Source: an uncultured bacterium
Lineage (GTDB): Bacteria; Babelota; Babeliae; Babelales; Vermiphilaceae
NCBI GenBank assembly: GCA_963707655.1
Contig: OY970172.1
Coordinates: forward strand, 384,001-448,000
Length of the DNA: 64,000 bases
Direction of reading: 5' to 3'
Of the stretch, positions 1 to 64,000 are shown in pieces. A program made the translations under genes and the position numbers. The notes under the pieces were generated by a model that was not told where the DNA came from, did no database searches, and saw only the letters and a program-made list of their open reading frames with translations. The stretch's first letter is position 1. Each line of letters opens with the position of its first letter.

Positions 1-81
1 GGTAGCAAAAAGCAGATACAGAATCACAATGAGCCAGAGTTGCATCATCTTCACATCACATTCGTTTTAATATTCGGTATA

Positions 82-906
82 TCACTCATGAGAACTTGAT
101 ACAACCAATTCATTATCAACAACATGCACCCGCTTAATGTCGATCGCTTTGCCCGTTGCCGTGTCAACATCAATATAGACGCCAGAAATAACTCCTGGCC
201 CCTCTGTTTCAACTTCAAAGCGTGTAGGCATTTGCGTTAAAAAATGCTGAATAATAGGCCCTTTTTTCATGCCAAGCATGCCATTAAGCGCGCCTACCAT
301 GCCCAAATCGGTAACAAATGCCGTTCCTCCGGGCAACACTCGCTCGTCTGCGGTGGGCACATGAGTATGAGTGCCAACCACGCCAGATACTTTCCCATCA
401 AGAAAGTGAGCTAGGCCAATTTTTTCTGAGGTAGCTTCAGCATGCATATCTACAAAAACAAGAGGAGTCTGGTGCTTAAGGTAGGTCAGAATAGATTCAA
501 CGGTTCTAAAAGGACAATCAACATGCTCGCGCATAAATACACGGCCAAGAACGTTAATCACCGCTACGCGTTCACCTTTACAGCTGAAAATAGTTACGCC
601 AACTCCCGGTGTTTCACTGGGAAAATTAGCTGGTCGCAATAAATCTTTATTTTCAGCCAAATAGGAATAAATATCCCGCTGTGCCCAGATATGATTACCG
701 GAAGTTACCACGTCGGCACCACATTTTTTTAAGAATTTCATATCTTTAGCAGTAATGCCTCTACCGGACGGCGCACAGTTTTCTCCGTTTACTATCACGG
801 CATCAATCGCATATTTATCTTTGATCTGCTGAATATGTTTTTGGAACATAGCCAAGCCGGTGGCACCAACTACGTCACCAATTAATAATACGCGTAAACG
901 ATTCAT
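82..906 (-). CDS. ymdB: YmdB-family metallophosphoesterase (TIGR00282-like)
   Basis: Motifs IGDVVG, VNGEN, TSGNH, DMHAEATSEK, GTHTHV, TDLGM; canonical position downstream of rny. Confidence 0.95.
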   Translation of the reverse strand: MNRLRVLLIGDVVGATGLAMFQKHIQQIKDKYAIDAVIVNGENCAPSGRGITAKDMKFLKKCGADVVTSGNHIWAQRDIYSYLAENKDLLRPANFPSETPGVGVTIFSCKGERVAVINVLGRVFMREHVDCPFRTVESILTYLKHQTPLVFVDMHAEATSEKIGLAHFLDGKVSGVVGTHTHVPTADERVLPGGTAFVTDLGMVGALNGMLGMKKGPIIQHFLTQMPTRFEVETEGPGVISGVYIDVDTATGKAIDIKRVHVVDNELVVSSSHE

Positions 907-909
907 TGG

Positions 910-2469
910 TTACCTTGCATATTCGATTGCCCGTTTTTCTCTAATAACATTGATTTTGATCTGGCCAGGAAAATTCATTTCTTTTTCTACTTTTTCTGCG
1001 ATTGAGCGCGCCAACATTGCTGCTTTATCATCATCCAAGCGGTCTTCTTCAACAATAATACGCACTTCTCTGCCGGCCTGCAAAGCATACGCCTTTTTAA
1101 TGCCTTCAAAAGAGTAGGCTATATCTTCTAATTGTTCCAAGCGCTTAACATACGCAGTCAACGTTTCTCGGCGAGCGCCCGGACGGGAGGCAGAAATAGT
1201 ATCTGCTATCACGACCAAAATTGCATACATAGAATTAAAAGGAACTTCTTCATGGTGAGCTGCAATAGCATTAACAATAATAGGGTCTTCGCCACAGCGC
1301 TTTGCAATGTCGCCACCAATCTTGGCGTGCGGGCCTTCAACCTCCGCAGTTACCGCTTTTCCTATATCATGAAATAGTCCTGCACGCATCGCAATGTTTC
1401 CATCGAGCCCAAGCTCTTGTGCTATCATGCGAGCGAAGATGCCGACTTCTTTTGAGTGTATCAATACATTTTGAGAAAAACTTGTTCTAAAATGTAATTT
1501 GCCGAGCAACGTAACAATCTCGGGATGAACCCCTTGTAAATTGCATTCTAAAATAGCAGCTTTGCCATATTCCTCTATTACTTCTTCGATCTCTTTTTCT
1601 GCCTGAAGCACTGTTTCTTCAATGCGAGTAGGATTGATACGACCATCAGTAATCAAACGCTCCAATGAACGTCGCGCAACTTCGCGGCGTATCGGATTAA
1701 ATCCTGAGATGGTAATAATTTCTGGCGTCTCGCCGATAACAAAATCCATACCGGTAGCCATTTCAAGCGCTTTAATGTTTCTTCCTTCTTTCCCGATGAT
1801 TCTCCCCTTCATTTCCTCATTGGGAAGATGAACAACGCTTGATGAATGAGCGGAAACCTGGTCAGCCGTATAGCGTTGCATAGCGCTCACCACAATCTGA
1901 ATAGATTGTTCTTTAGCTACCTGCTTGCTTTCTTCTTCAACTTTTTGTATCCACTTCTGATTGCTCAATTGCACTTCATCATGCAACATATCAAAAAGTG
2001 ATTGTCTGGCGTCTTCACGCGTCATGCTACTTACACGCTCAAGTTTTGAGACGAGATCATTATAAAGATTTTTTAATTTTATTTCATTAGCGCGCAGAAC
2101 ATCCTCGGTGCGAGAGATAACGCGCTCTTTTTGTTGCAACTCACGCTTGGTAGCATCTAAATCTTGCTCTTTTTTATCAATTGCTTCGTACTTATCACTT
2201 AATTTGCTCTGCAAGCGGTCAAGATCTGCACGCTCACGTTTAATTTCAATATCAAATTCAGTGCGTCTTTTATACAACTCATCTTTTACTTTTAAGAGTG
2301 CTTCTCTACGCTCAGTTTCGATTTCATTCTTGCTGCTTTGCATTTTTTCTTGGGATTCTTTGAGCACTCGATGCGCATCAACAATTTTTTTCCGTGCAAA
2401 GAGGAGCAAGAGAACGGTGATTGCTATCCCGCCAGCTGCGGCCATCAGTGAAATTATTGTAATATCCAT
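910..2469 (-). CDS. rny: Ribonuclease Y
   Basis: N-terminal TM, coiled coil, KH domain (MKGRIIGKEGRNI), HD domain (HDIGK), C-terminal VIREKRAIEYAR. Confidence 0.97.
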   Translation of the reverse strand: MDITIISLMAAAGGIAITVLLLLFARKKIVDAHRVLKESQEKMQSSKNEIETERREALLKVKDELYKRRTEFDIEIKRERADLDRLQSKLSDKYEAIDKKEQDLDATKRELQQKERVISRTEDVLRANEIKLKNLYNDLVSKLERVSSMTREDARQSLFDMLHDEVQLSNQKWIQKVEEESKQVAKEQSIQIVVSAMQRYTADQVSAHSSSVVHLPNEEMKGRIIGKEGRNIKALEMATGMDFVIGETPEIITISGFNPIRREVARRSLERLITDGRINPTRIEETVLQAEKEIEEVIEEYGKAAILECNLQGVHPEIVTLLGKLHFRTSFSQNVLIHSKEVGIFARMIAQELGLDGNIAMRAGLFHDIGKAVTAEVEGPHAKIGGDIAKRCGEDPIIVNAIAAHHEEVPFNSMYAILVVIADTISASRPGARRETLTAYVKRLEQLEDIAYSFEGIKKAYALQAGREVRIIVEEDRLDDDKAAMLARSIAEKVEKEMNFPGQIKINVIREKRAIEYAR

Positions 2470-2569
2470 TATTAAATTCCTACATATTCAAAAATAAATC
2501 TTAATGTGTCAAATCAACACTTCCATTATAACGACAAAATAAAATGATTTATAGGAGCGAGATGTTCTA

Positions 2570-2692
2570 AAACAAAGACGAGCTAGAAGAAATACCGGAA
2601 ATTCATTGATTAAAAGCAATTTTCACCGGGCAAACACCAAATTATTTGGCCATTTATCCGGTGAAAATTAGTAACTTTGACGCGATATACTG
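2570..2692 (-). ncRNA. Structured RNA between zapA and rny; possible 6S RNA remnant (boundaries uncertain)
   Basis: 12-bp perfect inverted repeat 2618-2629/2658-2669 closing an inner stem with G-U pairs on the minus strand; downstream of zapA is a common 6S RNA position. Confidence 0.3.
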
Positions 2693-2974
2693 TTATGAAT
2701 CTAAAGCAGACGCAATGCGCTTGGTTAATTCTTCACAATAATCAAAAGATTGCTTATTAATGGTTTGTTCATGAACCAATTTGCTTGCCAGCTGCAAGGC
2801 AACAAAAACCGCAATTTTTTGAGCCGGCACACGCATCATTTTTTGTGCGACATCGTTCATAGATGAATCGACCATATGAGCGACAAAAGCAACATGTTGC
2901 TCTGACTCGTCACTCATAAACGCGTATTGCTCACCAAAAATAGTGATTTTATAGTTTTTTGGCTGCGCATTCAT
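2693..2974 (-). CDS. zapA: Cell division protein ZapA
   Basis: ITIFGEQY...VAHMVDSSM...KIAVFVALQLA pattern, 93 aa, upstream of rny. Confidence 0.88.
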   Translation of the reverse strand: MNAQPKNYKITIFGEQYAFMSDESEQHVAFVAHMVDSSMNDVAQKMMRVPAQKIAVFVALQLASKLVHEQTINKQSFDYCEELTKRIASALDS

Positions 2975-3222
2975 TGGCCATCAACTTCAACTAAAGAATC
3001 AATGTTCTTTATCAAATCGTCGATAACCATTTTGGTTAACGCTTTTTCTTGATCGAGCGAATCCAATCGCTCCGTATCAAGCATCAATGCTTCTTCAAGT
3101 GCTTTGATTTTTAAATTAAGCTGCTCATTTTCAGCGCCTAACTTTGAACAGGCTTGATTGGCACTTTGCAGTCGTTCAATTAAAACCGCTATCTTTTCTT
3201 CTAAAACTTTAAAAGCATCCAT
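2971..3222 (-). CDS. zapB: ZapB-like coiled-coil protein
   Basis: All coiled-coil 83 aa (LEEKIAVLIERL), overlaps the zapA start by 4 nt. Confidence 0.7.
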   Translation of the reverse strand: MDAFKVLEEKIAVLIERLQSANQACSKLGAENEQLNLKIKALEEALMLDTERLDSLDQEKALTKMVIDDLIKNIDSLVEVDGQ

Positions 3223-3261
3223 ACTAAACTCCCTTTATGAGGAATGATCTATATTGAAAAT

Positions 3262-3291
3262 AGTTTAGTAAGATGCTTAAAAGCTTGTCAA
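3262..3291 (-). promoter_or_regulatory. Sigma70-type promoter for zapB-zapA
   Basis: TTGACA (3291-3286), 18-nt spacer, TAAACT (3267-3262) on the minus strand. Confidence 0.55.
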
Positions 3292-3301
3292 GATATCTGA
3301 T

Positions 3302-3649
3302 TTATTGCTTGGCAACTTGAACCAAACGAGTAAATGCTTGCGGCTCAAAAATAGCGAGCTGGCTCAACATTTTTCGATTCAATTCAACCTGAGCCTTTTT
3401 CAAACCAAAGATAAATTTGTTGTAAGAAAGACCGTTTTGCACTGAAGCAGCTTTGATACGAGCAATGAAAAGAGCGCGCATATCACGCTTTCTCAGTTTT
3501 CTTCCTTTAAAAGCGTATGCCATGGCACGCAATAAAGTTTCTTTAGCGCGTTTGAAAATATTCTTACGCTGTCCCCAATAACCCTTGGTAAGCTTCAATA
3601 ATTTTTTATGTCTTTTTTTGACCTGTAAACCGCGTTTAATTCTTGTCAT
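3302..3649 (-). CDS. rplT: 50S ribosomal protein L20
   Basis: MTRIKRG...KGYWG...RKRDMRALFIARI...LNRKMLSQLA. Confidence 0.98.
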   Translation of the reverse strand: MTRIKRGLQVKKRHKKLLKLTKGYWGQRKNIFKRAKETLLRAMAYAFKGRKLRKRDMRALFIARIKAASVQNGLSYNKFIFGLKKAQVELNRKMLSQLAIFEPQAFTRLVQVAKQ

Positions 3650-3694
3650 GAATTATATACCCCACTCATGCTATCATCGAAATAAATATACCAA

Positions 3695-3892
3695 TTAACC
3701 ATACGGCAAAAGTTTTTTAATTCTATTAAAATCTGATGCCCCCACATAGGAACCTTCACGCAATTGTCTTTTTCTTTTTGCTGATTTTTTAGTCAACAAA
3801 TGACGACGATTTGCTTTTGCTCGCTTAATTTTGCTTTTACCTACTACTTTAAATCTTTTTTTTGCTGCTGAACGTGTTTTTATTTTAACCAT
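3695..3892 (-). CDS. rpmI: 50S ribosomal protein L35
   Basis: KIKTRSAAKKRFK...HLLTKKS; infC-rpmI-rplT order. Confidence 0.97.
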   Translation of the reverse strand: MVKIKTRSAAKKRFKVVGKSKIKRAKANRRHLLTKKSAKRKRQLREGSYVGASDFNRIKKLLPYG

Positions 3893-3916
3893 TGTTTTCC
3901 CTAACGAGTATTTACC

Positions 3917-4495
3917 CTATTTAAGATAATAGATGCGCGACCACAATTGACCCAACTTCGCATCTTTCTCTTGAGCAAGGTCATCTTTCGAATATGAAGC
4001 CTCAAAGCTCTTGTTCACTTTGTCAAACATTTCGGCACCGCGCTCCTCTTTGGTCATCATCTCGCGACCTTTAAAGAAAAGAGTTACTTTTACTCGTTTT
4101 CCTTCTTGGAGGAATTGCAATGCCTGCTTTATTTTTGTTTGATAATCGTGCTCACCAATTTTTGGGCTTAATTTAATTTCTTTAACTTGAATAGTTTTTT
4201 GGTGCTTTTTTGACTCAGTCTGTTTCTTCTTTTTCTCGTACAAAACCTTGCCAAAATCCATAATTTTAACAACAGGAACGCCTTCGCGCCCTTCCTCAGA
4301 TATCATTACCAAGTCAAGGCCAGCGGCATCAGCCCTTTTTAAGGCATCAAAGCGAGAAACAATACCAACATTTTCTCCTTCATGAGTAATCAATTGCACT
4401 TGAGGCGCACGGATTTTCTCATTGACCAGAGCAGATGATTGTTGTTCTTTTTTAGTATTATTGTTATTAATTGGCGGTTTCAACGTTTTTTGCAT
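3917..4495 (-). CDS. infC: Translation initiation factor IF-3
   Basis: NEKIRAPQVQLI, GLDLV, PVVKIMDFGK, VKEIKLSPKIGEHDY; exact start codon uncertain. Confidence 0.96.
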   Translation of the reverse strand: MQKTLKPPINNNNTKKEQQSSALVNEKIRAPQVQLITHEGENVGIVSRFDALKRADAAGLDLVMISEEGREGVPVVKIMDFGKVLYEKKKKQTESKKHQKTIQVKEIKLSPKIGEHDYQTKIKQALQFLQEGKRVKVTLFFKGREMMTKEERGAEMFDKVNKSFEASYSKDDLAQEKDAKLGQLWSRIYYLK

Positions 4496-4506
4496 CCTTA
4501 TAAAAA

Positions 4507-5586
4507 TTATTCTTCGTTAACAAATTCCGCTTGCTCACCCACGGGCAAAATGACACTGTTTCGTGTTGCTATTGCTTCATGAACCTGAGTCCAAACAGAA
4601 TCAAAGAGCTTTTTATCATCTTTCAGTGCCTGAAGAGCCTGCTCGCGCCCCTGGGCGATCTTTGTATCGCGCAGAGAGAACCAAGAGCCGGACTGCTTCA
4701 CCACTTCATAATGAAGAGCGGCATCCAAAAGATCCAACTCTTTACTGATACCTTCATTAAACAGAAGGTCCAGTTCAACTTGTTTAAAGGGTGGCGCAAC
4801 CTTGTTTTTTACTACTTTCACGCGTACGCGGTTACCAATATGAAACTCATTTTTCTTAAGGCTCGCTACCTTACGCACATCAAGGCGCAGAGAGGCATAA
4901 AACTTTAATGCGTTTCCACCTGTTGTGGTTTCTTTATTGGCAAAAGGCATGGCCCCAATATTTTGTCTTATTTGATTGATGAAAATGAGTACTGTTTTTG
5001 ATTTATGGACAACCGGCGTCAATTTTCGCAATGCCTGCGACATCAACCGCGCTTGTAGCCCCATATGTGAATCACCCATCTCACCCTCAAGCTCCGCTTT
5101 GGGAACCAGGGCCGCAACAGAATCGATCACAATAATATCAACCGCTCCGGAGCGCACCAACATTTCTGCAATATCAAGTGCCTGTTCCCCATAATCGGGC
5201 TGAGAAATAATGAGATCTTCTGTATTAATACCCAATTTGGTCGCATATGCGGGATCCATGGCATGCTCTGCATCTATAAATGCGCAGATACCGCCCCGCT
5301 TTTGAGCCTGGGCAATCGCATGCATAGCCAAAGTTGTTTTTCCTGAAGATTCAGGTCCATAAATTTCGATAATTCTACCAACGGGGAGTCCACCTATACC
5401 GATAGCCTGATCAATAAGAATAGACCCGGTACTGAGTGCCTCGATTTTTGAAGCGTGCGCTTGGCCAAGCATCATTACAGCGCCATTGCCATACTGCTTG
5501 TCGATCTGAGAGAACGTTACTTCAAGAGCTTTTCTTTTGAACTCTTGGTCACGTTCAACAATGCCCGTGTTGTTTTTTGTTTTCAT
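4507..5586 (-). CDS. recA: Recombinase A
   Basis: GPESSGKTT Walker [35 protein letters not shown]. Confidence 0.99.
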
Positions 5587-5602
5587 TTTGAATTTCTTTT
5601 CT

Positions 5603-7543
5603 TCAGCTATTCATCATGGATTTGTTTTGTTTTATTGTAGCAGATCTATATAAAGAAGCAACAAATCCCCCAAAAACAAGCTGTTCTTCCTGACCTTGTA
5701 TCTGTTGTTTTATCTGAGTTTTTTGCTCTTCGAACTCTTTTTTATTAAATGGCTCAATAGCATCAAGCTTAACAATATAGCCCTTGCCATCCCCTTTTGC
5801 AACTGTCACCATACCCACTTTTTCAAGTTGAAATATTCTTGCCGGGGTAATGCCACGTGCGGCCAATTTATCGATCGCCACCTTATCTCGCGGGGTGATA
5901 ATCTCAGTTTTTTCAACTTTGCCGCCGAATAATGCTGCAAATTCAGCTCCGGTTTTACCCTGGGCGTCACGCAGATATGAGCGCAACGCGGCATCAAACG
6001 CCTGCTCGGCTCGCTGTGCATAAAGGTCATTTTTGACCTTATTCTCGATGGATGCCAATGTTGGCGTATGCGCCTTCGCAACCTCAGTCAGCTGCACCAA
6101 TACTCCCAAATCACCTTCCATATCCACGGCGTAAGCGCCCGGAGCTATTCTGAACAAGCTCTTAATAAATGAACTCTGCGCGGCGCTCGTGTTGGTTACG
6201 ACAGTACGTTTGCCCTGTTTCTTTGTAATAAAATCAGCTATCGCTTGTGGATCTGTTTTACCTTCTTCGATAGCTTTGCGCGCATCAAGGGCAAAACGGC
6301 TATTAAACTGTTGTTGCGCCAAGCGGCTTTTAATTTCATTTTCAACGGCGGAAAGAGGCTTGTATGTCGCAGCTTTTTTCTCAACCAGCTGAAGGATTTC
6401 ATACCCGTCTTTTGTTCTTAGAATTGGTGACAAAGCACCTTTGGTTTGCAAAGCAAATGCTGCCTTTTCAAATTCACGGTCATGGCTGCCCTGTGCAAAA
6501 AGAGGCATTAAACCTCCTTGTGCTGCGGTTGCCTTATCATCAGAATTTGCCGTAGCAGCTGCGGCAAATGTTCCCGGTTCTTTAGCCAGCTGATCATGAA
6601 TTTTCTCTGCCTTTTCATGCGCCAGTGGGGTAGCGTTACCAATCAAAATTCTGCGCACTTGAACCTGCGCACCCTTATCTTTGTAATCATTTTTATGCGC
6701 ATTGTAATAATCACTCACTGCTTTGCTGTCGATGGTGATGCCGTAGTGCGCCGGGTCAAAGCGCCATACAAGGCCTGACCTTGTTTCCGGCACAAGGTAA
6801 CGTTTTTCCTGCGTATTTTTAGCATCAAAAAAAGCTTGTAATTCTTGAGCTGTTATTCCTCTTGCCACTTCTTTTTTTAGAAATTCATCAAGCGAAAGAG
6901 TAGCGATAGAAAATCGTTTACCCGAAAATTCAGTTGCTGCATAATCATGCAATACAAATTGCGGAACATAGGTTGTTTTTGTGATGACCGCATCAAGCAA
7001 TTTACGCTCCAATGCATGCACCACTCGATCATCAAATTCTGCCGCAGTAAGATTAATTTGGCGCAGGTAATGACGCAATGCTGCTGCGGAAATGCCCTGT
7101 TGATCGACAAGATGAGCGGGAATAATATCAGGCAGGTTCTGAATTATATACAAAGGATCGCTTAATTTTTCTGCAACATATTCAGCCGGCAAGCGCCACC
7201 CAATCTTTGCAACCACTTGATTTAATAATTCATCACGAACCGCATTATCAAGCGCCATTTGTTCTGGATTGTGATCCAATCCCATTAATTTGATATAAAA
7301 GTCAGCATATTCACCAAAACGTTGTCTGACCATCTGCAGCTGATAGTCTTGGGCAATAACGCGCCTGGTAATATCTTCGGGAGATATCATATACTTGTTA
7401 ACAGATGCTATCCACGGGCTACTTTGAAAAAAGAAATGCACCATTTGCGTTACAGAAAGCGGCAATACAAACATTGCCACTAAAATAAGAGCAATAATTT
7501 TTATTGCGCGACCATGCATTCTTTTTCTAATCTCGATAATCAT
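5603..7543 (-). CDS. ppiD: PpiD-like periplasmic chaperone / parvulin PPIase (SurA N-terminal domain)
   Basis: N-terminal anchor, SurA_N-like helical region, rotamase motif (VRRILI...[13 protein letters not shown]...FEKAAF...GYEIL). Confidence 0.82.
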
Positions 7544-7567
7544 ATAACAATTCCTTCTTTCTTTGTG

Positions 7568-8203
7568 TTAACAGGTTACTATGCGAACATCTTGCAATTT
7601 TTCTTGTGAAGAAATACGCTGCACAAGAACATCTAAATCTTCTTTTTTATTATAACGGCCGCTGACGACTTGATACCAGTAGCGTATTTTGCCTTGAGCA
7701 CTTCTGCTTTGCCGCTTCTGAACGTCAAGCTCCACCCCTCTCGCCAACCATCGCTTCACAAATTGCTCAGCAGTTTTTGCAGAACCGCACCCCAATAGTT
7801 GTGCATAATAACATGCGCCAGATGGTTCTCCCACATTTTCATCTTTTAGCACTTCAGCCACCTGTGGTTGTGCTGATGCAATGCTTGCTTCATTTTTTTC
7901 TACAAGCGCGATTTGCTCGTTTGTCTCAGCCGCCTCTACTACGGAACTATCGCCGCTATTTTCTGTGAGTTCATCACCAACATCATATAAAGTACAGAGC
8001 GATGAATAAATTTGATCCGCCAATGAGTCTTGCTCCATCTTTGTTGCAAATTTTTCAACACCCTTTTTCTGGCCCAAAAAATAACCGGCCATAAAAACAA
8101 AAAAACTGCTTAAAATTACCACAGAGACGATCCAACCAAGATGCCTATTAGTAAAGAAAACACCTTTTTCATCATCATGATTTCTCTTGTTATGCAAAGT
8201 CAT
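7568..8203 (-). CDS. Membrane-anchored SPOR-domain protein
   Basis: Single TM (FFVFMAGYFLG), C-terminal YYAQLLG...WYQVVSGRY SPOR-like pattern; ATG 8203 preceded by GAGG. Confidence 0.7.
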   Translation of the reverse strand: MTLHNKRNHDDEKGVFFTNRHLGWIVSVVILSSFFVFMAGYFLGQKKGVEKFATKMEQDSLADQIYSSLCTLYDVGDELTENSGDSSVVEAAETNEQIALVEKNEASIASAQPQVAEVLKDENVGEPSGACYYAQLLGCGSAKTAEQFVKRWLARGVELDVQKRQSRSAQGKIRYWYQVVSGRYNKKEDLDVLVQRISSQEKLQDVRIVTC

Positions 8204-8225
8204 ACTATCCTCAAAAAATATCTTA

Positions 8226-9155
8226 TTATATCTGCGTGCACTCACGCACAAGTTGCTTAATATATAGTTCAAGATCGACGAAAGTCAAGTTAATTGTCTG
8301 AGTTGTTATGTTTGTTTTTTTGTTTTTGTCTTGATTGGCAGAAGATAATGAAGAGTTTAACATGCGCCAAAAACACAATTGTCGCTTTGCGTAGTGACGA
8401 CTTTTTGTTTTGATAGAAGCAAGAATATCTTCAAATTCTGCTGCGCCAGACAGGTAATCCAGCAAATCGTTATAGCCGATCAATTTTTTTTCATATAAAA
8501 ACCGCTCCCAATCGGTACCGCGCAATTTCTTTACTTCTTCCAACCATCCTTCATGCATCATTTTATCAACGCGGCTATTAATGCGTTCGTACAGCTCTTC
8601 TCGTTCGCGTGTTACACAAATAATTCGCACGCACGTCTCGAGTGGCATATATTCAGGTACCTGCTCAGATGGCTTTTTACCCGTCGTTTCCCAAATGTTT
8701 AATGCGCGTTCAACGCGATAGCGATCATGTATATGAATCTGCGCAGCTCTGTCGGGGTCAATCGCATGTAAATCACGCCACAACTGCTCATCTGTTTTAT
8801 CTGGCATCGCTCTATAAGGGGCTTGCGCGGTTCCGGGAACAAAAAAAAGTGATTTTAAATAGAATCCAGACCCGCCAACCAAAAGGGGAATTTTGCCTCT
8901 TCCTTTAATTTCAGCAATCAAACGCAGAACATCGGACCGATATTGAACAACGGTATAGTTAATGGGATCGTTCAAAATATCAAATAAATGATGGGGGGTA
9001 GCACTTGAGCGCCATTCAGGCTTTGCCGTTCCTATAGATAATGGGGTATAAAATGAACCCATATCCATATTGATTATTTCTACCGGCAATTGCGCTGCCA
9101 GCGCTAAAGAAAAATCTGTTTTTCCCGTTCCGGTGGGGCCAAAGATAATTATCAC
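8226..9155 (-). CDS. miaA: tRNA dimethylallyltransferase
   Basis: GPTGTGKT, IGTAKP, PHHLFD, VGGSGFY, YAKRQ. Confidence 0.96.
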   Translation of the reverse strand: MIIIFGPTGTGKTDFSLALAAQLPVEIINMDMGSFYTPLSIGTAKPEWRSSATPHHLFDILNDPINYTVVQYRSDVLRLIAEIKGRGKIPLLVGGSGFYLKSLFFVPGTAQAPYRAMPDKTDEQLWRDLHAIDPDRAAQIHIHDRYRVERALNIWETTGKKPSEQVPEYMPLETCVRIICVTREREELYERINSRVDKMMHEGWLEEVKKLRGTDWERFLYEKKLIGYNDLLDYLSGAAEFEDILASIKTKSRHYAKRQLCFWRMLNSSLSSANQDKNKKTNITTQTINLTFVDLELYIKQLVRECTQI

Positions 9156-9222
9156 AAAAGTGTCTATTTTTAAAATTTTTATTATGAGAATTTAACCTAT
9201 ACCATTAAGATACACCATAACA

Positions 9223-9269
9223 AATAAAAGTGATATGGGTAAAATACACGCACCCATATCACTTTTATT
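9223..9269 (-). terminator. Hairpin/intrinsic terminator after carD
   Basis: Perfect 18-bp inverted repeat aataaaagtgatatgggt / acccatatcacttttatt. Confidence 0.7.
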
Positions 9270-9270
9270 C

Positions 9271-9810
9271 TTATCTTAATTGAGAAGAGGCAGTTGTTTT
9301 GCTACTGTCATAGCATATCGACTGAAACAATGATCGTAACTGCTCGATCATCTTTTCTTCTCCAATTTTTTTCACGAGAGATATTTCTTGCGCCAACAAA
9401 AGCTCTGTTTGTTGTAGCAGAGATTTTTCACCAAACGAAAGCTCTTTATACGCTGACATATGACGCAAATCACGATAAATTTTACAAATATCTCGCAAAT
9501 TCCCCGTTCGCAATTTACCTTGATACTCTTTATTGCGCTTATTCCAATTACTTGGTATTGATTCCGAGTTCATCATGTGTAAAGGCTCTGAGAGCATCAT
9601 AAAAATATCATTAATGCTATCGAGCGAACTCAGTCTCCGTACGCCTACCGCCTCAAGGTTTTCGACCGGAACCAAAATAGTCATATCTTTATTGATAAAT
9701 TTAAGCTCAAAAAAACGTGTGGGCGATCCGGAAATAATTTTTTCAAAGATGCGACTTATTTTTGCAACGCCATGACCGGGATAAACGACTTTTTCATCAA
9801 GAACAAACAC
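9271..9810 (-). CDS. carD: CarD family RNA polymerase-binding regulator
   Basis: KVVYPGHGVAKI, NWNKR, RDL...KELSFGEK. Confidence 0.93.
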   Translation of the reverse strand: MFVLDEKVVYPGHGVAKISRIFEKIISGSPTRFFELKFINKDMTILVPVENLEAVGVRRLSSLDSINDIFMMLSEPLHMMNSESIPSNWNKRNKEYQGKLRTGNLRDICKIYRDLRHMSAYKELSFGEKSLLQQTELLLAQEISLVKKIGEEKMIEQLRSLFQSICYDSSKTTASSQLR

Positions 9811-9953
9811 AAGTTTTCCCTTTTCATTTAAAGGGGAAAAACCTTATGATGAAGATTGCTCTTATCCATGCCTTCTTAGCTTAACATAAAAAAACAACCT
9901 CTTAAACAACATCACTAAGCTGGATCAGGAGATTGTTTTGGCAATTTTTGCGC

Positions 9954-10628
9954 TTATTGTGCTATCTCAGATATAATTCTGTAATTGTGATGCTTAACAA
10001 GTGAAAGCACAAGGCCTGTCACAATAACAGGAGGAATCCACCAATTGGTAGTCATCCATTCCTCCCATGTTTGTTCTTCCTCGAGCCCATACTCGTCCAT
10101 AAGCTCAACAAGAGCTAGATATAGCTGATCCATAGATGCTAAAATATCTCCGATAGGAAGGGCTGATATTTTGAAGTACAATCTAAAAATATCTTGTAAA
10201 GAAACAGAAAGCTCAACCGGCTTTTCCGGTTTTTTCTTTTCCGACTGCTCAGACAAAGCCGCGAGAGCCAAAACACAGCCGTGAGATACGGCGCAAACAA
10301 CAGAAGAAAATTCTTGTAAAAATAAATCTCTTTCAATGGTGTCATAACAGGAATTAAATATCTTCCATGTCTCGATAACCGGATCTATGCAGGTATCCTG
10401 CTCCATTTTTTTCATACATAATTTAACCAACTCATGTGAGCAGCAATTGGCAGGAGTATCAATCTCATGATGTATGTTCGTGCGCTTTATCTGCCTGTTG
10501 ATAATATCAATGAGTCGTATATGTTGTTCAATACGAGCCTTGATATCGTGAGAATCAAGATGAGATGCCGCCTGCATGTGGTGATGTGTTACACAGAAAA
10601 GAGAGAATAAAAGTAAAATATATTTCAT
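9954..10628 (-). CDS. Hypothetical protein with signal peptide and C-terminal TM
   Basis: MKYILLLFSLF signal-like start, C-terminal WWIPPVIVTGLVLSLV; purine-rich RBS upstream. Confidence 0.75.
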   Translation of the reverse strand: MKYILLLFSLFCVTHHHMQAASHLDSHDIKARIEQHIRLIDIINRQIKRTNIHHEIDTPANCCSHELVKLCMKKMEQDTCIDPVIETWKIFNSCYDTIERDLFLQEFSSVVCAVSHGCVLALAALSEQSEKKKPEKPVELSVSLQDIFRLYFKISALPIGDILASMDQLYLALVELMDEYGLEEEQTWEEWMTTNWWIPPVIVTGLVLSLVKHHNYRIISEIAQ

Positions 10629-10706
10629 GAAAAAACTCCCCTCTTTGGATGATACCTGTTATCCTATATTCCATAAGATAATCTATTTGGAGAATAAAAA
10701 ACAATA

Positions 10707-12047
10707 ATGATACCGCTCTATAATAATTTTCTTCGTGGCATAAGCATTAATCTTCTTGAATGGCTAATTTATCATGTGCTGTTTGTGTCGCATCAATTAC
10801 TTCTTTTCAAAATAATTAATATTTCATTATATGGAAAAATAGGCGCATTATTTGGTCTTTTATATACTACGATCGCGGTCTGTACTTTTGGCCTGGATAG
10901 CTCATTGGCCCCATTTTTTGCTCTTGCGCAACAAAGCAGGCAAACATGCAAAAAAGTAATCGGGTCACAAGTCATTGCACAAATAGGATTATTTATAATA
11001 GGTGGCACTATCGCCAACTTTTTGTTTTTTTCTCTCTTTAATGATACATCCCTGGGCATAATTTTTATCGGCGCAACTCTTGTTGAAGGGATGCGCAAAA
11101 TAATGAAAGTTATTCTGCACCTTACTTTTATGCACACAATGCGTATCAGTATAGAACTGGGCACCCTCATCAGCTATTTAGCACTGTTCTGGGGGCCATA
11201 CTTTTTATTGAACATTCCTCCTTCACTCTACTCATTATTCATTCCATTTTTTATTGCCTCTTTAATGAGCTGCGGCATACTGGCCCTATATCTTTACTAT
11301 TGGTATTTTTCATTGCCGCAAGCAAAAGTCGCTGTTCCGCCGTCTCTGGCATACCGTATCATCCGCATGAGATTGTATACCAGTCTTTATAGCATTGGGC
11401 ATCAATTATTTTCTAGCAATATACTCATCCCCTATATCGCGCTTCATAGTGGATTTGCACAAGCGGGTATATGGAACCTCATACAAACCATTACCAATAC
11501 CATTACCAATGTTATGCATAAAATAAGTGGCTTCACCAGTCAGGCCCTGCTCTCTCATGTTAAAGATCAAGAGCTGGCCGTAAAACAAAAAACGTTTTCA
11601 GTTATAACCAATACGCTCAATCAAATTGTATATGCCATCATAGTTTTCGTATTTATTAATTATCATAAATTATCTTTTATCCATAATAATGGATTTCCAG
11701 AAAAAGAATGGCTCATTGCGCCATTACTCTATATAGGTATTACCATTGTAGAACAATGGTCATTAGCCTATGAAAAATTTTATATGAATGAAGAACGCAC
11801 CGGCCATCTTATTATTTTTAATACGCTGATTATAATCAGCTGCCTTTTTCTCATGCGGGCACATTATTCATTGACCACTTTTTTGACCGCTTTGTTTATT
11901 TTAAGAATTTCTAGCTTCTTGCTGCTTGCTCTCGTTTCATACTACCTCTGGGGAATTAAGCCTGACTGGAGAATTAAGCCGCGCTATTTCATTATGGCTG
12001 TCATACTAGCAGTAGCTGTTTATCTCTACCTCCATTATTTGCACTAG
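10707..12047 (+). CDS. Polytopic membrane protein, MOP-superfamily (Wzx/MurJ-like) flippase candidate
   Basis: About 12 hydrophobic segments, YG...GLD pattern in TM2; paralogous to 13986..15404. Confidence 0.65.
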   Translation: MIPLYNNFLRGISINLLEWLIYHVLFVSHQLLLFKIINISLYGKIGALFGLLYTTIAVCTFGLDSSLAPFFALAQQSRQTCKKVIGSQVIAQIGLFIIGGTIANFLFFSLFNDTSLGIIFIGATLVEGMRKIMKVILHLTFMHTMRISIELGTLISYLALFWGPYFLLNIPPSLYSLFIPFFIASLMSCGILALYLYYWYFSLPQAKVAVPPSLAYRIIRMRLYTSLYSIGHQLFSSNILIPYIALHSGFAQAGIWNLIQTITNTITNVMHKISGFTSQALLSHVKDQELAVKQKTFSVITNTLNQIVYAIIVFVFINYHKLSFIHNNGFPEKEWLIAPLLYIGITIVEQWSLAYEKFYMNEERTGHLIIFNTLIIISCLFLMRAHYSLTTFLTALFILRISSFLLLALVSYYLWGIKPDWRIKPRYFIMAVILAVAVYLYLHYLH

Positions 12048-12346
12048 ATCGCAACTCTGAACATAGCGAATAAAAACGATACCTGAGCAAACGATAACAA
12101 AGTCGGTCGATTAATGAGTCGATTATGGCAATTTATTTTAAATATATTAATTTTATTCGTCTCTTATATAAAAATGATAAATTTAAACAAAACTTTATTT
12201 AATTATTTTTTGTTTAATATTAAAATTTCACAACTGAATATTTGCTTAAGCAGAGAAAACATAGCCCTTTGCAAGATTAGGAATGAACGGCCAGGCAGCA
12301 CACGGAAAAAAGAGGGGCTTAAAAAAACTTGTTGTCCTGTCTCTGT

Positions 12347-13540
12347 TTATTTTTTCGTATAGTTGCCAATCGCATCAAGCAATCCCGGATCTTTAAAACC
12401 CATAACCGCTTGTTGCTTTATTACGTCAAGCAACGTATCTCCTTTTTTATTTTTTGCATTAATATTCGCGCCTTTAGCGATAAGAACCTTAAGAGCAACT
12501 TGTCTATCTGCAGCATGCTCTATGTTAGCAACCATAAGTAACGGCGTGTTGCCAAATACAGTTTCTGCAACATCAAGTGCGGGATTTTTATCGATAACAC
12601 ATTTTATAGAGTCAACGGGCACCGGGCTTAACATGGCATAATGCAAAGGAGTTCTTCCATTATTATCTTTTGCATTCACATCAGCTCCCTCAGCAATATA
12701 TTTTTTAGCCTCTGCAATATTGCCTCGATACAAAGCAAACATGAGGGCGGTTCTGCCCTGGTTATCTTTTTCTTTAAATCCCAAATTCCCTTGGCCAAGA
12801 CGCGGAAGCTCTTTTTGCAACGCCGCACCAACGCTATCAAGATCATCAGCAAAATGGAGCTCTTGCGCTTCTTGATAGGTGGTATTCCCTTTATTGTTTT
12901 TTATTTCAGGGTCTATAAAATCATTATACTTTGCCCTAAAATCTATAATCCACTGCTTATCATTCTGTTGAACTGCATTATGCATCAAAGTATTACCAAA
13001 AGAATCTCTCGTATTCACTTGAGCGCCATTTGCAATAAGAAAATCAGCGATTTCCATTTTTTCTTTTACATTATTGATTAAGAACAAAACAATGTGGAGC
13101 GGCGGCTCACCCCTTTGGTTTCTTACAAAGAGAGGAACCCCTCGCCGAACAAGCATTTTTATTATTGCAAAGCATCCTGGCGCTCTTGGTATATCATCAG
13201 CACCAAAAATGGCCAAATGGAGAGGAGTATAGCCATTAAAGTTTTTTTGCGCGGTTAAAGATGGATTGGCACCACGGGCAAGAAAAGCTTCTGCCTCTTT
13301 TTCATTACCATTGAGAGCAGCGAGCATAAGACCGGTATAACCGTTATCATCAAAAAGATCTATGTCTGAAGCGGGGGCCTGCGCTATCGCATCAAGCATA
13401 ATTTGGTTCGCTGAGTATGCACTATCAAGCCAAATCGGCAATGGCGTATTAAGTTGCGTAAAATAAAAAAAAGAAAGAAATGATGCCACATAGATGATAT
13501 TTTTTTTATTGCTTAATATATTTACCCATTTTGAAAACAT
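12347..13540 (-). CDS. Ankyrin-repeat protein with N-terminal hydrophobic segment
   Basis: Repeated G.TPLH.A / GA.VN.KD motifs; start at 13540 or 13579. Confidence 0.9.
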   Translation of the reverse strand: MFSKWVNILSNKKNIIYVASFLSFFYFTQLNTPLPIWLDSAYSANQIMLDAIAQAPASDIDLFDDNGYTGLMLAALNGNEKEAEAFLARGANPSLTAQKNFNGYTPLHLAIFGADDIPRAPGCFAIIKMLVRRGVPLFVRNQRGEPPLHIVLFLINNVKEKMEIADFLIANGAQVNTRDSFGNTLMHNAVQQNDKQWIIDFRAKYNDFIDPEIKNNKGNTTYQEAQELHFADDLDSVGAALQKELPRLGQGNLGFKEKDNQGRTALMFALYRGNIAEAKKYIAEGADVNAKDNNGRTPLHYAMLSPVPVDSIKCVIDKNPALDVAETVFGNTPLLMVANIEHAADRQVALKVLIAKGANINAKNKKGDTLLDVIKQQAVMGFKDPGLLDAIGNYTKK

Positions 13541-13985
13541 GGTCCAGCCCTCACAATGTTTTATTCGCTTTACATTCATTATATTAATTTTATTTTATAT
13601 TAAGCAATAAACTATAAAAAGCTCATGCTTTTAATAATCAAATGCGGTAATCGTGACCCGCAAGAGACCAGGGCTTCATTGACTATTTGAATTGTTTCTT
13701 GCTATGGTGATGATAAGTATTGAAATAATAGATAAAAATGACAAATGAAGGCATACAATAGGTTAAAAAAATTTACCCTAATCATTGCGCTTGGCACGAT
13801 GAACATCTTTGCGTACTGTGCCGAAGATACGTGTTCAAGCGATACAGGAAAAACCAATGAACCAAAGACCTCATCGTCAGACGCCGCGCAATGATCGAGA
13901 GATTGCTCATGCGCGACGAACAAATGGGCCATAGAGCACAAAGTAGGCTTTGCATAATTGCCTCTTTTGTGCTATCCTGCGTCCC

Positions 13986-15404
13986 ATGAATAGCACAATT
14001 TTATATCAAAAATTTTCTTCCGGCTTGGGATGGAACGGGTTTGTGTTCGCGGTGTATAAATCACTGAGCACCATACTGTCTACCCTTTTTTTCTATAAAC
14101 TTACTACGCATGATTTTTCACTCTGGGCGACAACAAATAGCTCTATTTATCTCCTCATTCTCTGGCTCGATCTTGGGCTTTCAAAATCAGTTCCCCGCTA
14201 TACGCCGGTCTTTGCCCGCAGCGCCACAGAGCATAAACAGTTCATTATTTGGGTATGCGTGATCCAATTAATGCTTTTGCTGATAGGGATACCGTTTTTG
14301 GTCTACTACATATCAAAAACTTCTTCTTCATTGCTCTTGTTGATTATAGCCCTGGCCACGTTTATTGCGGAGGGAGCCGTTAAGATCTTTCGTCTTATGT
14401 ACCATGCGCAATTCCACAACAAACAGTTCAATCTCTATAGTACGGCTGCCATCCTGCTGGAAACGGCAATAGATGTAGTATTACTGGCCACCATCAAAGA
14501 CAGCGCCCAACTCCTTATCGGAATACTCCTGGCCAAGCTATGCTGCTCAGTGCTCTTGGCGCTCTACAGCCTGTATAATGTGCCGTCTTTATACAAAGAT
14601 AAGGAATACCCCGGTGATCAGCAGCTCAATATCATGAAGGCGATCAAAGATTGCGTGCTGCATTCATTGGCTATGGGCTCTACCACGATACTGACCAGCC
14701 TCTCCGAAAGAAACTTTCTCATTCCTCTTTTTACTGCGGCGCTGGGTAGAGAAGCAGGCAACATATTCAAGGTTGCCAATGACTGGGCATTATTGTTTTA
14801 TCGCACCGCCATCAAAACAATCGGTTATAATGATACCGCTTTATTATCCCACATAGAGACGATGCCTAACCGCAAGGCACTCTTCCCTGAGGCTTTTGCA
14901 ACCTTATCAAACAAGATTGCTACCTTATGCGTCCCGATATTGGCATTATTGGGCTTGCTACTCTTTTATAGCATACGCACCAATCACACCTCGGTTGCTT
15001 TTGAATTATTTTTTATTATAGCCATATCCTATATGACAGAGGCATTATTTTCTATGTATGAGCGGGTGCTCGAGGTGAAACGTAGATATATGTTCCTCGC
15101 TGTTTCTTATATTCCTTATATAGCAATACTCATCGGCATGTTCTTCGTATCTTCATTTGGCTTGGTAAGCTCAGTACTCTGGGTACAAGGGATACGATTG
15201 GTGCAAGTGCTCTTTTTTATCGGCTTTGTCCGATTCGGTTATGGCTTACGGTTTCCTGCACGCTTTGTAATCCGCCTGGCGCTGTATATGTTGCCCGTGT
15301 GTATTGCCCTCTATCTGATTGCTCCTTTTGCTTTACCGCCGATTTTACACGCTCAGCACCATATTAAAGCGGTGATTATGCGTCTATTGGGATACACAGA
15401 GTAG
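13986..15404 (+). CDS. Polytopic membrane protein, MOP-superfamily flippase candidate
   Basis: 12-14 hydrophobic segments, DLGLS..V.RY motif typical of Wzx-like proteins; ATG at 13986. Confidence 0.65.
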   Translation: MNSTILYQKFSSGLGWNGFVFAVYKSLSTILSTLFFYKLTTHDFSLWATTNSSIYLLILWLDLGLSKSVPRYTPVFARSATEHKQFIIWVCVIQLMLLLIGIPFLVYYISKTSSSLLLLIIALATFIAEGAVKIFRLMYHAQFHNKQFNLYSTAAILLETAIDVVLLATIKDSAQLLIGILLAKLCCSVLLALYSLYNVPSLYKDKEYPGDQQLNIMKAIKDCVLHSLAMGSTTILTSLSERNFLIPLFTAALGREAGNIFKVANDWALLFYRTAIKTIGYNDTALLSHIETMPNRKALFPEAFATLSNKIATLCVPILALLGLLLFYSIRTNHTSVAFELFFIIAISYMTEALFSMYERVLEVKRRYMFLAVSYIPYIAILIGMFFVSSFGLVSSVLWVQGIRLVQVLFFIGFVRFGYGLRFPARFVIRLALYMLPVCIALYLIAPFALPPILHAQHHIKAVIMRLLGYTE

Positions 15405-15906
15405 TAGTTATTCTATACCATTTGATCGTTAAAAATTCTCTTTACGAAGAGCACCACCGCCTGCCTTCCCCCTTTAAGGATTCTTTTTAAATACTGTTAA
15501 TCCCCCATTGTTTTTTTAATGCATTTTCTCCACAATTTCCTACAATAACTCTGTCTGGGCGATAGTTTATGGGTTATGCGTTATTTGGTTCGGCTATCAT
15601 TGCGTCTGTTTAGGTGCGTGCGATTGGTTCGTGTACGTTACTCGTATATGTGTATAGGGGTGATCTTGTTTATTAGTGGTTAAGGTCTTATATGTTACCC
15701 GTAGTAGTGTAGAGTCATTTTTAATAATAATTCTTATAATCTTTCTTAGTAATCTTGTTTCTTATTCAATTGTTTTCCTTATACGTGTTATGCACCTCTA
15801 CGCTCACCTGCTCATAGGTGCATAGATAGTGAAATAGGTAAAATGCCCCCTTTTGGATCAGTAATGTTTTCCTTATAATGATCTAGATATCTATTTGCCT
15901 AACATC

Positions 15907-16072
15907 GAGTACCTAGAGTACCTATAGTACGTATATCTAACTAACGTCCATATCTAATGTGCCTTATATGTGTATGTGTGCTTCTCTATATTCCTTATAT
16001 TCCTAATATTCCTATTCCTTTTCCTTATTTCTTTATTTCCTTTGTTTTCCTTACTCTTTCCCTATTATTCCC
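15907..16072. repeat. Low-complexity short tandem repeats (gagtaccta-like units; tattcct-like units)
   Basis: gagtacctagagtacctatagtacgta at about 15907-15933 and tatattcct/aatattcct/tattcctt runs at about 15987-16030, inside an ORF-free stretch. Confidence 0.6.
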
Positions 16073-16508
16073 CCCTGCCCCCTTACAAACGTAGGCGCCC
16101 CATCCCGCAGCCCCTACTCTGTTACCCCTCAAAGTTATGGCGAGGGTGGTAGACGGAGTGCCCTGTCGCGCCTCCGCGCGCATGGGGGTCGGGCTCAAAA
16201 ATGAGCCGAAGAAAGCGATAAAAACAAAGAGAATACCAATGACCAAGGCTAAAAAATAGGCGGCCAAACAAAACAAAATAGCTCGAGAGAAACCAAGCAG
16301 GCCAAGCGTCAGCGCTTACCATTAAGCTCCCCCTTATTCAATTTAAAAACAGGTGTGCCACCCAGTACATCCCTACTCTGTTGCCCGGAAAAAAGCATGA
16401 GCTCGAGCCCCGCCGACCATTAAATTATACGACAGAAATATCTCTTCTGAAATTAAAACAATGAGGCGGCCAGCCACCTCAAAACTTTCAAATATACCCA
16501 TAAGAAAA

Positions 16509-16529
16509 GTTGAGTGTAACTCACTAAGA
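16509..16529 (+). promoter_or_regulatory. HAIR-like (HspR) operator candidate upstream of the dnaK promoter
   Basis: gTTGAGT-N7-ACTaAga versus HAIR consensus CTTGAGT-N7-ACTCAAG; an HspR-like gene lies at 26045. Confidence 0.4.
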
Positions 16530-16546
16530 TTATTTTAGTTAAGAGT

Positions 16547-16576
16547 TTGACAAAGTGGTGACATTTGCCTTATAAT
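16547..16576 (+). promoter_or_regulatory. Sigma70 promoter of dnaK
   Basis: Exact TTGACA (16547-52), 18-nt spacer, exact TATAAT (16571-76). Confidence 0.8.
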
Positions 16577-16647
16577 CAAGATACATTTTTAAGTCGAAGT
16601 AATTGAGTTAAAATTAAAACATATCTATACATAAAAAGGGTCCGCTT

Positions 16648-18543
16648 ATGGCTAAAAAAATAATAGGTATCGACTTGGGTACCACCAACTCGGTGGTTGC
16701 TTTTATGGAAGGCGGAGTCGCCAAAGTGATTCCAAACAAAGAAGGTGCTAACACTACCCCATCCGTTGTGGCATTTACCAAAGATGACAAGCGCCTGGTG
16801 GGTGTTATTGCTAAAAGACAGGCGATAACCAATCCAGAGAACACTATCTTCTCTTCAAAGCGCTTTATTGGCATGGAATATGACCAAATGAAAGAAGAGA
16901 TGAAACATGTTCCCTATAAACTTGCGCGCAAACCCAATGGGGATATTGCTATTGTTGCTCAAGGTAAAGAATACAGCCCTCAAGAAATTGGTGCTGCCAT
17001 TCTTGCACAACTCAAGCAAACAGCTGAAGATTATTTAGGCGAAACAGTTACCGAAGCAGTTATTACCGTTCCTGCATATTTTAACGACTCCCAGCGCCAG
17101 GCAACCAAAGACGCCGGACGCATCGCTGGCCTTGATGTAAAGCGCATCATAAACGAGCCTACCGCTGCTGCCTTGGCATACGGCATGGACAAGAAGAAAA
17201 ATGGCACCTTGGCGGTATTTGACTTTGGTGGCGGTACCTTTGATATCTCTATCCTGGAAATCAATGATGGTGTTATCGAAGTAAAATCAACCAATGGCGA
17301 TACCCATTTGGGCGGTGATGACATCGACCAAAAATTAATCAAATACTTGGCTGATGAATTCCAAAAAGAACACGGCGTTGATTTACGCAAAGACAGCATG
17401 GCATTACAGCGCTTGAAAGAAGCTGCTGAAAAAGCAAAAATAGAACTCTCGAGCCTCTCAGAGACTGAAATCAATCTTCCCTATATCACTGCCGATGCAA
17501 CAGGGCCAAAACACTTAGTAATGAAAATATCACGTGCAAAGCTAGAATCATTGTGCGAAGATATTTTCAAACGCTTGTTGGAGCCATGCAAAAAAGCAAT
17601 GCAAGATGCGCAAATGAGCAAAGAAGCAATTAACGAAGTAATTTTGGTTGGTGGTTCAACCCGTATTCCAAAGGTACAAGCACTCGTTAAAGAATTCTTT
17701 GGTAAAGAACCGAGCAAGTCAGTAAATCCTGATGAAGTGGTTGCCCTTGGCGCTGCAATTCAAGGCGGCGTACTTGCCGGGGACATTACTGATGTATTGC
17801 TTCTTGACGTTACTCCCCTTTCTCTTGGTATTGAGACATTGGGCGGCGTAATGACCAAATTAATTGAACGTAATACAACAATTCCAACACGCAAATCACA
17901 AGTATTCTCAACCGCAGAAGACAATCAAACTGCCGTTGACATTCGTGTGTTCCAAGGTGAACGTGAATTTGCCAAAGACAATAAAATGCTGGGCCAATTC
18001 CGCCTCGAGGGAATTCCCGCAGCACGCCGCGGTATGCCACAAGTTGAAGTTACTTTTGACATTGATGCAAACGGCATTGTGCATGTTTCGGCAAAAGATA
18101 AGGCTACTAATAAAGAGCAAAAGATCACTATCACCAGCAGCAGCGGCTTAAGCAAAGAAGAAGTTGATCGCATGGTGCATGAAGCAAAAGCTCATGAAGC
18201 TGAAGATAAGAAAATGCGTGAAGCGGTTGAAAAACGCAACCATCTTGATGGCTTGGTGTTGAGTATCGAAAAAACTCTCAGCGAGAATAAAGATAAACTT
18301 GCTGAAGAAGATATTAAAACAACAGAAGCAGCTCTTGAAAAAGCAAAACAAGCGCTTAAAGATCATGCCGATAACGCAGATGAGTTGCAAAAAGCAACTG
18401 ACGAGCTTATTCAGGCATCACACAAAGTAGCTGAAATTTTGTATAAGCAAGGCGCAGCACAAGAAGGCGCAAGCACAGAGTCTTCTGAATCAGAAACAAA
18501 AAAAACTGATGAAGAACCGATCGATGCTGAAATTAATGACTAA
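16648..18543 (+). CDS. dnaK: Chaperone DnaK (Hsp70)
   Basis: [46 protein letters not shown]. Confidence 0.99.
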
Positions 18544-18568
18544 GTAATAATACTTACAACTTAAAACA

Positions 18569-18606
18569 GGGAGAGAGATCGCGATTATGCATCTCTCTCC
18601 TTTTTC
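18569..18606 (+). terminator. Intrinsic terminator of dnaK
   Basis: ggagagagat...atctctctcc stem followed by a T-run. Confidence 0.8.
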
Positions 18607-18638
18607 TTTATAGATGCACGCATCCGTCTTTTGCAGCT

Positions 18639-18683
18639 CTTGCAAAAAAATAAAAACTCATCGATACTGTGGGTGAGTTTTTT
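18639..18683 (+). promoter_or_regulatory. Array element copy 1: TTGCAA-N17-GATACT with the -10 inside an inverted repeat
   Basis: cttgcaaaaaaataaaaactcatc-gatactgtg-ggtgagttttt; recurs before all five paralogs. Confidence 0.75.
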
Positions 18684-18703
18684 GTAACACCTTTTAAAGA
18701 AAG

Positions 18704-19111
18704 ATGCCTATGTTTAAAAAATTATTTTTCTTGCCTCTCGCGGTAATTGCTTCTGTTCACGCAATGGATAATGCAGAAACAAACAATCCTGCACCATGTG
18801 CCGCCAACAAAGATTCACTCACGCAATTAGTAAAAACAGCAACCATAGTTACCATAATCGCGCGCCACGATTCAAACAAAATAGAAAAGTTTGAATTTCC
18901 CATTCAGGACCAAACCACTGCTGGTGATGTGCAGTCTGCTGCGATGTACAAAATAAATGATAAAAAAAGCTTTCTTGGAGATTACCACAATGACGCGATC
19001 TTGGTTACTCCCAATCACAAAAACATGCTTATGGGCCACTCGCTCATAAAAGCAGAAATGACGAAATACAATACATCAACCTTTGACCTCGTCCCAGAAC
19101 ATTGGGTTTGA
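18704..19111 (+). CDS. Small secreted paralog 1, putative RA/ubiquitin-like fold
   Basis: MFKK signal peptide ending in AMD; IVTII...FPIQDQTTAGDV...IKAEMTKYNTSTFDLV shared with the paralogs. Confidence 0.8.
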   Translation: MPMFKKLFFLPLAVIASVHAMDNAETNNPAPCAANKDSLTQLVKTATIVTIIARHDSNKIEKFEFPIQDQTTAGDVQSAAMYKINDKKSFLGDYHNDAILVTPNHKNMLMGHSLIKAEMTKYNTSTFDLVPEHWV

Positions 19112-19125
19112 TCCCTTCCCGCATA

Positions 19126-19170
19126 CTTGCAAAACAATAAAAACTCACCGATAATGTAGGTGAGTTTTTT
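19126..19170 (+). promoter_or_regulatory. Array element copy 2
   Basis: TTGCAA-N17-GATAAT; perfect 11-bp inverted repeat aaaaactcacc-N9-ggtgagttttt. Confidence 0.8.
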
Positions 19171-19200
19171 ATTTAACAGCCCGCCAAAAAAGGAGTAATC

Positions 19201-19740
19201 ATGTTTAAAAAATTACTTTTCTTATCTCTATCACTCGTTGTTGCCGCCACTGCAATGGATATCCCTAATTTGATTGATGAAGATAGTACAACCGCACAGT
19301 TTGCAATTTATGTTGATGGCACTGTAGCCTTTTTGGCGCCACAGCCTGAACGTAAAAACATTTGTGTTTCATTTCCAATCCGTGGCCCGCTCGCTCGTGA
19401 CATACGCTGGTGTCGTCTTTATTGTCTCGTTAAAGATACAACCACGGCGAACCATATTAAACAGTTTATCACAAAGGCAATGCCTACCGCATATTCCAAA
19501 GACCCCCAATATAAAGACCATATAAGCTATAATTCATATACACTTTGCGCTGTTGATTACAAACCTATCCTGTGCGGCCTATTGAGATCACGAGAACTCA
19601 GACCGTTGGATGACCACGAATTAGTTAATCCATACACATATGCAAAAGATACGCACTTTACCCTCGTCCCAAAGAATAACGAATTACTGTTGATCACAGA
19701 ACCTGACAAATCCCCCATCGATACTGAAATCGGAGACTAA
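19201..19740 (+). CDS. Small secreted paralog 2, RA-domain-like, with a DnaK-like C-terminal tail
   Basis: AAGGAG RBS; MFKK...AMD; VKDTTTANHIKQFITK...YTLCAV...ELRPLDDHE...HFTLVPK; ends PIDTEIGD. Confidence 0.82.
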   Translation: MFKKLLFLSLSLVVAATAMDIPNLIDEDSTTAQFAIYVDGTVAFLAPQPERKNICVSFPIRGPLARDIRWCRLYCLVKDTTTANHIKQFITKAMPTAYSKDPQYKDHISYNSYTLCAVDYKPILCGLLRSRELRPLDDHELVNPYTYAKDTHFTLVPKNNELLLITEPDKSPIDTEIGD

Positions 19741-19823
19741 GCAATAATACTCACAACCCACACAAAGAAGAGCTATTCATTCTTTTCTTTTTTTCTACCG
19801 GCTTTTCATATCACTTTCATACT

Positions 19824-19869
19824 CTTGCAAAAATGATTAACACCTACCGATACTATACTATGGGCTTTA
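19824..19869 (+). promoter_or_regulatory. Array element copy 3 (degenerate)
   Basis: TTGCAA-N18-GATACT; palindrome decayed. Confidence 0.55.
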
Positions 19870-19902
19870 TGATTGTTTACCGTCTCAAAAAATGAAAGCG
19901 CA

Positions 19903-20295
19903 ATGTTTAAAAAAATACTTTTCTCATCTACTTTCTTAATTACTCTTCATGCAATGGATAATCCGGTACATAATCAAACTATCACCGTGATATCAAGAAT
20001 ACAGTTGTTGCCGGTCGCGTTCCAGATCCCCGTTAATGATACCACTACCATACAAGAAGTAGACGCAACCATGAAGAAGATGTGCCAATCACAGCTGATC
20101 AAACATCTTGCAGGCGCACCCTGCCAGCCACTCACTCAAGATAGTACTGAATTATGTGCACTCTATAGATCATGGACAACATTAAAGCTATGCAGGCACT
20201 GCTCTGGCCCATTAGAAAAAGCACAAACAATTAAAAGTGTTATAAATCACCTGAATCCCGATTTATTCTATTTTAGCCTGAAGGATGGCATCTGA
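19903..20295 (+). CDS. Small secreted paralog 3
   Basis: MFKK...AMD; ITVI...FQIPVNDTTTIQEV...TELCAL...PLEKAQTIK. Confidence 0.8.
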   Translation: MFKKILFSSTFLITLHAMDNPVHNQTITVISRIQLLPVAFQIPVNDTTTIQEVDATMKKMCQSQLIKHLAGAPCQPLTQDSTELCALYRSWTTLKLCRHCSGPLEKAQTIKSVINHLNPDLFYFSLKDGI

Positions 20296-20347
20296 ACCCC
20301 CAACCCCTAATAAGAAACACGCACCATCAGCAGGCTCTGCGCAAATT

Positions 20348-20392
20348 CTTGCAAAAATAATAAAATTTACTAATAATATGGGTGAGTTTTAT
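20348..20392 (+). promoter_or_regulatory. Array element copy 4
   Basis: TTGCAA-N17-AATAAT; ataaaatttact-N9-ggtgagttttat, with all mismatches G-T compatible. Confidence 0.7.
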
Positions 20393-20418
20393 TTTGTTCG
20401 TCTTAAAAAAGAGTAGGC

Positions 20419-20850
20419 ATGTTTAAAAATTTATTTTTCTTATCTGTATTCAGCATTATCTCTGTGGGCGCTATGGATGATTCGAAAGTAGAACAAGGTA
20501 AAGAAGCACTACCCCAATGGATAAAAGAGGCAACTGTAGTTACCGTAATTTTAGAACGTGGCATTTTCAACGACACCACAATACAGGTCCCTATTTATGA
20601 TGCAACATCCGTGGGCGAGGTGCGCACAAGAGCCATTACTTCACTCAATGAATTAGAATACATCCACAGCGGGAGAAAAACATACCAATTTACTGATGCA
20701 GAATTGGTGGCTCGCTCCTCTAGCATTTATTACACAAAAAGAACTTTGATGGGCCAGTCTTCCATCAAAAACATGATGAAAAAATACAACACAGCAACAT
20801 TTGAACTCATCCAGAGACAAAACAAAGCATCTGAACAGTGCGAAAAATAA
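20419..20850 (+). CDS. Small secreted paralog 4
   Basis: MFKN...AMD; LPQWIKEATVVTVIL...VPIYDATSVGEV...IKNMMKKYNTATFELI. Confidence 0.82.
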   Translation: MFKNLFFLSVFSIISVGAMDDSKVEQGKEALPQWIKEATVVTVILERGIFNDTTIQVPIYDATSVGEVRTRAITSLNELEYIHSGRKTYQFTDAELVARSSSIYYTKRTLMGQSSIKNMMKKYNTATFELIQRQNKASEQCEK

Positions 20851-20871
20851 CCGCTCTCTTAATCTCACGCG

Positions 20872-21465
20872 CTATTTCCAGATGAGCGGCGCAATGTCGT
20901 CAACCGTTACGTTGTTATCCAAGCTCAACTCGCTATTGGTTACCCCTTTCCTGCCATTGTCCGGGCCAGTTTGCGGACGAACGCCGTCTTTATCAACGGT
21001 GATATACACGGTTTTGCCTGCAGTGAATTTATTATAAAAATCCGGCACTGGTGCCTTTTGTTCAAACCAAGTGCCGCCACCCTTTGACCTACAATTATTT
21101 TCAAACTCTTCTCTCAGAATTTTTTCTGAAACTTTGCTCAAAGGATCAATTGTCCATATAGCTAGATAAAAATCTCCTTGCAAATGAAAACCTCTTATCT
21201 GCCGGGATCCGCTATCCAACAGCGTAAGTAGGCGAACGTATGAGTTAACTTTCAGAGGCAGCCGACTACTCTTATCCAGACTAGCAAAAAGGCCTCTTTC
21301 ATAAGCCATGACCCATACAGGGCCACCAGTCTTATTGAGAACTTCTGCTGCGACATCTTCTTCCGTATGAATTTTTCTCTGCGCATCTCCATCAGCGCTC
21401 TGAGCCTGAAATGCTATGATTAATAGCATGCCGCGCACAATATTTTTTTCCCAATGCAGCTTCAT
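20872..21465 (-). CDS. Hypothetical secreted protein interrupting the array
   Basis: 197-aa ORF with AGGGGGGA RBS and signal-like N-terminus (AQSA); unrelated to the flanking paralogs. Confidence 0.7.
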   Translation of the reverse strand: MKLHWEKNIVRGMLLIIAFQAQSADGDAQRKIHTEEDVAAEVLNKTGGPVWVMAYERGLFASLDKSSRLPLKVNSYVRLLTLLDSGSRQIRGFHLQGDFYLAIWTIDPLSKVSEKILREEFENNCRSKGGGTWFEQKAPVPDFYNKFTAGKTVYITVDKDGVRPQTGPDNGRKGVTNSELSLDNNVTVDDIAPLIWK

Positions 21466-21641
21466 AGTACTTCCCCCCTTGCGCTCAATGCGTTATTACC
21501 TTTTCGATGGAGCAATGCTTGCCAATAATTTTTAAAAATGCCCATTTTCATAACTCAGTGTAGCAGCACAAAAATTCAAATTGCAATGAACCCATCGCGG
21601 CGAGTCCCCAATAATGGGTAAAGTATCCTTTACCGTCAGAC

Positions 21642-21687
21642 CTTGCAAAAATAGTAAAAGTCACTTACATTATCGGTAAGTTTTTTT
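21642..21687 (+). promoter_or_regulatory. Array element copy 5
   Basis: TTGCAA-N17-TACATT; aaaagtcact-N9-ggtaagtttt. Confidence 0.65.
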
Positions 21688-21720
21688 GATCGCCTACTAT
21701 ACTATTGGATCTATTCGAAA

Positions 21721-22122
21721 ATGATTAAAAATATGATGCTTTTTTCCCTCTCTCTTGCTGCTTCTGCCCATGCAATGACGGATAGCATAGATCTGCCCCA
21801 ATCTATAAAAGATGCATCTACGGTGACGGTAATTTTACAAAAACATTGGTTCTCGAGCGACACCGAAACGCAGATTGCCATCACCGACACAACCACCGTT
21901 GCACACGTATGCCATGCAGGAAAAAATCAATTAAATGCTCTGCGAACACAAAAAACAGATGATCAGCGTCGCCTTACCTACACACTTACTGCGCAATTCT
22001 ACTGCAATCCCACTGATGACATTCTTTCTGAATCACAAGAATTGCCAAAAAACCGTTTCATCAAAGAAATGATGAAAAAATATGACACAGATATTTTTGT
22101 CCTCTGCGAAAATCAAAGTTAA
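21721..22122 (+). CDS. Small secreted paralog 5
   Basis: Signal ending in AHAMTD; LPQSIKDASTVTVIL...IAITDTTTVAHV...YTLTA...IKEMMKKYDTDIFVL. Confidence 0.82.
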   Translation: MIKNMMLFSLSLAASAHAMTDSIDLPQSIKDASTVTVILQKHWFSSDTETQIAITDTTTVAHVCHAGKNQLNALRTQKTDDQRRLTYTLTAQFYCNPTDDILSESQELPKNRFIKEMMKKYDTDIFVLCENQS

Positions 22123-22140
22123 AAAACTGCTCGAAATAGA

Positions 22141-22170
22141 AAAAGGGAGCCGATAAAAGCTCCCTTCTTT
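22141..22170. terminator. Bidirectional intrinsic terminator
   Basis: aagggagc-loop-gctccctt between convergent genes. Confidence 0.7.
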
Positions 22171-22189
22171 ATCTCAAAAATTTCTAAGC

Positions 22190-22423
22190 TTAGTGCTTAC
22201 AATCTTTGCTACATGCCATGAAGAGCATGATCAAGCTAAAGACACCGGCAACGCCGATACAATAATAAATAGGATCAACAATGCTCATTGAAGTCATTGA
22301 ACCAAGTTTTTCAACAAGATTATGACCCAGCGGCTTTAATCCCCAGTTAATTGCCCCTAATGAAGCAAGCAACCAAGCAACCATAGCAACAATTTTCATG
22401 GCGCCATTGTGGTGATGAAACAT
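22190..22423 (-). CDS. DUF378-family small membrane protein
   Basis: LGAINWGL...NLV...IYYCIGVAG signature; ATG 22423 with AAGGAG RBS. Confidence 0.85.
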   Translation of the reverse strand: MFHHHNGAMKIVAMVAWLLASLGAINWGLKPLGHNLVEKLGSMTSMSIVDPIYYCIGVAGVFSLIMLFMACSKDCKH

Positions 22424-22693
22424 AACTATTCTCCTTCGTGAATAATTTGTAAAAAGATGAGACCTACTCTTCTTCTCATAACATAAAAAAAGAGTGGATT
22501 CAATGGTTCTGTGAGAATGTGCAGGGAGCATGCATGAAAAACTTATAAATAAGGCATTTTAATGATTCGTGCCAACTGTTTGCTCCCCGGTTCATTGACG
22601 CCCTATACATTTAATAGTCCAAAGTTGAAAAAAAGGTTCTTTTCCAGCACACTTATAGATACATAATCAATGTTGAAACAATAGGAATATCAA

Positions 22694-23806
22694 ATGACCA
22701 TTCAAGCCGGCCTGGTAGGATTGCCCAATGTGGGCAAATCAAGTTTATTTAATGCTCTAACCAAATCAAGTGTCCCTGCTGAAAATTACCCTTTCTGCAC
22801 GATTGACCCACACATGGCCATCACCTATGTACCCGATCAGCGCCTGGATGACATGCAAAGAATATACGGTTCAAAAAAGCATATTCCCGCTACGGTTAAT
22901 TTTGTTGATATCGCCGGCCTGGTCAAAGGAGCAGCTTCTGGTCAGGGTCTGGGCAACCAGTTCTTGAGCCACATTCGTGAAGTGGACCTCATTTTACACG
23001 TATTGCGCTGCTTTGAAGATAGCAACATTCTCCACTCAGGCGACACGATTGACCCCATCTCCGATTATGAGATTATTATTGCCGAACTGATGCTCAAAGA
23101 TCTTGAATCGGTAGAAAAACGATTACAAAAGATGGAAAAATTGATCAAAACAAGCGCAAGCAAGCCGGCAGAAAAAAAAGAGCTGGAAGCAGAAGAAATA
23201 ATATTAAAAAAACTTATGCCCGCTTTAAATGCTGCTGATCTCAAGGCGGTACACACGCTCACTAAAAATGCGCCAAGCACCCTGATCCCTCTATTGTCGG
23301 CAAAAAACTTTCTTGTTATAGCCAATGTTGCCGAAGACGAGCTTGAAAATGATGGCTACAAGAACAATAAGCATTATCAAAAATTAGTGCAGCACTTTGG
23401 CGCCGATCGCGTAATTGCCGTATGCGCAAAGGTTGAATATGAACTCTCACAATTAAATCCTGAAGAAGCACAAGAGATGATGGGATTGCTCGGTATACAA
23501 GAACGCAGCCTTGATCGCATCATTCAAGAAACCTATAATCATCTGGGCCTTATCACCTTTTTTACCTGCGGTCCGCAAGAAGCTCATGCCTGGCCAATAA
23601 AAAAGGGTATTACTATTCGTAAAGCGGCAGGTGAAATCCATTCCGATCTTGAGCGTGGCTTTATCTGCGCAGAAATCTTTAACTGCAACGATCTTATCAA
23701 AGCAGGCAGCGAGGCAAAGCTCAAAGACACCGGCAAGATGCGCACCGAGGGCCAAGATTATGTGGTACAAGATGGTGACGTGGTTCATATTAAATTTAAT
23801 GTATGA
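22694..23806 (+). CDS. ychF: Ribosome-binding ATPase YchF
   Basis: GLPNVGKS, NYPFCTIDP, DIAGLVKGA, IHSDLERGFI, C-terminal KFNV. Confidence 0.98.
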   Translation: MTIQAGLVGLPNVGKSSLFNALTKSSVPAENYPFCTIDPHMAITYVPDQRLDDMQRIYGSKKHIPATVNFVDIAGLVKGAASGQGLGNQFLSHIREVDLILHVLRCFEDSNILHSGDTIDPISDYEIIIAELMLKDLESVEKRLQKMEKLIKTSASKPAEKKELEAEEIILKKLMPALNAADLKAVHTLTKNAPSTLIPLLSAKNFLVIANVAEDELENDGYKNNKHYQKLVQHFGADRVIAVCAKVEYELSQLNPEEAQEMMGLLGIQERSLDRIIQETYNHLGLITFFTCGPQEAHAWPIKKGITIRKAAGEIHSDLERGFICAEIFNCNDLIKAGSEAKLKDTGKMRTEGQDYVVQDGDVVHIKFNV

Positions 23807-23834
23807 TTTTCGCTCACGAAGATATGGGGATAGT

Positions 23835-24392
23835 ATGACTATACAGCAAGCTCTGCATCTCTCTTTGTATCTTGGCTTAATAATACCGGCTATTAATTTC
23901 CCCATGGCGTCACCCGATTATCAAAGTCAAATTGTTCATTGTTGGAAAAAAACCGATCTGAGGGATGCGGTAAAAGATGATATAGTGGTGCGGGATAATA
24001 CCATAGAAATATTAACTTACCTCACACAAGTCAGTTCACCTTTCAAATGGATCGATGCGGATCAAAATGATTTTATTGATTTTCTTTATAAACAATTAAA
24101 CACAGATGAACAGACAAAAAAGCGTGATGCACCTTTAATGCTACCCTTGCCTCAGGATGCGCCACTTCAAGCACAAAGAGAACGCAAGCAAAGAATCAGC
24201 GATTTTATTCTCAGCCTCTACGGTGAGCTCCAGGTAAAACGCTCTTTGGAGAAGCATGATCAGTATTTGAAAAAACAAATGGCTGCGGAACAACTGACAC
24301 AATTCAAAACGTACAAAAAGGGAAGATTTATCTTGTATGTACGGCAACCGGTAGAGCCCTCTGAAAAAACTATCTCTGCCGACAGCAACTGA
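23835..24392 (+). CDS. Hypothetical protein, possibly exported
   Basis: In-frame ATG after GGGGA RBS just past ychF; hydrophobic N-terminus. The longer 23631 start overlaps ychF. Confidence 0.65.
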   Translation: MTIQQALHLSLYLGLIIPAINFPMASPDYQSQIVHCWKKTDLRDAVKDDIVVRDNTIEILTYLTQVSSPFKWIDADQNDFIDFLYKQLNTDEQTKKRDAPLMLPLPQDAPLQAQRERKQRISDFILSLYGELQVKRSLEKHDQYLKKQMAAEQLTQFKTYKKGRFILYVRQPVEPSEKTISADSN

Positions 24393-24492
24393 GAATAGTA
24401 CAAAGAAAATCCCGCTACTTTGCATACAACAATACAAAATAACGGGATATTTTTATGCCATCATCGCCACAGTACGTTCTGGCAAGATACTA

Positions 24493-24753
24493 TTACTTAA
24501 TTTTATAAGAAGAAGCATCCTCCACTTGGCCTTCACGATCATGTTCTTTTTCTTCTTGGCGCTCAAGCTCTGCCTTACGATCTTTTTCTCCCTGGCTTTC
24601 ACGACGCCTTTCACTATCTATCTTTTCTTGTGCTTCTTGTCTGTCGGTGTAACCACCACGATTTGTTCCTGCACCGTTGTTACTATAGGCATACACTGGG
24701 GAAGCGCTGAGCAAAAATGCAATACCAAATACTATCGGTTTACTCATCTTCAT
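24493..24753 (-). CDS. Small secreted highly charged protein
   Basis: Signal peptide (SPVYA) followed by an E/R/K-rich helix. Confidence 0.75.
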   Translation of the reverse strand: MKMSKPIVFGIAFLLSASPVYAYSNNGAGTNRGGYTDRQEAQEKIDSERRRESQGEKDRKAELERQEEKEHDREGQVEDASSYKIK

Positions 24754-24851
24754 AATTATTCCCCTCTCTCATTTTTATTAACACCCATTTGGCCATAAAA
24801 AAACTCCCCGCCTTTCAAAGGCCGAGAATGAATGAGCCAACTCATTGTAAT

Positions 24852-24876
24852 AAAAACGGGGGCTTTTAAGCCCCCG
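24852..24876 (-). terminator. Intrinsic terminator
   Basis: cgggggctt/aagcccccg stem with a T-run on the minus strand. Confidence 0.75.
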
Positions 24877-24881
24877 CATAG

Positions 24882-25283
24882 TTACTTAGAATTAATGGTA
24901 TAGCCACCATCAAGTATTCTTGCATTGGTGTTAGCTGGATAACCTACTTGTGCCGGAGTACCTGTCTGGTATCCTGTAGGCTGTTGATATCCGGTAGGGG
25001 CATGAAGATGACCGTTACCGGCCTGATAACCTACTTGTGCTTGGGTACCATTACCAGCTTGATAACCTACTTGGGCTTGGCTACCTCGCACAGGAAGAGC
25101 ATGCATTTCTCCCTCATGGTAAGGCTGGCTACGCATTTCTCCCTCATAGTAAGGCTGGCTATGCATTTCGCCTTCATGGTAAGGAAGAGTTCGTACTCTG
25201 CCCTCATCTAAACCTACTGCTGCCAATATAGGCGCAGACATTAATAAAGCTACCGCTATTAAAGCTTTTTTATTCATCTTCAT
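24882..25283 (-). CDS. Small secreted repeat protein
   Basis: Signal peptide; PY(H/Y)EGEM x3 (30-bp unit 25101-25184) and QAQVGYQAGNG x2 (36-bp unit 25011-25082); AAGGAG RBS. Confidence 0.8.
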   Translation of the reverse strand: MKMNKKALIAVALLMSAPILAAVGLDEGRVRTLPYHEGEMHSQPYYEGEMRSQPYHEGEMHALPVRGSQAQVGYQAGNGTQAQVGYQAGNGHLHAPTGYQQPTGYQTGTPAQVGYPANTNARILDGGYTINSK

Positions 25284-25347
25284 AAACTATTCTCCTTTTT
25301 TATATATCACTATCGGTCTCTTAAAAAATCAAAATCTTTATAAACAC

Positions 25348-25698
25348 TCAATCCTTTTTTAATGCAGGCTCGCCCGCAAAGAATATATATCGCCGCGCTG
25401 CACCCGGCATAGCCATATCTTCATTTTTCAAGTAATACGCACCCACATAATTGGTAAACATAAGGTGTGGCGGCGTACCCGTTGCAGAAACTTTTTCACC
25501 ATACACGGGAGAAATAACGGTGCCATCGGAACAGATGATTGCACTATCTTTGATCGGTTGCCCTGCCTGCAAAGAGATAAAATCCTCTTTACCCACAAAA
25601 AAGCATTCCCGCCCATCTTTTACCCCACCTGCCGTATTCAGGAGCAAAATTAGGCTGTTTAGTACAAAAAACTTTCCTGCGCTACTTGAATTAACCAT
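25348..25698 (-). CDS. Hypothetical protein
   Basis: 116-aa ORF with a hydrophobic N-terminal segment; no recognisable family. Confidence 0.5.
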   Translation of the reverse strand: MVNSSSAGKFFVLNSLILLLNTAGGVKDGRECFFVGKEDFISLQAGQPIKDSAIICSDGTVISPVYGEKVSATGTPPHLMFTNYVGAYYLKNEDMAMPGAARRYIFFAGEPALKKD

Positions 25699-25811
25699 AT
25701 CCCATTCCCCACATATCTTCTATCTACCCTTATAATAATACAAAGTGAATTTAAAAAACAAGCATTTTGTGTTTGAAATCAAGCATATTTTTTATCAAAT
25801 ATCGGGAAATA

Positions 25812-25820
25812 TGGTATACT
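25812..25820 (+). promoter_or_regulatory. Extended -10 promoter candidate for hspR-htpX
   Basis: TG-G-TATACT. Confidence 0.4.
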
Positions 25821-25884
25821 ATCTTATAAATAAAGAATAGGGTATAGTTACTTGAAACTAATGAGTTTTTTGGTGGGTCACAAT

Positions 25885-26018
25885 GAAGCGCCCAACGGGT
25901 TTAAATCCGTTGTGTTGCGCGTAATTCTTCGAAGCCAACCCTACTACGCTAAAGCTTCGAAGGGTTCTAATTGCCGATTCATCCCCGAGACAAAATGTTT
26001 CGGGGGGTCTGGCGAAGT
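25885..26018 (+). repeat. Multi-hairpin palindromic element upstream of hspR (REP/MITE-like or cis-RNA)
   Basis: Stems caacggg/tccgttg, cttcgaagc/gcttcgaag and ccccgagaca/tgtttcgggg; GC-richer than its flanks. Confidence 0.5.
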
Positions 26019-26044
26019 AGAACAATAACTATGAGTGTAAAACT

Positions 26045-26530
26045 ATGAAAAGAAAAAAAGGTTTTTTTTCCATATCTGCAGTGGCAAAAATGTTTTCTGT
26101 ACATCAGCAAACAATTCGTCTGTATGAAAAAGAGGGATTGATCACTCCCAAAAGATCTGAGGGTAATACCCGTCTTTTCTCGGATGAAGATGTAGAAAGG
26201 CTCGAGGAAATCATGTATCTAACTCACCAACTGGGTATCAACCTTGCCGGGGTTGAAATGATTTTTAAGCTCAAAAAACAGATTAAAAAAATGCAAAAAA
26301 ATATGAATAGACTCTTTGATGAAACGCAGCAAGAGCTTGATAAAGAAGCAGAAATCCCGCAACAAGCGGTAAAAAATAGCGCCCGCACCTTACTAAAAAT
26401 TAAGCACGAGCGGGTAATGCCCGGCGAGACGGCACATAGAGAGTTGTTGCCGGCACCGGAAAAGAGTACAACGAAGCAACAAAACAATTTCTCCCTAGAG
26501 AACTGGGAAGTCGAATATGATGAAGATTAG
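26045..26530 (+). CDS. hspR: MerR-family HspR-like heat-shock repressor
   Basis: FSISAVAKMFSVHQQTIRLYEKEGLITPKRSEGNTRLFS...LGINLAGVEMI, the HspR-type HTH pattern. Confidence 0.8.
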   Translation: MKRKKGFFSISAVAKMFSVHQQTIRLYEKEGLITPKRSEGNTRLFSDEDVERLEEIMYLTHQLGINLAGVEMIFKLKKQIKKMQKNMNRLFDETQQELDKEAEIPQQAVKNSARTLLKIKHERVMPGETAHRELLPAPEKSTTKQQNNFSLENWEVEYDED

Positions 26531-26579
26531 AATTTTTGAGATTTTTTTACTATAGCTCTCATGACAGGAGGCATTGACC

Positions 26580-27443
26580 ATGTTCGCAAATTATTTTAAA
26601 ACCACCCTACTTCTTGGCGCATTGAGTGGATTATTGGTAGCGACCGGATCATTACTGGGCGGAACGCACGGGCTAACCATTGCTCTGTGGATGGCAGCGG
26701 TGATCAATGGCATAGCATATTTTTTTTCGGACCGTATCGTTCTTGGTATGTATGGCGCGCAAAAACTTGATGCCGACTCTTATCCCCACCTCTATAGCAC
26801 GGTAGAAGAATTGTGTGGCATTATGCAACTCCCCTTGCCAAAATTGTGGATCGTAAATACCCCAATGGCAAATGCTTTTGCAACGGGCCGCTCTCCGCGC
26901 CATGCCTCAATAGCAGTTACCCGGGGCATTTTAGAAATTCTTGATGCCGATGAATTGCGCGGCGTTTTAGCACATGAACTGGCCCACATTAAAAATCGCG
27001 ATATTTTAATCGGCACCGTTGCCGCCATGATCGCCTCGGCTATAGGCTATCTGGGAAGTATGGCGCGCCATTCATTGTTTTGGGGATCATCCAATAAAAA
27101 GCAGAACAACAATACTGCGGTGACTTTAATAGTGGCAATTTTTGTTCCCCTCGCCGCTACATTGATGCAACTGGCAGTTTCACGCTCACGCGAATATGCA
27201 GCAGATGAAACGGGCGCACATTCATGCCATGATCCGTTGGCATTAGCCTCCGCTCTTGAAAAACTGCACCGGCACACCGCGCATACCCATGCATATGCAA
27301 AAAACGAAGCGCATGCAAGCAGCGCGGCCCTCTTCATTGTGCACCCGTTGAGTTGTAACACAGTACGCTCATTATTTGCTACCCATCCTCCATTGGAAAA
27401 GCGAATAGAGCGCCTGCATCAAATGCACAGAAAAATGTTTTAA
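26580..27443 (+). CDS. htpX: Zinc metalloprotease HtpX (M48)
   Basis: NAFATGR, HELAH, SRSREYAAD, FATHPPLEKRI; AGGAGG RBS. Confidence 0.95.
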   Translation: MFANYFKTTLLLGALSGLLVATGSLLGGTHGLTIALWMAAVINGIAYFFSDRIVLGMYGAQKLDADSYPHLYSTVEELCGIMQLPLPKLWIVNTPMANAFATGRSPRHASIAVTRGILEILDADELRGVLAHELAHIKNRDILIGTVAAMIASAIGYLGSMARHSLFWGSSNKKQNNNTAVTLIVAIFVPLAATLMQLAVSRSREYAADETGAHSCHDPLALASALEKLHRHTAHTHAYAKNEAHASSAALFIVHPLSCNTVRSLFATHPPLEKRIERLHQMHRKMF

Positions 27444-27511
27444 TCGGCAACAAAAAAATGCAACGCTTATAAAAAGTTATAAACAGCACATGGCGACAAA
27501 GGAGAAAATAA

Positions 27512-27985
27512 ATGGACCACGATTCATTCAACAATGACGAAGCAGAAAACAATCAATTTATTATCTCGTATGAACTGGTTGCTTTACTGCGATGGCTCAT
27601 TGAAAATGATACTGATAAATTTAAAAAAATAATTACCAAATCATATTCAGCGGGTCTCAAAGACGACATTCATCGCATTCAAAACAAACAGGAAGAGGTA
27701 ACCATAGAAGATATTCATTTTACCATTCTAGAATTTTTGAGTCTGCTTGATTCATTAATTCATGAAACTATAAATGAAAAAGTTGTACAACGCGCCGTTG
27801 AAAAAAATTTGATGCCGACCATCGAACACATCGATTCAAAAATTTTTGACGACGCTACTGTCCGCTCAAGCGTTGAGCGAGCAACAGCAAGCAATGATAA
27901 ACATCCACACGAAAACCCTCATACGGTCCTCTATAAAGAGCTGCTCAAGCGATGGAAGCCAAATAAAAAAATGGTAATCAATTAA
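27512..27985 (+). CDS. Hypothetical helical protein
   Basis: 157-aa ORF with AAGGAG RBS and a downstream terminator. Confidence 0.8.
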   Translation: MDHDSFNNDEAENNQFIISYELVALLRWLIENDTDKFKKIITKSYSAGLKDDIHRIQNKQEEVTIEDIHFTILEFLSLLDSLIHETINEKVVQRAVEKNLMPTIEHIDSKIFDDATVRSSVERATASNDKHPHENPHTVLYKELLKRWKPNKKMVIN

Positions 27986-27990
27986 AAATA

Positions 27991-28024
27991 AAAAAAGCCC
28001 TGTGCAAAAACGCAGGGCTTTTTT
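27991..28024. terminator. Bidirectional intrinsic terminator
   Basis: aaaaaagccctg...cagggctttttt. Confidence 0.85.
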
Positions 28025-28044
28025 ATTGCGATAGGTAAAAAAAT

Positions 28045-28680
28045 TTATTCTCTGCATCCATGCAAGAGATGATTAAAAAATCCCAATTGAGCGAGTGCTT
28101 CACGCACTTCGAACAATGGCAATCCCATCACCGTAGTATATGAACCATCGATTTTTTTTAGAAATTGTGCGCCAAAGAGCTCAATGGCGACTGCGCCGGA
28201 ACTGGTCAATGCCGGTGCTTTTTCAAGATATATATCGATCCACGCATCAGGAACATCAAAAACATACCGGGCCGTAACTACCTGCTCAATGCGCGCATCT
28301 TTGTGCCACCGGCCGTCACGATATACTTTACGCTCAAGGCAAAAAGCTGTTGCCAGTGTTATTTCATGATCTCTATTCAATGTTATTTTTGCAATCGCAT
28401 CTTCACGATCAATCGGCTTTCCATTTAATCTGCCATTGATATCATTTGACAGCGTATCGGCGGTAAGTACAAAGCAGCAATCACCCTGCGCGCTCTGCGG
28501 CAAAACAACATGATCCATTTTATATGCAGCGATCGCGGCTACTGCTTGGTTAAGTGGCAAATTCCAGTCACACAGTGCTTCATCAGCATCTTGATTGGCT
28601 AAAACAAACGGAATCTGCGCCTCACGCAGCAACACCTGACGAGATTGAGATTTTGAGCCGAGAAAAAGAGTATGTTCCAT
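28045..28680 (-). CDS. maf: Maf-family nucleoside triphosphate pyrophosphatase
   Basis: LGSKSQSR, TADT, KPID, IDGSYTTVMGLPL. Confidence 0.9.
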   Translation of the reverse strand: MEHTLFLGSKSQSRQVLLREAQIPFVLANQDADEALCDWNLPLNQAVAAIAAYKMDHVVLPQSAQGDCCFVLTADTLSNDINGRLNGKPIDREDAIAKITLNRDHEITLATAFCLERKVYRDGRWHKDARIEQVVTARYVFDVPDAWIDIYLEKAPALTSSGAVAIELFGAQFLKKIDGSYTTVMGLPLFEVREALAQLGFFNHLLHGCRE

Positions 28681-28853
28681 AAAAAATCCTATGTTTTCTA
28701 GATATGTAAGCACCGCATACTGCTGCTACATCTAGTATACCGCCTTATCTAGTGCTGTCTTGCATGTCTGTAAATTTTTTCATTATTCTCATTGATTTTT
28801 TTGAAAAACTCTTGCTAGCATAAAAAAGCTTATTATAATCGCCGATTATTTAC

Positions 28854-29846
28854 ATGAGGTGCCTTGTGACCACAGTACACGCAAGACCAATAACTGATTA
28901 TTTAGAGACATGGGGCGGAGTAACGTCCACCGTAGCGCTCGATCCGGCTTGTTCATTATTCCACACTCCCGCTATTGATGGGGTCATTGCGTATCGCGAA
29001 GGACACCACTGCGTAGCAGTAATTGGCGATGTTATGAGCGCACCGCATGATCAACTGCCGTTAGTAGAGGCGTTTAAAAAATTTTGTGACGAGCAAGATA
29101 AAGGGATCGTGTATATCAACATATCAGAACCATTTGCCCATACATTATTTGATAAAAAATATATACACTTTGCTGCTGCGATGGGAAAAGATATTGTACT
29201 CAACCCAGCGATAGACCCTAGGCTAGCGCCCGGGCGTCATGCCTATACTTTGCGTAAAAACCATAATGCTGCCACCCGCCAAGGGTTGACCGTGCATGAA
29301 TACAAAGAGAATGAAATGCATTTGCATGATGAAATGGAACGAGTAAAACTGCTATGGCTCGGCAATCGCAAAGGTCCGCAGGCAACGCTCGCTTCGCAAA
29401 TAGATTTATTCACCTACCGCTCGAACAAACGCCACTTTTATGTATTAAAAGACGATGAGGTCATCGGAGTGTTAATGCTCAACAAGGTTCGCCAAGGATG
29501 GGTTATTTACCTAGCGATGCTCAACCCAACGGCACCGGCCATAACATCTGATATTCTATTTTTACATGCCCTTGATATTTTACGTGAAGAAGGGGCATCT
29601 TTTTTGTCTATGGGTATACCGAGTGCAACTTGTGAACTGATGTTAACGAAAAATAAATTTCACGCATGGATCATAGAACAAAGCTATCCGATTGCCGCAA
29701 AATTTCTCAACTTAAAAAATAAAGAACGTTATTGGGAAAAATTTAACCCGCAAAAAAATCACGTCTTTATAGGAAGCAGCAGAGACAAAATCGGACTAAA
29801 CGAAATAATAACTGTTATGAAAGTTTTTAACAGCACTTTTCAGTAA
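28854..29846 (+). CDS. Stand-alone DUF2156 / aminoacyl-phosphatidylglycerol synthase C-terminal-like (GNAT/FemAB-type) domain protein
   Basis: GVIAY...V.IGD...A, LRKNHN.A.R.GLTV.EY, EGASFLSMG, Y.EKFNP pattern; no membrane domain. Confidence 0.75.
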   Translation: MRCLVTTVHARPITDYLETWGGVTSTVALDPACSLFHTPAIDGVIAYREGHHCVAVIGDVMSAPHDQLPLVEAFKKFCDEQDKGIVYINISEPFAHTLFDKKYIHFAAAMGKDIVLNPAIDPRLAPGRHAYTLRKNHNAATRQGLTVHEYKENEMHLHDEMERVKLLWLGNRKGPQATLASQIDLFTYRSNKRHFYVLKDDEVIGVLMLNKVRQGWVIYLAMLNPTAPAITSDILFLHALDILREEGASFLSMGIPSATCELMLTKNKFHAWIIEQSYPIAAKFLNLKNKERYWEKFNPQKNHVFIGSSRDKIGLNEIITVMKVFNSTFQ

Positions 29847-30188
29847 TTATTTCTGAACATCCGGTACGGTATTATATTCGGCAAAGCGCCATTGCTCACG
29901 GCCATCAATAACTATCGACGAGGCAAACATCTCATAAGGTCTGTCCCAAATAATGGTATCATTTTCAACAGCGTAATAGAGTACGCGTCGCTGCGCATCA
30001 GTAATTTTCGCATAATCATCTATTACGCCGGCTTCTGTATCAACCGCAATAGCAATAACTTTGTAAAGCGCGCCCTTGTAATGTTTATACATTTGACCAA
30101 CCTGAATTGTTCTCATTGTCGTATTACTTTCAGCGAATAATAAAGGTATAGTGCTTATCAAAACAATTAATACTAACGTACGCACCAT
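29847..30188 (-). CDS. DUF1653-domain protein with N-terminal signal/anchor
   Basis: YKHYKGALYKVIAIA..TE...V.Y...WDRPYEMF...RF. Confidence 0.8.
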   Translation of the reverse strand: MVRTLVLIVLISTIPLLFAESNTTMRTIQVGQMYKHYKGALYKVIAIAVDTEAGVIDDYAKITDAQRRVLYYAVENDTIIWDRPYEMFASSIVIDGREQWRFAEYNTVPDVQK

Positions 30189-30491
30189 TACACAATCCCT
30201 ATCTTGTGTAAATTGGCCTGATTGTCTTTTGCTGATGCAGCGCATGAAGACTATATCAATTAATCGCTTTGCGAGCAATTAAAGTTATGCATGCGCCTTG
30301 TTCAATCTTTACATTTCCCCATACTTTTATCATTCGCTTTACAATGCGTTCTCTTTATTATTATTTTTCTATAGTGCCGCAACAAGAGATAACGGTATTA
30401 CACGGCACCGTTAAGGCTTATTGCACTATGATGAGGGGCCGCGCGGTAATAGCGTGGCCCTTTGTCTTTTTGTGCGAGTTGTTTGAAAAAG

Positions 30492-32333
30492 CTAAAAAGA
30501 TAATCCTGATTTCATCCAAACACCACATTGCGAAATAGCAGCGCTTTTGCCGCACATGTCGCGACCGGCCAGCTCAACAAAACCACCAAAGCCCACATAG
30601 GGACTCCAGAAGCATGTTTGTGGCCATGTGTAGCTGCCATGAATAAAAAATTTGTGCGTGAGTGCCTGTTTTTTTTCTTTATCCAAATCAAGATCATTAT
30701 CAGATAAAACTATTGGCTCCAGCGAAATGCGCTGTTGATTGGCTGCAGCAGCAACGAGGCCGGGGGCATAATTAATATAATCAGTAGTATTGGCGATTAC
30801 ATTTGAGGTGACGCCAAACTGCGGATTATCAACGCCGGGATTTTGCATCTGGTTATTTGCGCCGGTGCCAACAAAGCTCGTGCCTATGGGCGTATTGGTT
30901 CCGGCATGAATTGTGGCAGTGCTTTCTGTTGCAGAAAGCGGAATAATGGCGTCTGCACCAATTACTGCATTAGTGGCCCCAAAGCCATAGGTGTACGCGT
31001 CCCCCTTAAGCGCCCATGTACCACTTGCCAGCGCTGTTGAACCAACCATTTTTATTTTATCTTTTGTTTTTATCCAAAAATCATAGCCAAAATCAATTGC
31101 CACACTTTGATGATGCGTGGTGTAGGTAAGCATTGCAGCAATATCTGCCTGGACATCATTACTCACCTTCAAGCAGGCGCTGGTGAGATTGGCAAGGGGT
31201 GTGTATACGTTTTGAAATTGCGCGTTTGGTTGCGTGCTGCTGGCCGTGGGGCCACCACTTGTGTCGCTCCCATTGCCAAATAAGAATGGGCCAACGGGCG
31301 GATTAATTTTTTGCGCGAGCATATATTTGCTTGAGCAGCTATTTTTTATATCCAAGGTACGCTGCTGCCCCGCGGAAAACATGTGGGTAACAATCGCATC
31401 AAGAGAAAAAATCCATGAATTATAATCATCGCACCCATGCCAAAATGCGTAGCGTGAGGTAAAGTAGCCGCCCAGCTCCCAATGATGGCCATTGCCCACG
31501 ATTGGTTGAAAAATAAATTCATCCTTTACGCGTGAGCCGGTTGGCGCAACAACAACTGCTCCCAGACCAACATGATAATCAGCTCGGTTCAAAAAATTCC
31601 AACCGAAGATGGTGTAAATATCGCTTAATTGTGTGGTATTTATAGTTTGGTTTGATGGCAAAGAAAATTTGCTTTTGTCCAACGGCTCAAAGACTACACC
31701 ATCGGCAACATCCAGCGTTGGCACTTTTTCAAAGCCAATGAATTGTCTAAAATTGGTAAGCAGCGCGCTACGCATAACTTCTACCGGCGCAAAATAACCG
31801 GCGGCATAATTATTGGTGCCGGGATTTATTATAGTTTCAATGCAATGCAAGGCGCTGTGAGAATGTACTATGGGCACCTGAATCCATAAAAATAGATTTG
31901 GGCAGAGACAATCAAAGCCAATATAAAAATTGAGATCAAATATAAAAGAGCTCAATTTTGGTTTTATAGAAACAGTGCTTTGATAATCGGTAGGCAAACC
32001 AAAATAATCGGCGAGCCAATCATGCGGACTACGCGCGCCACTTTGGCTACCAGAAATACCAATTGTGCTTGTTGAGCCACACGTGTTATCCAAACAATCG
32101 GCACCAAAAAGAGAATTCGCGATTGCCTGGTTACGCAACGAGTGGTCGTACTGAGGGATAATGGCCAATGTGCCATATTTACTTTCATCTCGCGCAAGAT
32201 GTATCTGGTTGGTCCAGCCGACCATAAAGCGCGGCAGGTCAAGAGATTGCGAGCGCGTGTTGACAAGAGACAAGAGTGTATGCGATATCGTTAAGCAGCT
32301 GGCGACAAGAAGAATAATGTTTTTTCTATTCAT
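30492..32333 (-). CDS. Secreted Cys-rich putative outer-membrane protein, paralog 1 (most divergent)
   Basis: Signal peptide; family motifs RSQS, LADYFGLPTDYQSTV, GNGHHWELG, ALKGDA; ends SGLSF. Confidence 0.85.
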   Translation of the reverse strand: MNRKNIILLVASCLTISHTLLSLVNTRSQSLDLPRFMVGWTNQIHLARDESKYGTLAIIPQYDHSLRNQAIANSLFGADCLDNTCGSTSTIGISGSQSGARSPHDWLADYFGLPTDYQSTVSIKPKLSSFIFDLNFYIGFDCLCPNLFLWIQVPIVHSHSALHCIETIINPGTNNYAAGYFAPVEVMRSALLTNFRQFIGFEKVPTLDVADGVVFEPLDKSKFSLPSNQTINTTQLSDIYTIFGWNFLNRADYHVGLGAVVVAPTGSRVKDEFIFQPIVGNGHHWELGGYFTSRYAFWHGCDDYNSWIFSLDAIVTHMFSAGQQRTLDIKNSCSSKYMLAQKINPPVGPFLFGNGSDTSGGPTASSTQPNAQFQNVYTPLANLTSACLKVSNDVQADIAAMLTYTTHHQSVAIDFGYDFWIKTKDKIKMVGSTALASGTWALKGDAYTYGFGATNAVIGADAIIPLSATESTATIHAGTNTPIGTSFVGTGANNQMQNPGVDNPQFGVTSNVIANTTDYINYAPGLVAAAANQQRISLEPIVLSDNDLDLDKEKKQALTHKFFIHGSYTWPQTCFWSPYVGFGGFVELAGRDMCGKSAAISQCGVWMKSGLSF

Positions 32334-32391
32334 TTTTCATATTCCTTTCTTTTTTCCAACAGCTTAACACTCGCGTAGTGATGAGCACAAC

Positions 32392-32424
32392 AAAAAAGGC
32401 CCGGAAGAATTCCGAGCCCTTTTT
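32392..32424 (-). terminator. Intrinsic terminator after paralog 2
   Basis: ggcccggaa/ttccgagcc stem flanked by A/T runs. Confidence 0.7.
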
Positions 32425-32449
32425 GCTGTGTTCTATTACTATGTATTAC

Positions 32450-34438
32450 TTAGAAAGAGAAACCGCCTTTAAGCCAAATACCCCATTCAGATATATTGGT
32501 GCGGATCGCTTTATTGTCGGCGCAAACGAAGCTGCCACAGCCGCTATTTGAATTAATGGTTGAGCATCCTGAAGTATTTGAACACGGCGCTATATTGCAG
32601 CATTCTTTATTGCTTGCAAACTCAGCCTTGCCACCAATACCAAGGTAAGGAATGTAACATTCGCAATCTTCCCATGTATAACTTACATGAGTGAATACTT
32701 TGTTTGATAATCCCTTAGCCCGCGCGCCAACAAGATCAATATCATTATCTGCCAAGAAGATTGGCTGTATTGATGTCTCTGTTTGGTTCGCCACGGTAGC
32801 ACCGGCGGTTACGTTTACTAATGGATTATTGGCGGTAAATGGGGCCGCTGCGTCACCATAAGCGTAAAGCGCCGAATCAATGCCAGTATTGACTGCTGGG
32901 AACGGGGTAAATGTTCCTACTGGATAGTTACTGCCGGAGCAGATGGTTGCATTGTTGTTGGTTGCAGATAAAGCTATTGGATCATAAGTATTTACCGGAT
33001 CAAAGCCATACACATACGCATCACCTTTGAGCGCATAAGTCGTGTTGCCTGAGAACAATGAAGTGCTGGTGCATGATTTGAACTTTTCAGCGCTGGTCAT
33101 CCAGAAGTTGTACCCAAGATCCCACGTAAAATTGCAATGGGTATAGTTAAACATAGCAGTCAGGTCAACCTGAATATCTTGTTTCACTTTTACATTCTGC
33201 GCTGCAATATTGGCAACAGGCGTGAATATGTTGTCAAACTGATAGTTTGCCGCGAAGTATCCTCCCGTAGGAACAGTTGCCGGGAATGGTGTCCCTGCTG
33301 GCGCTGGATTTCCTTCCAAGTGATCTACCACGGTGCTTGTCAAATTTTCAGCAAGCATATATTTGCTGTTGTCCCCACGAGCACACAGATCAAACACACG
33401 GAACTGGCATGCTGCAAATAAATGAGTGAGATCAACATCTAAATAAAAGCCGAGGCTTTTTTCATAGTCGCAATCTGTCCAGAATGTGTAGTGAGAGGTA
33501 AATTTGCCACCAAATTCCCAGTGATGCCCATTGCCCACCATTGGTTGAAAGAGCAACCGGTCATTCACTCTGTTGCCCGTTGGCGCTGCAACGAGAAGGC
33601 CCAAGCCAACATGGTAGTCTTCATCTTCCGCAAAGTTCCAGCCCAATGCAAAACGTATGTCTGAAAGGCGCGTTGTATGTGATCCGCTATTACATGATTT
33701 TGAACAATTACCATTGCTGGTACCGGTGATTACCTTGCCGGAAGGAATTTTTGCATTTGCCAATGGTTGGAACGTAACCCCACCGTTTAAGATAGGAACA
33801 TTGCCTTGCAAGTATGATACAAAGCTGGTGTTCAAACTGGTATACGGTACTACAGCAGGACTGAAATAACCTGCCGGATAGTTACCGGCAGCGCTACCGG
33901 GGCTTGCTGCTACTTCATTCATGCGCAATTTCCATTTTGCATACACAACCGGCGCATGAATGCGGAACCACAATCCTTCAAGATAATCATCAAGGCCAAG
34001 GAACAAGTCGAAATCAACCAAAAAGTTTTGAATTTCCGGTTTAACATATACGGTTGATTGGTAATCAAGAGGCAAGCCAAAATAATCAGCTAACAAGTCA
34101 CCTGCCTGGCGATTGGGAGATTGACTGCCCGAAACTCTAAACGAAGCCCCATTGTTATTGTTGCAATTATTATTGATAGTCGTAGCAGCATTGTTAATGG
34201 CACTGCCAAATAATGAACGCGCTATCTGGCGCCCATGAAAAGATTGTGTGTATTCTGGGGTGACGGCGAATGATCCATAAAAGCAGCCGACATCATATAA
34301 GTTAACATGATCGGTCCATCCAGCCAACTCACGTGCGGTATCAACACTTTGCGAACGGATTCTAACATCGGCTGCAGTAGCACATCCCATGACACTCAGC
34401 AGCATGCCAAGACCTATATATGAAAACAGTTGCTTCAT
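32450..34438 (-). CDS. Secreted Cys-rich putative OMP, paralog 2
   Basis: Same motif set; ends WGIWLKGGFSF; AAGGAG 8 nt before ATG 34438. Confidence 0.9.
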   Translation of the reverse strand: MKQLFSYIGLGMLLSVMGCATAADVRIRSQSVDTARELAGWTDHVNLYDVGCFYGSFAVTPEYTQSFHGRQIARSLFGSAINNAATTINNNCNNNNGASFRVSGSQSPNRQAGDLLADYFGLPLDYQSTVYVKPEIQNFLVDFDLFLGLDDYLEGLWFRIHAPVVYAKWKLRMNEVAASPGSAAGNYPAGYFSPAVVPYTSLNTSFVSYLQGNVPILNGGVTFQPLANAKIPSGKVITGTSNGNCSKSCNSGSHTTRLSDIRFALGWNFAEDEDYHVGLGLLVAAPTGNRVNDRLLFQPMVGNGHHWEFGGKFTSHYTFWTDCDYEKSLGFYLDVDLTHLFAACQFRVFDLCARGDNSKYMLAENLTSTVVDHLEGNPAPAGTPFPATVPTGGYFAANYQFDNIFTPVANIAAQNVKVKQDIQVDLTAMFNYTHCNFTWDLGYNFWMTSAEKFKSCTSTSLFSGNTTYALKGDAYVYGFDPVNTYDPIALSATNNNATICSGSNYPVGTFTPFPAVNTGIDSALYAYGDAAAPFTANNPLVNVTAGATVANQTETSIQPIFLADNDIDLVGARAKGLSNKVFTHVSYTWEDCECYIPYLGIGGKAEFASNKECCNIAPCSNTSGCSTINSNSGCGSFVCADNKAIRTNISEWGIWLKGGFSF

Positions 34439-34581
34439 AATAACCACTCCTTAAATGTATTTTGGCGTTCATTAACACAAAAAATGCTAGCATAATCGCG
34501 TGATGCTGCGCAATGCATAGCTCATTTTCTCTTACAAAAATAAGCCATGCATTGCATTTTTTACCTGTTATTCAACAGAGA

Positions 34582-36525
34582 TTAATTAAAAGAAACCCCT
34601 CCTTTGAGCCAAATACCCCATTCGGAGATATTGGTTTTTCTGCAGCCGCTGTCACCACAAGAGCTGCACGAAGAGTTATTTACACCGCAACCGGCACTGT
34701 TTGCACACGGCATAACATCATCACCGCAGCCTTTTTTATTGCTGACAAATTCAGCTTTGCCGCCAATACCCAGGTAAGGCACGTAGCATTCACCGTCTTC
34801 CCATGTGTAGCTTATATGGGTAAATATTTTGTTAGATTGTCCCTGTGCACGTGCACCCGCGTAATCAATATTCTCATTGGCCAGGAACACTGATTGTATT
34901 GAAGTGCTGGTTTGAAGAGAACCTGCAGTTGCGGGGGCTTCGTTATATAATAAAGACAGAAAAGTGGAGAATGCCAATTGCGCATTGTCTATATTTGCGT
35001 TCGCTGTTGGGAAAGGGGTAAAAGTTCCTACCGGATAGTTGGTTCCCGAACAGATAGTGGCCATACTTTCTGTTGCACCAAGAGCAACAAGAGTAATAGG
35101 GGTACCACCATCAAATCCGTAGACCGCCGCATCCCCTTTGAGTGCATAGGTGTGATTGCCGCGGAACAATGGCACATTGTTGCCACATGGGGTAATTCGT
35201 TCACAGCTGGTCATCCAGAAATTGTAACCAAGATCCCAGGCAAAACCGCAGTGTGTATAGTTTAACATTGCCGTAAGATCAACTTGAATATCTTGGCTCA
35301 CTTTTACATTTTGTGCCGCAATGTTTGCAACCGGGGTAAATATGCCATCGAATTGATATGTCGACGCAACCACTGGCGCAGGATCTCCACCAAAAAGATT
35401 TCCCGCCGACGTTGTCAATGATTCGGCAAGCATATATTTACTATTGTCACCGGCGCTGCATAGATCGAACACACGGAACTGTTTTGCTTTCAACAAGGTG
35501 GTTACATCTGCATCAACATAGATGCCCCAGCTCTTGTCGTAATCGCAGCTTCTCCAGAATGTGTAGTGTGAAGTAAACTTCGCACCCAACTCCCAGTGAT
35601 GCCCATTACCAACTATTGGTTGGAAAAGATAGGTGTCATTCACTTTATTACCGGTCGGCGCTGCAACAAGAAGACCTACGCCAATATGGTAATCTTCATC
35701 TTGCCAAAAGTTCCAGCCCAAAGCGGCACGGATATCGGAAAGTTTGGTTGTATGTGCGCCGTTATTGCATGATTTTTCACAACAGCCATTTGCAGCGACA
35801 TCAGTATTTATGGTACCACCACATAATTTACCATATTTCAACGGTGCAAACGTAACGCCACCGTTTAACGTTGGCACATTGCCTTGCAGATATGAAACGA
35901 AGCTGGTATTTAAGTCAGTATTTAAAACTATATCAGGAGCAAAATAACCTCCCGGATAGCTACCGCCAGCAGAAGTTCCCGCATCTGCTATTTCTTCATT
36001 CATGCATAATTTCCATTTTGCATAGACAACCGGTGCATGAATCCGGAACCAGAGTCCACACAGCCAATGATCCAAGCCGACAAAATAATCAAAATCAACC
36101 AAGAAGTTTTGGATTTTTGGTTTTACGTATACGGTCGATTGAAAATCAAGGGGCAAACCAAAATAGTCGGCCAGCAAATCACCGGCCATGCGATTTGTTG
36201 ATCGACTGCCCGAAACTCTAAATGAAGCACCGTTCTCATCATTGTTGCAACTGTCGTTACAATCATTATTTGAAGTGTTTATAATAGCACTGCCAAATAA
36301 TGAACGCGCTATCTGGCGACCATTAAAAGATTGTGTATATTCAGGGGTAATCGCAAATGTTCCATACATGCAATTCATATCAAACAAATTCACGTGATTG
36401 GTCCAGCCCGCCAACTCACGTGCCGTATCAACACTTTGCGAACGGATTCTTATATCGGCTGCAGTAGTGCACCCCATGACACTCAGCAGCACGCCAAGAC
36501 CTATATATGAAAACAGTTGCTTCAT
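34582..36525 (-). CDS. Secreted Cys-rich putative OMP, paralog 3 (chimeric)
   Basis: Signal peptide like paralog 2, body like paralog 4; ends GGVSFN. Confidence 0.9.
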   Translation of the reverse strand: MKQLFSYIGLGVLLSVMGCTTAADIRIRSQSVDTARELAGWTNHVNLFDMNCMYGTFAITPEYTQSFNGRQIARSLFGSAIINTSNNDCNDSCNNDENGASFRVSGSRSTNRMAGDLLADYFGLPLDFQSTVYVKPKIQNFLVDFDYFVGLDHWLCGLWFRIHAPVVYAKWKLCMNEEIADAGTSAGGSYPGGYFAPDIVLNTDLNTSFVSYLQGNVPTLNGGVTFAPLKYGKLCGGTINTDVAANGCCEKSCNNGAHTTKLSDIRAALGWNFWQDEDYHIGVGLLVAAPTGNKVNDTYLFQPIVGNGHHWELGAKFTSHYTFWRSCDYDKSWGIYVDADVTTLLKAKQFRVFDLCSAGDNSKYMLAESLTTSAGNLFGGDPAPVVASTYQFDGIFTPVANIAAQNVKVSQDIQVDLTAMLNYTHCGFAWDLGYNFWMTSCERITPCGNNVPLFRGNHTYALKGDAAVYGFDGGTPITLVALGATESMATICSGTNYPVGTFTPFPTANANIDNAQLAFSTFLSLLYNEAPATAGSLQTSTSIQSVFLANENIDYAGARAQGQSNKIFTHISYTWEDGECYVPYLGIGGKAEFVSNKKGCGDDVMPCANSAGCGVNNSSCSSCGDSGCRKTNISEWGIWLKGGVSFN

Positions 36526-36668
36526 AATAACCACTCCTTAAATTTGTTTCGGCATTCATTAACACAAAAAATGCTAACACAACCATTCGACAATACACAA
36601 TGCACCACTTGTCTCCCATTACAGAAACAAGTGGTGCATTGCATTTTTTACCTGTTATTTAACAGAGA

Positions 36669-38612
36669 TTAATTAAAGGAAACCCCTCCTTTGAGCCAGA
36701 TACCCCACTCGGAGATATTGGTTTTTCTGCAGCCGCTGTCACCACAAGAACTGCAGGAAGAGTTATTTAGACTACAGCCTGCACTGTTTGCACACGGCAT
36801 AACATCGTCATCGCCGCAGCCTTTTTTATTGTTGGCAAATTCAGCTTTGCCGCCCACGCCAAAGTATGGCACGTAACATTCACGGTCTTCCCATGTGTAG
36901 CTTATATGGGTAAATATTTTGTTAGACAGACCCTGTGCGCGCGCACCCGCGTAATCGATATTGTCATTGGCCAAGAATACTGATTGTATTGAAGTGCTGG
37001 TTTGAACAGCGCCGCCGGGTACGGTGAATAACTCTGGCCCGGTAGGTGAAAAGTCCCCCAAAGCCGCGTTGTCTATATTTGTATTCGCTGTTGGGAAAGG
37101 GGTAAAAGTTCCTACCGGATAGTTGGTGCCTGAACAAATAGTGGCCATGCTTTCAGTTGCACCAAGAGCAACCGGAACAGTGACCCCAAATCCATAGACC
37201 GCTGCATCACCTTTAAGTGCATAAACATGATTGCCTTGGAACAATGGCACATTATTACCGCATGGGGTAATTCTTTCACAGCTGGTCATCCAGAAATTGT
37301 AACCGAAATCCCAAGCAAAGCCGCAGTTGGTGTAATTTAACATCGCCGTAAGATCAACTTGAATATCTTGACTCACTTTTACCTGTTGTGCCGCAATGTT
37401 TGCAACCGGGGTAAATATGCCATCGAATTGATATGTTGAGGCTACGGGGCCCGCACCTGTTGCACCATAAAGGTCCACTGATGGAGTTTTCAATGATTCG
37501 GCAAGCATATATTTGCTGTTGTCGCCGGCGCTGCATAGATCAAACACGCGGAACTGTTTTGCTTTCAACAAAGTGGTTACATCTGCATCAACATAGATGC
37601 CCCAGCTCTTGTCGTAATCGCAGCTTCTCCAGAATGTGTAGTGTGAAGTAAACTTCGCACCCAACTCCCAGTGATGACCGTTACCAACGAATGGTTGGAA
37701 AAGATAGGTGTCATTCACTTTATTGCCGGTTGGCGCTGCAACGAGAAGACCCACGCCAATATGGTAATCTTCATCTTGCCAAAAGTTCCAGCCCAAGGCG
37801 GCACGAATATCAGAAAGTTTGGTTGTATGTGCGCCGTTATTGCACGATTTTTCACAGCAGCCATTTGAAGCGACATCAGTATTTATGGTACCGCCACACA
37901 ATTTGCCATATTTTAATGGCTCAAACGTAACGCCACCGTTTAACGTTGGCACATTGCCTTGCAGATATGAAACGAAGCTAGTGTTTAAGTCCGTATTTGC
38001 CACTGCAGCAGGAGCAAAATAACCGGCCGGATAGCTACCACCAAGAGTAGTGCCCGCGTCTGCTATTTCTTCATTCAAGCATAATTTCCATTTTGCATAG
38101 ACAACCGGCGCATGAATCCGGAACCAGAGTCCGCACAGCCATTGATCAAGGCCAATAAAGAAATCAAAATCAACCAAGAAGTTTTGGATTTTTGGTTTTA
38201 CGTATACGGTTGATTGGTAATCAAGCGGCAAACCAAAATAGTCGGCCAGCAAATCACCGGCTTGACGATTGAGGTTTTGACTACCTGATATTCTAAATGA
38301 AGCACCGTTCTTATCATTGTTGCAGTTATCGTTACAATCATTATTTGAAGTGTTGATAATGGCGCTGCCAAATAATGAACGCGCTATCTGGCGACCATTA
38401 AAAGATTGTGTATATTCAGGGGTAATCGCAAATGTTCCATACATGCAATTCATTTCAAATAAATTCACCTGATTGCTCCAGCCCGCCAACTCACGTGCCG
38501 TATCAACACTTTGCGAGCGTATTCTTATATCGGTGGTTGTGGCTGTGCCAACAAACCCGACTGTGCTGCAAAGAGCAATAAGACTCAGATATTTTTTTAG
38601 CGCTTGTTTCAT
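36669..38612 (-). CDS. Secreted Cys-rich putative OMP, paralog 4
   Basis: Same motif set; AAGGAG RBS. Confidence 0.9.
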   Translation of the reverse strand: MKQALKKYLSLIALCSTVGFVGTATTTDIRIRSQSVDTARELAGWSNQVNLFEMNCMYGTFAITPEYTQSFNGRQIARSLFGSAIINTSNNDCNDNCNNDKNGASFRISGSQNLNRQAGDLLADYFGLPLDYQSTVYVKPKIQNFLVDFDFFIGLDQWLCGLWFRIHAPVVYAKWKLCLNEEIADAGTTLGGSYPAGYFAPAAVANTDLNTSFVSYLQGNVPTLNGGVTFEPLKYGKLCGGTINTDVASNGCCEKSCNNGAHTTKLSDIRAALGWNFWQDEDYHIGVGLLVAAPTGNKVNDTYLFQPFVGNGHHWELGAKFTSHYTFWRSCDYDKSWGIYVDADVTTLLKAKQFRVFDLCSAGDNSKYMLAESLKTPSVDLYGATGAGPVASTYQFDGIFTPVANIAAQQVKVSQDIQVDLTAMLNYTNCGFAWDFGYNFWMTSCERITPCGNNVPLFQGNHVYALKGDAAVYGFGVTVPVALGATESMATICSGTNYPVGTFTPFPTANTNIDNAALGDFSPTGPELFTVPGGAVQTSTSIQSVFLANDNIDYAGARAQGLSNKIFTHISYTWEDRECYVPYFGVGGKAEFANNKKGCGDDDVMPCANSAGCSLNNSSCSSCGDSGCRKTNISEWGIWLKGGVSFN

Positions 38613-38787
38613 AATAGCTACTCCTTGTTATCGTTTTTTATTATGCATTATTATATATGCTTTCATTCTCCATCATGTGCGATTTAATTATTTTTTTATC
38701 AGTAAATCTCCTTTTATTATCGGCACAGCTCATCACTTTGATTGATATAAAAAGCATCCTACCATAGCAACAATTAAAGAAACAACA

Positions 38788-38817
38788 AAAAAAAGACCCG
38801 GATATTTTTCCGGGTCC
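38788..38817 (-). terminator. Intrinsic terminator after paralog 5
   Basis: gacccgga/tccgggtc stem with a T-run on the minus strand. Confidence 0.8.
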
Positions 38818-38861
38818 TCTACATTGGTTCTGTCATGCAATTATCGATGCGCTCATTATTA

Positions 38862-40886
38862 TCAATTGAATGAGCAACCGCCTTTGAGCCAAATACCCCA
38901 CTCGGAGATATTGCTTCTTCTACAGCCATTATCACCGCACGATGAAAAACATGAGAAATTATTTCCCGCATTGGTAGCAACCGTGCACCCTGAACTATTG
39001 GCACATGGGGATGCGCCGCATTCTTTCTTATGGAGTGCAAACTCGGCCTTGCCACCTGCACCAAGATAAGGAGTGTAGCAGCCACAATTTTCCCATGTAT
39101 AACTTACATGAGTAAATATTTTGTTGGAAATACCGTGACCGCGACACCCTTGAACATCAACATTGGGCTCTCCCAGAAACAGTGATTGAATTGAGGTATT
39201 GGTTTGGTTGGTAGCAGGAACTCCGCCGGTGGTTACATTAAACAATGCATCATAAGGAGGTACGGCACCCGTTGCATTGCCATACGCATATTGAGGCAAA
39301 TCAATATTCGCATTTACCGATGTTGCTGCCGTTACTGTAGATCCAAGCGGTATATTGGTACCGGAGCAAATAGTTGCCATACTTTCTGTTGCCCCTAAAG
39401 CTATCGGATCATATAAGCCGCCGGTTGCATTGCCATTGTCAAAACCATAGACAGATGCATCACCTTTGAGCGCATACGTGGCGTTACCTTGTAGCAATGC
39501 AGTCGTGTTGCCGCATTGATTTATTCTTTCGCAACCGGTTACCCAGAAATTGTAACCGATATCCCAGGCAAGACTACAATGGGTATAATTAAGCATCGCA
39601 GTAAAATCAATCTGAATATCTTGGCTCACTTTTATATTTTGTGCCGTGATGTTTGCTGCCGGTACAAACACATTACTGAATTGATACACTGAAGGGGTAG
39701 GTGTTTCGCCCACGGGAGCAATATAGGGAGCGGCTCCCGTTGTTGATATGCCATTGCCTGAAAGATCATCTGTTGCAGGAATGTTCATTACTTGCGCAAG
39801 CATATATTTGCTATTGTCACCGGCGCCACACAAATCAAACACACGGAATTGGCGCGTTGCGAACAAGAGGGTTGCATCGGCATCAAAATAAAACCCAACA
39901 CTTCTGTTTAAATCGCAGTTGCGCCATAATGTGTAATGCGAAGTAAACTTACCACCCAGCTCCCAGTGATGGCCATTACCAACGAATGGCTGAAAAAGCA
40001 GCGTATCATTTACTCGAGAACCTGTTGGCGCCGCAGCAAGACCTCCCAAGCCAATATGATAATCTTCATCTTGCCAAAAGTTCCAGCCAAAAGAGAAACG
40101 TATATCAGAAAGCTGAATGGTGTGCGCCTCGCTGTTACATGATATTGAGCCATCAACAGTATTCGTAGTGCGACCACAAATTTTACCATTTTGTAACGGT
40201 TGAAAAGTAACGCCACCATTTAATGTAGGAACGTTGCCTTGTAAATATGAGACAAAGCTGCTGTTTAGATGAGCAACCGGCACTGCAGCAGGAGCAAAAT
40301 AACCGGCCGGATAATAAACAGTGCCCGGTTGTGCTTGCGCTTCATCCATGCGCAATTTCCACTTCGCATACACAACTGGTGCATGGATTCTGAACCAAAA
40401 GCCGCAGAGCCATTGATCAAGGCCAATAAAAAAATCAAAATCAACCAAGAAGTTTTGAATTTCCGGTTTTACGTATACGGTTGATTGGTAATCAAGCGGC
40501 AAGCCAAAATAGTCAGCCAATAAATCCCCTGCTTGACGGTCAACCGCCTGGCTACCCGACACGCGGAATGCAGCACCGTTGTCATTGCAGCCGCTGTTAC
40601 CATTAGTGCCAGTAGTAGTTATTCCGCTAGTAAGTGCGTTGCCAAACAATACGCGCGCTATGTGCCGACCATTAAAAGATTGCGTATATTCCGGTGTTAT
40701 TGCAAATGATCCATGAATGCCGTCAACATTATATAGATTGATATGATTGATCCAGCCAGATAATTCGCGTGCTGTATCAACACTCTGCGAGCGAATCCGC
40801 ACATCATTGGCCACGCTGATGGACGTGAATCCAAGTACGCTAAAAAGAGCGCTACGATATATACACTCTTTTAACATTTGTTTCAT
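38862..40886 (-). CDS. Secreted Cys-rich putative OMP, paralog 5
   Basis: Same motif set; ends GGCSFN. Confidence 0.9.
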   Translation of the reverse strand: MKQMLKECIYRSALFSVLGFTSISVANDVRIRSQSVDTARELSGWINHINLYNVDGIHGSFAITPEYTQSFNGRHIARVLFGNALTSGITTTGTNGNSGCNDNGAAFRVSGSQAVDRQAGDLLADYFGLPLDYQSTVYVKPEIQNFLVDFDFFIGLDQWLCGFWFRIHAPVVYAKWKLRMDEAQAQPGTVYYPAGYFAPAAVPVAHLNSSFVSYLQGNVPTLNGGVTFQPLQNGKICGRTTNTVDGSISCNSEAHTIQLSDIRFSFGWNFWQDEDYHIGLGGLAAAPTGSRVNDTLLFQPFVGNGHHWELGGKFTSHYTLWRNCDLNRSVGFYFDADATLLFATRQFRVFDLCGAGDNSKYMLAQVMNIPATDDLSGNGISTTGAAPYIAPVGETPTPSVYQFSNVFVPAANITAQNIKVSQDIQIDFTAMLNYTHCSLAWDIGYNFWVTGCERINQCGNTTALLQGNATYALKGDASVYGFDNGNATGGLYDPIALGATESMATICSGTNIPLGSTVTAATSVNANIDLPQYAYGNATGAVPPYDALFNVTTGGVPATNQTNTSIQSLFLGEPNVDVQGCRGHGISNKIFTHVSYTWENCGCYTPYLGAGGKAEFALHKKECGASPCANSSGCTVATNAGNNFSCFSSCGDNGCRRSNISEWGIWLKGGCSFN

Positions 40887-40923
40887 GATAATTGTTCCTC
40901 ATTGAATGAATAGTATTCGTTAA

Positions 40924-40952
40924 TAAAAAAGGCCCGGGAAAATTCCCGGGCC
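40924..40952 (-). terminator. Intrinsic terminator after paralog 6
   Basis: ggcccgggaa/ttcccgggcc 10-bp stem with a T7 run on the minus strand. Confidence 0.85.
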
Positions 40953-41000
40953 CTTAGTACTAGTTTTTGTTTGTGCAACAGGTTGATGCACTAACAAATA

Positions 41001-42998
41001 TTAATTAAAGGAGACGCCACCTTTAAGCCAAATACCCCACTCAGAGATATTTGTTCTTCTGCAATTGTTGTCATTGCATGAAGATGAGCATGAAGATGTG
41101 CTAACGATGTTGTTTGCAACAGTACAGCCTGAGCTGTTTGTGCATGAAGCACCGGTAACATTGCAGTTCTTCTTGTCGCTTGCAAATTCAGCTTTACCAC
41201 CCACGCCAAAGTATGGCACGTAGCAGTCATGGTCTTCCCAAGTGTAGCTCAAGTGAGTAAATACTTTGTTAGACATGCCTTTAGCTGTTGCGCTTGCTAC
41301 ATCAATATTAGCATTGCTTAACAATACTGATTGAATTGATGTATGTGTTTGATCAGCTGGAGCAGCAGCGCCAGAAGAGTTATACAATGGGGTAACACCA
41401 GCAGTATTATTTGCAAATTGTGCATTGTCAACACCAGCGTTGATCGATGTTGTTGGGGTTATCGCAGGTGTAACTCCTACTAGAATGTTTGTACCTGAAC
41501 AGATGGTAGCAGCACTTTCTGTTGCACCTAAAGCTATTGGGCCGGTAGGCGCTGCAGCGGTGAATCCGTATACAGATGCGTCACCTTTGAGTGCATAGGT
41601 TGTGTTGCCTGAGAACAATGCAGAAGTATTGCCACATTGTTTGATCTTTTCACAGCTGGTCATCCAGAAGTTGTAACCAAGATCCCATGCAAAGCCACAG
41701 TGTGTATAGTTAAACATAGCGCTCAAGTCAACTTGAACGTTTTGGCTAACTTTTACATTTTGTGTTGCAAGGTTAGCAATCGGGGTAAACACGCCATCAA
41801 ATTGGTAGGTTGAAGCAGTAAGACCAGGAGCTGGAGTTATTGCTGTAGCACCAAAGAGACCTACAGAAGGAGTTAACAATGATTCAGCTAACATATATTT
41901 GCTGTTGTCACCAGCGCCGCACAAGTCAAATGAGCGGAATTGGCGAGTTGCAAACAAGTGTGTTACATCGATATCAAGGTAGAAACCAAAGCTTCTATCG
42001 TAATCGCAGCTTCTCCAGAAAGTATAGTGGGAAGTAAACTTACCACCTAATTCCCAGTGATGACCGTTACCAACGAATGGTTGGAAAAGGAATGTATCAT
42101 TTACACGGTTACCGGTTGGCGCAGCGGCAAGAATGCCTAAGCCAACATGGTAATCTTCATCTTGCCAGAAGTTCCAGCCCAATGCAAAGCGGATGTCTGA
42201 AAGACGGGTTGTGTGTGCACCGCTGTTGCATGAGTTTGAACAGCAACCATTGGTTGTTGTTGAGGTGCTTACATTGCCAGAACCACAGAGTTTATCATAT
42301 TTTAATGGTGCGAAAGTAACGCCACCATTTAAGGTAGGAACATTACCTTGCAAGTATGATACAAAGCTGGTGTTCAAGTCAGCAACTGGTACTGCAGCAG
42401 GGGCGAAATACCCAGCTGGGTAAGCAGCAGCAGCGGTTACTGATTGCACTTCATCCATACGCAATTTCCATTTTGCATAAACAACTGGCGCGTGGATTCT
42501 GAACCAGAGACCACAAAGCCATTCATCAAGGCCAATGAAGAAATCAAAGTCAACCAAGAAGTTTTGAATTTCTGGTCTAACAGTTACGGTTGATTGGTAG
42601 TCAGTCGGCAAACCAAAATAGTCAGCTAACAAGTCGCCAGCTACACGGCCGGTTGCTGTGCTACCAGACACTCTGAATGAAGCAGAATTGTCATTGCAGC
42701 CGCTGTTGCAGTTACCGTTGGTAGTTGTTGATGAATTGTTGGTAATTGCATTACCGAACAATGAACGCGCTATTTGGCGACCATGGAAAGATTGTGTGTA
42801 CTCAGGTGTTATAGCGAATGATCCGTAGATACCGCCCATGTCATATAAATTAACATGATTGGTCCAGCCAGATAATTCACGTGCTGTGTCAACGCTTTGC
42901 GAACGGATTCTTACGTCATTGGCAACTGTTGTGCCAGTGAATCCGATTACGCTAAAAAGAGCGCATAGGCTTAAATATCCTTTTAGCATTTGTTTCAT
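41001..42998 (-). CDS. Secreted Cys-rich putative OMP, paralog 6 (first in transcription order)
   Basis: Same motif set; AAGGAG 8 nt before ATG 42998. Confidence 0.9.
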   Translation of the reverse strand: MKQMLKGYLSLCALFSVIGFTGTTVANDVRIRSQSVDTARELSGWTNHVNLYDMGGIYGSFAITPEYTQSFHGRQIARSLFGNAITNNSSTTTNGNCNSGCNDNSASFRVSGSTATGRVAGDLLADYFGLPTDYQSTVTVRPEIQNFLVDFDFFIGLDEWLCGLWFRIHAPVVYAKWKLRMDEVQSVTAAAAYPAGYFAPAAVPVADLNTSFVSYLQGNVPTLNGGVTFAPLKYDKLCGSGNVSTSTTTNGCCSNSCNSGAHTTRLSDIRFALGWNFWQDEDYHVGLGILAAAPTGNRVNDTFLFQPFVGNGHHWELGGKFTSHYTFWRSCDYDRSFGFYLDIDVTHLFATRQFRSFDLCGAGDNSKYMLAESLLTPSVGLFGATAITPAPGLTASTYQFDGVFTPIANLATQNVKVSQNVQVDLSAMFNYTHCGFAWDLGYNFWMTSCEKIKQCGNTSALFSGNTTYALKGDASVYGFTAAAPTGPIALGATESAATICSGTNILVGVTPAITPTTSINAGVDNAQFANNTAGVTPLYNSSGAAAPADQTHTSIQSVLLSNANIDVASATAKGMSNKVFTHLSYTWEDHDCYVPYFGVGGKAEFASDKKNCNVTGASCTNSSGCTVANNIVSTSSCSSSCNDNNCRRTNISEWGIWLKGGVSFN

Positions 42999-43602
42999 AA
43001 TAACCACTCCTTAGAATTGTTTTGCATTACAGTGTACGATTGCCTCCACTTTTTCTACTTTGCCACAACGCTTTATCGGCGAATGGCGAAGTATTTTTTC
43101 GGAAAACTCGCGCTCAGCAACAGCTTTTTAATCTGCGCAGGTGCGAATATGTATTGTTTTGCTGATCTGTTTTCTCCTTTCGTTTACTTTAATCATTACT
43201 CTATACAGTTTCATTGTCTGATGTCTAGGGTTGAGTGATAAAATGCATTGCCACTCTATTAATGAATAGGCGTATTAATGCTGGAATAGGCGAGTATTGT
43301 TTAGGAGAATTGGCGTATAAGGTTGAATAGAATAGATGTTTGGATTGATGCTTCATTGTTCAACTCCTTAAAACAATCTTGGTTTGCTACTTCACACAAT
43401 AACAAAATCTTACACATTGATAGGATGAAGTCAACAAGTTGTTCTTACCGCTCAATATGCCGATGTAGCATTTACTTTTTATCGACTAATCTGCGCAGTG
43501 TAATTATTATAATATGATGATATTTTTATTGTAAAGTAAAATTACAAAGATGATTGATGTAGCCGTTGTTAACAAGATTTTTTTATTATAAAAGAGGGAT
43601 CC

Positions 43603-44415
43603 ATGCTCTTTCTGTACCTCTATATTTTTGCACAGATTTTCCTGGAGAGTTTTCCGATTAGTTCCTCGGGACATAGTGCATTGTTGCAACAATGGTATTC
43701 TTTTTTATATCCATCATTTCAAAACCCGCTTTTATCATCTCTATGCACGGGCACCACAATACATCAAGATGTTTTTGATGCGCTGCTGCATGGCCCTACT
43801 CTGCTTATTTTATTCTTTTTTTTCTTTCATCGTTGGTTTTTTCTGTTACGGCATCCGGTGCGATGTCGCTTCATTATAGCAAAATTGATTCTCTACATTT
43901 TTATATCAACAAGCATTGCACTCTTCTTTTATTTTGTTGTGCAGATTCAACACTACCGCCTGCCTTTGGGCATCGGTTTTTTTATAACCGCCTGCGCAGC
44001 ATTGTCTACGCGATGGACCAAAACAGGAACCGGCTCACTCACCCTCTCTTCTTCTTTTATTATAGGCATGGCACAGGCAGTTGCGTTATTGCCGGGCATT
44101 TCTCGACTGGGAACCACCTATGCGGTATCGCGATGGCTCGGCATATCAAGCAGGCGCTCATTTGAAATATCTTTCTTAATGCAAGCTCCTTTAATAGCCG
44201 CCGCGTGTGGAAAAAGCATACTAACCCTGAGCTCCGCCCATCTTCTTGGCAAACTATTGAATTTACCGCTCCTCTTGATTATTATGATCTCGACGGTGGC
44301 AGCATGGTATGGATTACGAGCAAGCTTTTATAGCGCGAATCATGGTTATTGGTGGTACTTTGCTCTGTATATGTTGGCCCCGTTGATCTCTTGGCTGATA
44401 ATTGTATCGCTATAA
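43603..44415 (+). CDS. uppP: Undecaprenyl-diphosphate phosphatase
   Basis: ESFPISSSGH, AQAVALLPGISRLGTT, FEISFLM. Confidence 0.92.
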   Translation: MLFLYLYIFAQIFLESFPISSSGHSALLQQWYSFLYPSFQNPLLSSLCTGTTIHQDVFDALLHGPTLLILFFFFFHRWFFLLRHPVRCRFIIAKLILYIFISTSIALFFYFVVQIQHYRLPLGIGFFITACAALSTRWTKTGTGSLTLSSSFIIGMAQAVALLPGISRLGTTYAVSRWLGISSRRSFEISFLMQAPLIAAACGKSILTLSSAHLLGKLLNLPLLLIIMISTVAAWYGLRASFYSANHGYWWYFALYMLAPLISWLIIVSL

Positions 44416-44437
44416 TGAAACTAAAAAAGGGGGAACA

Positions 44438-46764
44438 ATGCTATACAAAAAAAGAATGGCTGCATCATTCGCGCACCATTATTATCATTATTTCACATTA
44501 ATTCTGATTGTTCTTTTTCTTTTTTTATTACCGGATCTTTACTCACCTACCACGCCTACGATAGCAGCAGCTGGTTTTATTCTACTGCCGCGCAGCACCA
44601 TGCGCGCCATAATATTTTTGGTGCGGCCGGCGCTGAGTGCGCCGCTTTGTTGTGGTATCTTTTTGGCGGGGCTGCCGTTATTATCCCCGGCATGATCATT
44701 TTTTATCTCCGCTGCGCCATACAGAGAATACCGCTCTCATCTGAATATGATCGCTGTGGTGGCTGGTTGCTTTTGCTTATCGGCGCCTGCTCTTTATCAT
44801 CACTCTATCAATATGATCTTATTGCGCATATCACTCCCGGCGGATTATTGGGCCACTATACCGCATCATTGTTAGTGCGCTGCTTTGATCTGCTTGGTGC
44901 TTTTATTTTTTCATATGTGTTGATGAGTATAGCGCTGGTGCTACTCTGCCATTTTATTCTATTTTATCTCTGGCACGCGCTGTTATGGTGCGTTCATCTG
45001 ATATCTTCCAAAGAGCGTTTTTGGACGCCGCTCTATTCTGCCATTTCTTGTTACGCATCTTTGTTTGCGCGCGCGATGCATAAAGCTTCTTCATATATAT
45101 ATACTACTCTGAGCGGTAGCGTAATTAAAGATAACTATTTTCAGCTTACCGAGACTGACTTTGAAGAGATTTTTGTCGCCGATGCACATGAAGAAGATTT
45201 TTGGCTGCAGTTTATGAATACGCCGGCAAAGCCGGCCACTAGTGATCATAAAGAAACCGTGCGCCATACTGCCAATATCAGTTTTCAGCCCGCACAGACA
45301 GAGATAAAAAAAGATGCCGAACAGATAGTTGAGCAAACTCAAACGCTGCATAAAGCAATAGAACCGAACTCGCGCCCCGAGGTCTCCTATGCTTTACCCA
45401 CCATTGATATTTTTATTAATAAAAAAGATGAACAAGACGACCCTCAAATGGTAAAAGATCTTGAAAAGCGTGCCTTAATTTTACAAGAAAAATTAGAACG
45501 CTTTGGTGTATATGGATCAGTCACCGCTATTAAACGGGGCCCGGTGGTTACTTTGTTTGAATATCAACCCGCTATTGATTCAAAGATTAGCAAAATTATT
45601 GCGCTTGAAGATGATTTGGCACTTGCATTGCAAGCATTGAGTATTCGCATTATTGCCCCTATTCCGGGCAAATCGGTAGTTGGTTTTGAAGTTGCCAACA
45701 GCGTCGGCAAAAAAGTGAGCTTTGCCAAAATTATTACCTCTGCCGCGTATCAAAAATTTTCTGGTGCACTGCCATTATTGCTCGGTGAAGATACAATTGG
45801 GGCCGATGTGGTTGTTGACCTTGCTCGTATGCCTCATTTATTAATTGCCGGCTCTACCGGATCGGGCAAATCGGTAGCACTCAATGGCATGCTTACCTCT
45901 TTGCTGTGCGGCATGGCCCCTGATGAGTTGCGCCTTATACTGATCGACCCCAAACGTCTGGAATTTGCTCCTTATGCTGATATTGCGCATCTTATTTTTC
46001 CTATTATTACCGATCCTAAAAAAGCAGCTCCGGTTTTGCGCTTTGTGATTAAAGAAATGGAAGAGCGTTATGAGCGCATGGCAAAACTCAATGCCCGCAA
46101 TATTTTTGATTATCATGCCGCAGTAGGAAGCGTAAGCGCCATGCCGTTTATGGTAATAGTCATTGATGAACTTGCTGATTTGATGATGACCGCCGGAAAA
46201 GAAATTGAATTTCTTATTACCCGCATCACTCAAATGGCACGCGCCGCCGGCATTCACATGATGGTGGCTACGCAGCGCCCTTCCGTTGATGTAATTACCG
46301 GCTTGATTAAAGTTAATTTCCCCAGCCGCATCTCTTTTAGGGTGACTTCAAAAATCGATTCGCGCACTATTCTAGATAGCGGCGGCGCTGACAAATTATT
46401 GGGCCGCGGCGATATGCTCTTTTTAGATTCAACATCGGCAATGATCAGACGCGTGCATGGCGCTTTTGTTTCTGACCAGGAAATAGCAAAAGTTGTTGGC
46501 CATATTCGCGCACAACAAGCGGTATCGTATCTTGAGCTTCCTTCAGAATCAAACCAAGACGCGCATTCTTTGGAAGATGCTGATGATCAACTGTATCAGG
46601 AAGTGCTTGGTTTTTTAAAAACGGTTGATGAAATTTCAATTTCTCTCCTTCAGCGCAAATTCAGAATCGGCTTCAATCGCTCTGCCCGCATTATCGATAT
46701 GCTTGAAGCGCAGGGATTAATTTTACCCGGCCATGGAGGCAAAACAAGAAAAGTAATTCATTGA
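44438..46764 (+). CDS. ftsK: DNA translocase FtsK, with an apparent 1-nt frameshift near 44520-44526
   Basis: PHLLIAGSTGSGKS, IDPK, ATQRPSVDV, gamma domain SLLQRKFRIGFNRSAR; the N-terminal TM motif (SLLTY..D.SW..N.FG..GA) continues upstream of 44647 in frame, while ATG 44438 is in another frame. Confidence 0.92.
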
Positions 46765-46888
46765 AAATTAAAATTATGATCTGATCGACCCACAGAAGAA
46801 GCAATCGCTTTTCTCTTGTAATTACAAAAAAAATATATGAGTATTAATTCAAAATAAGAATGAAAAGCACCCAAAAAAAAGGAAAAGT

Positions 46889-49800
46889 ATGAATAATGTA
46901 ATGCGTGTTGTTTTAATGAGTATTGTACTGCTTTCTGTGAGCATCGCTGCGCCGGATCAGATTGCGTCGCAAGGCACACAAGAAAATCAGATTATCCTAC
47001 CGGCCGGCACGGTGCAGGCTCTTGCACAATTATCTGAAATTATTAAATCTGACCCAACAAGAACAATGCCACGCTCACTTGAATTGTTGAATCAGAGTGC
47101 TGTTTTGCAAGATGCAGCAACGCTGAACAGCTGCTTGCAAGAGGTCCGTGTAAGTATTGATGACATGCTTGACAATCAGCACTATGATGCTGCACTTAAA
47201 ATAACACTCATACGCATAAAAAATATCATCATCGCGCATGAGCTAGCGCTGAACATACAAGAAATAGATGAAACCGACCTAGATGAAGAAAGCACTCGTG
47301 TGCGCCCATACGGCACACCGGCGCTCTTTTATGGTCCGGTAGTTATTGATGACCCGACAGGAAATCCGGCATTATTGGTTGACGGACCAACGAGCTTGAG
47401 CGAACTGGCCGCAGGTGTTATTACGGCGCAAACCATTAATGTTGATATAGCTTCATTTACCGATCTTACTGTTGATAATTTAACCGTGGTAGATTCATTG
47501 ACTTTAGAATATACAACGCCAGGAGATTTTCTTTATGTAAGTCCTAATGGACAAATTGTTTCACGAAACGTAATTCCCGGCTCCGGTATTCAATCGGTCA
47601 ACAGCGGCGTTAATATTTTTGTTAACAACACATCACCCACGGCACCAATAGTGAATGTTGCTGGCACTACGCCTCTTGCGGTACAAATTGGCAATGCCAC
47701 AAATGGTGGATTGCAATCATTATCATTTGGCACAAGTGGTCAAGTATTAACATCTAATGGCGCGGGAAGTTCTCCATCATGGCAAGCAGCCCCTGCTTCA
47801 AGTATTACCATTACCGGCGATACGGGAGGCGCATTAACCGGAGACAGCTTCACCTTTACCGGCGGCACAACCGGATTAAAATTTAATGGCGGCGGCACAA
47901 CAGAAACCTTAGGTGGTACATTAGCTGTTGCCAATGGCGGTACCGGTGCGACGAGCTTTGGCACAATCGATGGTACCGTATATTATAACGGAACCAATCT
48001 TACGACCACCGCTACGGGAGCCACCGGACAAGTTCTTACTTCCAACGGTACTGGCGCTGCGCCGACATATCAATCAATCAGCGCTATCGGCGCCGTCACT
48101 TCAGTAAACGCCGGGACAGGCATTGACATTACCGGCACGGCCACTGCGCCGATCGTAAATCTTATAACACCGGTGAGTATCGCCAATGGCGGTACCGGTG
48201 CTACGAGCCTTGCTGCCAACGGTATTATTATTTCAAACGCGGGGGGCACTGCGCTCACTTCGCAACAATTAACCAACGGACAACTCTTGATTGGCAATAG
48301 CGGAAATGCTCCATCTGCTGCTCAATTGACTGCCGGAACCGGTATAGTTATTAGCAACGGGGCAGGAAGCATATCAATTAGTGCAAATGGCGGCGGCACA
48401 GTGCCAAATACATTTGTCACCCCTAATGGGACTGCAACACCGGCCGGCGGTGTCATCAATATTAACGGCTCCCCATCGCAAGGTATTACTACCTCTGGCG
48501 CCGGTAATACGGTAACTATCAACGCAACCAATGCAAGCGCTACTGCTAAGGGTGTCGCTTCATTTAGTGCAACAAATTTTACGGTAACCGGCGGCAATGT
48601 GGCCTCAAACAATTTCTCTATTAATCCGGGCACCGGCTTGACCGGTGGCGGCTCATTGACTTTGGGCGGATCAACCACTATCTCATTATCTACGCCGGTT
48701 TCTGTTACCAATGGTGGTACCGGATTATCAACACTCACCGCACATAACGTGCTTCTTGGTGAAGGCACTGCAAATGTTGGCTTTGCGACACCAACGACTA
48801 CTACGGGCATTCCATTAGTATCCACCGGCCCGACTAGTGACCCTGCATTTGGTACTGCATCGGTACAAGGCGGCGGCACCGGATCAACAAGTTTTACCGC
48901 CAATGCACCGGTTATTGCCGGCGCTACTGCAACAAGCGCTCTTACTACTGCAACAACCGGCATAGCTAATAGTGGCTATGTATTTACCAGCACCGGTTCA
49001 TCATCCGCGCCCACATGGCAACCGATCAGTGCAGCCGGCGCAGTAACTTCGGTCAAGGCCGGCAACAATATATCAGTTACCGCCGGAACATCTCCTATCG
49101 TAAGCGTTGCCGGAACAACAACCAATGCGGTGCAAATCGGTAATGCTACAGGATCGTTAACATCACTTGCCGTTGGCACTAATGGCCAGGTATTGCTGGG
49201 CGCTTCCGGGGCTGCGCCTGCGTTCGCAAATCTTACCTCCACTAGTGGCACCCTTGCGTTCACCACCGGGGCAAATAGTCTAAGCATTGACGTTAATGCA
49301 CCACTTCCTATTGCCTATGGGGGCACCAATGCAACGTCAATGACCAATACGGATGGCGTTGTCTATTTTGATGGAACACTATTGAATACCACCACCGTGG
49401 GGACCTCAGGACAAGTATTAACATCACAAGGCGCAGGAATGCCACCAACATTTCAATCAATGCCGGCATCAAGTTCAGCCGATGTTCCCAATACATTGGT
49501 ATTGCGCGATGGCAGCGGTGATTTTGCCACCAACATGATTACTATTGACGGCACACCCTCAGCATCAACCGATGTCGCTACCGTTGCGTATGTGCTGGCA
49601 CATGAAAGTACCGGCCTGGTTGTGCATTCTCCAGCCGTGCTCGTGGGCACCGTCGATGAACCCATTGCCGGACCGGCAACTATTGATGGTTCACCGGTCG
49701 TTTCAGGAGAGCGCATATTGCTGGTTGATCAGACCACCTCAACGCAAAACGGATTATGGCTCGCCGCAGTAGGAGCAGGAAGTCCGTGGAGCAGACCAGA

Positions 49801-52800
49801 TGATTTTTCTAACGGCACTGAAGCAGGTACCGCCTATGTATTGATAACCAACGGGCAAACTTATGCCGGCTCCAGCTGGGTCTGCTCAACACCGACGGCT
49901 ATTATTGGCTCAAGTCCCATCTTCTTCAATGAATTTTCGCTCCCCAGCCAAATAAATGGCGCCAATGTTGGCTCCGGTCCCGGGCAAGTTTTTCAAGGTA
50001 AATCAGGGACTCACTCTCAATTTCAGAACTATTATCGGTGATCCTTATATAGCCGTCGACCACGAGCGCAAGTGAGTTAGCATTACCAGCGATGCAACAA
50101 GTAGCAATACCGCATCAACCATTGTTGCGCGTGATGCAAGCGGCAATTTTTCTGCCGGCACCATCAGCGCAACCAATCTGGTTGATACCGGCGTTAACCA
50201 GTACGCGGTGGTTGTTGGCGGCGGCACCAATCCGTTGACAGGCATTGCCCCTTCTACCGCAGGAAGCGTACTTGTATCAGGCGGTTCTGCCGCTAACCCT
50301 GCATTTGTTGTACCAAGTGTGAACGGCAACGGCCTGAACGTAACGCATACTGCTTCAACCTTGGCATATGGATTGGTTACGCCAGTCATTGTTGCCAATG
50401 GCGGCACCGGCTCAGAATTGTTTAATACTAACGGGATCGTTCTTTCAGGCGCAAGCAGCACAACACCATTAGTTGCACAACAGCTAACGGCGGGAGAACT
50501 GTTGATAGGTACAGCCGCAGGAACGGCACCCTCAGCAGCTCAATTAACCGCAGGGACCGGTATAGCTATTACCAATGGCGCAGGCAGTATATCGATTAGT
50601 GCAAGTGGCGCGCTTCCCGGCACATTTGTAACGCCCAATGGCAACGCAACACCTGCTAGCGGCATCATTAATATTAACGGCTCACCATCACAAGGTATTA
50701 CTACCTCCGGCGCCGGTAATACCATCACCATTAATGCAAACAATGCAAGCACCACCGCTAAAGGTGTGGCATCATTTAATGCAACCAACTTTAGCACCGC
50801 CGCTGGCGTAGTATCATCAAATCCTATTGCCATAAATACGGGTGCCGGCTTGAGCGTAAGCAGTGGCAGCGTAAATTTAGGCGGCACCACCACGATTAGC
50901 CTTACAACAGTTCCTGTTGCCAATGGTGGTACCGGATTATCAACACTCACCGCACACAACGTGCTTCTTGGTGAAGGCACTGCAAATGTAGGCTTTGCTG
51001 CGCCAGGAACTGCCGGACAAATACTCGTTTCAAATGGAGCAGCTGCTGATCCGTCATTCAAATCATTGAGCACTGCTGGCGCAGTTACTCAGATTAATGG
51101 CGACACCGGGTCAGCAATGCCAGCTTCGGGGATCATTACCTTCAATGCAAATTCAAACGCAGGATCAACGGTGGAGTTTAGCGCCTCAGGATCAACGGTT
51201 GATTTATTGGTTACCAATCCAACGACACAAAACACATTCATAGGTCTTATTGCAGGAAATACTAGTTCACCATCGGCGACCGGCAACACCGGCATAGGCT
51301 ATGCTGCCTTGAACAGCAACAAGGGCTCTTCTAACACAGCCTTAGGATTTGAGGCGCTGCTTGACAACACCAGCGGCTCCGGTAATACCGCCATAGGATA
51401 CATTGCTTTGCCAAGCAATAGCACGGGCTCTTCCAATACCGCCTATAGGATACGCTGCCTTGAACAGAAACACCACCGGCTCCTCTAATGTTGCTATCGG
51501 TAACAATGCACTCCAAAATAGTAACGGCAATAATAATGCCGCTTTTGGCTACCAGGCTTTGACTGCGAATACTACCGGATCAAACAATACCGCTGTTGGT
51601 ACCAGTGCTCTGGCAGCAAATACTACCGGCACTCCCAACACCGCTGTTGGTTATCAGGCATTGCTGGTCAACAACACCGGTATAAATAACGTTGCTGTCG
51701 GCTACAATGCCCTTGTTGCAAACACAACCGGTTCTACCAATGTCGCAGTCGGCAACAATGCTTTGGGCACCAATGTCACCACTTCAAATAGTGTTGCTAT
51801 TGGTAATAGCGCCCTGGCTGCTAACACCGCAGCAAACAATACCGCTGTTGGTACCAGTGCTCTGGCAGCAAATACTACCGGCACTCCCAACACCGCTGTT
51901 GGTTATCAAGCATTAAAGCTGAACACCACTGGTGCGAATAATGTTGCGGTTGGCTATGAAGCATTAGCAGTCAATACAACTGGTTCTGCCAACGTCGCGA
52001 TGGGCAACAATGCCTTGGGTGCCAATGTCACCGCTTCAAATAGTGTTGCTATCGGTAACAGTGCTCTAGCTGCTAACACCGCGGCAAACAATACTGCTGT
52101 TGGGTATGACGCCCTGGCTGCCAATAAAACCGGATCTCCCAACACCGCTATTGGTTATAATGCCCTTACTGCTAATACCACCGGCATTAATAACGTTGCT
52201 TTGGGTTATGCCACCCTTGATGCAAATACAACAGGTTCTGCCAACGTGGCGGTAGGTAATAATGCCTTGGGTACCAATGTCACTGCGTCAAATAGTGTTG
52301 CTATTGGTAACAGTGCCCTGGCCGCTAACACCGCATCAGACAATACCGCTGTCGGTACCAGTTCCTTGGCCGCCAATACTACCGGCTCTGGTAATACTGC
52401 CGTTGGAGCTCAAGCATTAAGCCTGAATCAAGGCGGAGCAAGTAATGTCGCCATGGGTTATGAAGCATCACAAAGCAATGTAACCGGATCGAATAACGTC
52501 GCCATAGGATACCAGGCAGCACAACTCGGTACCGGTGGAGGAAACAACGTCGCTATAGGCTTTTTAGCTTTAAATAGTGGTGGCGCTTCATTCGCCAATA
52601 CAGCCATAGGATTTGAGGCATTAGCCGCTAACACCACTGGCACATTTAATGTTGCGATTGGATTTGATGCATTAGAGGCTAATTCAAGAGGTTCTAATAA
52701 TACTGCTGTTGGCTATTCTGCTTTAACGAGTAATGGGGTGTCTAATAATACCGCTGTCGGATATAATGCTCTTGCTAGCAACAGCACCGGCAGCCCCAAC

Positions 52801-53748
52801 ACTGCTATTGGTTACAATGCACTTACCGCTAATAGTACTGGTAGCGCCAATACCGCTGTTGGCTACAATGCGCTTGCATCTAACACGACCGGCGTGAGCA
52901 ATTCAGCTATCGGTGAGGCGGCACTCTTTGCGAACATGACTGGCGGATTCAATACCGCCCTTGGCGTAAGTGCCCTGTCTGCAAACGTATCCGGTTCTCA
53001 AAATACCGCCCTTGGCGTAAGTGCCCTGTCTGCAAACCCATCCGGTTCTAATAACACTGGAGTAGGTTATTGGGCGGGCCAAAGTCTTACGACAGGCAGT
53101 AACAATATTTTTGTAGGCGATTTATCCGGCGGCGCAATGACAAACGGCAGCGGAAACGTGATAATTGGTGTCAATTCAGTACCGGGCACCGGTGCCACAG
53201 CGTGGAACAATAATATATATCTGGGAAATGGTATCACTAATACCGCAGACTCGAACTACATAAGAATAGGAACTCCATCGATTACTTACAATGGATGCTT
53301 CATTCAGGGCATATATGGCGTGGCGGCCACCGGAGCCGGCGTTACGGTCACTAGCAGCGGACAACTGGGCGGCATTATTTCATCCCGCCGCTATAAAGAT
53401 GACATTGTATCACTCAGTCCCGTAACAGACAAGCTTGCACAGCTCAATCCGGTCAGCTTTGCCTATAAAACTGATGACAATAAAACTAAGAACTATGGGC
53501 TCATTGCAGAAGAAGTAGAAGAAATTGATCGCTCATTGGTCATGTACAACGATAACGGCTCCCCTGAGACCGTCTACTACCAGTTCCTGCCACCATTGCT
53601 CCTCAAGGGTTGGCAAGAATTACATGCTCATATGCAGGAGCAAGATGCAGTAATCAAAAAACAAGAAGGTGACATTAACAGGCTGACACAAGAATCTGAA
53701 AACCAACTTGCGATGATTAATGAGTTGTATGCAAAAATAATTGGATAA
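46889..53748 (+). CDS. Giant secreted fibre protein 1 (about 2285 aa when rejoined): tail-fibre-like repeats, trimeric head repeats and C-terminal peptidase S74 chaperone; split by indels near 50007, 50068-50087 and 51444
   Basis: ORFs 46889-50041, 50208-51488 and 51403-53748 join colinearly with paralog 2; NGGTG and GQVLTSNG..PSW modules; N.A.G..AL..N repeats; SSRRYKDDI...PV.F.YK...GLIAEEV S74 signature. Confidence 0.85.
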
Positions 53749-53766
53749 CATTTTTTAAGCGCGGTA

Positions 53767-53803
53767 AGGGGCCAGTTTGATATCAAGCTGGCCCCTCTTT
53801 TTT
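53767..53803 (+). terminator. Intrinsic terminator after fibre gene 1
   Basis: aggggccagttt/agctggcccct stem then a T-run. Confidence 0.85.
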
Positions 53804-53991
53804 ATGGTCACAACCCCCTGTGTTATTAATGCCACAATCTAGCCAGTGTACTTGGTTTTTAAAATAATTGATGAAATTTTAATCTATTTTTCCTACCACA
53901 TAAATATTATTTCTCACTTGCCATTGCGAAAAAAATATATAAGTATTAATCCAAAAGTAATGATGAAAAATATCCCCAAAAAAGGAAAAGT

Positions 53992-56900
53992 ATGAACATT
54001 GTATTGCGCGTTTTTTTAATGAGTACCATAGTACTTTCTGTAAGCATCGCTGCGCCCGCTGTACCGGACCCGATTGCGTCACAAGACACACAAGAAAAGC
54101 AGATTATCCTACCAACCGGGGCAACACAAGCTCTGGTGCAATTATCTGAAATTATTAAATCTGACCCGACAAGAAAAATGTATGGCTCACTTGCATCGAT
54201 GAATCAAAGTGCAGCTTTTCAAGACGCTGCAGCAGTGAACAGCTGCTTACAAGAGGCCTGTGTAATTATTGATGACTTACTTGCCGATCCGCAGTCTGAT
54301 GCAACACTCAAAATAACACTTATACGTATAAAAAATATCATCATAGCGCATGAGTTAGCACTGAACGCAGAAGAAGCAGATGAAGAAAGCACACGCATGC
54401 GCCCATACAATACGCCGGCAGCTTTTTACGGTTCGGTAGCTATTAATGACCCGGCAGGAAATCCGGCATTATTGGTCGACGGACCAACGAGCCTGAGCGA
54501 ACTGGCCGCCGGTGTTATTACGGCGCAAACAATTGCTATTGATACCGCTTCATTTACTGATCTCACTGCTGATAATTTAACCGCAGTCGATTCATTTGCC
54601 TTGGATTATGCAACGCCGGGAGATTTTCTTTATGTAAGTCCTAACGGCACCATTGTTTCACGCACAGTAATTCCCGGATCCGGTGTTCAATCGGTCAACA
54701 GCGGCAATAATATTTCTGTTAACAACACGTCGCCCAACGCACCGATAGTAAATGTTGCCGGTACCACAACCAATGCGCTACAAGTTGGTAGTCCAAATGG
54801 GGCACTGCATTCATTATCATTTGGTACAACCGGCCAAATATTAACATCAAATGGCGCAAACAATTCTCCTTCATGGCAAGCAGCGCCTTCTTCAAATGTT
54901 ACCATTACCGGTGATACGGGAGGTGCATTAACCGGAGACAGCTTCACCTTTACCGGCGGCACGACCGGTTTAAAATTTAACGGGACGGGAGCAACGGAAA
55001 CATTAAGTGGTACATTAGCTGTTGCAAGTGGTGGTACGGGGACAATAACCTTTGCAACATATGCACCGGTGATCGGTGGCGTAACAAATCAAGGAGCATT
55101 GCAAAGCGCGTCAACCGGTCAATCGATAGCTGGCTCTGTTTTCACCAGTAACGGTTCAGGGGCGGCGCCAAGCTGGCAACCGATCAGTGCAACCGGCGCG
55201 GTAACATCAGTAAAAGCGGGCAATAATATATCTGTCACCGGCACCGCAACATCACCTACGATAAGTGTTGCAGGCACCACAACCAATGCGGTGCAGATCG
55301 GTAATTCATCAGGATCATTAACATCGCTAGCTCTGGGCAGCAATGGCCAAGTATTACTGGGTGCAACAGGAGCAGCGCCTGCTTTTGCGTCGCTCACGTC
55401 TGCCGGCGGCACAGTCACGTTCACTCCCGGTACAAATTCATTGAGTATCGATGTAACCGCTCCTTTGAATGTTTCTCATGGCGGTACCGGATTAACGAGC
55501 ATTTCACAATATAATGTATTGGTCGGTAACGGCACTTCGGCAATAGCAACTATTGTTCCATCAACAACCATCGGCATTCCGTTAATTTCCAACGGCGTTG
55601 CAGCACAACCTTCATTTGGCACAGCCGTAGTAGCGGGTGGCGGTACGGGTGAGACAAGTTTCACTTCATACGCACCAATTGTTGGCGGAACAACGGGAAC
55701 AGGAGCACTCCAAAGTGCATCAACGGGACAATCGAATAATGGCTATGTTTTCACCAGCAATGGCTCATCTGCTGTTCCTTCTTGGCAGCCGGTTAGCGCA
55801 AGTGGTGCAGTAACCACGGTTGTCGGTGGAACCGGTATAAATATTACCGGCACTACAACTGCTCCTATCGTAAATCTTAATTCTCCCGTCACTGTGTCTC
55901 ATGGCGGTACTGGCTTATCATCACTCGCAGCACACAATCTTTTAGTCGGTGAGGGAACCGCACAAGTTGCTCTGATTGCTCCGGGCTCTGCTGGTCAAGT
56001 ATTAATATCCAACGGTGCAAGCGCGGATCCTTCATTCGGCACAGCAACCGTTCCCGGCGGGGGTACCGGACAAACCAGTTTTACGGCTCATACTGTTTTG
56101 CTTGGTGAAGGGGCCTCATCTATCGCTTCTGCCGGTCCAGGAAATGCCGGCCAGATATTGGTAGCTGCCGGCGCATCGGCCGATCCTGCATTTGTAACAC
56201 CAACTGCGGGCACCGGATTATCTTTGAGTTCCAATTCAACCACATTGCAATATTCATTGTCTATTCCTGTTGCTATCGCCAGCGGCGGAACCAATGCAAC
56301 ATCTATGGCCAATACTGATGGAGTTGTCTATTTTGACGGCACCAAGTTGAATACCACTGCTGTTGGCGCAGCCGATTATATATTGACTTCTAATGGTTCT
56401 GGCAATGCGCCCTCTTTTCAACCGGCGAGCACCTCGGTCTCGTAACTTCAGTGAAGCCCGGCAATAATATATCTGTCACCGGCACCGCAACGTCTCCGAT
56501 AGTTAACGTTGCAGGCACCACAACAAATGCCGTGCAGATCGGCAATGCTTCCGGATCACTAACCTCATTAAATGTCGGAAGCAGTGGACAAGTATTGCTC
56601 GGCGCAACCGGAGCGGCACCCGCTTTTGCTTCGCTCACATCTACCGGCGGCACACTCACGTTTACTCCCGGAGTCAATTCATTGAGTATCGATGTAACCG
56701 CACCCTTGAATGTTTCTCATGGCGGCACTGGATTAACGACAATATCCCAATACAACCTTCTCACTGGCAATAATACTTCAGCTCTTTCACTCATTGCTCC
56801 ATCATCAACAAGCGGCATTCCGTTAATTTCTAACGGCGTTGCAGCACAACCTTCATTTGGCACAGCCGTAGTGGCGGGTGGGGGTACCGGTCAGACGAGT

Positions 56901-59900
56901 TTCAATCCCTATGCTCCCGTAGTCGGCGGAGCAACAGCGACTACAGCCTTACAAAGCGCTTCAACGGGACAATCGAATAATGGCTATGTTTTCACCAGCA
57001 ATGGCTCATCTGCTGTACCTACATGGCAACCAGTTAGTGCTAGTGGTGCGGTCACCACGGTCATCGGCGGCACCGGTATCAACATTACCGGCACTACAAC
57101 TGCTCCTGTCGTAAATCTTAATTCTCCCGTTACTGTGTCTCATGGCGGTACCGGCTTATCATCACTCACGGCACACAATCTTTTAGTCGGTGAAGGAACT
57201 GCACAAGTTGCTCTGATTGCTCCGGGATCTGCCGGTCAAGTATTAATCTCCAACGGTGCAAGTGCAGATCCTTCATTTGGCATAGCAACCGTTCCCGGCG
57301 GCGGTACCGGACAAACCAGTTTTACGGCTCATGCTGTCTTGCTTGGTGAAGGAGCCTCATCTATCGCTTCTGCAGGTCCAGGAAATGCCGGTCAGATATT
57401 GGTGGCTGCCGGTGCATCGGCCGATCCTGCATTTGTAACACCAACTGCGGGCACCGGATTATCTCTAAGTTCCAATTCAACCACATTGCAATATTCACTC
57501 TCAGTACCGGTAGCAATAGCAAGCGGCGGTACCAATGCAACATCTATGGCCAATACTGATGGAGTTGTCTATTTTGATGGCACCAAATTAAATACCACCG
57601 CTGTTGGCGCAGCGGATTACATATTGACCTCTAATGGTTCCGGCAATGCGCCATCTTTTCAACCGGCAAGCACTCTTGGTCTCGTAACTTCAGTAAAGCC
57701 CGGCAATAATATATCTGTCACCGGCACCGCAACATCTCCGGTGGTTAATGTTGCAGGCACCACAACAAATGCGGTGCAGATCGGTAATTCATCAGGATCA
57801 TTAACATCGTTAGATCTTGGCAGCAATGGCCAAGTATTACTGGGTGCAACAGGATCAGTACCCGCTTTTGCGTCGCTCACGTCCGCCGGCGGCACACTCA
57901 CATTCACTCCCGGTGCAAATTCATTGAGTATCGATGTAACCGCACCCTTGAATGTTTCTCATGGCGGCACTGGATTAACGGCAATATCCCAATACAACCT
58001 TCTCACTGGCAATAATACTTCTGCTCTTTCACTCATTACTCCATCATCAACAAGTCGGTATTCCGTTAATTTCTAATGGCGTTGCAGCACAACCTTCATT
58101 TGGCACAGCCGTAGTAGCAGGTGGCGGCACCGGTCAGACGAGTTTCAATCCCTATGCTCCCGTAGTCGGCGGAGCAACAGCGACTACAGCCTTACAAAGC
58201 GCTTCAACGGGACAATCAAATAATGGTTATATTTTCACGAGTAATGGCTCATCTGCTGCTCCTTCATGGCAACCAGTTAGCGCAAGTGGTGCGGTAACCA
58301 CGGTCATCGGTGGGACCGGTATCAACATTACCGGCACTACAACTGCTCCTGTCGTAAATCTTAATTCTCCCGTTACTGTGCCTCATGGCGGTACCGGCTT
58401 ATCATCACTCACGGCACACAATCTTGTGGTTGGTGAAGGAACTGCACAAGTTGCTCTGATTGCTCCGGGATCTGCCGGTCAAGTATTAATCTCCAACGGT
58501 ACAAATGCGGATCCTTCATTTGGCATAGCAACCGTTCCCGGCGGCGGGACCGGACAAACAAGTTTTACCGCTCATACTGTTTTGCTTGGTGAAGGAGCCT
58601 CATCTATCGCTTCTGCCGGTCCAGGAAATGCGGGTCAGATATTGGTAGCTGCTGGCGCATCGGCCGATCCTGCATTTGTAACACCGACTGCGGGCACCGG
58701 ATTATCTTTAAGCTCTAATTCAACAACATTGCAATATTCACTCTCAGTGCCGGTCGCAATAGCAAGCGGAGGTACCAATGCAACATCTATGGCCAATACT
58801 GATGGAGTTGTCTATTTTGATGGCACCAAATTAAATACTACGCTGTTGGCACTACAAATTATGTATTAACCTCAAATGGCGCGGGCAATGCTCCCTCATT
58901 CCAAGCGGTGAGCACAAGCGGTGCAGTTACCTCGGTTAATAAAGGCAATAATATATCAATTACCGGTACTGCAACAGCGCCAGTCGTAAATGTTGCCGGA
59001 ACGGCAACCAATGCAATACAAATTGGCAGTCCAAACGGCGCGCTCCATTCATTATCCTTTGGTACAACCGGCCAAGTATTAACATCAAATGGTTCAGGCA
59101 GTTCTCCGTCATGGCAAGTGGTACCTTCTTCAAGTATTACCATTACCGGTGATACGGGAGGTGCGTTAACAGGAAATAATTTTACTTTTACCGGCGGCAC
59201 AACAGGATTAAAATTTAACGGCACAGGAACAACAGAAACATTAGGCGGTACATTAGCTGTTTCCAATGGCGGCACGGGGACAATAACCTTTGCGCCATAT
59301 GCACCGGTTATTGGTGGTGTAACAACTCAAGGAGCCCTGCAAAGCGCGTCAACTGGTCAATCAACGCCTGGCTCTGTTTTCACCAGCAATGGCTCAGGTG
59401 CGGCACCCAGCTGGGAGCCAGTAAGCGCAATAACATCAGTTCTTGCAGGGAACAATATATCAATTACCGGCTCTTCTGCAACATCACCAATCGTAAATGT
59501 TGCCGGAACAACAGACAATGCGTTACAAATTGGGAGTCCAAACGGCGCGCTTCATTCATTATCATTTGGCACGACCGGTCAAATATTAACCTCAAATGGC
59601 GCGGGAAGTTCGCCATCATGGCAAGCAGTACCTTCTTCAAGTATTACCATTACCGGTGATACGGGAGGCGCGTTAACCGGAGACAGCTTCACCTTCACCG
59701 GCGGCACAACCGGTCTAAAATTTAATGGTGCCGGCACAACAGAAACCTTAAGTGGCACATTAGCTATCGCCAATGGCGGTACCGGTGCTACAAGCCTTGC
59801 TGCCAACGGTATTATTATTTCAAATGCGGGGGGCACGACCCTTACTTCGCAACAATTAACCAACGGACAACTCTTGATCGGCAATAGCGGAAATGCTCCG

Positions 59901-62900
59901 TCTGCAGCTCAATTGACTGCCGGAACCGGTATAGTTATTACCAACGGTGCGGGAAGCATATCAATTAGTGCAAATGGCGGCGGCACAGTGCCCAATACAT
60001 TTGCTACCCCTAATGGTACTGCAACACCGGCCGGCGGTGTTATCAATATTAACGGCTCCCCATCGCAAGGTATTACTACCTCCGGCGCCGGCAATACAGT
60101 AACTATCAACGCAACCAATGCAAGCACCACTGCTAAGGGTGTCGCTTCATTTAGTCCAACAAATTTTACGGTAACCGGTGGCAATGTAGCCTCCAACAAT
60201 TTCTCTATTAATCCGGGCACCGGCTTGACCGGTGGCGGCTCATTGACTTTGGGCGGATCAACCACTATCTCATTATCTACGCCGGTTTCTGTTACCAATG
60301 GTGGTACCGGATTATCAACACTCACCGCACATAACGTGCTTCTTGGTGAAGGCACTGCAAATGTTGGCTTTGCTGCCCCACCTGCTACTACGGGCATTCC
60401 ATTAGTATCTACCGGCGTGACTAGTGACCCTGCATTTGGTACAGCATCGGTACAAGGTGGCGGCACCGGATCAACAAGTTTTACCGCCAATGCACCGGTT
60501 ATTGCCGGCGCTACCGCAACAAGCGCTCTTACTACTGCAACAACCGGCATAGCTAATAGTGGCTATGTATTTACCAGCACCGGTTCATCATCCGCGCCCA
60601 CATGGCAGCCGATCAGTGCAAGTGGTGCCGTAACTTCAATAAAAGCGGGCAACAATATATCAGTTACCGCCGGAACATCTCCTATCGTAAGCGTTGCCGG
60701 AACAACAACCAATGCGGTGCAAATCGGTAATGCTACAGGATCGTTAACATCACTTGCCGTTGGCACTAATGGCCAGGTATTGCTCGGCGCTTCCGGCGCT
60801 GCGCCTGCGTTCGGAAATCTTACCTCCACCAGTGGCACCCTTGCGTTCACCACCGGGGCAAATAGTCTAAGCATTGACGTTAATGCACCGCTGCCTATTG
60901 CCTATGGGGGCACCAATGCAACGTCAATGACCAACACTGATGGTGTTGTCTATTTTGATGGAACACTATTGAATACCACCACCGTGGGGACCTCAGGACA
61001 AGTATTAACATCACAAGGCGCAGGAATGGCGCCAACATTTACCTCATTGCCGGCATCAAGTTCAGCCGATGTTCCCAATACATTGGTAATGCGCGATAGC
61101 AGCGGTGATTTTGCCACCAACATGATTACTATTGACGGCACACCCTCAGCATCAACCGATGTTGCTACCGTTGCGTATGTGCTGGCACATGAAAGCACCG
61201 GCCTGGTGGTGCATTCTCCAGCCATACTCGTGGGTACCGTAGATGAGCCTATTGCCGGACCGGCAACTATTGATGGTTCACCCGTTGTTTCCGGCGAACG
61301 CATATTGTTAGTTGATCAGTCCACCTCAACGCAAAATGGCCTGTGGATAGCCGCGGTCGGTGGAACATCGCCTAGCTTTTCTCCTTGGTATCGCCCTGAT
61401 GATTTTTATACTGGAACTCAGGCAGGTACCGCCTATGTATTAATAACTGGCGGGCAAACCTATGCCGGCTCCAGCTGGGTCTGCTCAACACCAACGGCGA
61501 TTATTGGCTCAAGTCCCATCTTCTTCAATGAATTTTCGCTCCCCAGCCAAATAAATGGCGCCAATGTTGGCTCCGGTCCCGGACAAGTTTTTCAAAGCAA
61601 ATCGGGACTCACTCTTAATTTTAGAACTTTGACCGGTGATCCTTACATAACGGTTGGCACAACCGGGAATGAAGTTACCATCACCAGTGATGCAACTTCT
61701 CTCAATACAAGCTCTACGATTGTTGCTCGTAATAGTTCTGGCAATTTTGCTGCCGGCACTATTAGCGCAACCAATCTGGTTGATACCGGCATTAATCAAT
61801 ATGCCGTAGTGGTTGGCGGCGGCACCAATCCGTTGACAGGTATTGCGCCTTCTACCGCGGGAAGCGTATTGATATCAGGCGGTTCATCGGCCAATCCTTC
61901 ATTTGTTGTACCAACGGCAGGTACCGGCCTGGCCGTAACACAAAACGCAACAACCTTGTCATATGGGTTAGTTACACCGGTCGTTATTGCCAATGGCGGA
62001 ACCGGCTCAACATCGTTTAATCCCAATGCTATTGTTCTTTCAAACGCAGCCGGCACGGCCCTCACGTCGCAACAATTAACTAACGGACAATTACTCATCG
62101 GCAGTACCGGCGCAGCACCCTCAGCAGCTCAATTAACCGCAGGAACCGGCATATCTATTGCCAATGGCGCAGGAACTATCTCGATCAGCACCAGTGGTGC
62201 AGTTCCCGGCACATTTGTAACGCCCAATGGGGACGCAACACCAGCCGGCGGCATCATTAATATTAACGGCTCCCCATCACAAGGTATTACTACCTCCGGT
62301 GCCGGCAATACAGTCACTATCAGTGCAGCCAATGCAAGCACTACTGCTAAGGGTGTCGCTTCATTTAGTCCAACAAATTTTACGGTAACTGGTGGCAATG
62401 TGACTTCAAACCCATTTACTATCGCTGCAGGAACCGGATTGACCGGCGGCGGCTCATTCACTTTGGGCGGGTCTACCACACTCGCATTATCCACACCGGT
62501 TTCAGTTACCAATGGTGGTACCGGATTATCAACATTAACGGCACACAACGTGCTTCTTGGTGAAGGCACTTCAAATGTAGGTTTTGTTGCGCCCGGAGCA
62601 GCAGGCATCCCCTTAATTTCAAATGGCGCCAGTAGCGATCCTATATTTGGCACAGCGGTTGTAGCCGGTGGTGGCACGGGTTCAACTTCGTTTAATACTC
62701 ATGGTGTTGTCACTTCAGGCTCTTCAGCCACATCCCCTTTAACCGCGCTCACCCTAACTAACGGTCAACTGGTGATCGGTAGCACCGGAGCCGATCCAAT
62801 CGCGGCTACCTTAACTCAAGGAACCGGTATCTCTATTACCAATGGCGCAGGAAGTATTACTATCGCATCATCCGGATCGGTACCAACAATGTTTACTGAA

Positions 62901-64000
62901 AATAGCGGAACCGCAACCCCGGCAAGTAACAACTTGAATATTCTCGGCTCACCTACTCAGGGGATTACCACTGCGGGTAGCGGATCAACCATTACTATCA
63001 GCGGCATTAATGCGACATCATCACAAAAAGGTATCGCTTCGTTTAGTCCGACAAATTTTACGGTGACCGGCGGCAATGTAGTCTCCAAGATTTTCTCCAT
63101 TAATCCGGGCACTGGCTTGACCGGTGGCGGCTCATTGACTTTGGGCGGGTCAATAACCATCTCATTATCTACACCAGTTTCAGTCGCCGACGGCGGAACC
63201 GGACTATCAACATTGACCGCACACAACGTGCTTCTTGGTGAAGGCACTTTAGATGTAGCCTTTGCTGCGCCAGGAGCGGCAGGAATTCCATTAATTTCAA
63301 ATGGCGCTAGCAGCGATCCATCATTTGGCACCGCGGTTGTAGCCGGTGGTGGAACGGGCGCAACAACATTAACAACGCATAATGTGATCTTGGGTGCAGG
63401 CACCGCAGCTGTAGGCTTTGCTGCCCCAACCGCTACAACCGGTATACCGTTAATTTCTAACGGTTCTTCTGCCAATCCATCATTTGGCACCGCGGTTGTA
63501 GCCGGTGGCGGTACCGGGCAAATAAGCTTTACACCCTATGCGCCCATTATTGCCGGCGCTACTTCAACAAGCGCTCTTTTAAGCGCAACAAGCGGCATAG
63601 CAAACAGTGGTTATGTGTTCACCAGCACCGGCGCGTCAACATCACCAACATGGCAAGCGGTTCCTGCTTCAAGCATTACCGTTACCGGTGATACCGGCGG
63701 CCCGTTAACCGGAAATAGCTTCACGTTCACCGGCGGCACCACCGGATTAAAGTTCAACGGCGCAGGAACAACAGAAACATTAGGCGGTACATTAGTCGTT
63801 GCCAATGGGGGCACCGGTGCAACAACCCTTACCGGTGTTCTTATTGGCAATGGCGCATCTGCCATTACCGGCAATCCAATTACCCAATATGATGTGTTGG
63901 TTGGTGGCGCGAGTAATGCTATTAGTTCTGTTGCCCCTTCAACAACAACTGGCATACCGTTAATTTCTAATGGTTCTTCTGCCAATCCATCATTTGGTAC
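53992..64000 (+). CDS. Giant secreted fibre protein 2 (>3300 aa, runs off the window); indels near 56432, 58055 and 58841
   Basis: N-terminus paralogous to fibre 1. The frame from 58842 (codons at positions divisible by 3) holds at every point checked to 64000, and the antisense shadow ORFs stay in one frame. It is probably absent from the ORF track because no stop is reached. Confidence 0.85.
55201..58925 (+). repeat. Three tandem ~1242-bp (414-aa) intragenic units
   Basis: Unit start gt.ac.tc.gt.aa....ggcaataatatatc recurs at 55201, 56442, 57684 and 58926. Confidence 0.85.
59640..61860 (+). repeat. Block near-identical to part of fibre gene 1 (about 47800-47940 and 48180-50270)
   Basis: Long near-identical runs, e.g. 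48181 vs 59768 and 49560 vs 61147 (offset about 11.6 kb). Confidence 0.8.

Follow-up and report, generated by a model that had tools for sequence, protein, structure and literature searches.

The 64-kb stretch of DNA analyzed here (referred to as the window) carries a tandem array of five plus-strand genes, p1 to p5, whose products very probably adopt the ubiquitin fold and are homologous to the ubiquitin family. They are also likely to be exported past the inner membrane. The most likely reading of their function, which we favor somewhat, is that they are exported, non-conjugatable ubiquitin-fold proteins predicted to act on the host. All five open reading frames (ORFs) described in an earlier note on this DNA are present in the ORF list with translations: p1 (18704..19111; 135 amino acids [aa], with the MFKK start at 18710 and the leader running to 18763), p2 (19201..19740; 179 aa; leader to 19254), p3 (19903..20295; 130 aa from the MFKK ATG; leader to 19953), p4 (20419..20850; 143 aa; leader to 20472), and p5 (21721..22122; 133 aa; leader to 21774). 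p2 is the divergent member, and the other four are predicted exported ubiquitin-fold proteins, with p4 as the member modeled. The listed ORF of p3 begins earlier, at TTG 19873.

The array fills a variable slot between two conserved plus-strand genes, dnaK upstream (16648..18543; 89.9% identity over 386 aa to same-genus genome G001) and ychF downstream (22694..23806; TIGR00092, E 4e-125; 91.1% over 158 aa to G001). Within the slot, DNA similarity to G001 is confined to a minus-strand gene for a DUF378 membrane protein (22190..22531; Pfam PF04070, E 6.6e-7). Divergence in the array is far above that of the flanking genes. Between p4 and p5 lies an ORF on the minus strand, absent from the earlier note, that encodes 197 aa with a leader of its own (20872..21465); it is unrelated to the ubiquitin-fold members, matched no Pfam or NCBIfam family, and has one paralogue in the same genome (43% identity, E 4e-20). 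A terminator-like hairpin with an 8-bp stem, including 5 GC pairs, follows p5 (22143..22166, plus strand); hairpins of this kind numbered 7, against 3.7 in shuffles (standard deviation, 1.7), a modest excess.

At the DNA level, the five genes are tied together by what precedes them. The sequence CTTGCAAAAANNNTAAAA (with up to 2 mismatches) occurs five times in the 64 kb, always on the plus strand and each time 71 to 79 nt 5' of one array ATG; shuffled sequences gave a mean of 0.94 occurrences, and 0 of 100 shuffles reached five. Its presence before each of the five starts indicates a single tandem-duplication family. The plus-strand cassettes have been retained to different degrees. In the first (18639..18684), a TTGCAA box is followed by a T-run hairpin (-13.3 kcal/mol, z -4.5); the second (19126..19171; fold z -4.05) and fourth (20348..20393; fold z -3.0) contain the promoter-like elements TTGCAA-17-GATAAT (19127-19155) and TTGCAA-17-AATAAT (20349-20377), respectively. 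The third (19824..19869) and fifth (21642..21687) retain the box, with a hairpin that has decayed to a level no better than shuffles (z -0.54) in the former and is weak (z -0.34) in the latter. We rejected the cassette as a genome-wide regulon motif: among 25 loose matches, the hairpin combined with such a downstream gene was found only in the five array copies. The cassette was not found in the same-genus genome.

Sequence comparison shows p1, p3, p4, and p5 to be demonstrably homologous at the protein level. By blastp, p1 matches p4 (E 8e-22) and p4 matches p5 (E 8e-17). Against a leaderless core profile of p1, p4, p5, and four relatives, built without p2, p3, and signal peptides and searched over 7363 genome ORFs, mature p3 scored E 1e-9; p1, itself among the profile sequences, scored E 1.3e-35. 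The core motifs that had been quoted for the array do occur in the translations, and these values place the likeness beyond chance. The best partner of p3 is P0009 (E 6.5e-11), and p3 also matches the ubiquitin-motif relatives G133 (3e-7) and G137 (9e-7), the latter of which is matched by p5 as well (E 1e-5). p3 and p4 have their nearest partners in other organisms and not among the array paralogues, which indicates that the paralogues are old and maintained. Two family motifs, TTV..VK and IK..M..YNT..F.L, are retained across four GTDB families.

The proposal of five secreted paralogs thus stands for the reading frames, the leaders, and the shared DNA cassette, but not for the protein homology of p2. 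Mature p2 scored E 0.15 against the leaderless core profile, had no blastp match at E ≤ 1e-3 among the other 27 family members, and reached hhalign probabilities of 18% and 13%. Its leader-coding DNA is 65 to 71% identical to the other array leaders, and its last ~13 codons are a copy of the dnaK tail, with 52 of 73 positions matching between 18503-18575 (dnaK) and 19700-19772 (p2). Judged from these comparisons, the array membership of p2 is based on DNA evidence, and homology of its mature part falls short of detection.

The evidence for the fold comes from structure prediction. The AlphaFold2 model of p4 (pLDDT 79.9, pTM 0.72) and the fold searches agree on the ubiquitin-like beta-grasp superfold, a mixed sheet around a helix in the order b1-b2-helix-b3-b4-(short helix)-b5. 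These predictions support the earlier by-eye beta-grasp call; the p2 model, which was guided by the family alignment, is of low confidence. Pfam and NCBIfam searches with the five proteins returned noise alone (E > 0.05), and Protein Atlas gave weak leads (best score 0.87; Rad60-SLD cluster 0.84). With the window proteins included, a profile search of the PDB gave nothing significant; its best match, cupredoxin 4hcf (E 0.075), was rejected because it covers the first two strands only and disagrees with the beta-grasp result of the model and the fold searches.

Homology to ubiquitin emerges through a profile chain from the window proteins to their relatives and on to ubiquitin. None of the five proteins matches the Pfam ubiquitin profile PF00240 (gathering threshold, 25.4 bits) even at E ≤ 10, and the whole genome has no match to it, so the link is transitive. 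Eleven of the 28 family members, all relatives, match PF00240 at E ≤ 0.01. Alignment A2 aligns with alignment A6 at an hhalign probability of 97.7% (E 1.3e-12), and the A6 profile finds mono-ubiquitin in the PDB (E ~2e-6) among 368 sequences scoring E ≤ 1. Alignment A5 omits 2 of the 20 non-own places (G208 and G019, partial and by eye unrelated), and A6 additionally omits the fused forms G137 and G042 and two same-genus slot genes. A match in G032 was dropped because it has an internal stop codon and falls, on the opposite strand, inside a 350-aa ORF for a membrane protein.

Beyond the common beta-grasp topology, the relatives keep the ubiquitin-like T..VK...D.EGIP..QQ.L and a YN...F.L..L.LR-like tail; the residue aligned after QQ.L differs among them. 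In contrast to ubiquitin, the array family has a longer first helix, an insertion in the connection from strand 3 to strand 4, an added N-terminal helix (L..W[VI]), and no C-terminal Gly-Gly. The five proteins end in ...PEHWV, ...TEIGD, ...LKDGI, ...EQCEK, and ...CENQS, and the relatives in ...SLRPQNNQN, ...LHLRRPAQTGN, and similar sequences. With Gly-Gly lost, the array proteins would not be conjugatable. In ubiquitin, the Leu8/Ile44/His68/Val70 hydrophobic patch is the surface for ubiquitin-binding domains. Bacterial E1-E2-Ubl systems (e.g., PDB 8tyz) and ThiS/MoaD are cytosolic, end in Gly, and lie beside E1/E2-like genes, whereas the array proteins have a leader, lack Gly-Gly, and have no E1/E2-like neighbors.

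The MFKK-type leader ending in AM(D/T) was read in all five translations, as the earlier note had described. In each leader, an n-region with K/K is followed by ~12 hydrophobic residues without charge and then by a small-x-small site, with the junctions VHA-MD, ATA-MD, LHA-MD, VGA-MD, and AHA-MT. With a basic n-region, an h-region, small residues at -3/-1, and no lipobox Cys, the five resemble substrates of Sec and signal peptidase I; leaders were judged by direct reading and a crude rule, and the cleavage site is putative. In this genome 412 of 989 ORFs pass the crude N-terminus rule, so the leader is not a specific mark of effectors, and the Sec leader evidence reaches only as far as the periplasm. 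The ankyrin ORFs of G000 carry a leader of the same kind, and two secretins are encoded in the genome, which at 1.09 Mb also contains ATP/ADP translocases and ~20 ankyrin-repeat ORFs.

Across the phylum, the divergent array family is patchy, being present in 15 of the 261 genomes in the homologue survey that had been called for, and its copy number varies inside one genus. Near-canonical ubiquitin cores occur in other genomes of the phylum, 23 of the 261 genomes having a match to Pfam ubiquitin and 14 exceeding the PF00240 cutoff. In a word-index search, p4 retrieved itself and one partial sequence at 94%, and the 28-sequence alignment retrieved 6 proteins; the family members that have a public name are all annotated as hypothetical proteins. 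Matches of p4 in two Acidobacteriaceae loci and one high-GC metagenome contig (~35 to 74 residues) were judged spurious, the last lying within a 268-aa ORF and being due to a chance shared word. Among 54 neighboring ORFs at 16 loci of relatives, we found no common ubiquitin-system partner and saw no conserved immunity-like or transporter partner. GNAT acetyltransferases recur near relatives, within one genus only. Four peat, soil, and wetland runs, drawn from three studies, contain small contigs that match parts of the array exactly, and one of these runs may represent the sample of origin; no RNA run is among the sequencing runs listed for the array.

In the arrangement that we propose, five duplicated units would stand in tandem, each with a ubiquitin-fold domain of ~110 residues behind a Sec leader and a promoter/terminator-like cassette. 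The domain would derive from the ubiquitin family, having lost Gly-Gly and diverged past Pfam recognition. The proteins would cross the inner membrane via Sec, after which a type II-like secretin pathway or vesicles might carry them out of the cell. In a protist host, they would act as non-covalent look-alikes of ubiquitin or ubiquitin-like proteins, probably as decoys or adaptors for readers of ubiquitin-fold modules; host-directed binding itself is a prediction that we hold to be evenly balanced. Diversification of the mature domains may reflect an arms race or differing targets. In the available text of reports on Babela massiliensis and Chromulinavorax destructans, type II is the sole secretion system reported, and ankyrin, F-box, UCH, and Ulp1-like proteins bear leaders (PMC4378268, PMC6561590). 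The array appears to share this phylum strategy, in which eukaryote-type interaction domains are given a Sec leader; the published lists, as far as that text gives them, contain ubiquitin-system enzymes and adaptors and not ubiquitin-fold proteins (PMC4378268, PMC6561590).

A different possibility, which we consider unlikely but the strongest of the alternatives, is that the proteins act outside the host cytosol, either in the bacterium's own periplasm or envelope or as weapons blocking a periplasmic target in competitors. Delivery to the periplasm is all that the leader assures. Variable paralogue arrays are also typical of interbacterial toxins. The closest precedent for the array proteins is BfUbb, the only secreted ubiquitin homologue of bacteria to have been well studied; bacterial work on this kind of protein has so far centered on Bacteroides fragilis. 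In the available text of the papers on BfUbb and BoUbb, the architecture is that of the array, with a type I signal peptide and a ubiquitin fold without Gly-Gly (PMC3352274, PMC5705921, PMC11467351). BfUbb is exported and acts non-covalently, as predicted for the array proteins, and it kills relatives through a bacterial periplasmic PPIase, not a host target (PMC11467351, PMC3352274). As described there, however, BfUbb is a single-copy protein of a free-living gut commensal and is 63% identical to human ubiquitin, whereas the array has five genes, its proteins are ~35 residues longer and beyond Pfam ubiquitin recognition, and it comes from a host-dependent Babeliales-type bacterium. With that lifestyle there is less scope for free interbacterial warfare, and the lack of a conserved immunity-like or transporter neighbor at the relatives' loci argues against weapons of this kind. 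The patchy distribution and the unsteady copy number within a genus speak against a core envelope role. A literature search found no paper describing proteins like these from Dependentiae, TM6, or Babelota, with most subscription journals outside its coverage.

The earlier interpretation was that the array consists of Ras-association (RA)-type modules binding host Ras/Rap-GTP, as small-GTPase effector mimics. Its prediction of exported beta-grasp proteins is supported, but the RA type is not favored, and we now regard binding of this kind as very improbable. The RA profile PF00788 matches none of the five proteins at E ≤ 10 and none of the 28 family members at E ≤ 0.01, and the relatives instead match ubiquitin profiles and carry the motifs of ubiquitin itself. 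Structure matches to RA do occur, but they tie with FERM-F1, RAWUL, PB1-like, and UBL folds within 1 Z unit. The array has no sequence-profile relation to RA, RBD, FERM-F1, or RAWUL, which are cytosolic parts of large eukaryotic proteins, whereas the array proteins are stand-alone and exported. Many Ras-binding surfaces are basic; the mature array proteins have pI values of 5.2 to 7.8 and thus no general basic character. Least probable of all is that the array is decaying duplicated DNA with functionless ORFs, as the extreme divergence, the lack of a detectable protein homologue of p2, and the shorter p4 relative P0002 (94% identity, altered C terminus) might suggest, given five intact frames with leaders and upstream cassettes, motifs kept in four GTDB families, and the old, maintained paralogues p3 and p4.

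More tentatively, and with some doubt, we suggest that Babelota (Dependentiae) repeatedly captured host ubiquitin behind a common leader ending in A followed by M-D/E, giving rise to injected, diversifying, non-conjugatable decoys for ubiquitin-reading machinery. The mimics would range from ~80%-identical cores to the unrecognizable five-gene array. The leader, with its invariant Met at +1, may serve as a dedicated tag, or it may be a scar left by cassette-like placement of leaders before acquired eukaryotic genes.

Leader-tagged ubiquitin-family proteins occur across a phylum of obligate protist parasites. The array offers a clean case of a conserved regulatory and leader module combined with a mature domain that became hypervariable after duplication, and its five members are natural variants for identifying host readers. 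If the proteins reach the host, they would represent a new class of effectors that imitate the ubiquitin signal itself rather than its writer or eraser enzymes.

The five array genes, p1 to p5, lie on the plus strand at 18704-19111, 19201-19740, 19903-20295, 20419-20850 and 21721-22122 (ORF list) in a variable slot flanked by dnaK (16648-18543) and ychF (22694-23806; TIGR00092, E 4e-125). The slot also holds two minus-strand genes, one for a DUF378 membrane protein (22190-22531) and one, inside the array, for a 197-aa protein with its own leader that is unrelated to p1-p5 (20872-21465). No family matched the latter, which is 43% identical to a paralogue at G000:804125-804538 in the source genome; two other genera hold weak matches to its C-terminal part. 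Elsewhere in the window, Pfam matched none of six consecutive minus-strand ORFs of 613-674 aa (30492-43007) at E<=1e-5, and these may form a second paralogue array. From 48000 to 64000, G+C climbs from ~0.42 to ~0.50, and among the large ORFs there, the one at 51403-53748 has a C-terminal Peptidase_S74 (endosialidase chaperone) domain, as in phage tail fibres. RNA families gave no match across the whole window.

The earlier note had described five paralogs, and for four of them this relationship holds at the protein level. By blastp, p1 matched p4 at E 8e-22 and p4 matched p5 at E 8e-17, while the matches of p2 and p3 were carried largely by the leader. A core profile of leaderless p1, p4 and p5 with four metagenomic relatives was searched against 7363 genome ORFs; it recovered mature (leaderless) p3 at E 1e-9 and gave mature p2 an E of 0.15, the top non-member score. 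Leaderless p2 had no blastp match at E<=1e-3 among the 27 other members, and hhalign gave it probabilities of 18% and 13% against the family, with colinear alignments. The place of p2 is settled by DNA: the window has five copies of CTTGCAAAAANNNTAAAA (<=2 mismatches), all on the plus strand, one lying 71-79 nt upstream of each of the five ATGs (shuffles averaged 0.94, and 0 of 100 reached five). Because this sequence precedes all five ATGs, p2 is a member of the array.

Upstream of each gene is a cassette with the order TTGCAA box, hairpin, T-run, and a -10-like hexamer within the hairpin loop. The hairpin is strong upstream of p1, p2 and p4 (z -4.5, -4.05 and -3.0) and decayed upstream of p3 and p5. 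Loose cassette matches number 25 in the whole genome, and only the five array copies have both the hairpin and such genes downstream. The cassette may act as terminator and promoter at once, insulating the individual array genes. Over its final 13 codons and 3' flank, p2 duplicates the corresponding stretch of dnaK (18503-18575 and 19700-19772; 52 of 73 nt match, shuffled maximum 42), the tails reading ...SPIDTEIGD in p2 and ...EPIDAEIND in DnaK, each with stop and flank (30 nt beyond in the p2 copy). This repeat is a segmental-duplication scar, and it supplied p2 with its DnaK-like C-terminal tail.

As the earlier note had read them, the leaders are present on all five proteins, starting M(F/I)K(K/N), continuing with an uncharged hydrophobic run and ending AM(D/T). 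The junctions, read from the sequence and not computed by a trained predictor, are VHA/MD, ATA/MD, LHA/MD, VGA/MD and AHA/MT, and no lipobox cysteine follows the leader in p1-p5. By a crude rule on a crude gene set, 412 of 989 ORFs of the source genome have leader-like N-termini, and in 83 of these 412 the hydrophobic core is followed directly by [AGSC]M[DENQST], compared with 6/412 in a control window and 18/577 non-leader ORFs. These genome-wide counts indicate that the MFKK...AMD leader is not family-specific; it appears to be an export signal used across the genome. AM[DE] stands at the leader junction 41 times versus 0 in the control (e.g., window 18704-18770 and 20419-20480), and Met at the first mature position is a common junction of this genome's exported proteins, as in relatives from other genera. 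Possible explanations for this Met are a sorting tag, an internal start, or the former start codon of genes that gained a leader. By eye, ~16 of 20 ankyrin ORFs have leaders, six ending (S/P/A)MD, and excerpts of the Chromulinavorax report place signal peptides on 44% of CDS (PMC6561590). Neither of two small leader-bearing minus-strand ORFs at 24493-25283 matches Pfam; their mature parts are repetitive and of low complexity, with HEGEMHSQPY repeats and a tail rich in E, R and K.

The mature proteins are predicted to adopt the beta-grasp fold that had been called by eye. The AlphaFold2 model of mature p4 (13-sequence alignment; pLDDT 79.9, pTM 0.72) runs short helix, b1, b2, 20-residue helix, b3, short helix, b5. 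Foldseek returned 10 PDB matches at E<=1e-3, comprising Ring1B RAWUL (six chains), the PLC-epsilon Ras-association (RA) domain, Caldiarchaeum ubiquitin (two chains) and PI3K-gamma; Rgl2 RBD, human ubiquitin and BAG6 UBL fell just below that threshold. The p2 model, guided by the family alignment, was weaker (pLDDT 65.8) and had the same element order, with the PLC-epsilon RA domain as top match (E 2.9e-3) and none at E<=1e-3. The models and matches therefore support the fold call. The narrower assignment to the RA class is not supported: the fold search cannot single out RA, since Ring1B RAWUL and ubiquitin match too, and 0 of 28 members matched Pfam RA at E<=0.01. Ras binding by the array proteins is not favoured.

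We traced the predicted ubiquitin ancestry through relatives. Relatives of p1-p5 are very rare: a search of 1.84 billion representative proteins gave 11 matches at E<=1e-3, p1-p5 among them. All named members are publicly annotated as hypothetical proteins. Within the phylum, 15 of 261 genomes match, own genome included (by GTDB family, excluding it: 9/79, 3/41, 1/10 and 1/5). One member, from the same GTDB family, is labeled Candidatus Babeliales bacterium, an order of Candidatus Babelota (Dependentiae/TM6). The relatives' leaders end x-M-(D/E/Q/N), and their motifs include TTV.DVK..L...EGIPV..QSL and tails such as FLLVLSLRP. Of 28 members, 11 had a Pfam ubiquitin match at E<=0.01, the strongest at 1.1e-6. 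A 14-relative profile matched mono-ubiquitin chains at ~2e-6 and aligned with the five mature window proteins at 97.7% probability (hhalign; E 1.3e-12, 97 columns). Directly, p3 and p5 match ubiquitin-motif relatives at E 3e-7 to 1e-5. Two results speak against the link: Pfam ubiquitin matched none of p1-p5, and a profile including the window proteins found nothing significant in the PDB. The C-terminal Gly-Gly is lost from all five array proteins (0/5).

Near-canonical ubiquitin cores also lie behind Sec-like leaders in other genomes of the phylum (loci L042, 1372-2379, plus strand, and L065, genome G239, contig 9; also L043, L044 and L045). Genome G239 has three tandem ORFs of 323-373 aa. 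Two of them score 96-97 bits against Pfam ubiquitin, and the match of the third is weak, at 19 bits (E 1e-3). The top-scoring ORF matches PDB ubiquitin at E ~5e-28 and reads ...STLHLVLR without LRGG, then a ~220-aa extension. PF00240 matches occur in 23/261 phylum genomes versus 0/14 control genomes. In genus g17, whose related loci (L019, L022, L024, L036 and L039) count as one observation, GNAT acetyltransferases, one with a leader, adjoin the ubiquitin-like gene; in L024 the neighbor has a Pfam match to RNase_T (E 5e-6); its L019 counterpart matches nothing in Pfam, and L019 also has an ankyrin ORF nearby.

The rapid diversification proposed earlier was borne out for the mature domain only: when units are compared, identity is 42-55% for mature-coding DNA (43% in shuffles) and 50-71% for cassette and leader DNA. 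The closest partners of p4 and p3 are metagenomic proteins P0007 (E 7e-21) and P0009 (E 6.5e-11), nearer than any array sister, and the array paralogues are therefore old and maintained. In the same-genus genome G001, DnaK and YchF are 89.9% and 91.1% identical to those of the source genome, the slot holds only two leader-bearing genes, which scarcely align with p1-p5 (37% over 43 aa at best), and the cassette is absent.

The main rival explanation is that the array proteins stay in a periplasm, the bacterium's own or a competitor's. It draws on the closest known case, the secreted ubiquitin homologue BfUbb of Bacteroides fragilis, which has the same architecture and kills by way of a periplasmic PPIase (PMC3352274, PMC11467351). 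The literature searched yielded no account of proteins like these from this phylum; Additional file 9 (protein families) of the Babela paper could bear on this. The source genome is a single 1.09-Mb contig with three ATP/ADP translocase ORFs, 32 ankyrin matches within about 20 ORFs and two secretins. The family belongs with two known kinds of protein: ubiquitin homologues that bacteria secrete, and the leader-tagged, eukaryote-like proteins found in intracellular bacteria. We infer that the array proteins would cross by Sec export and then be released through a secretin pathway or vesicles (outer-membrane vesicles are mentioned for Chromulinavorax in the same excerpts; PMC6561590), and that they may act non-covalently on host readers of ubiquitin-fold modules.
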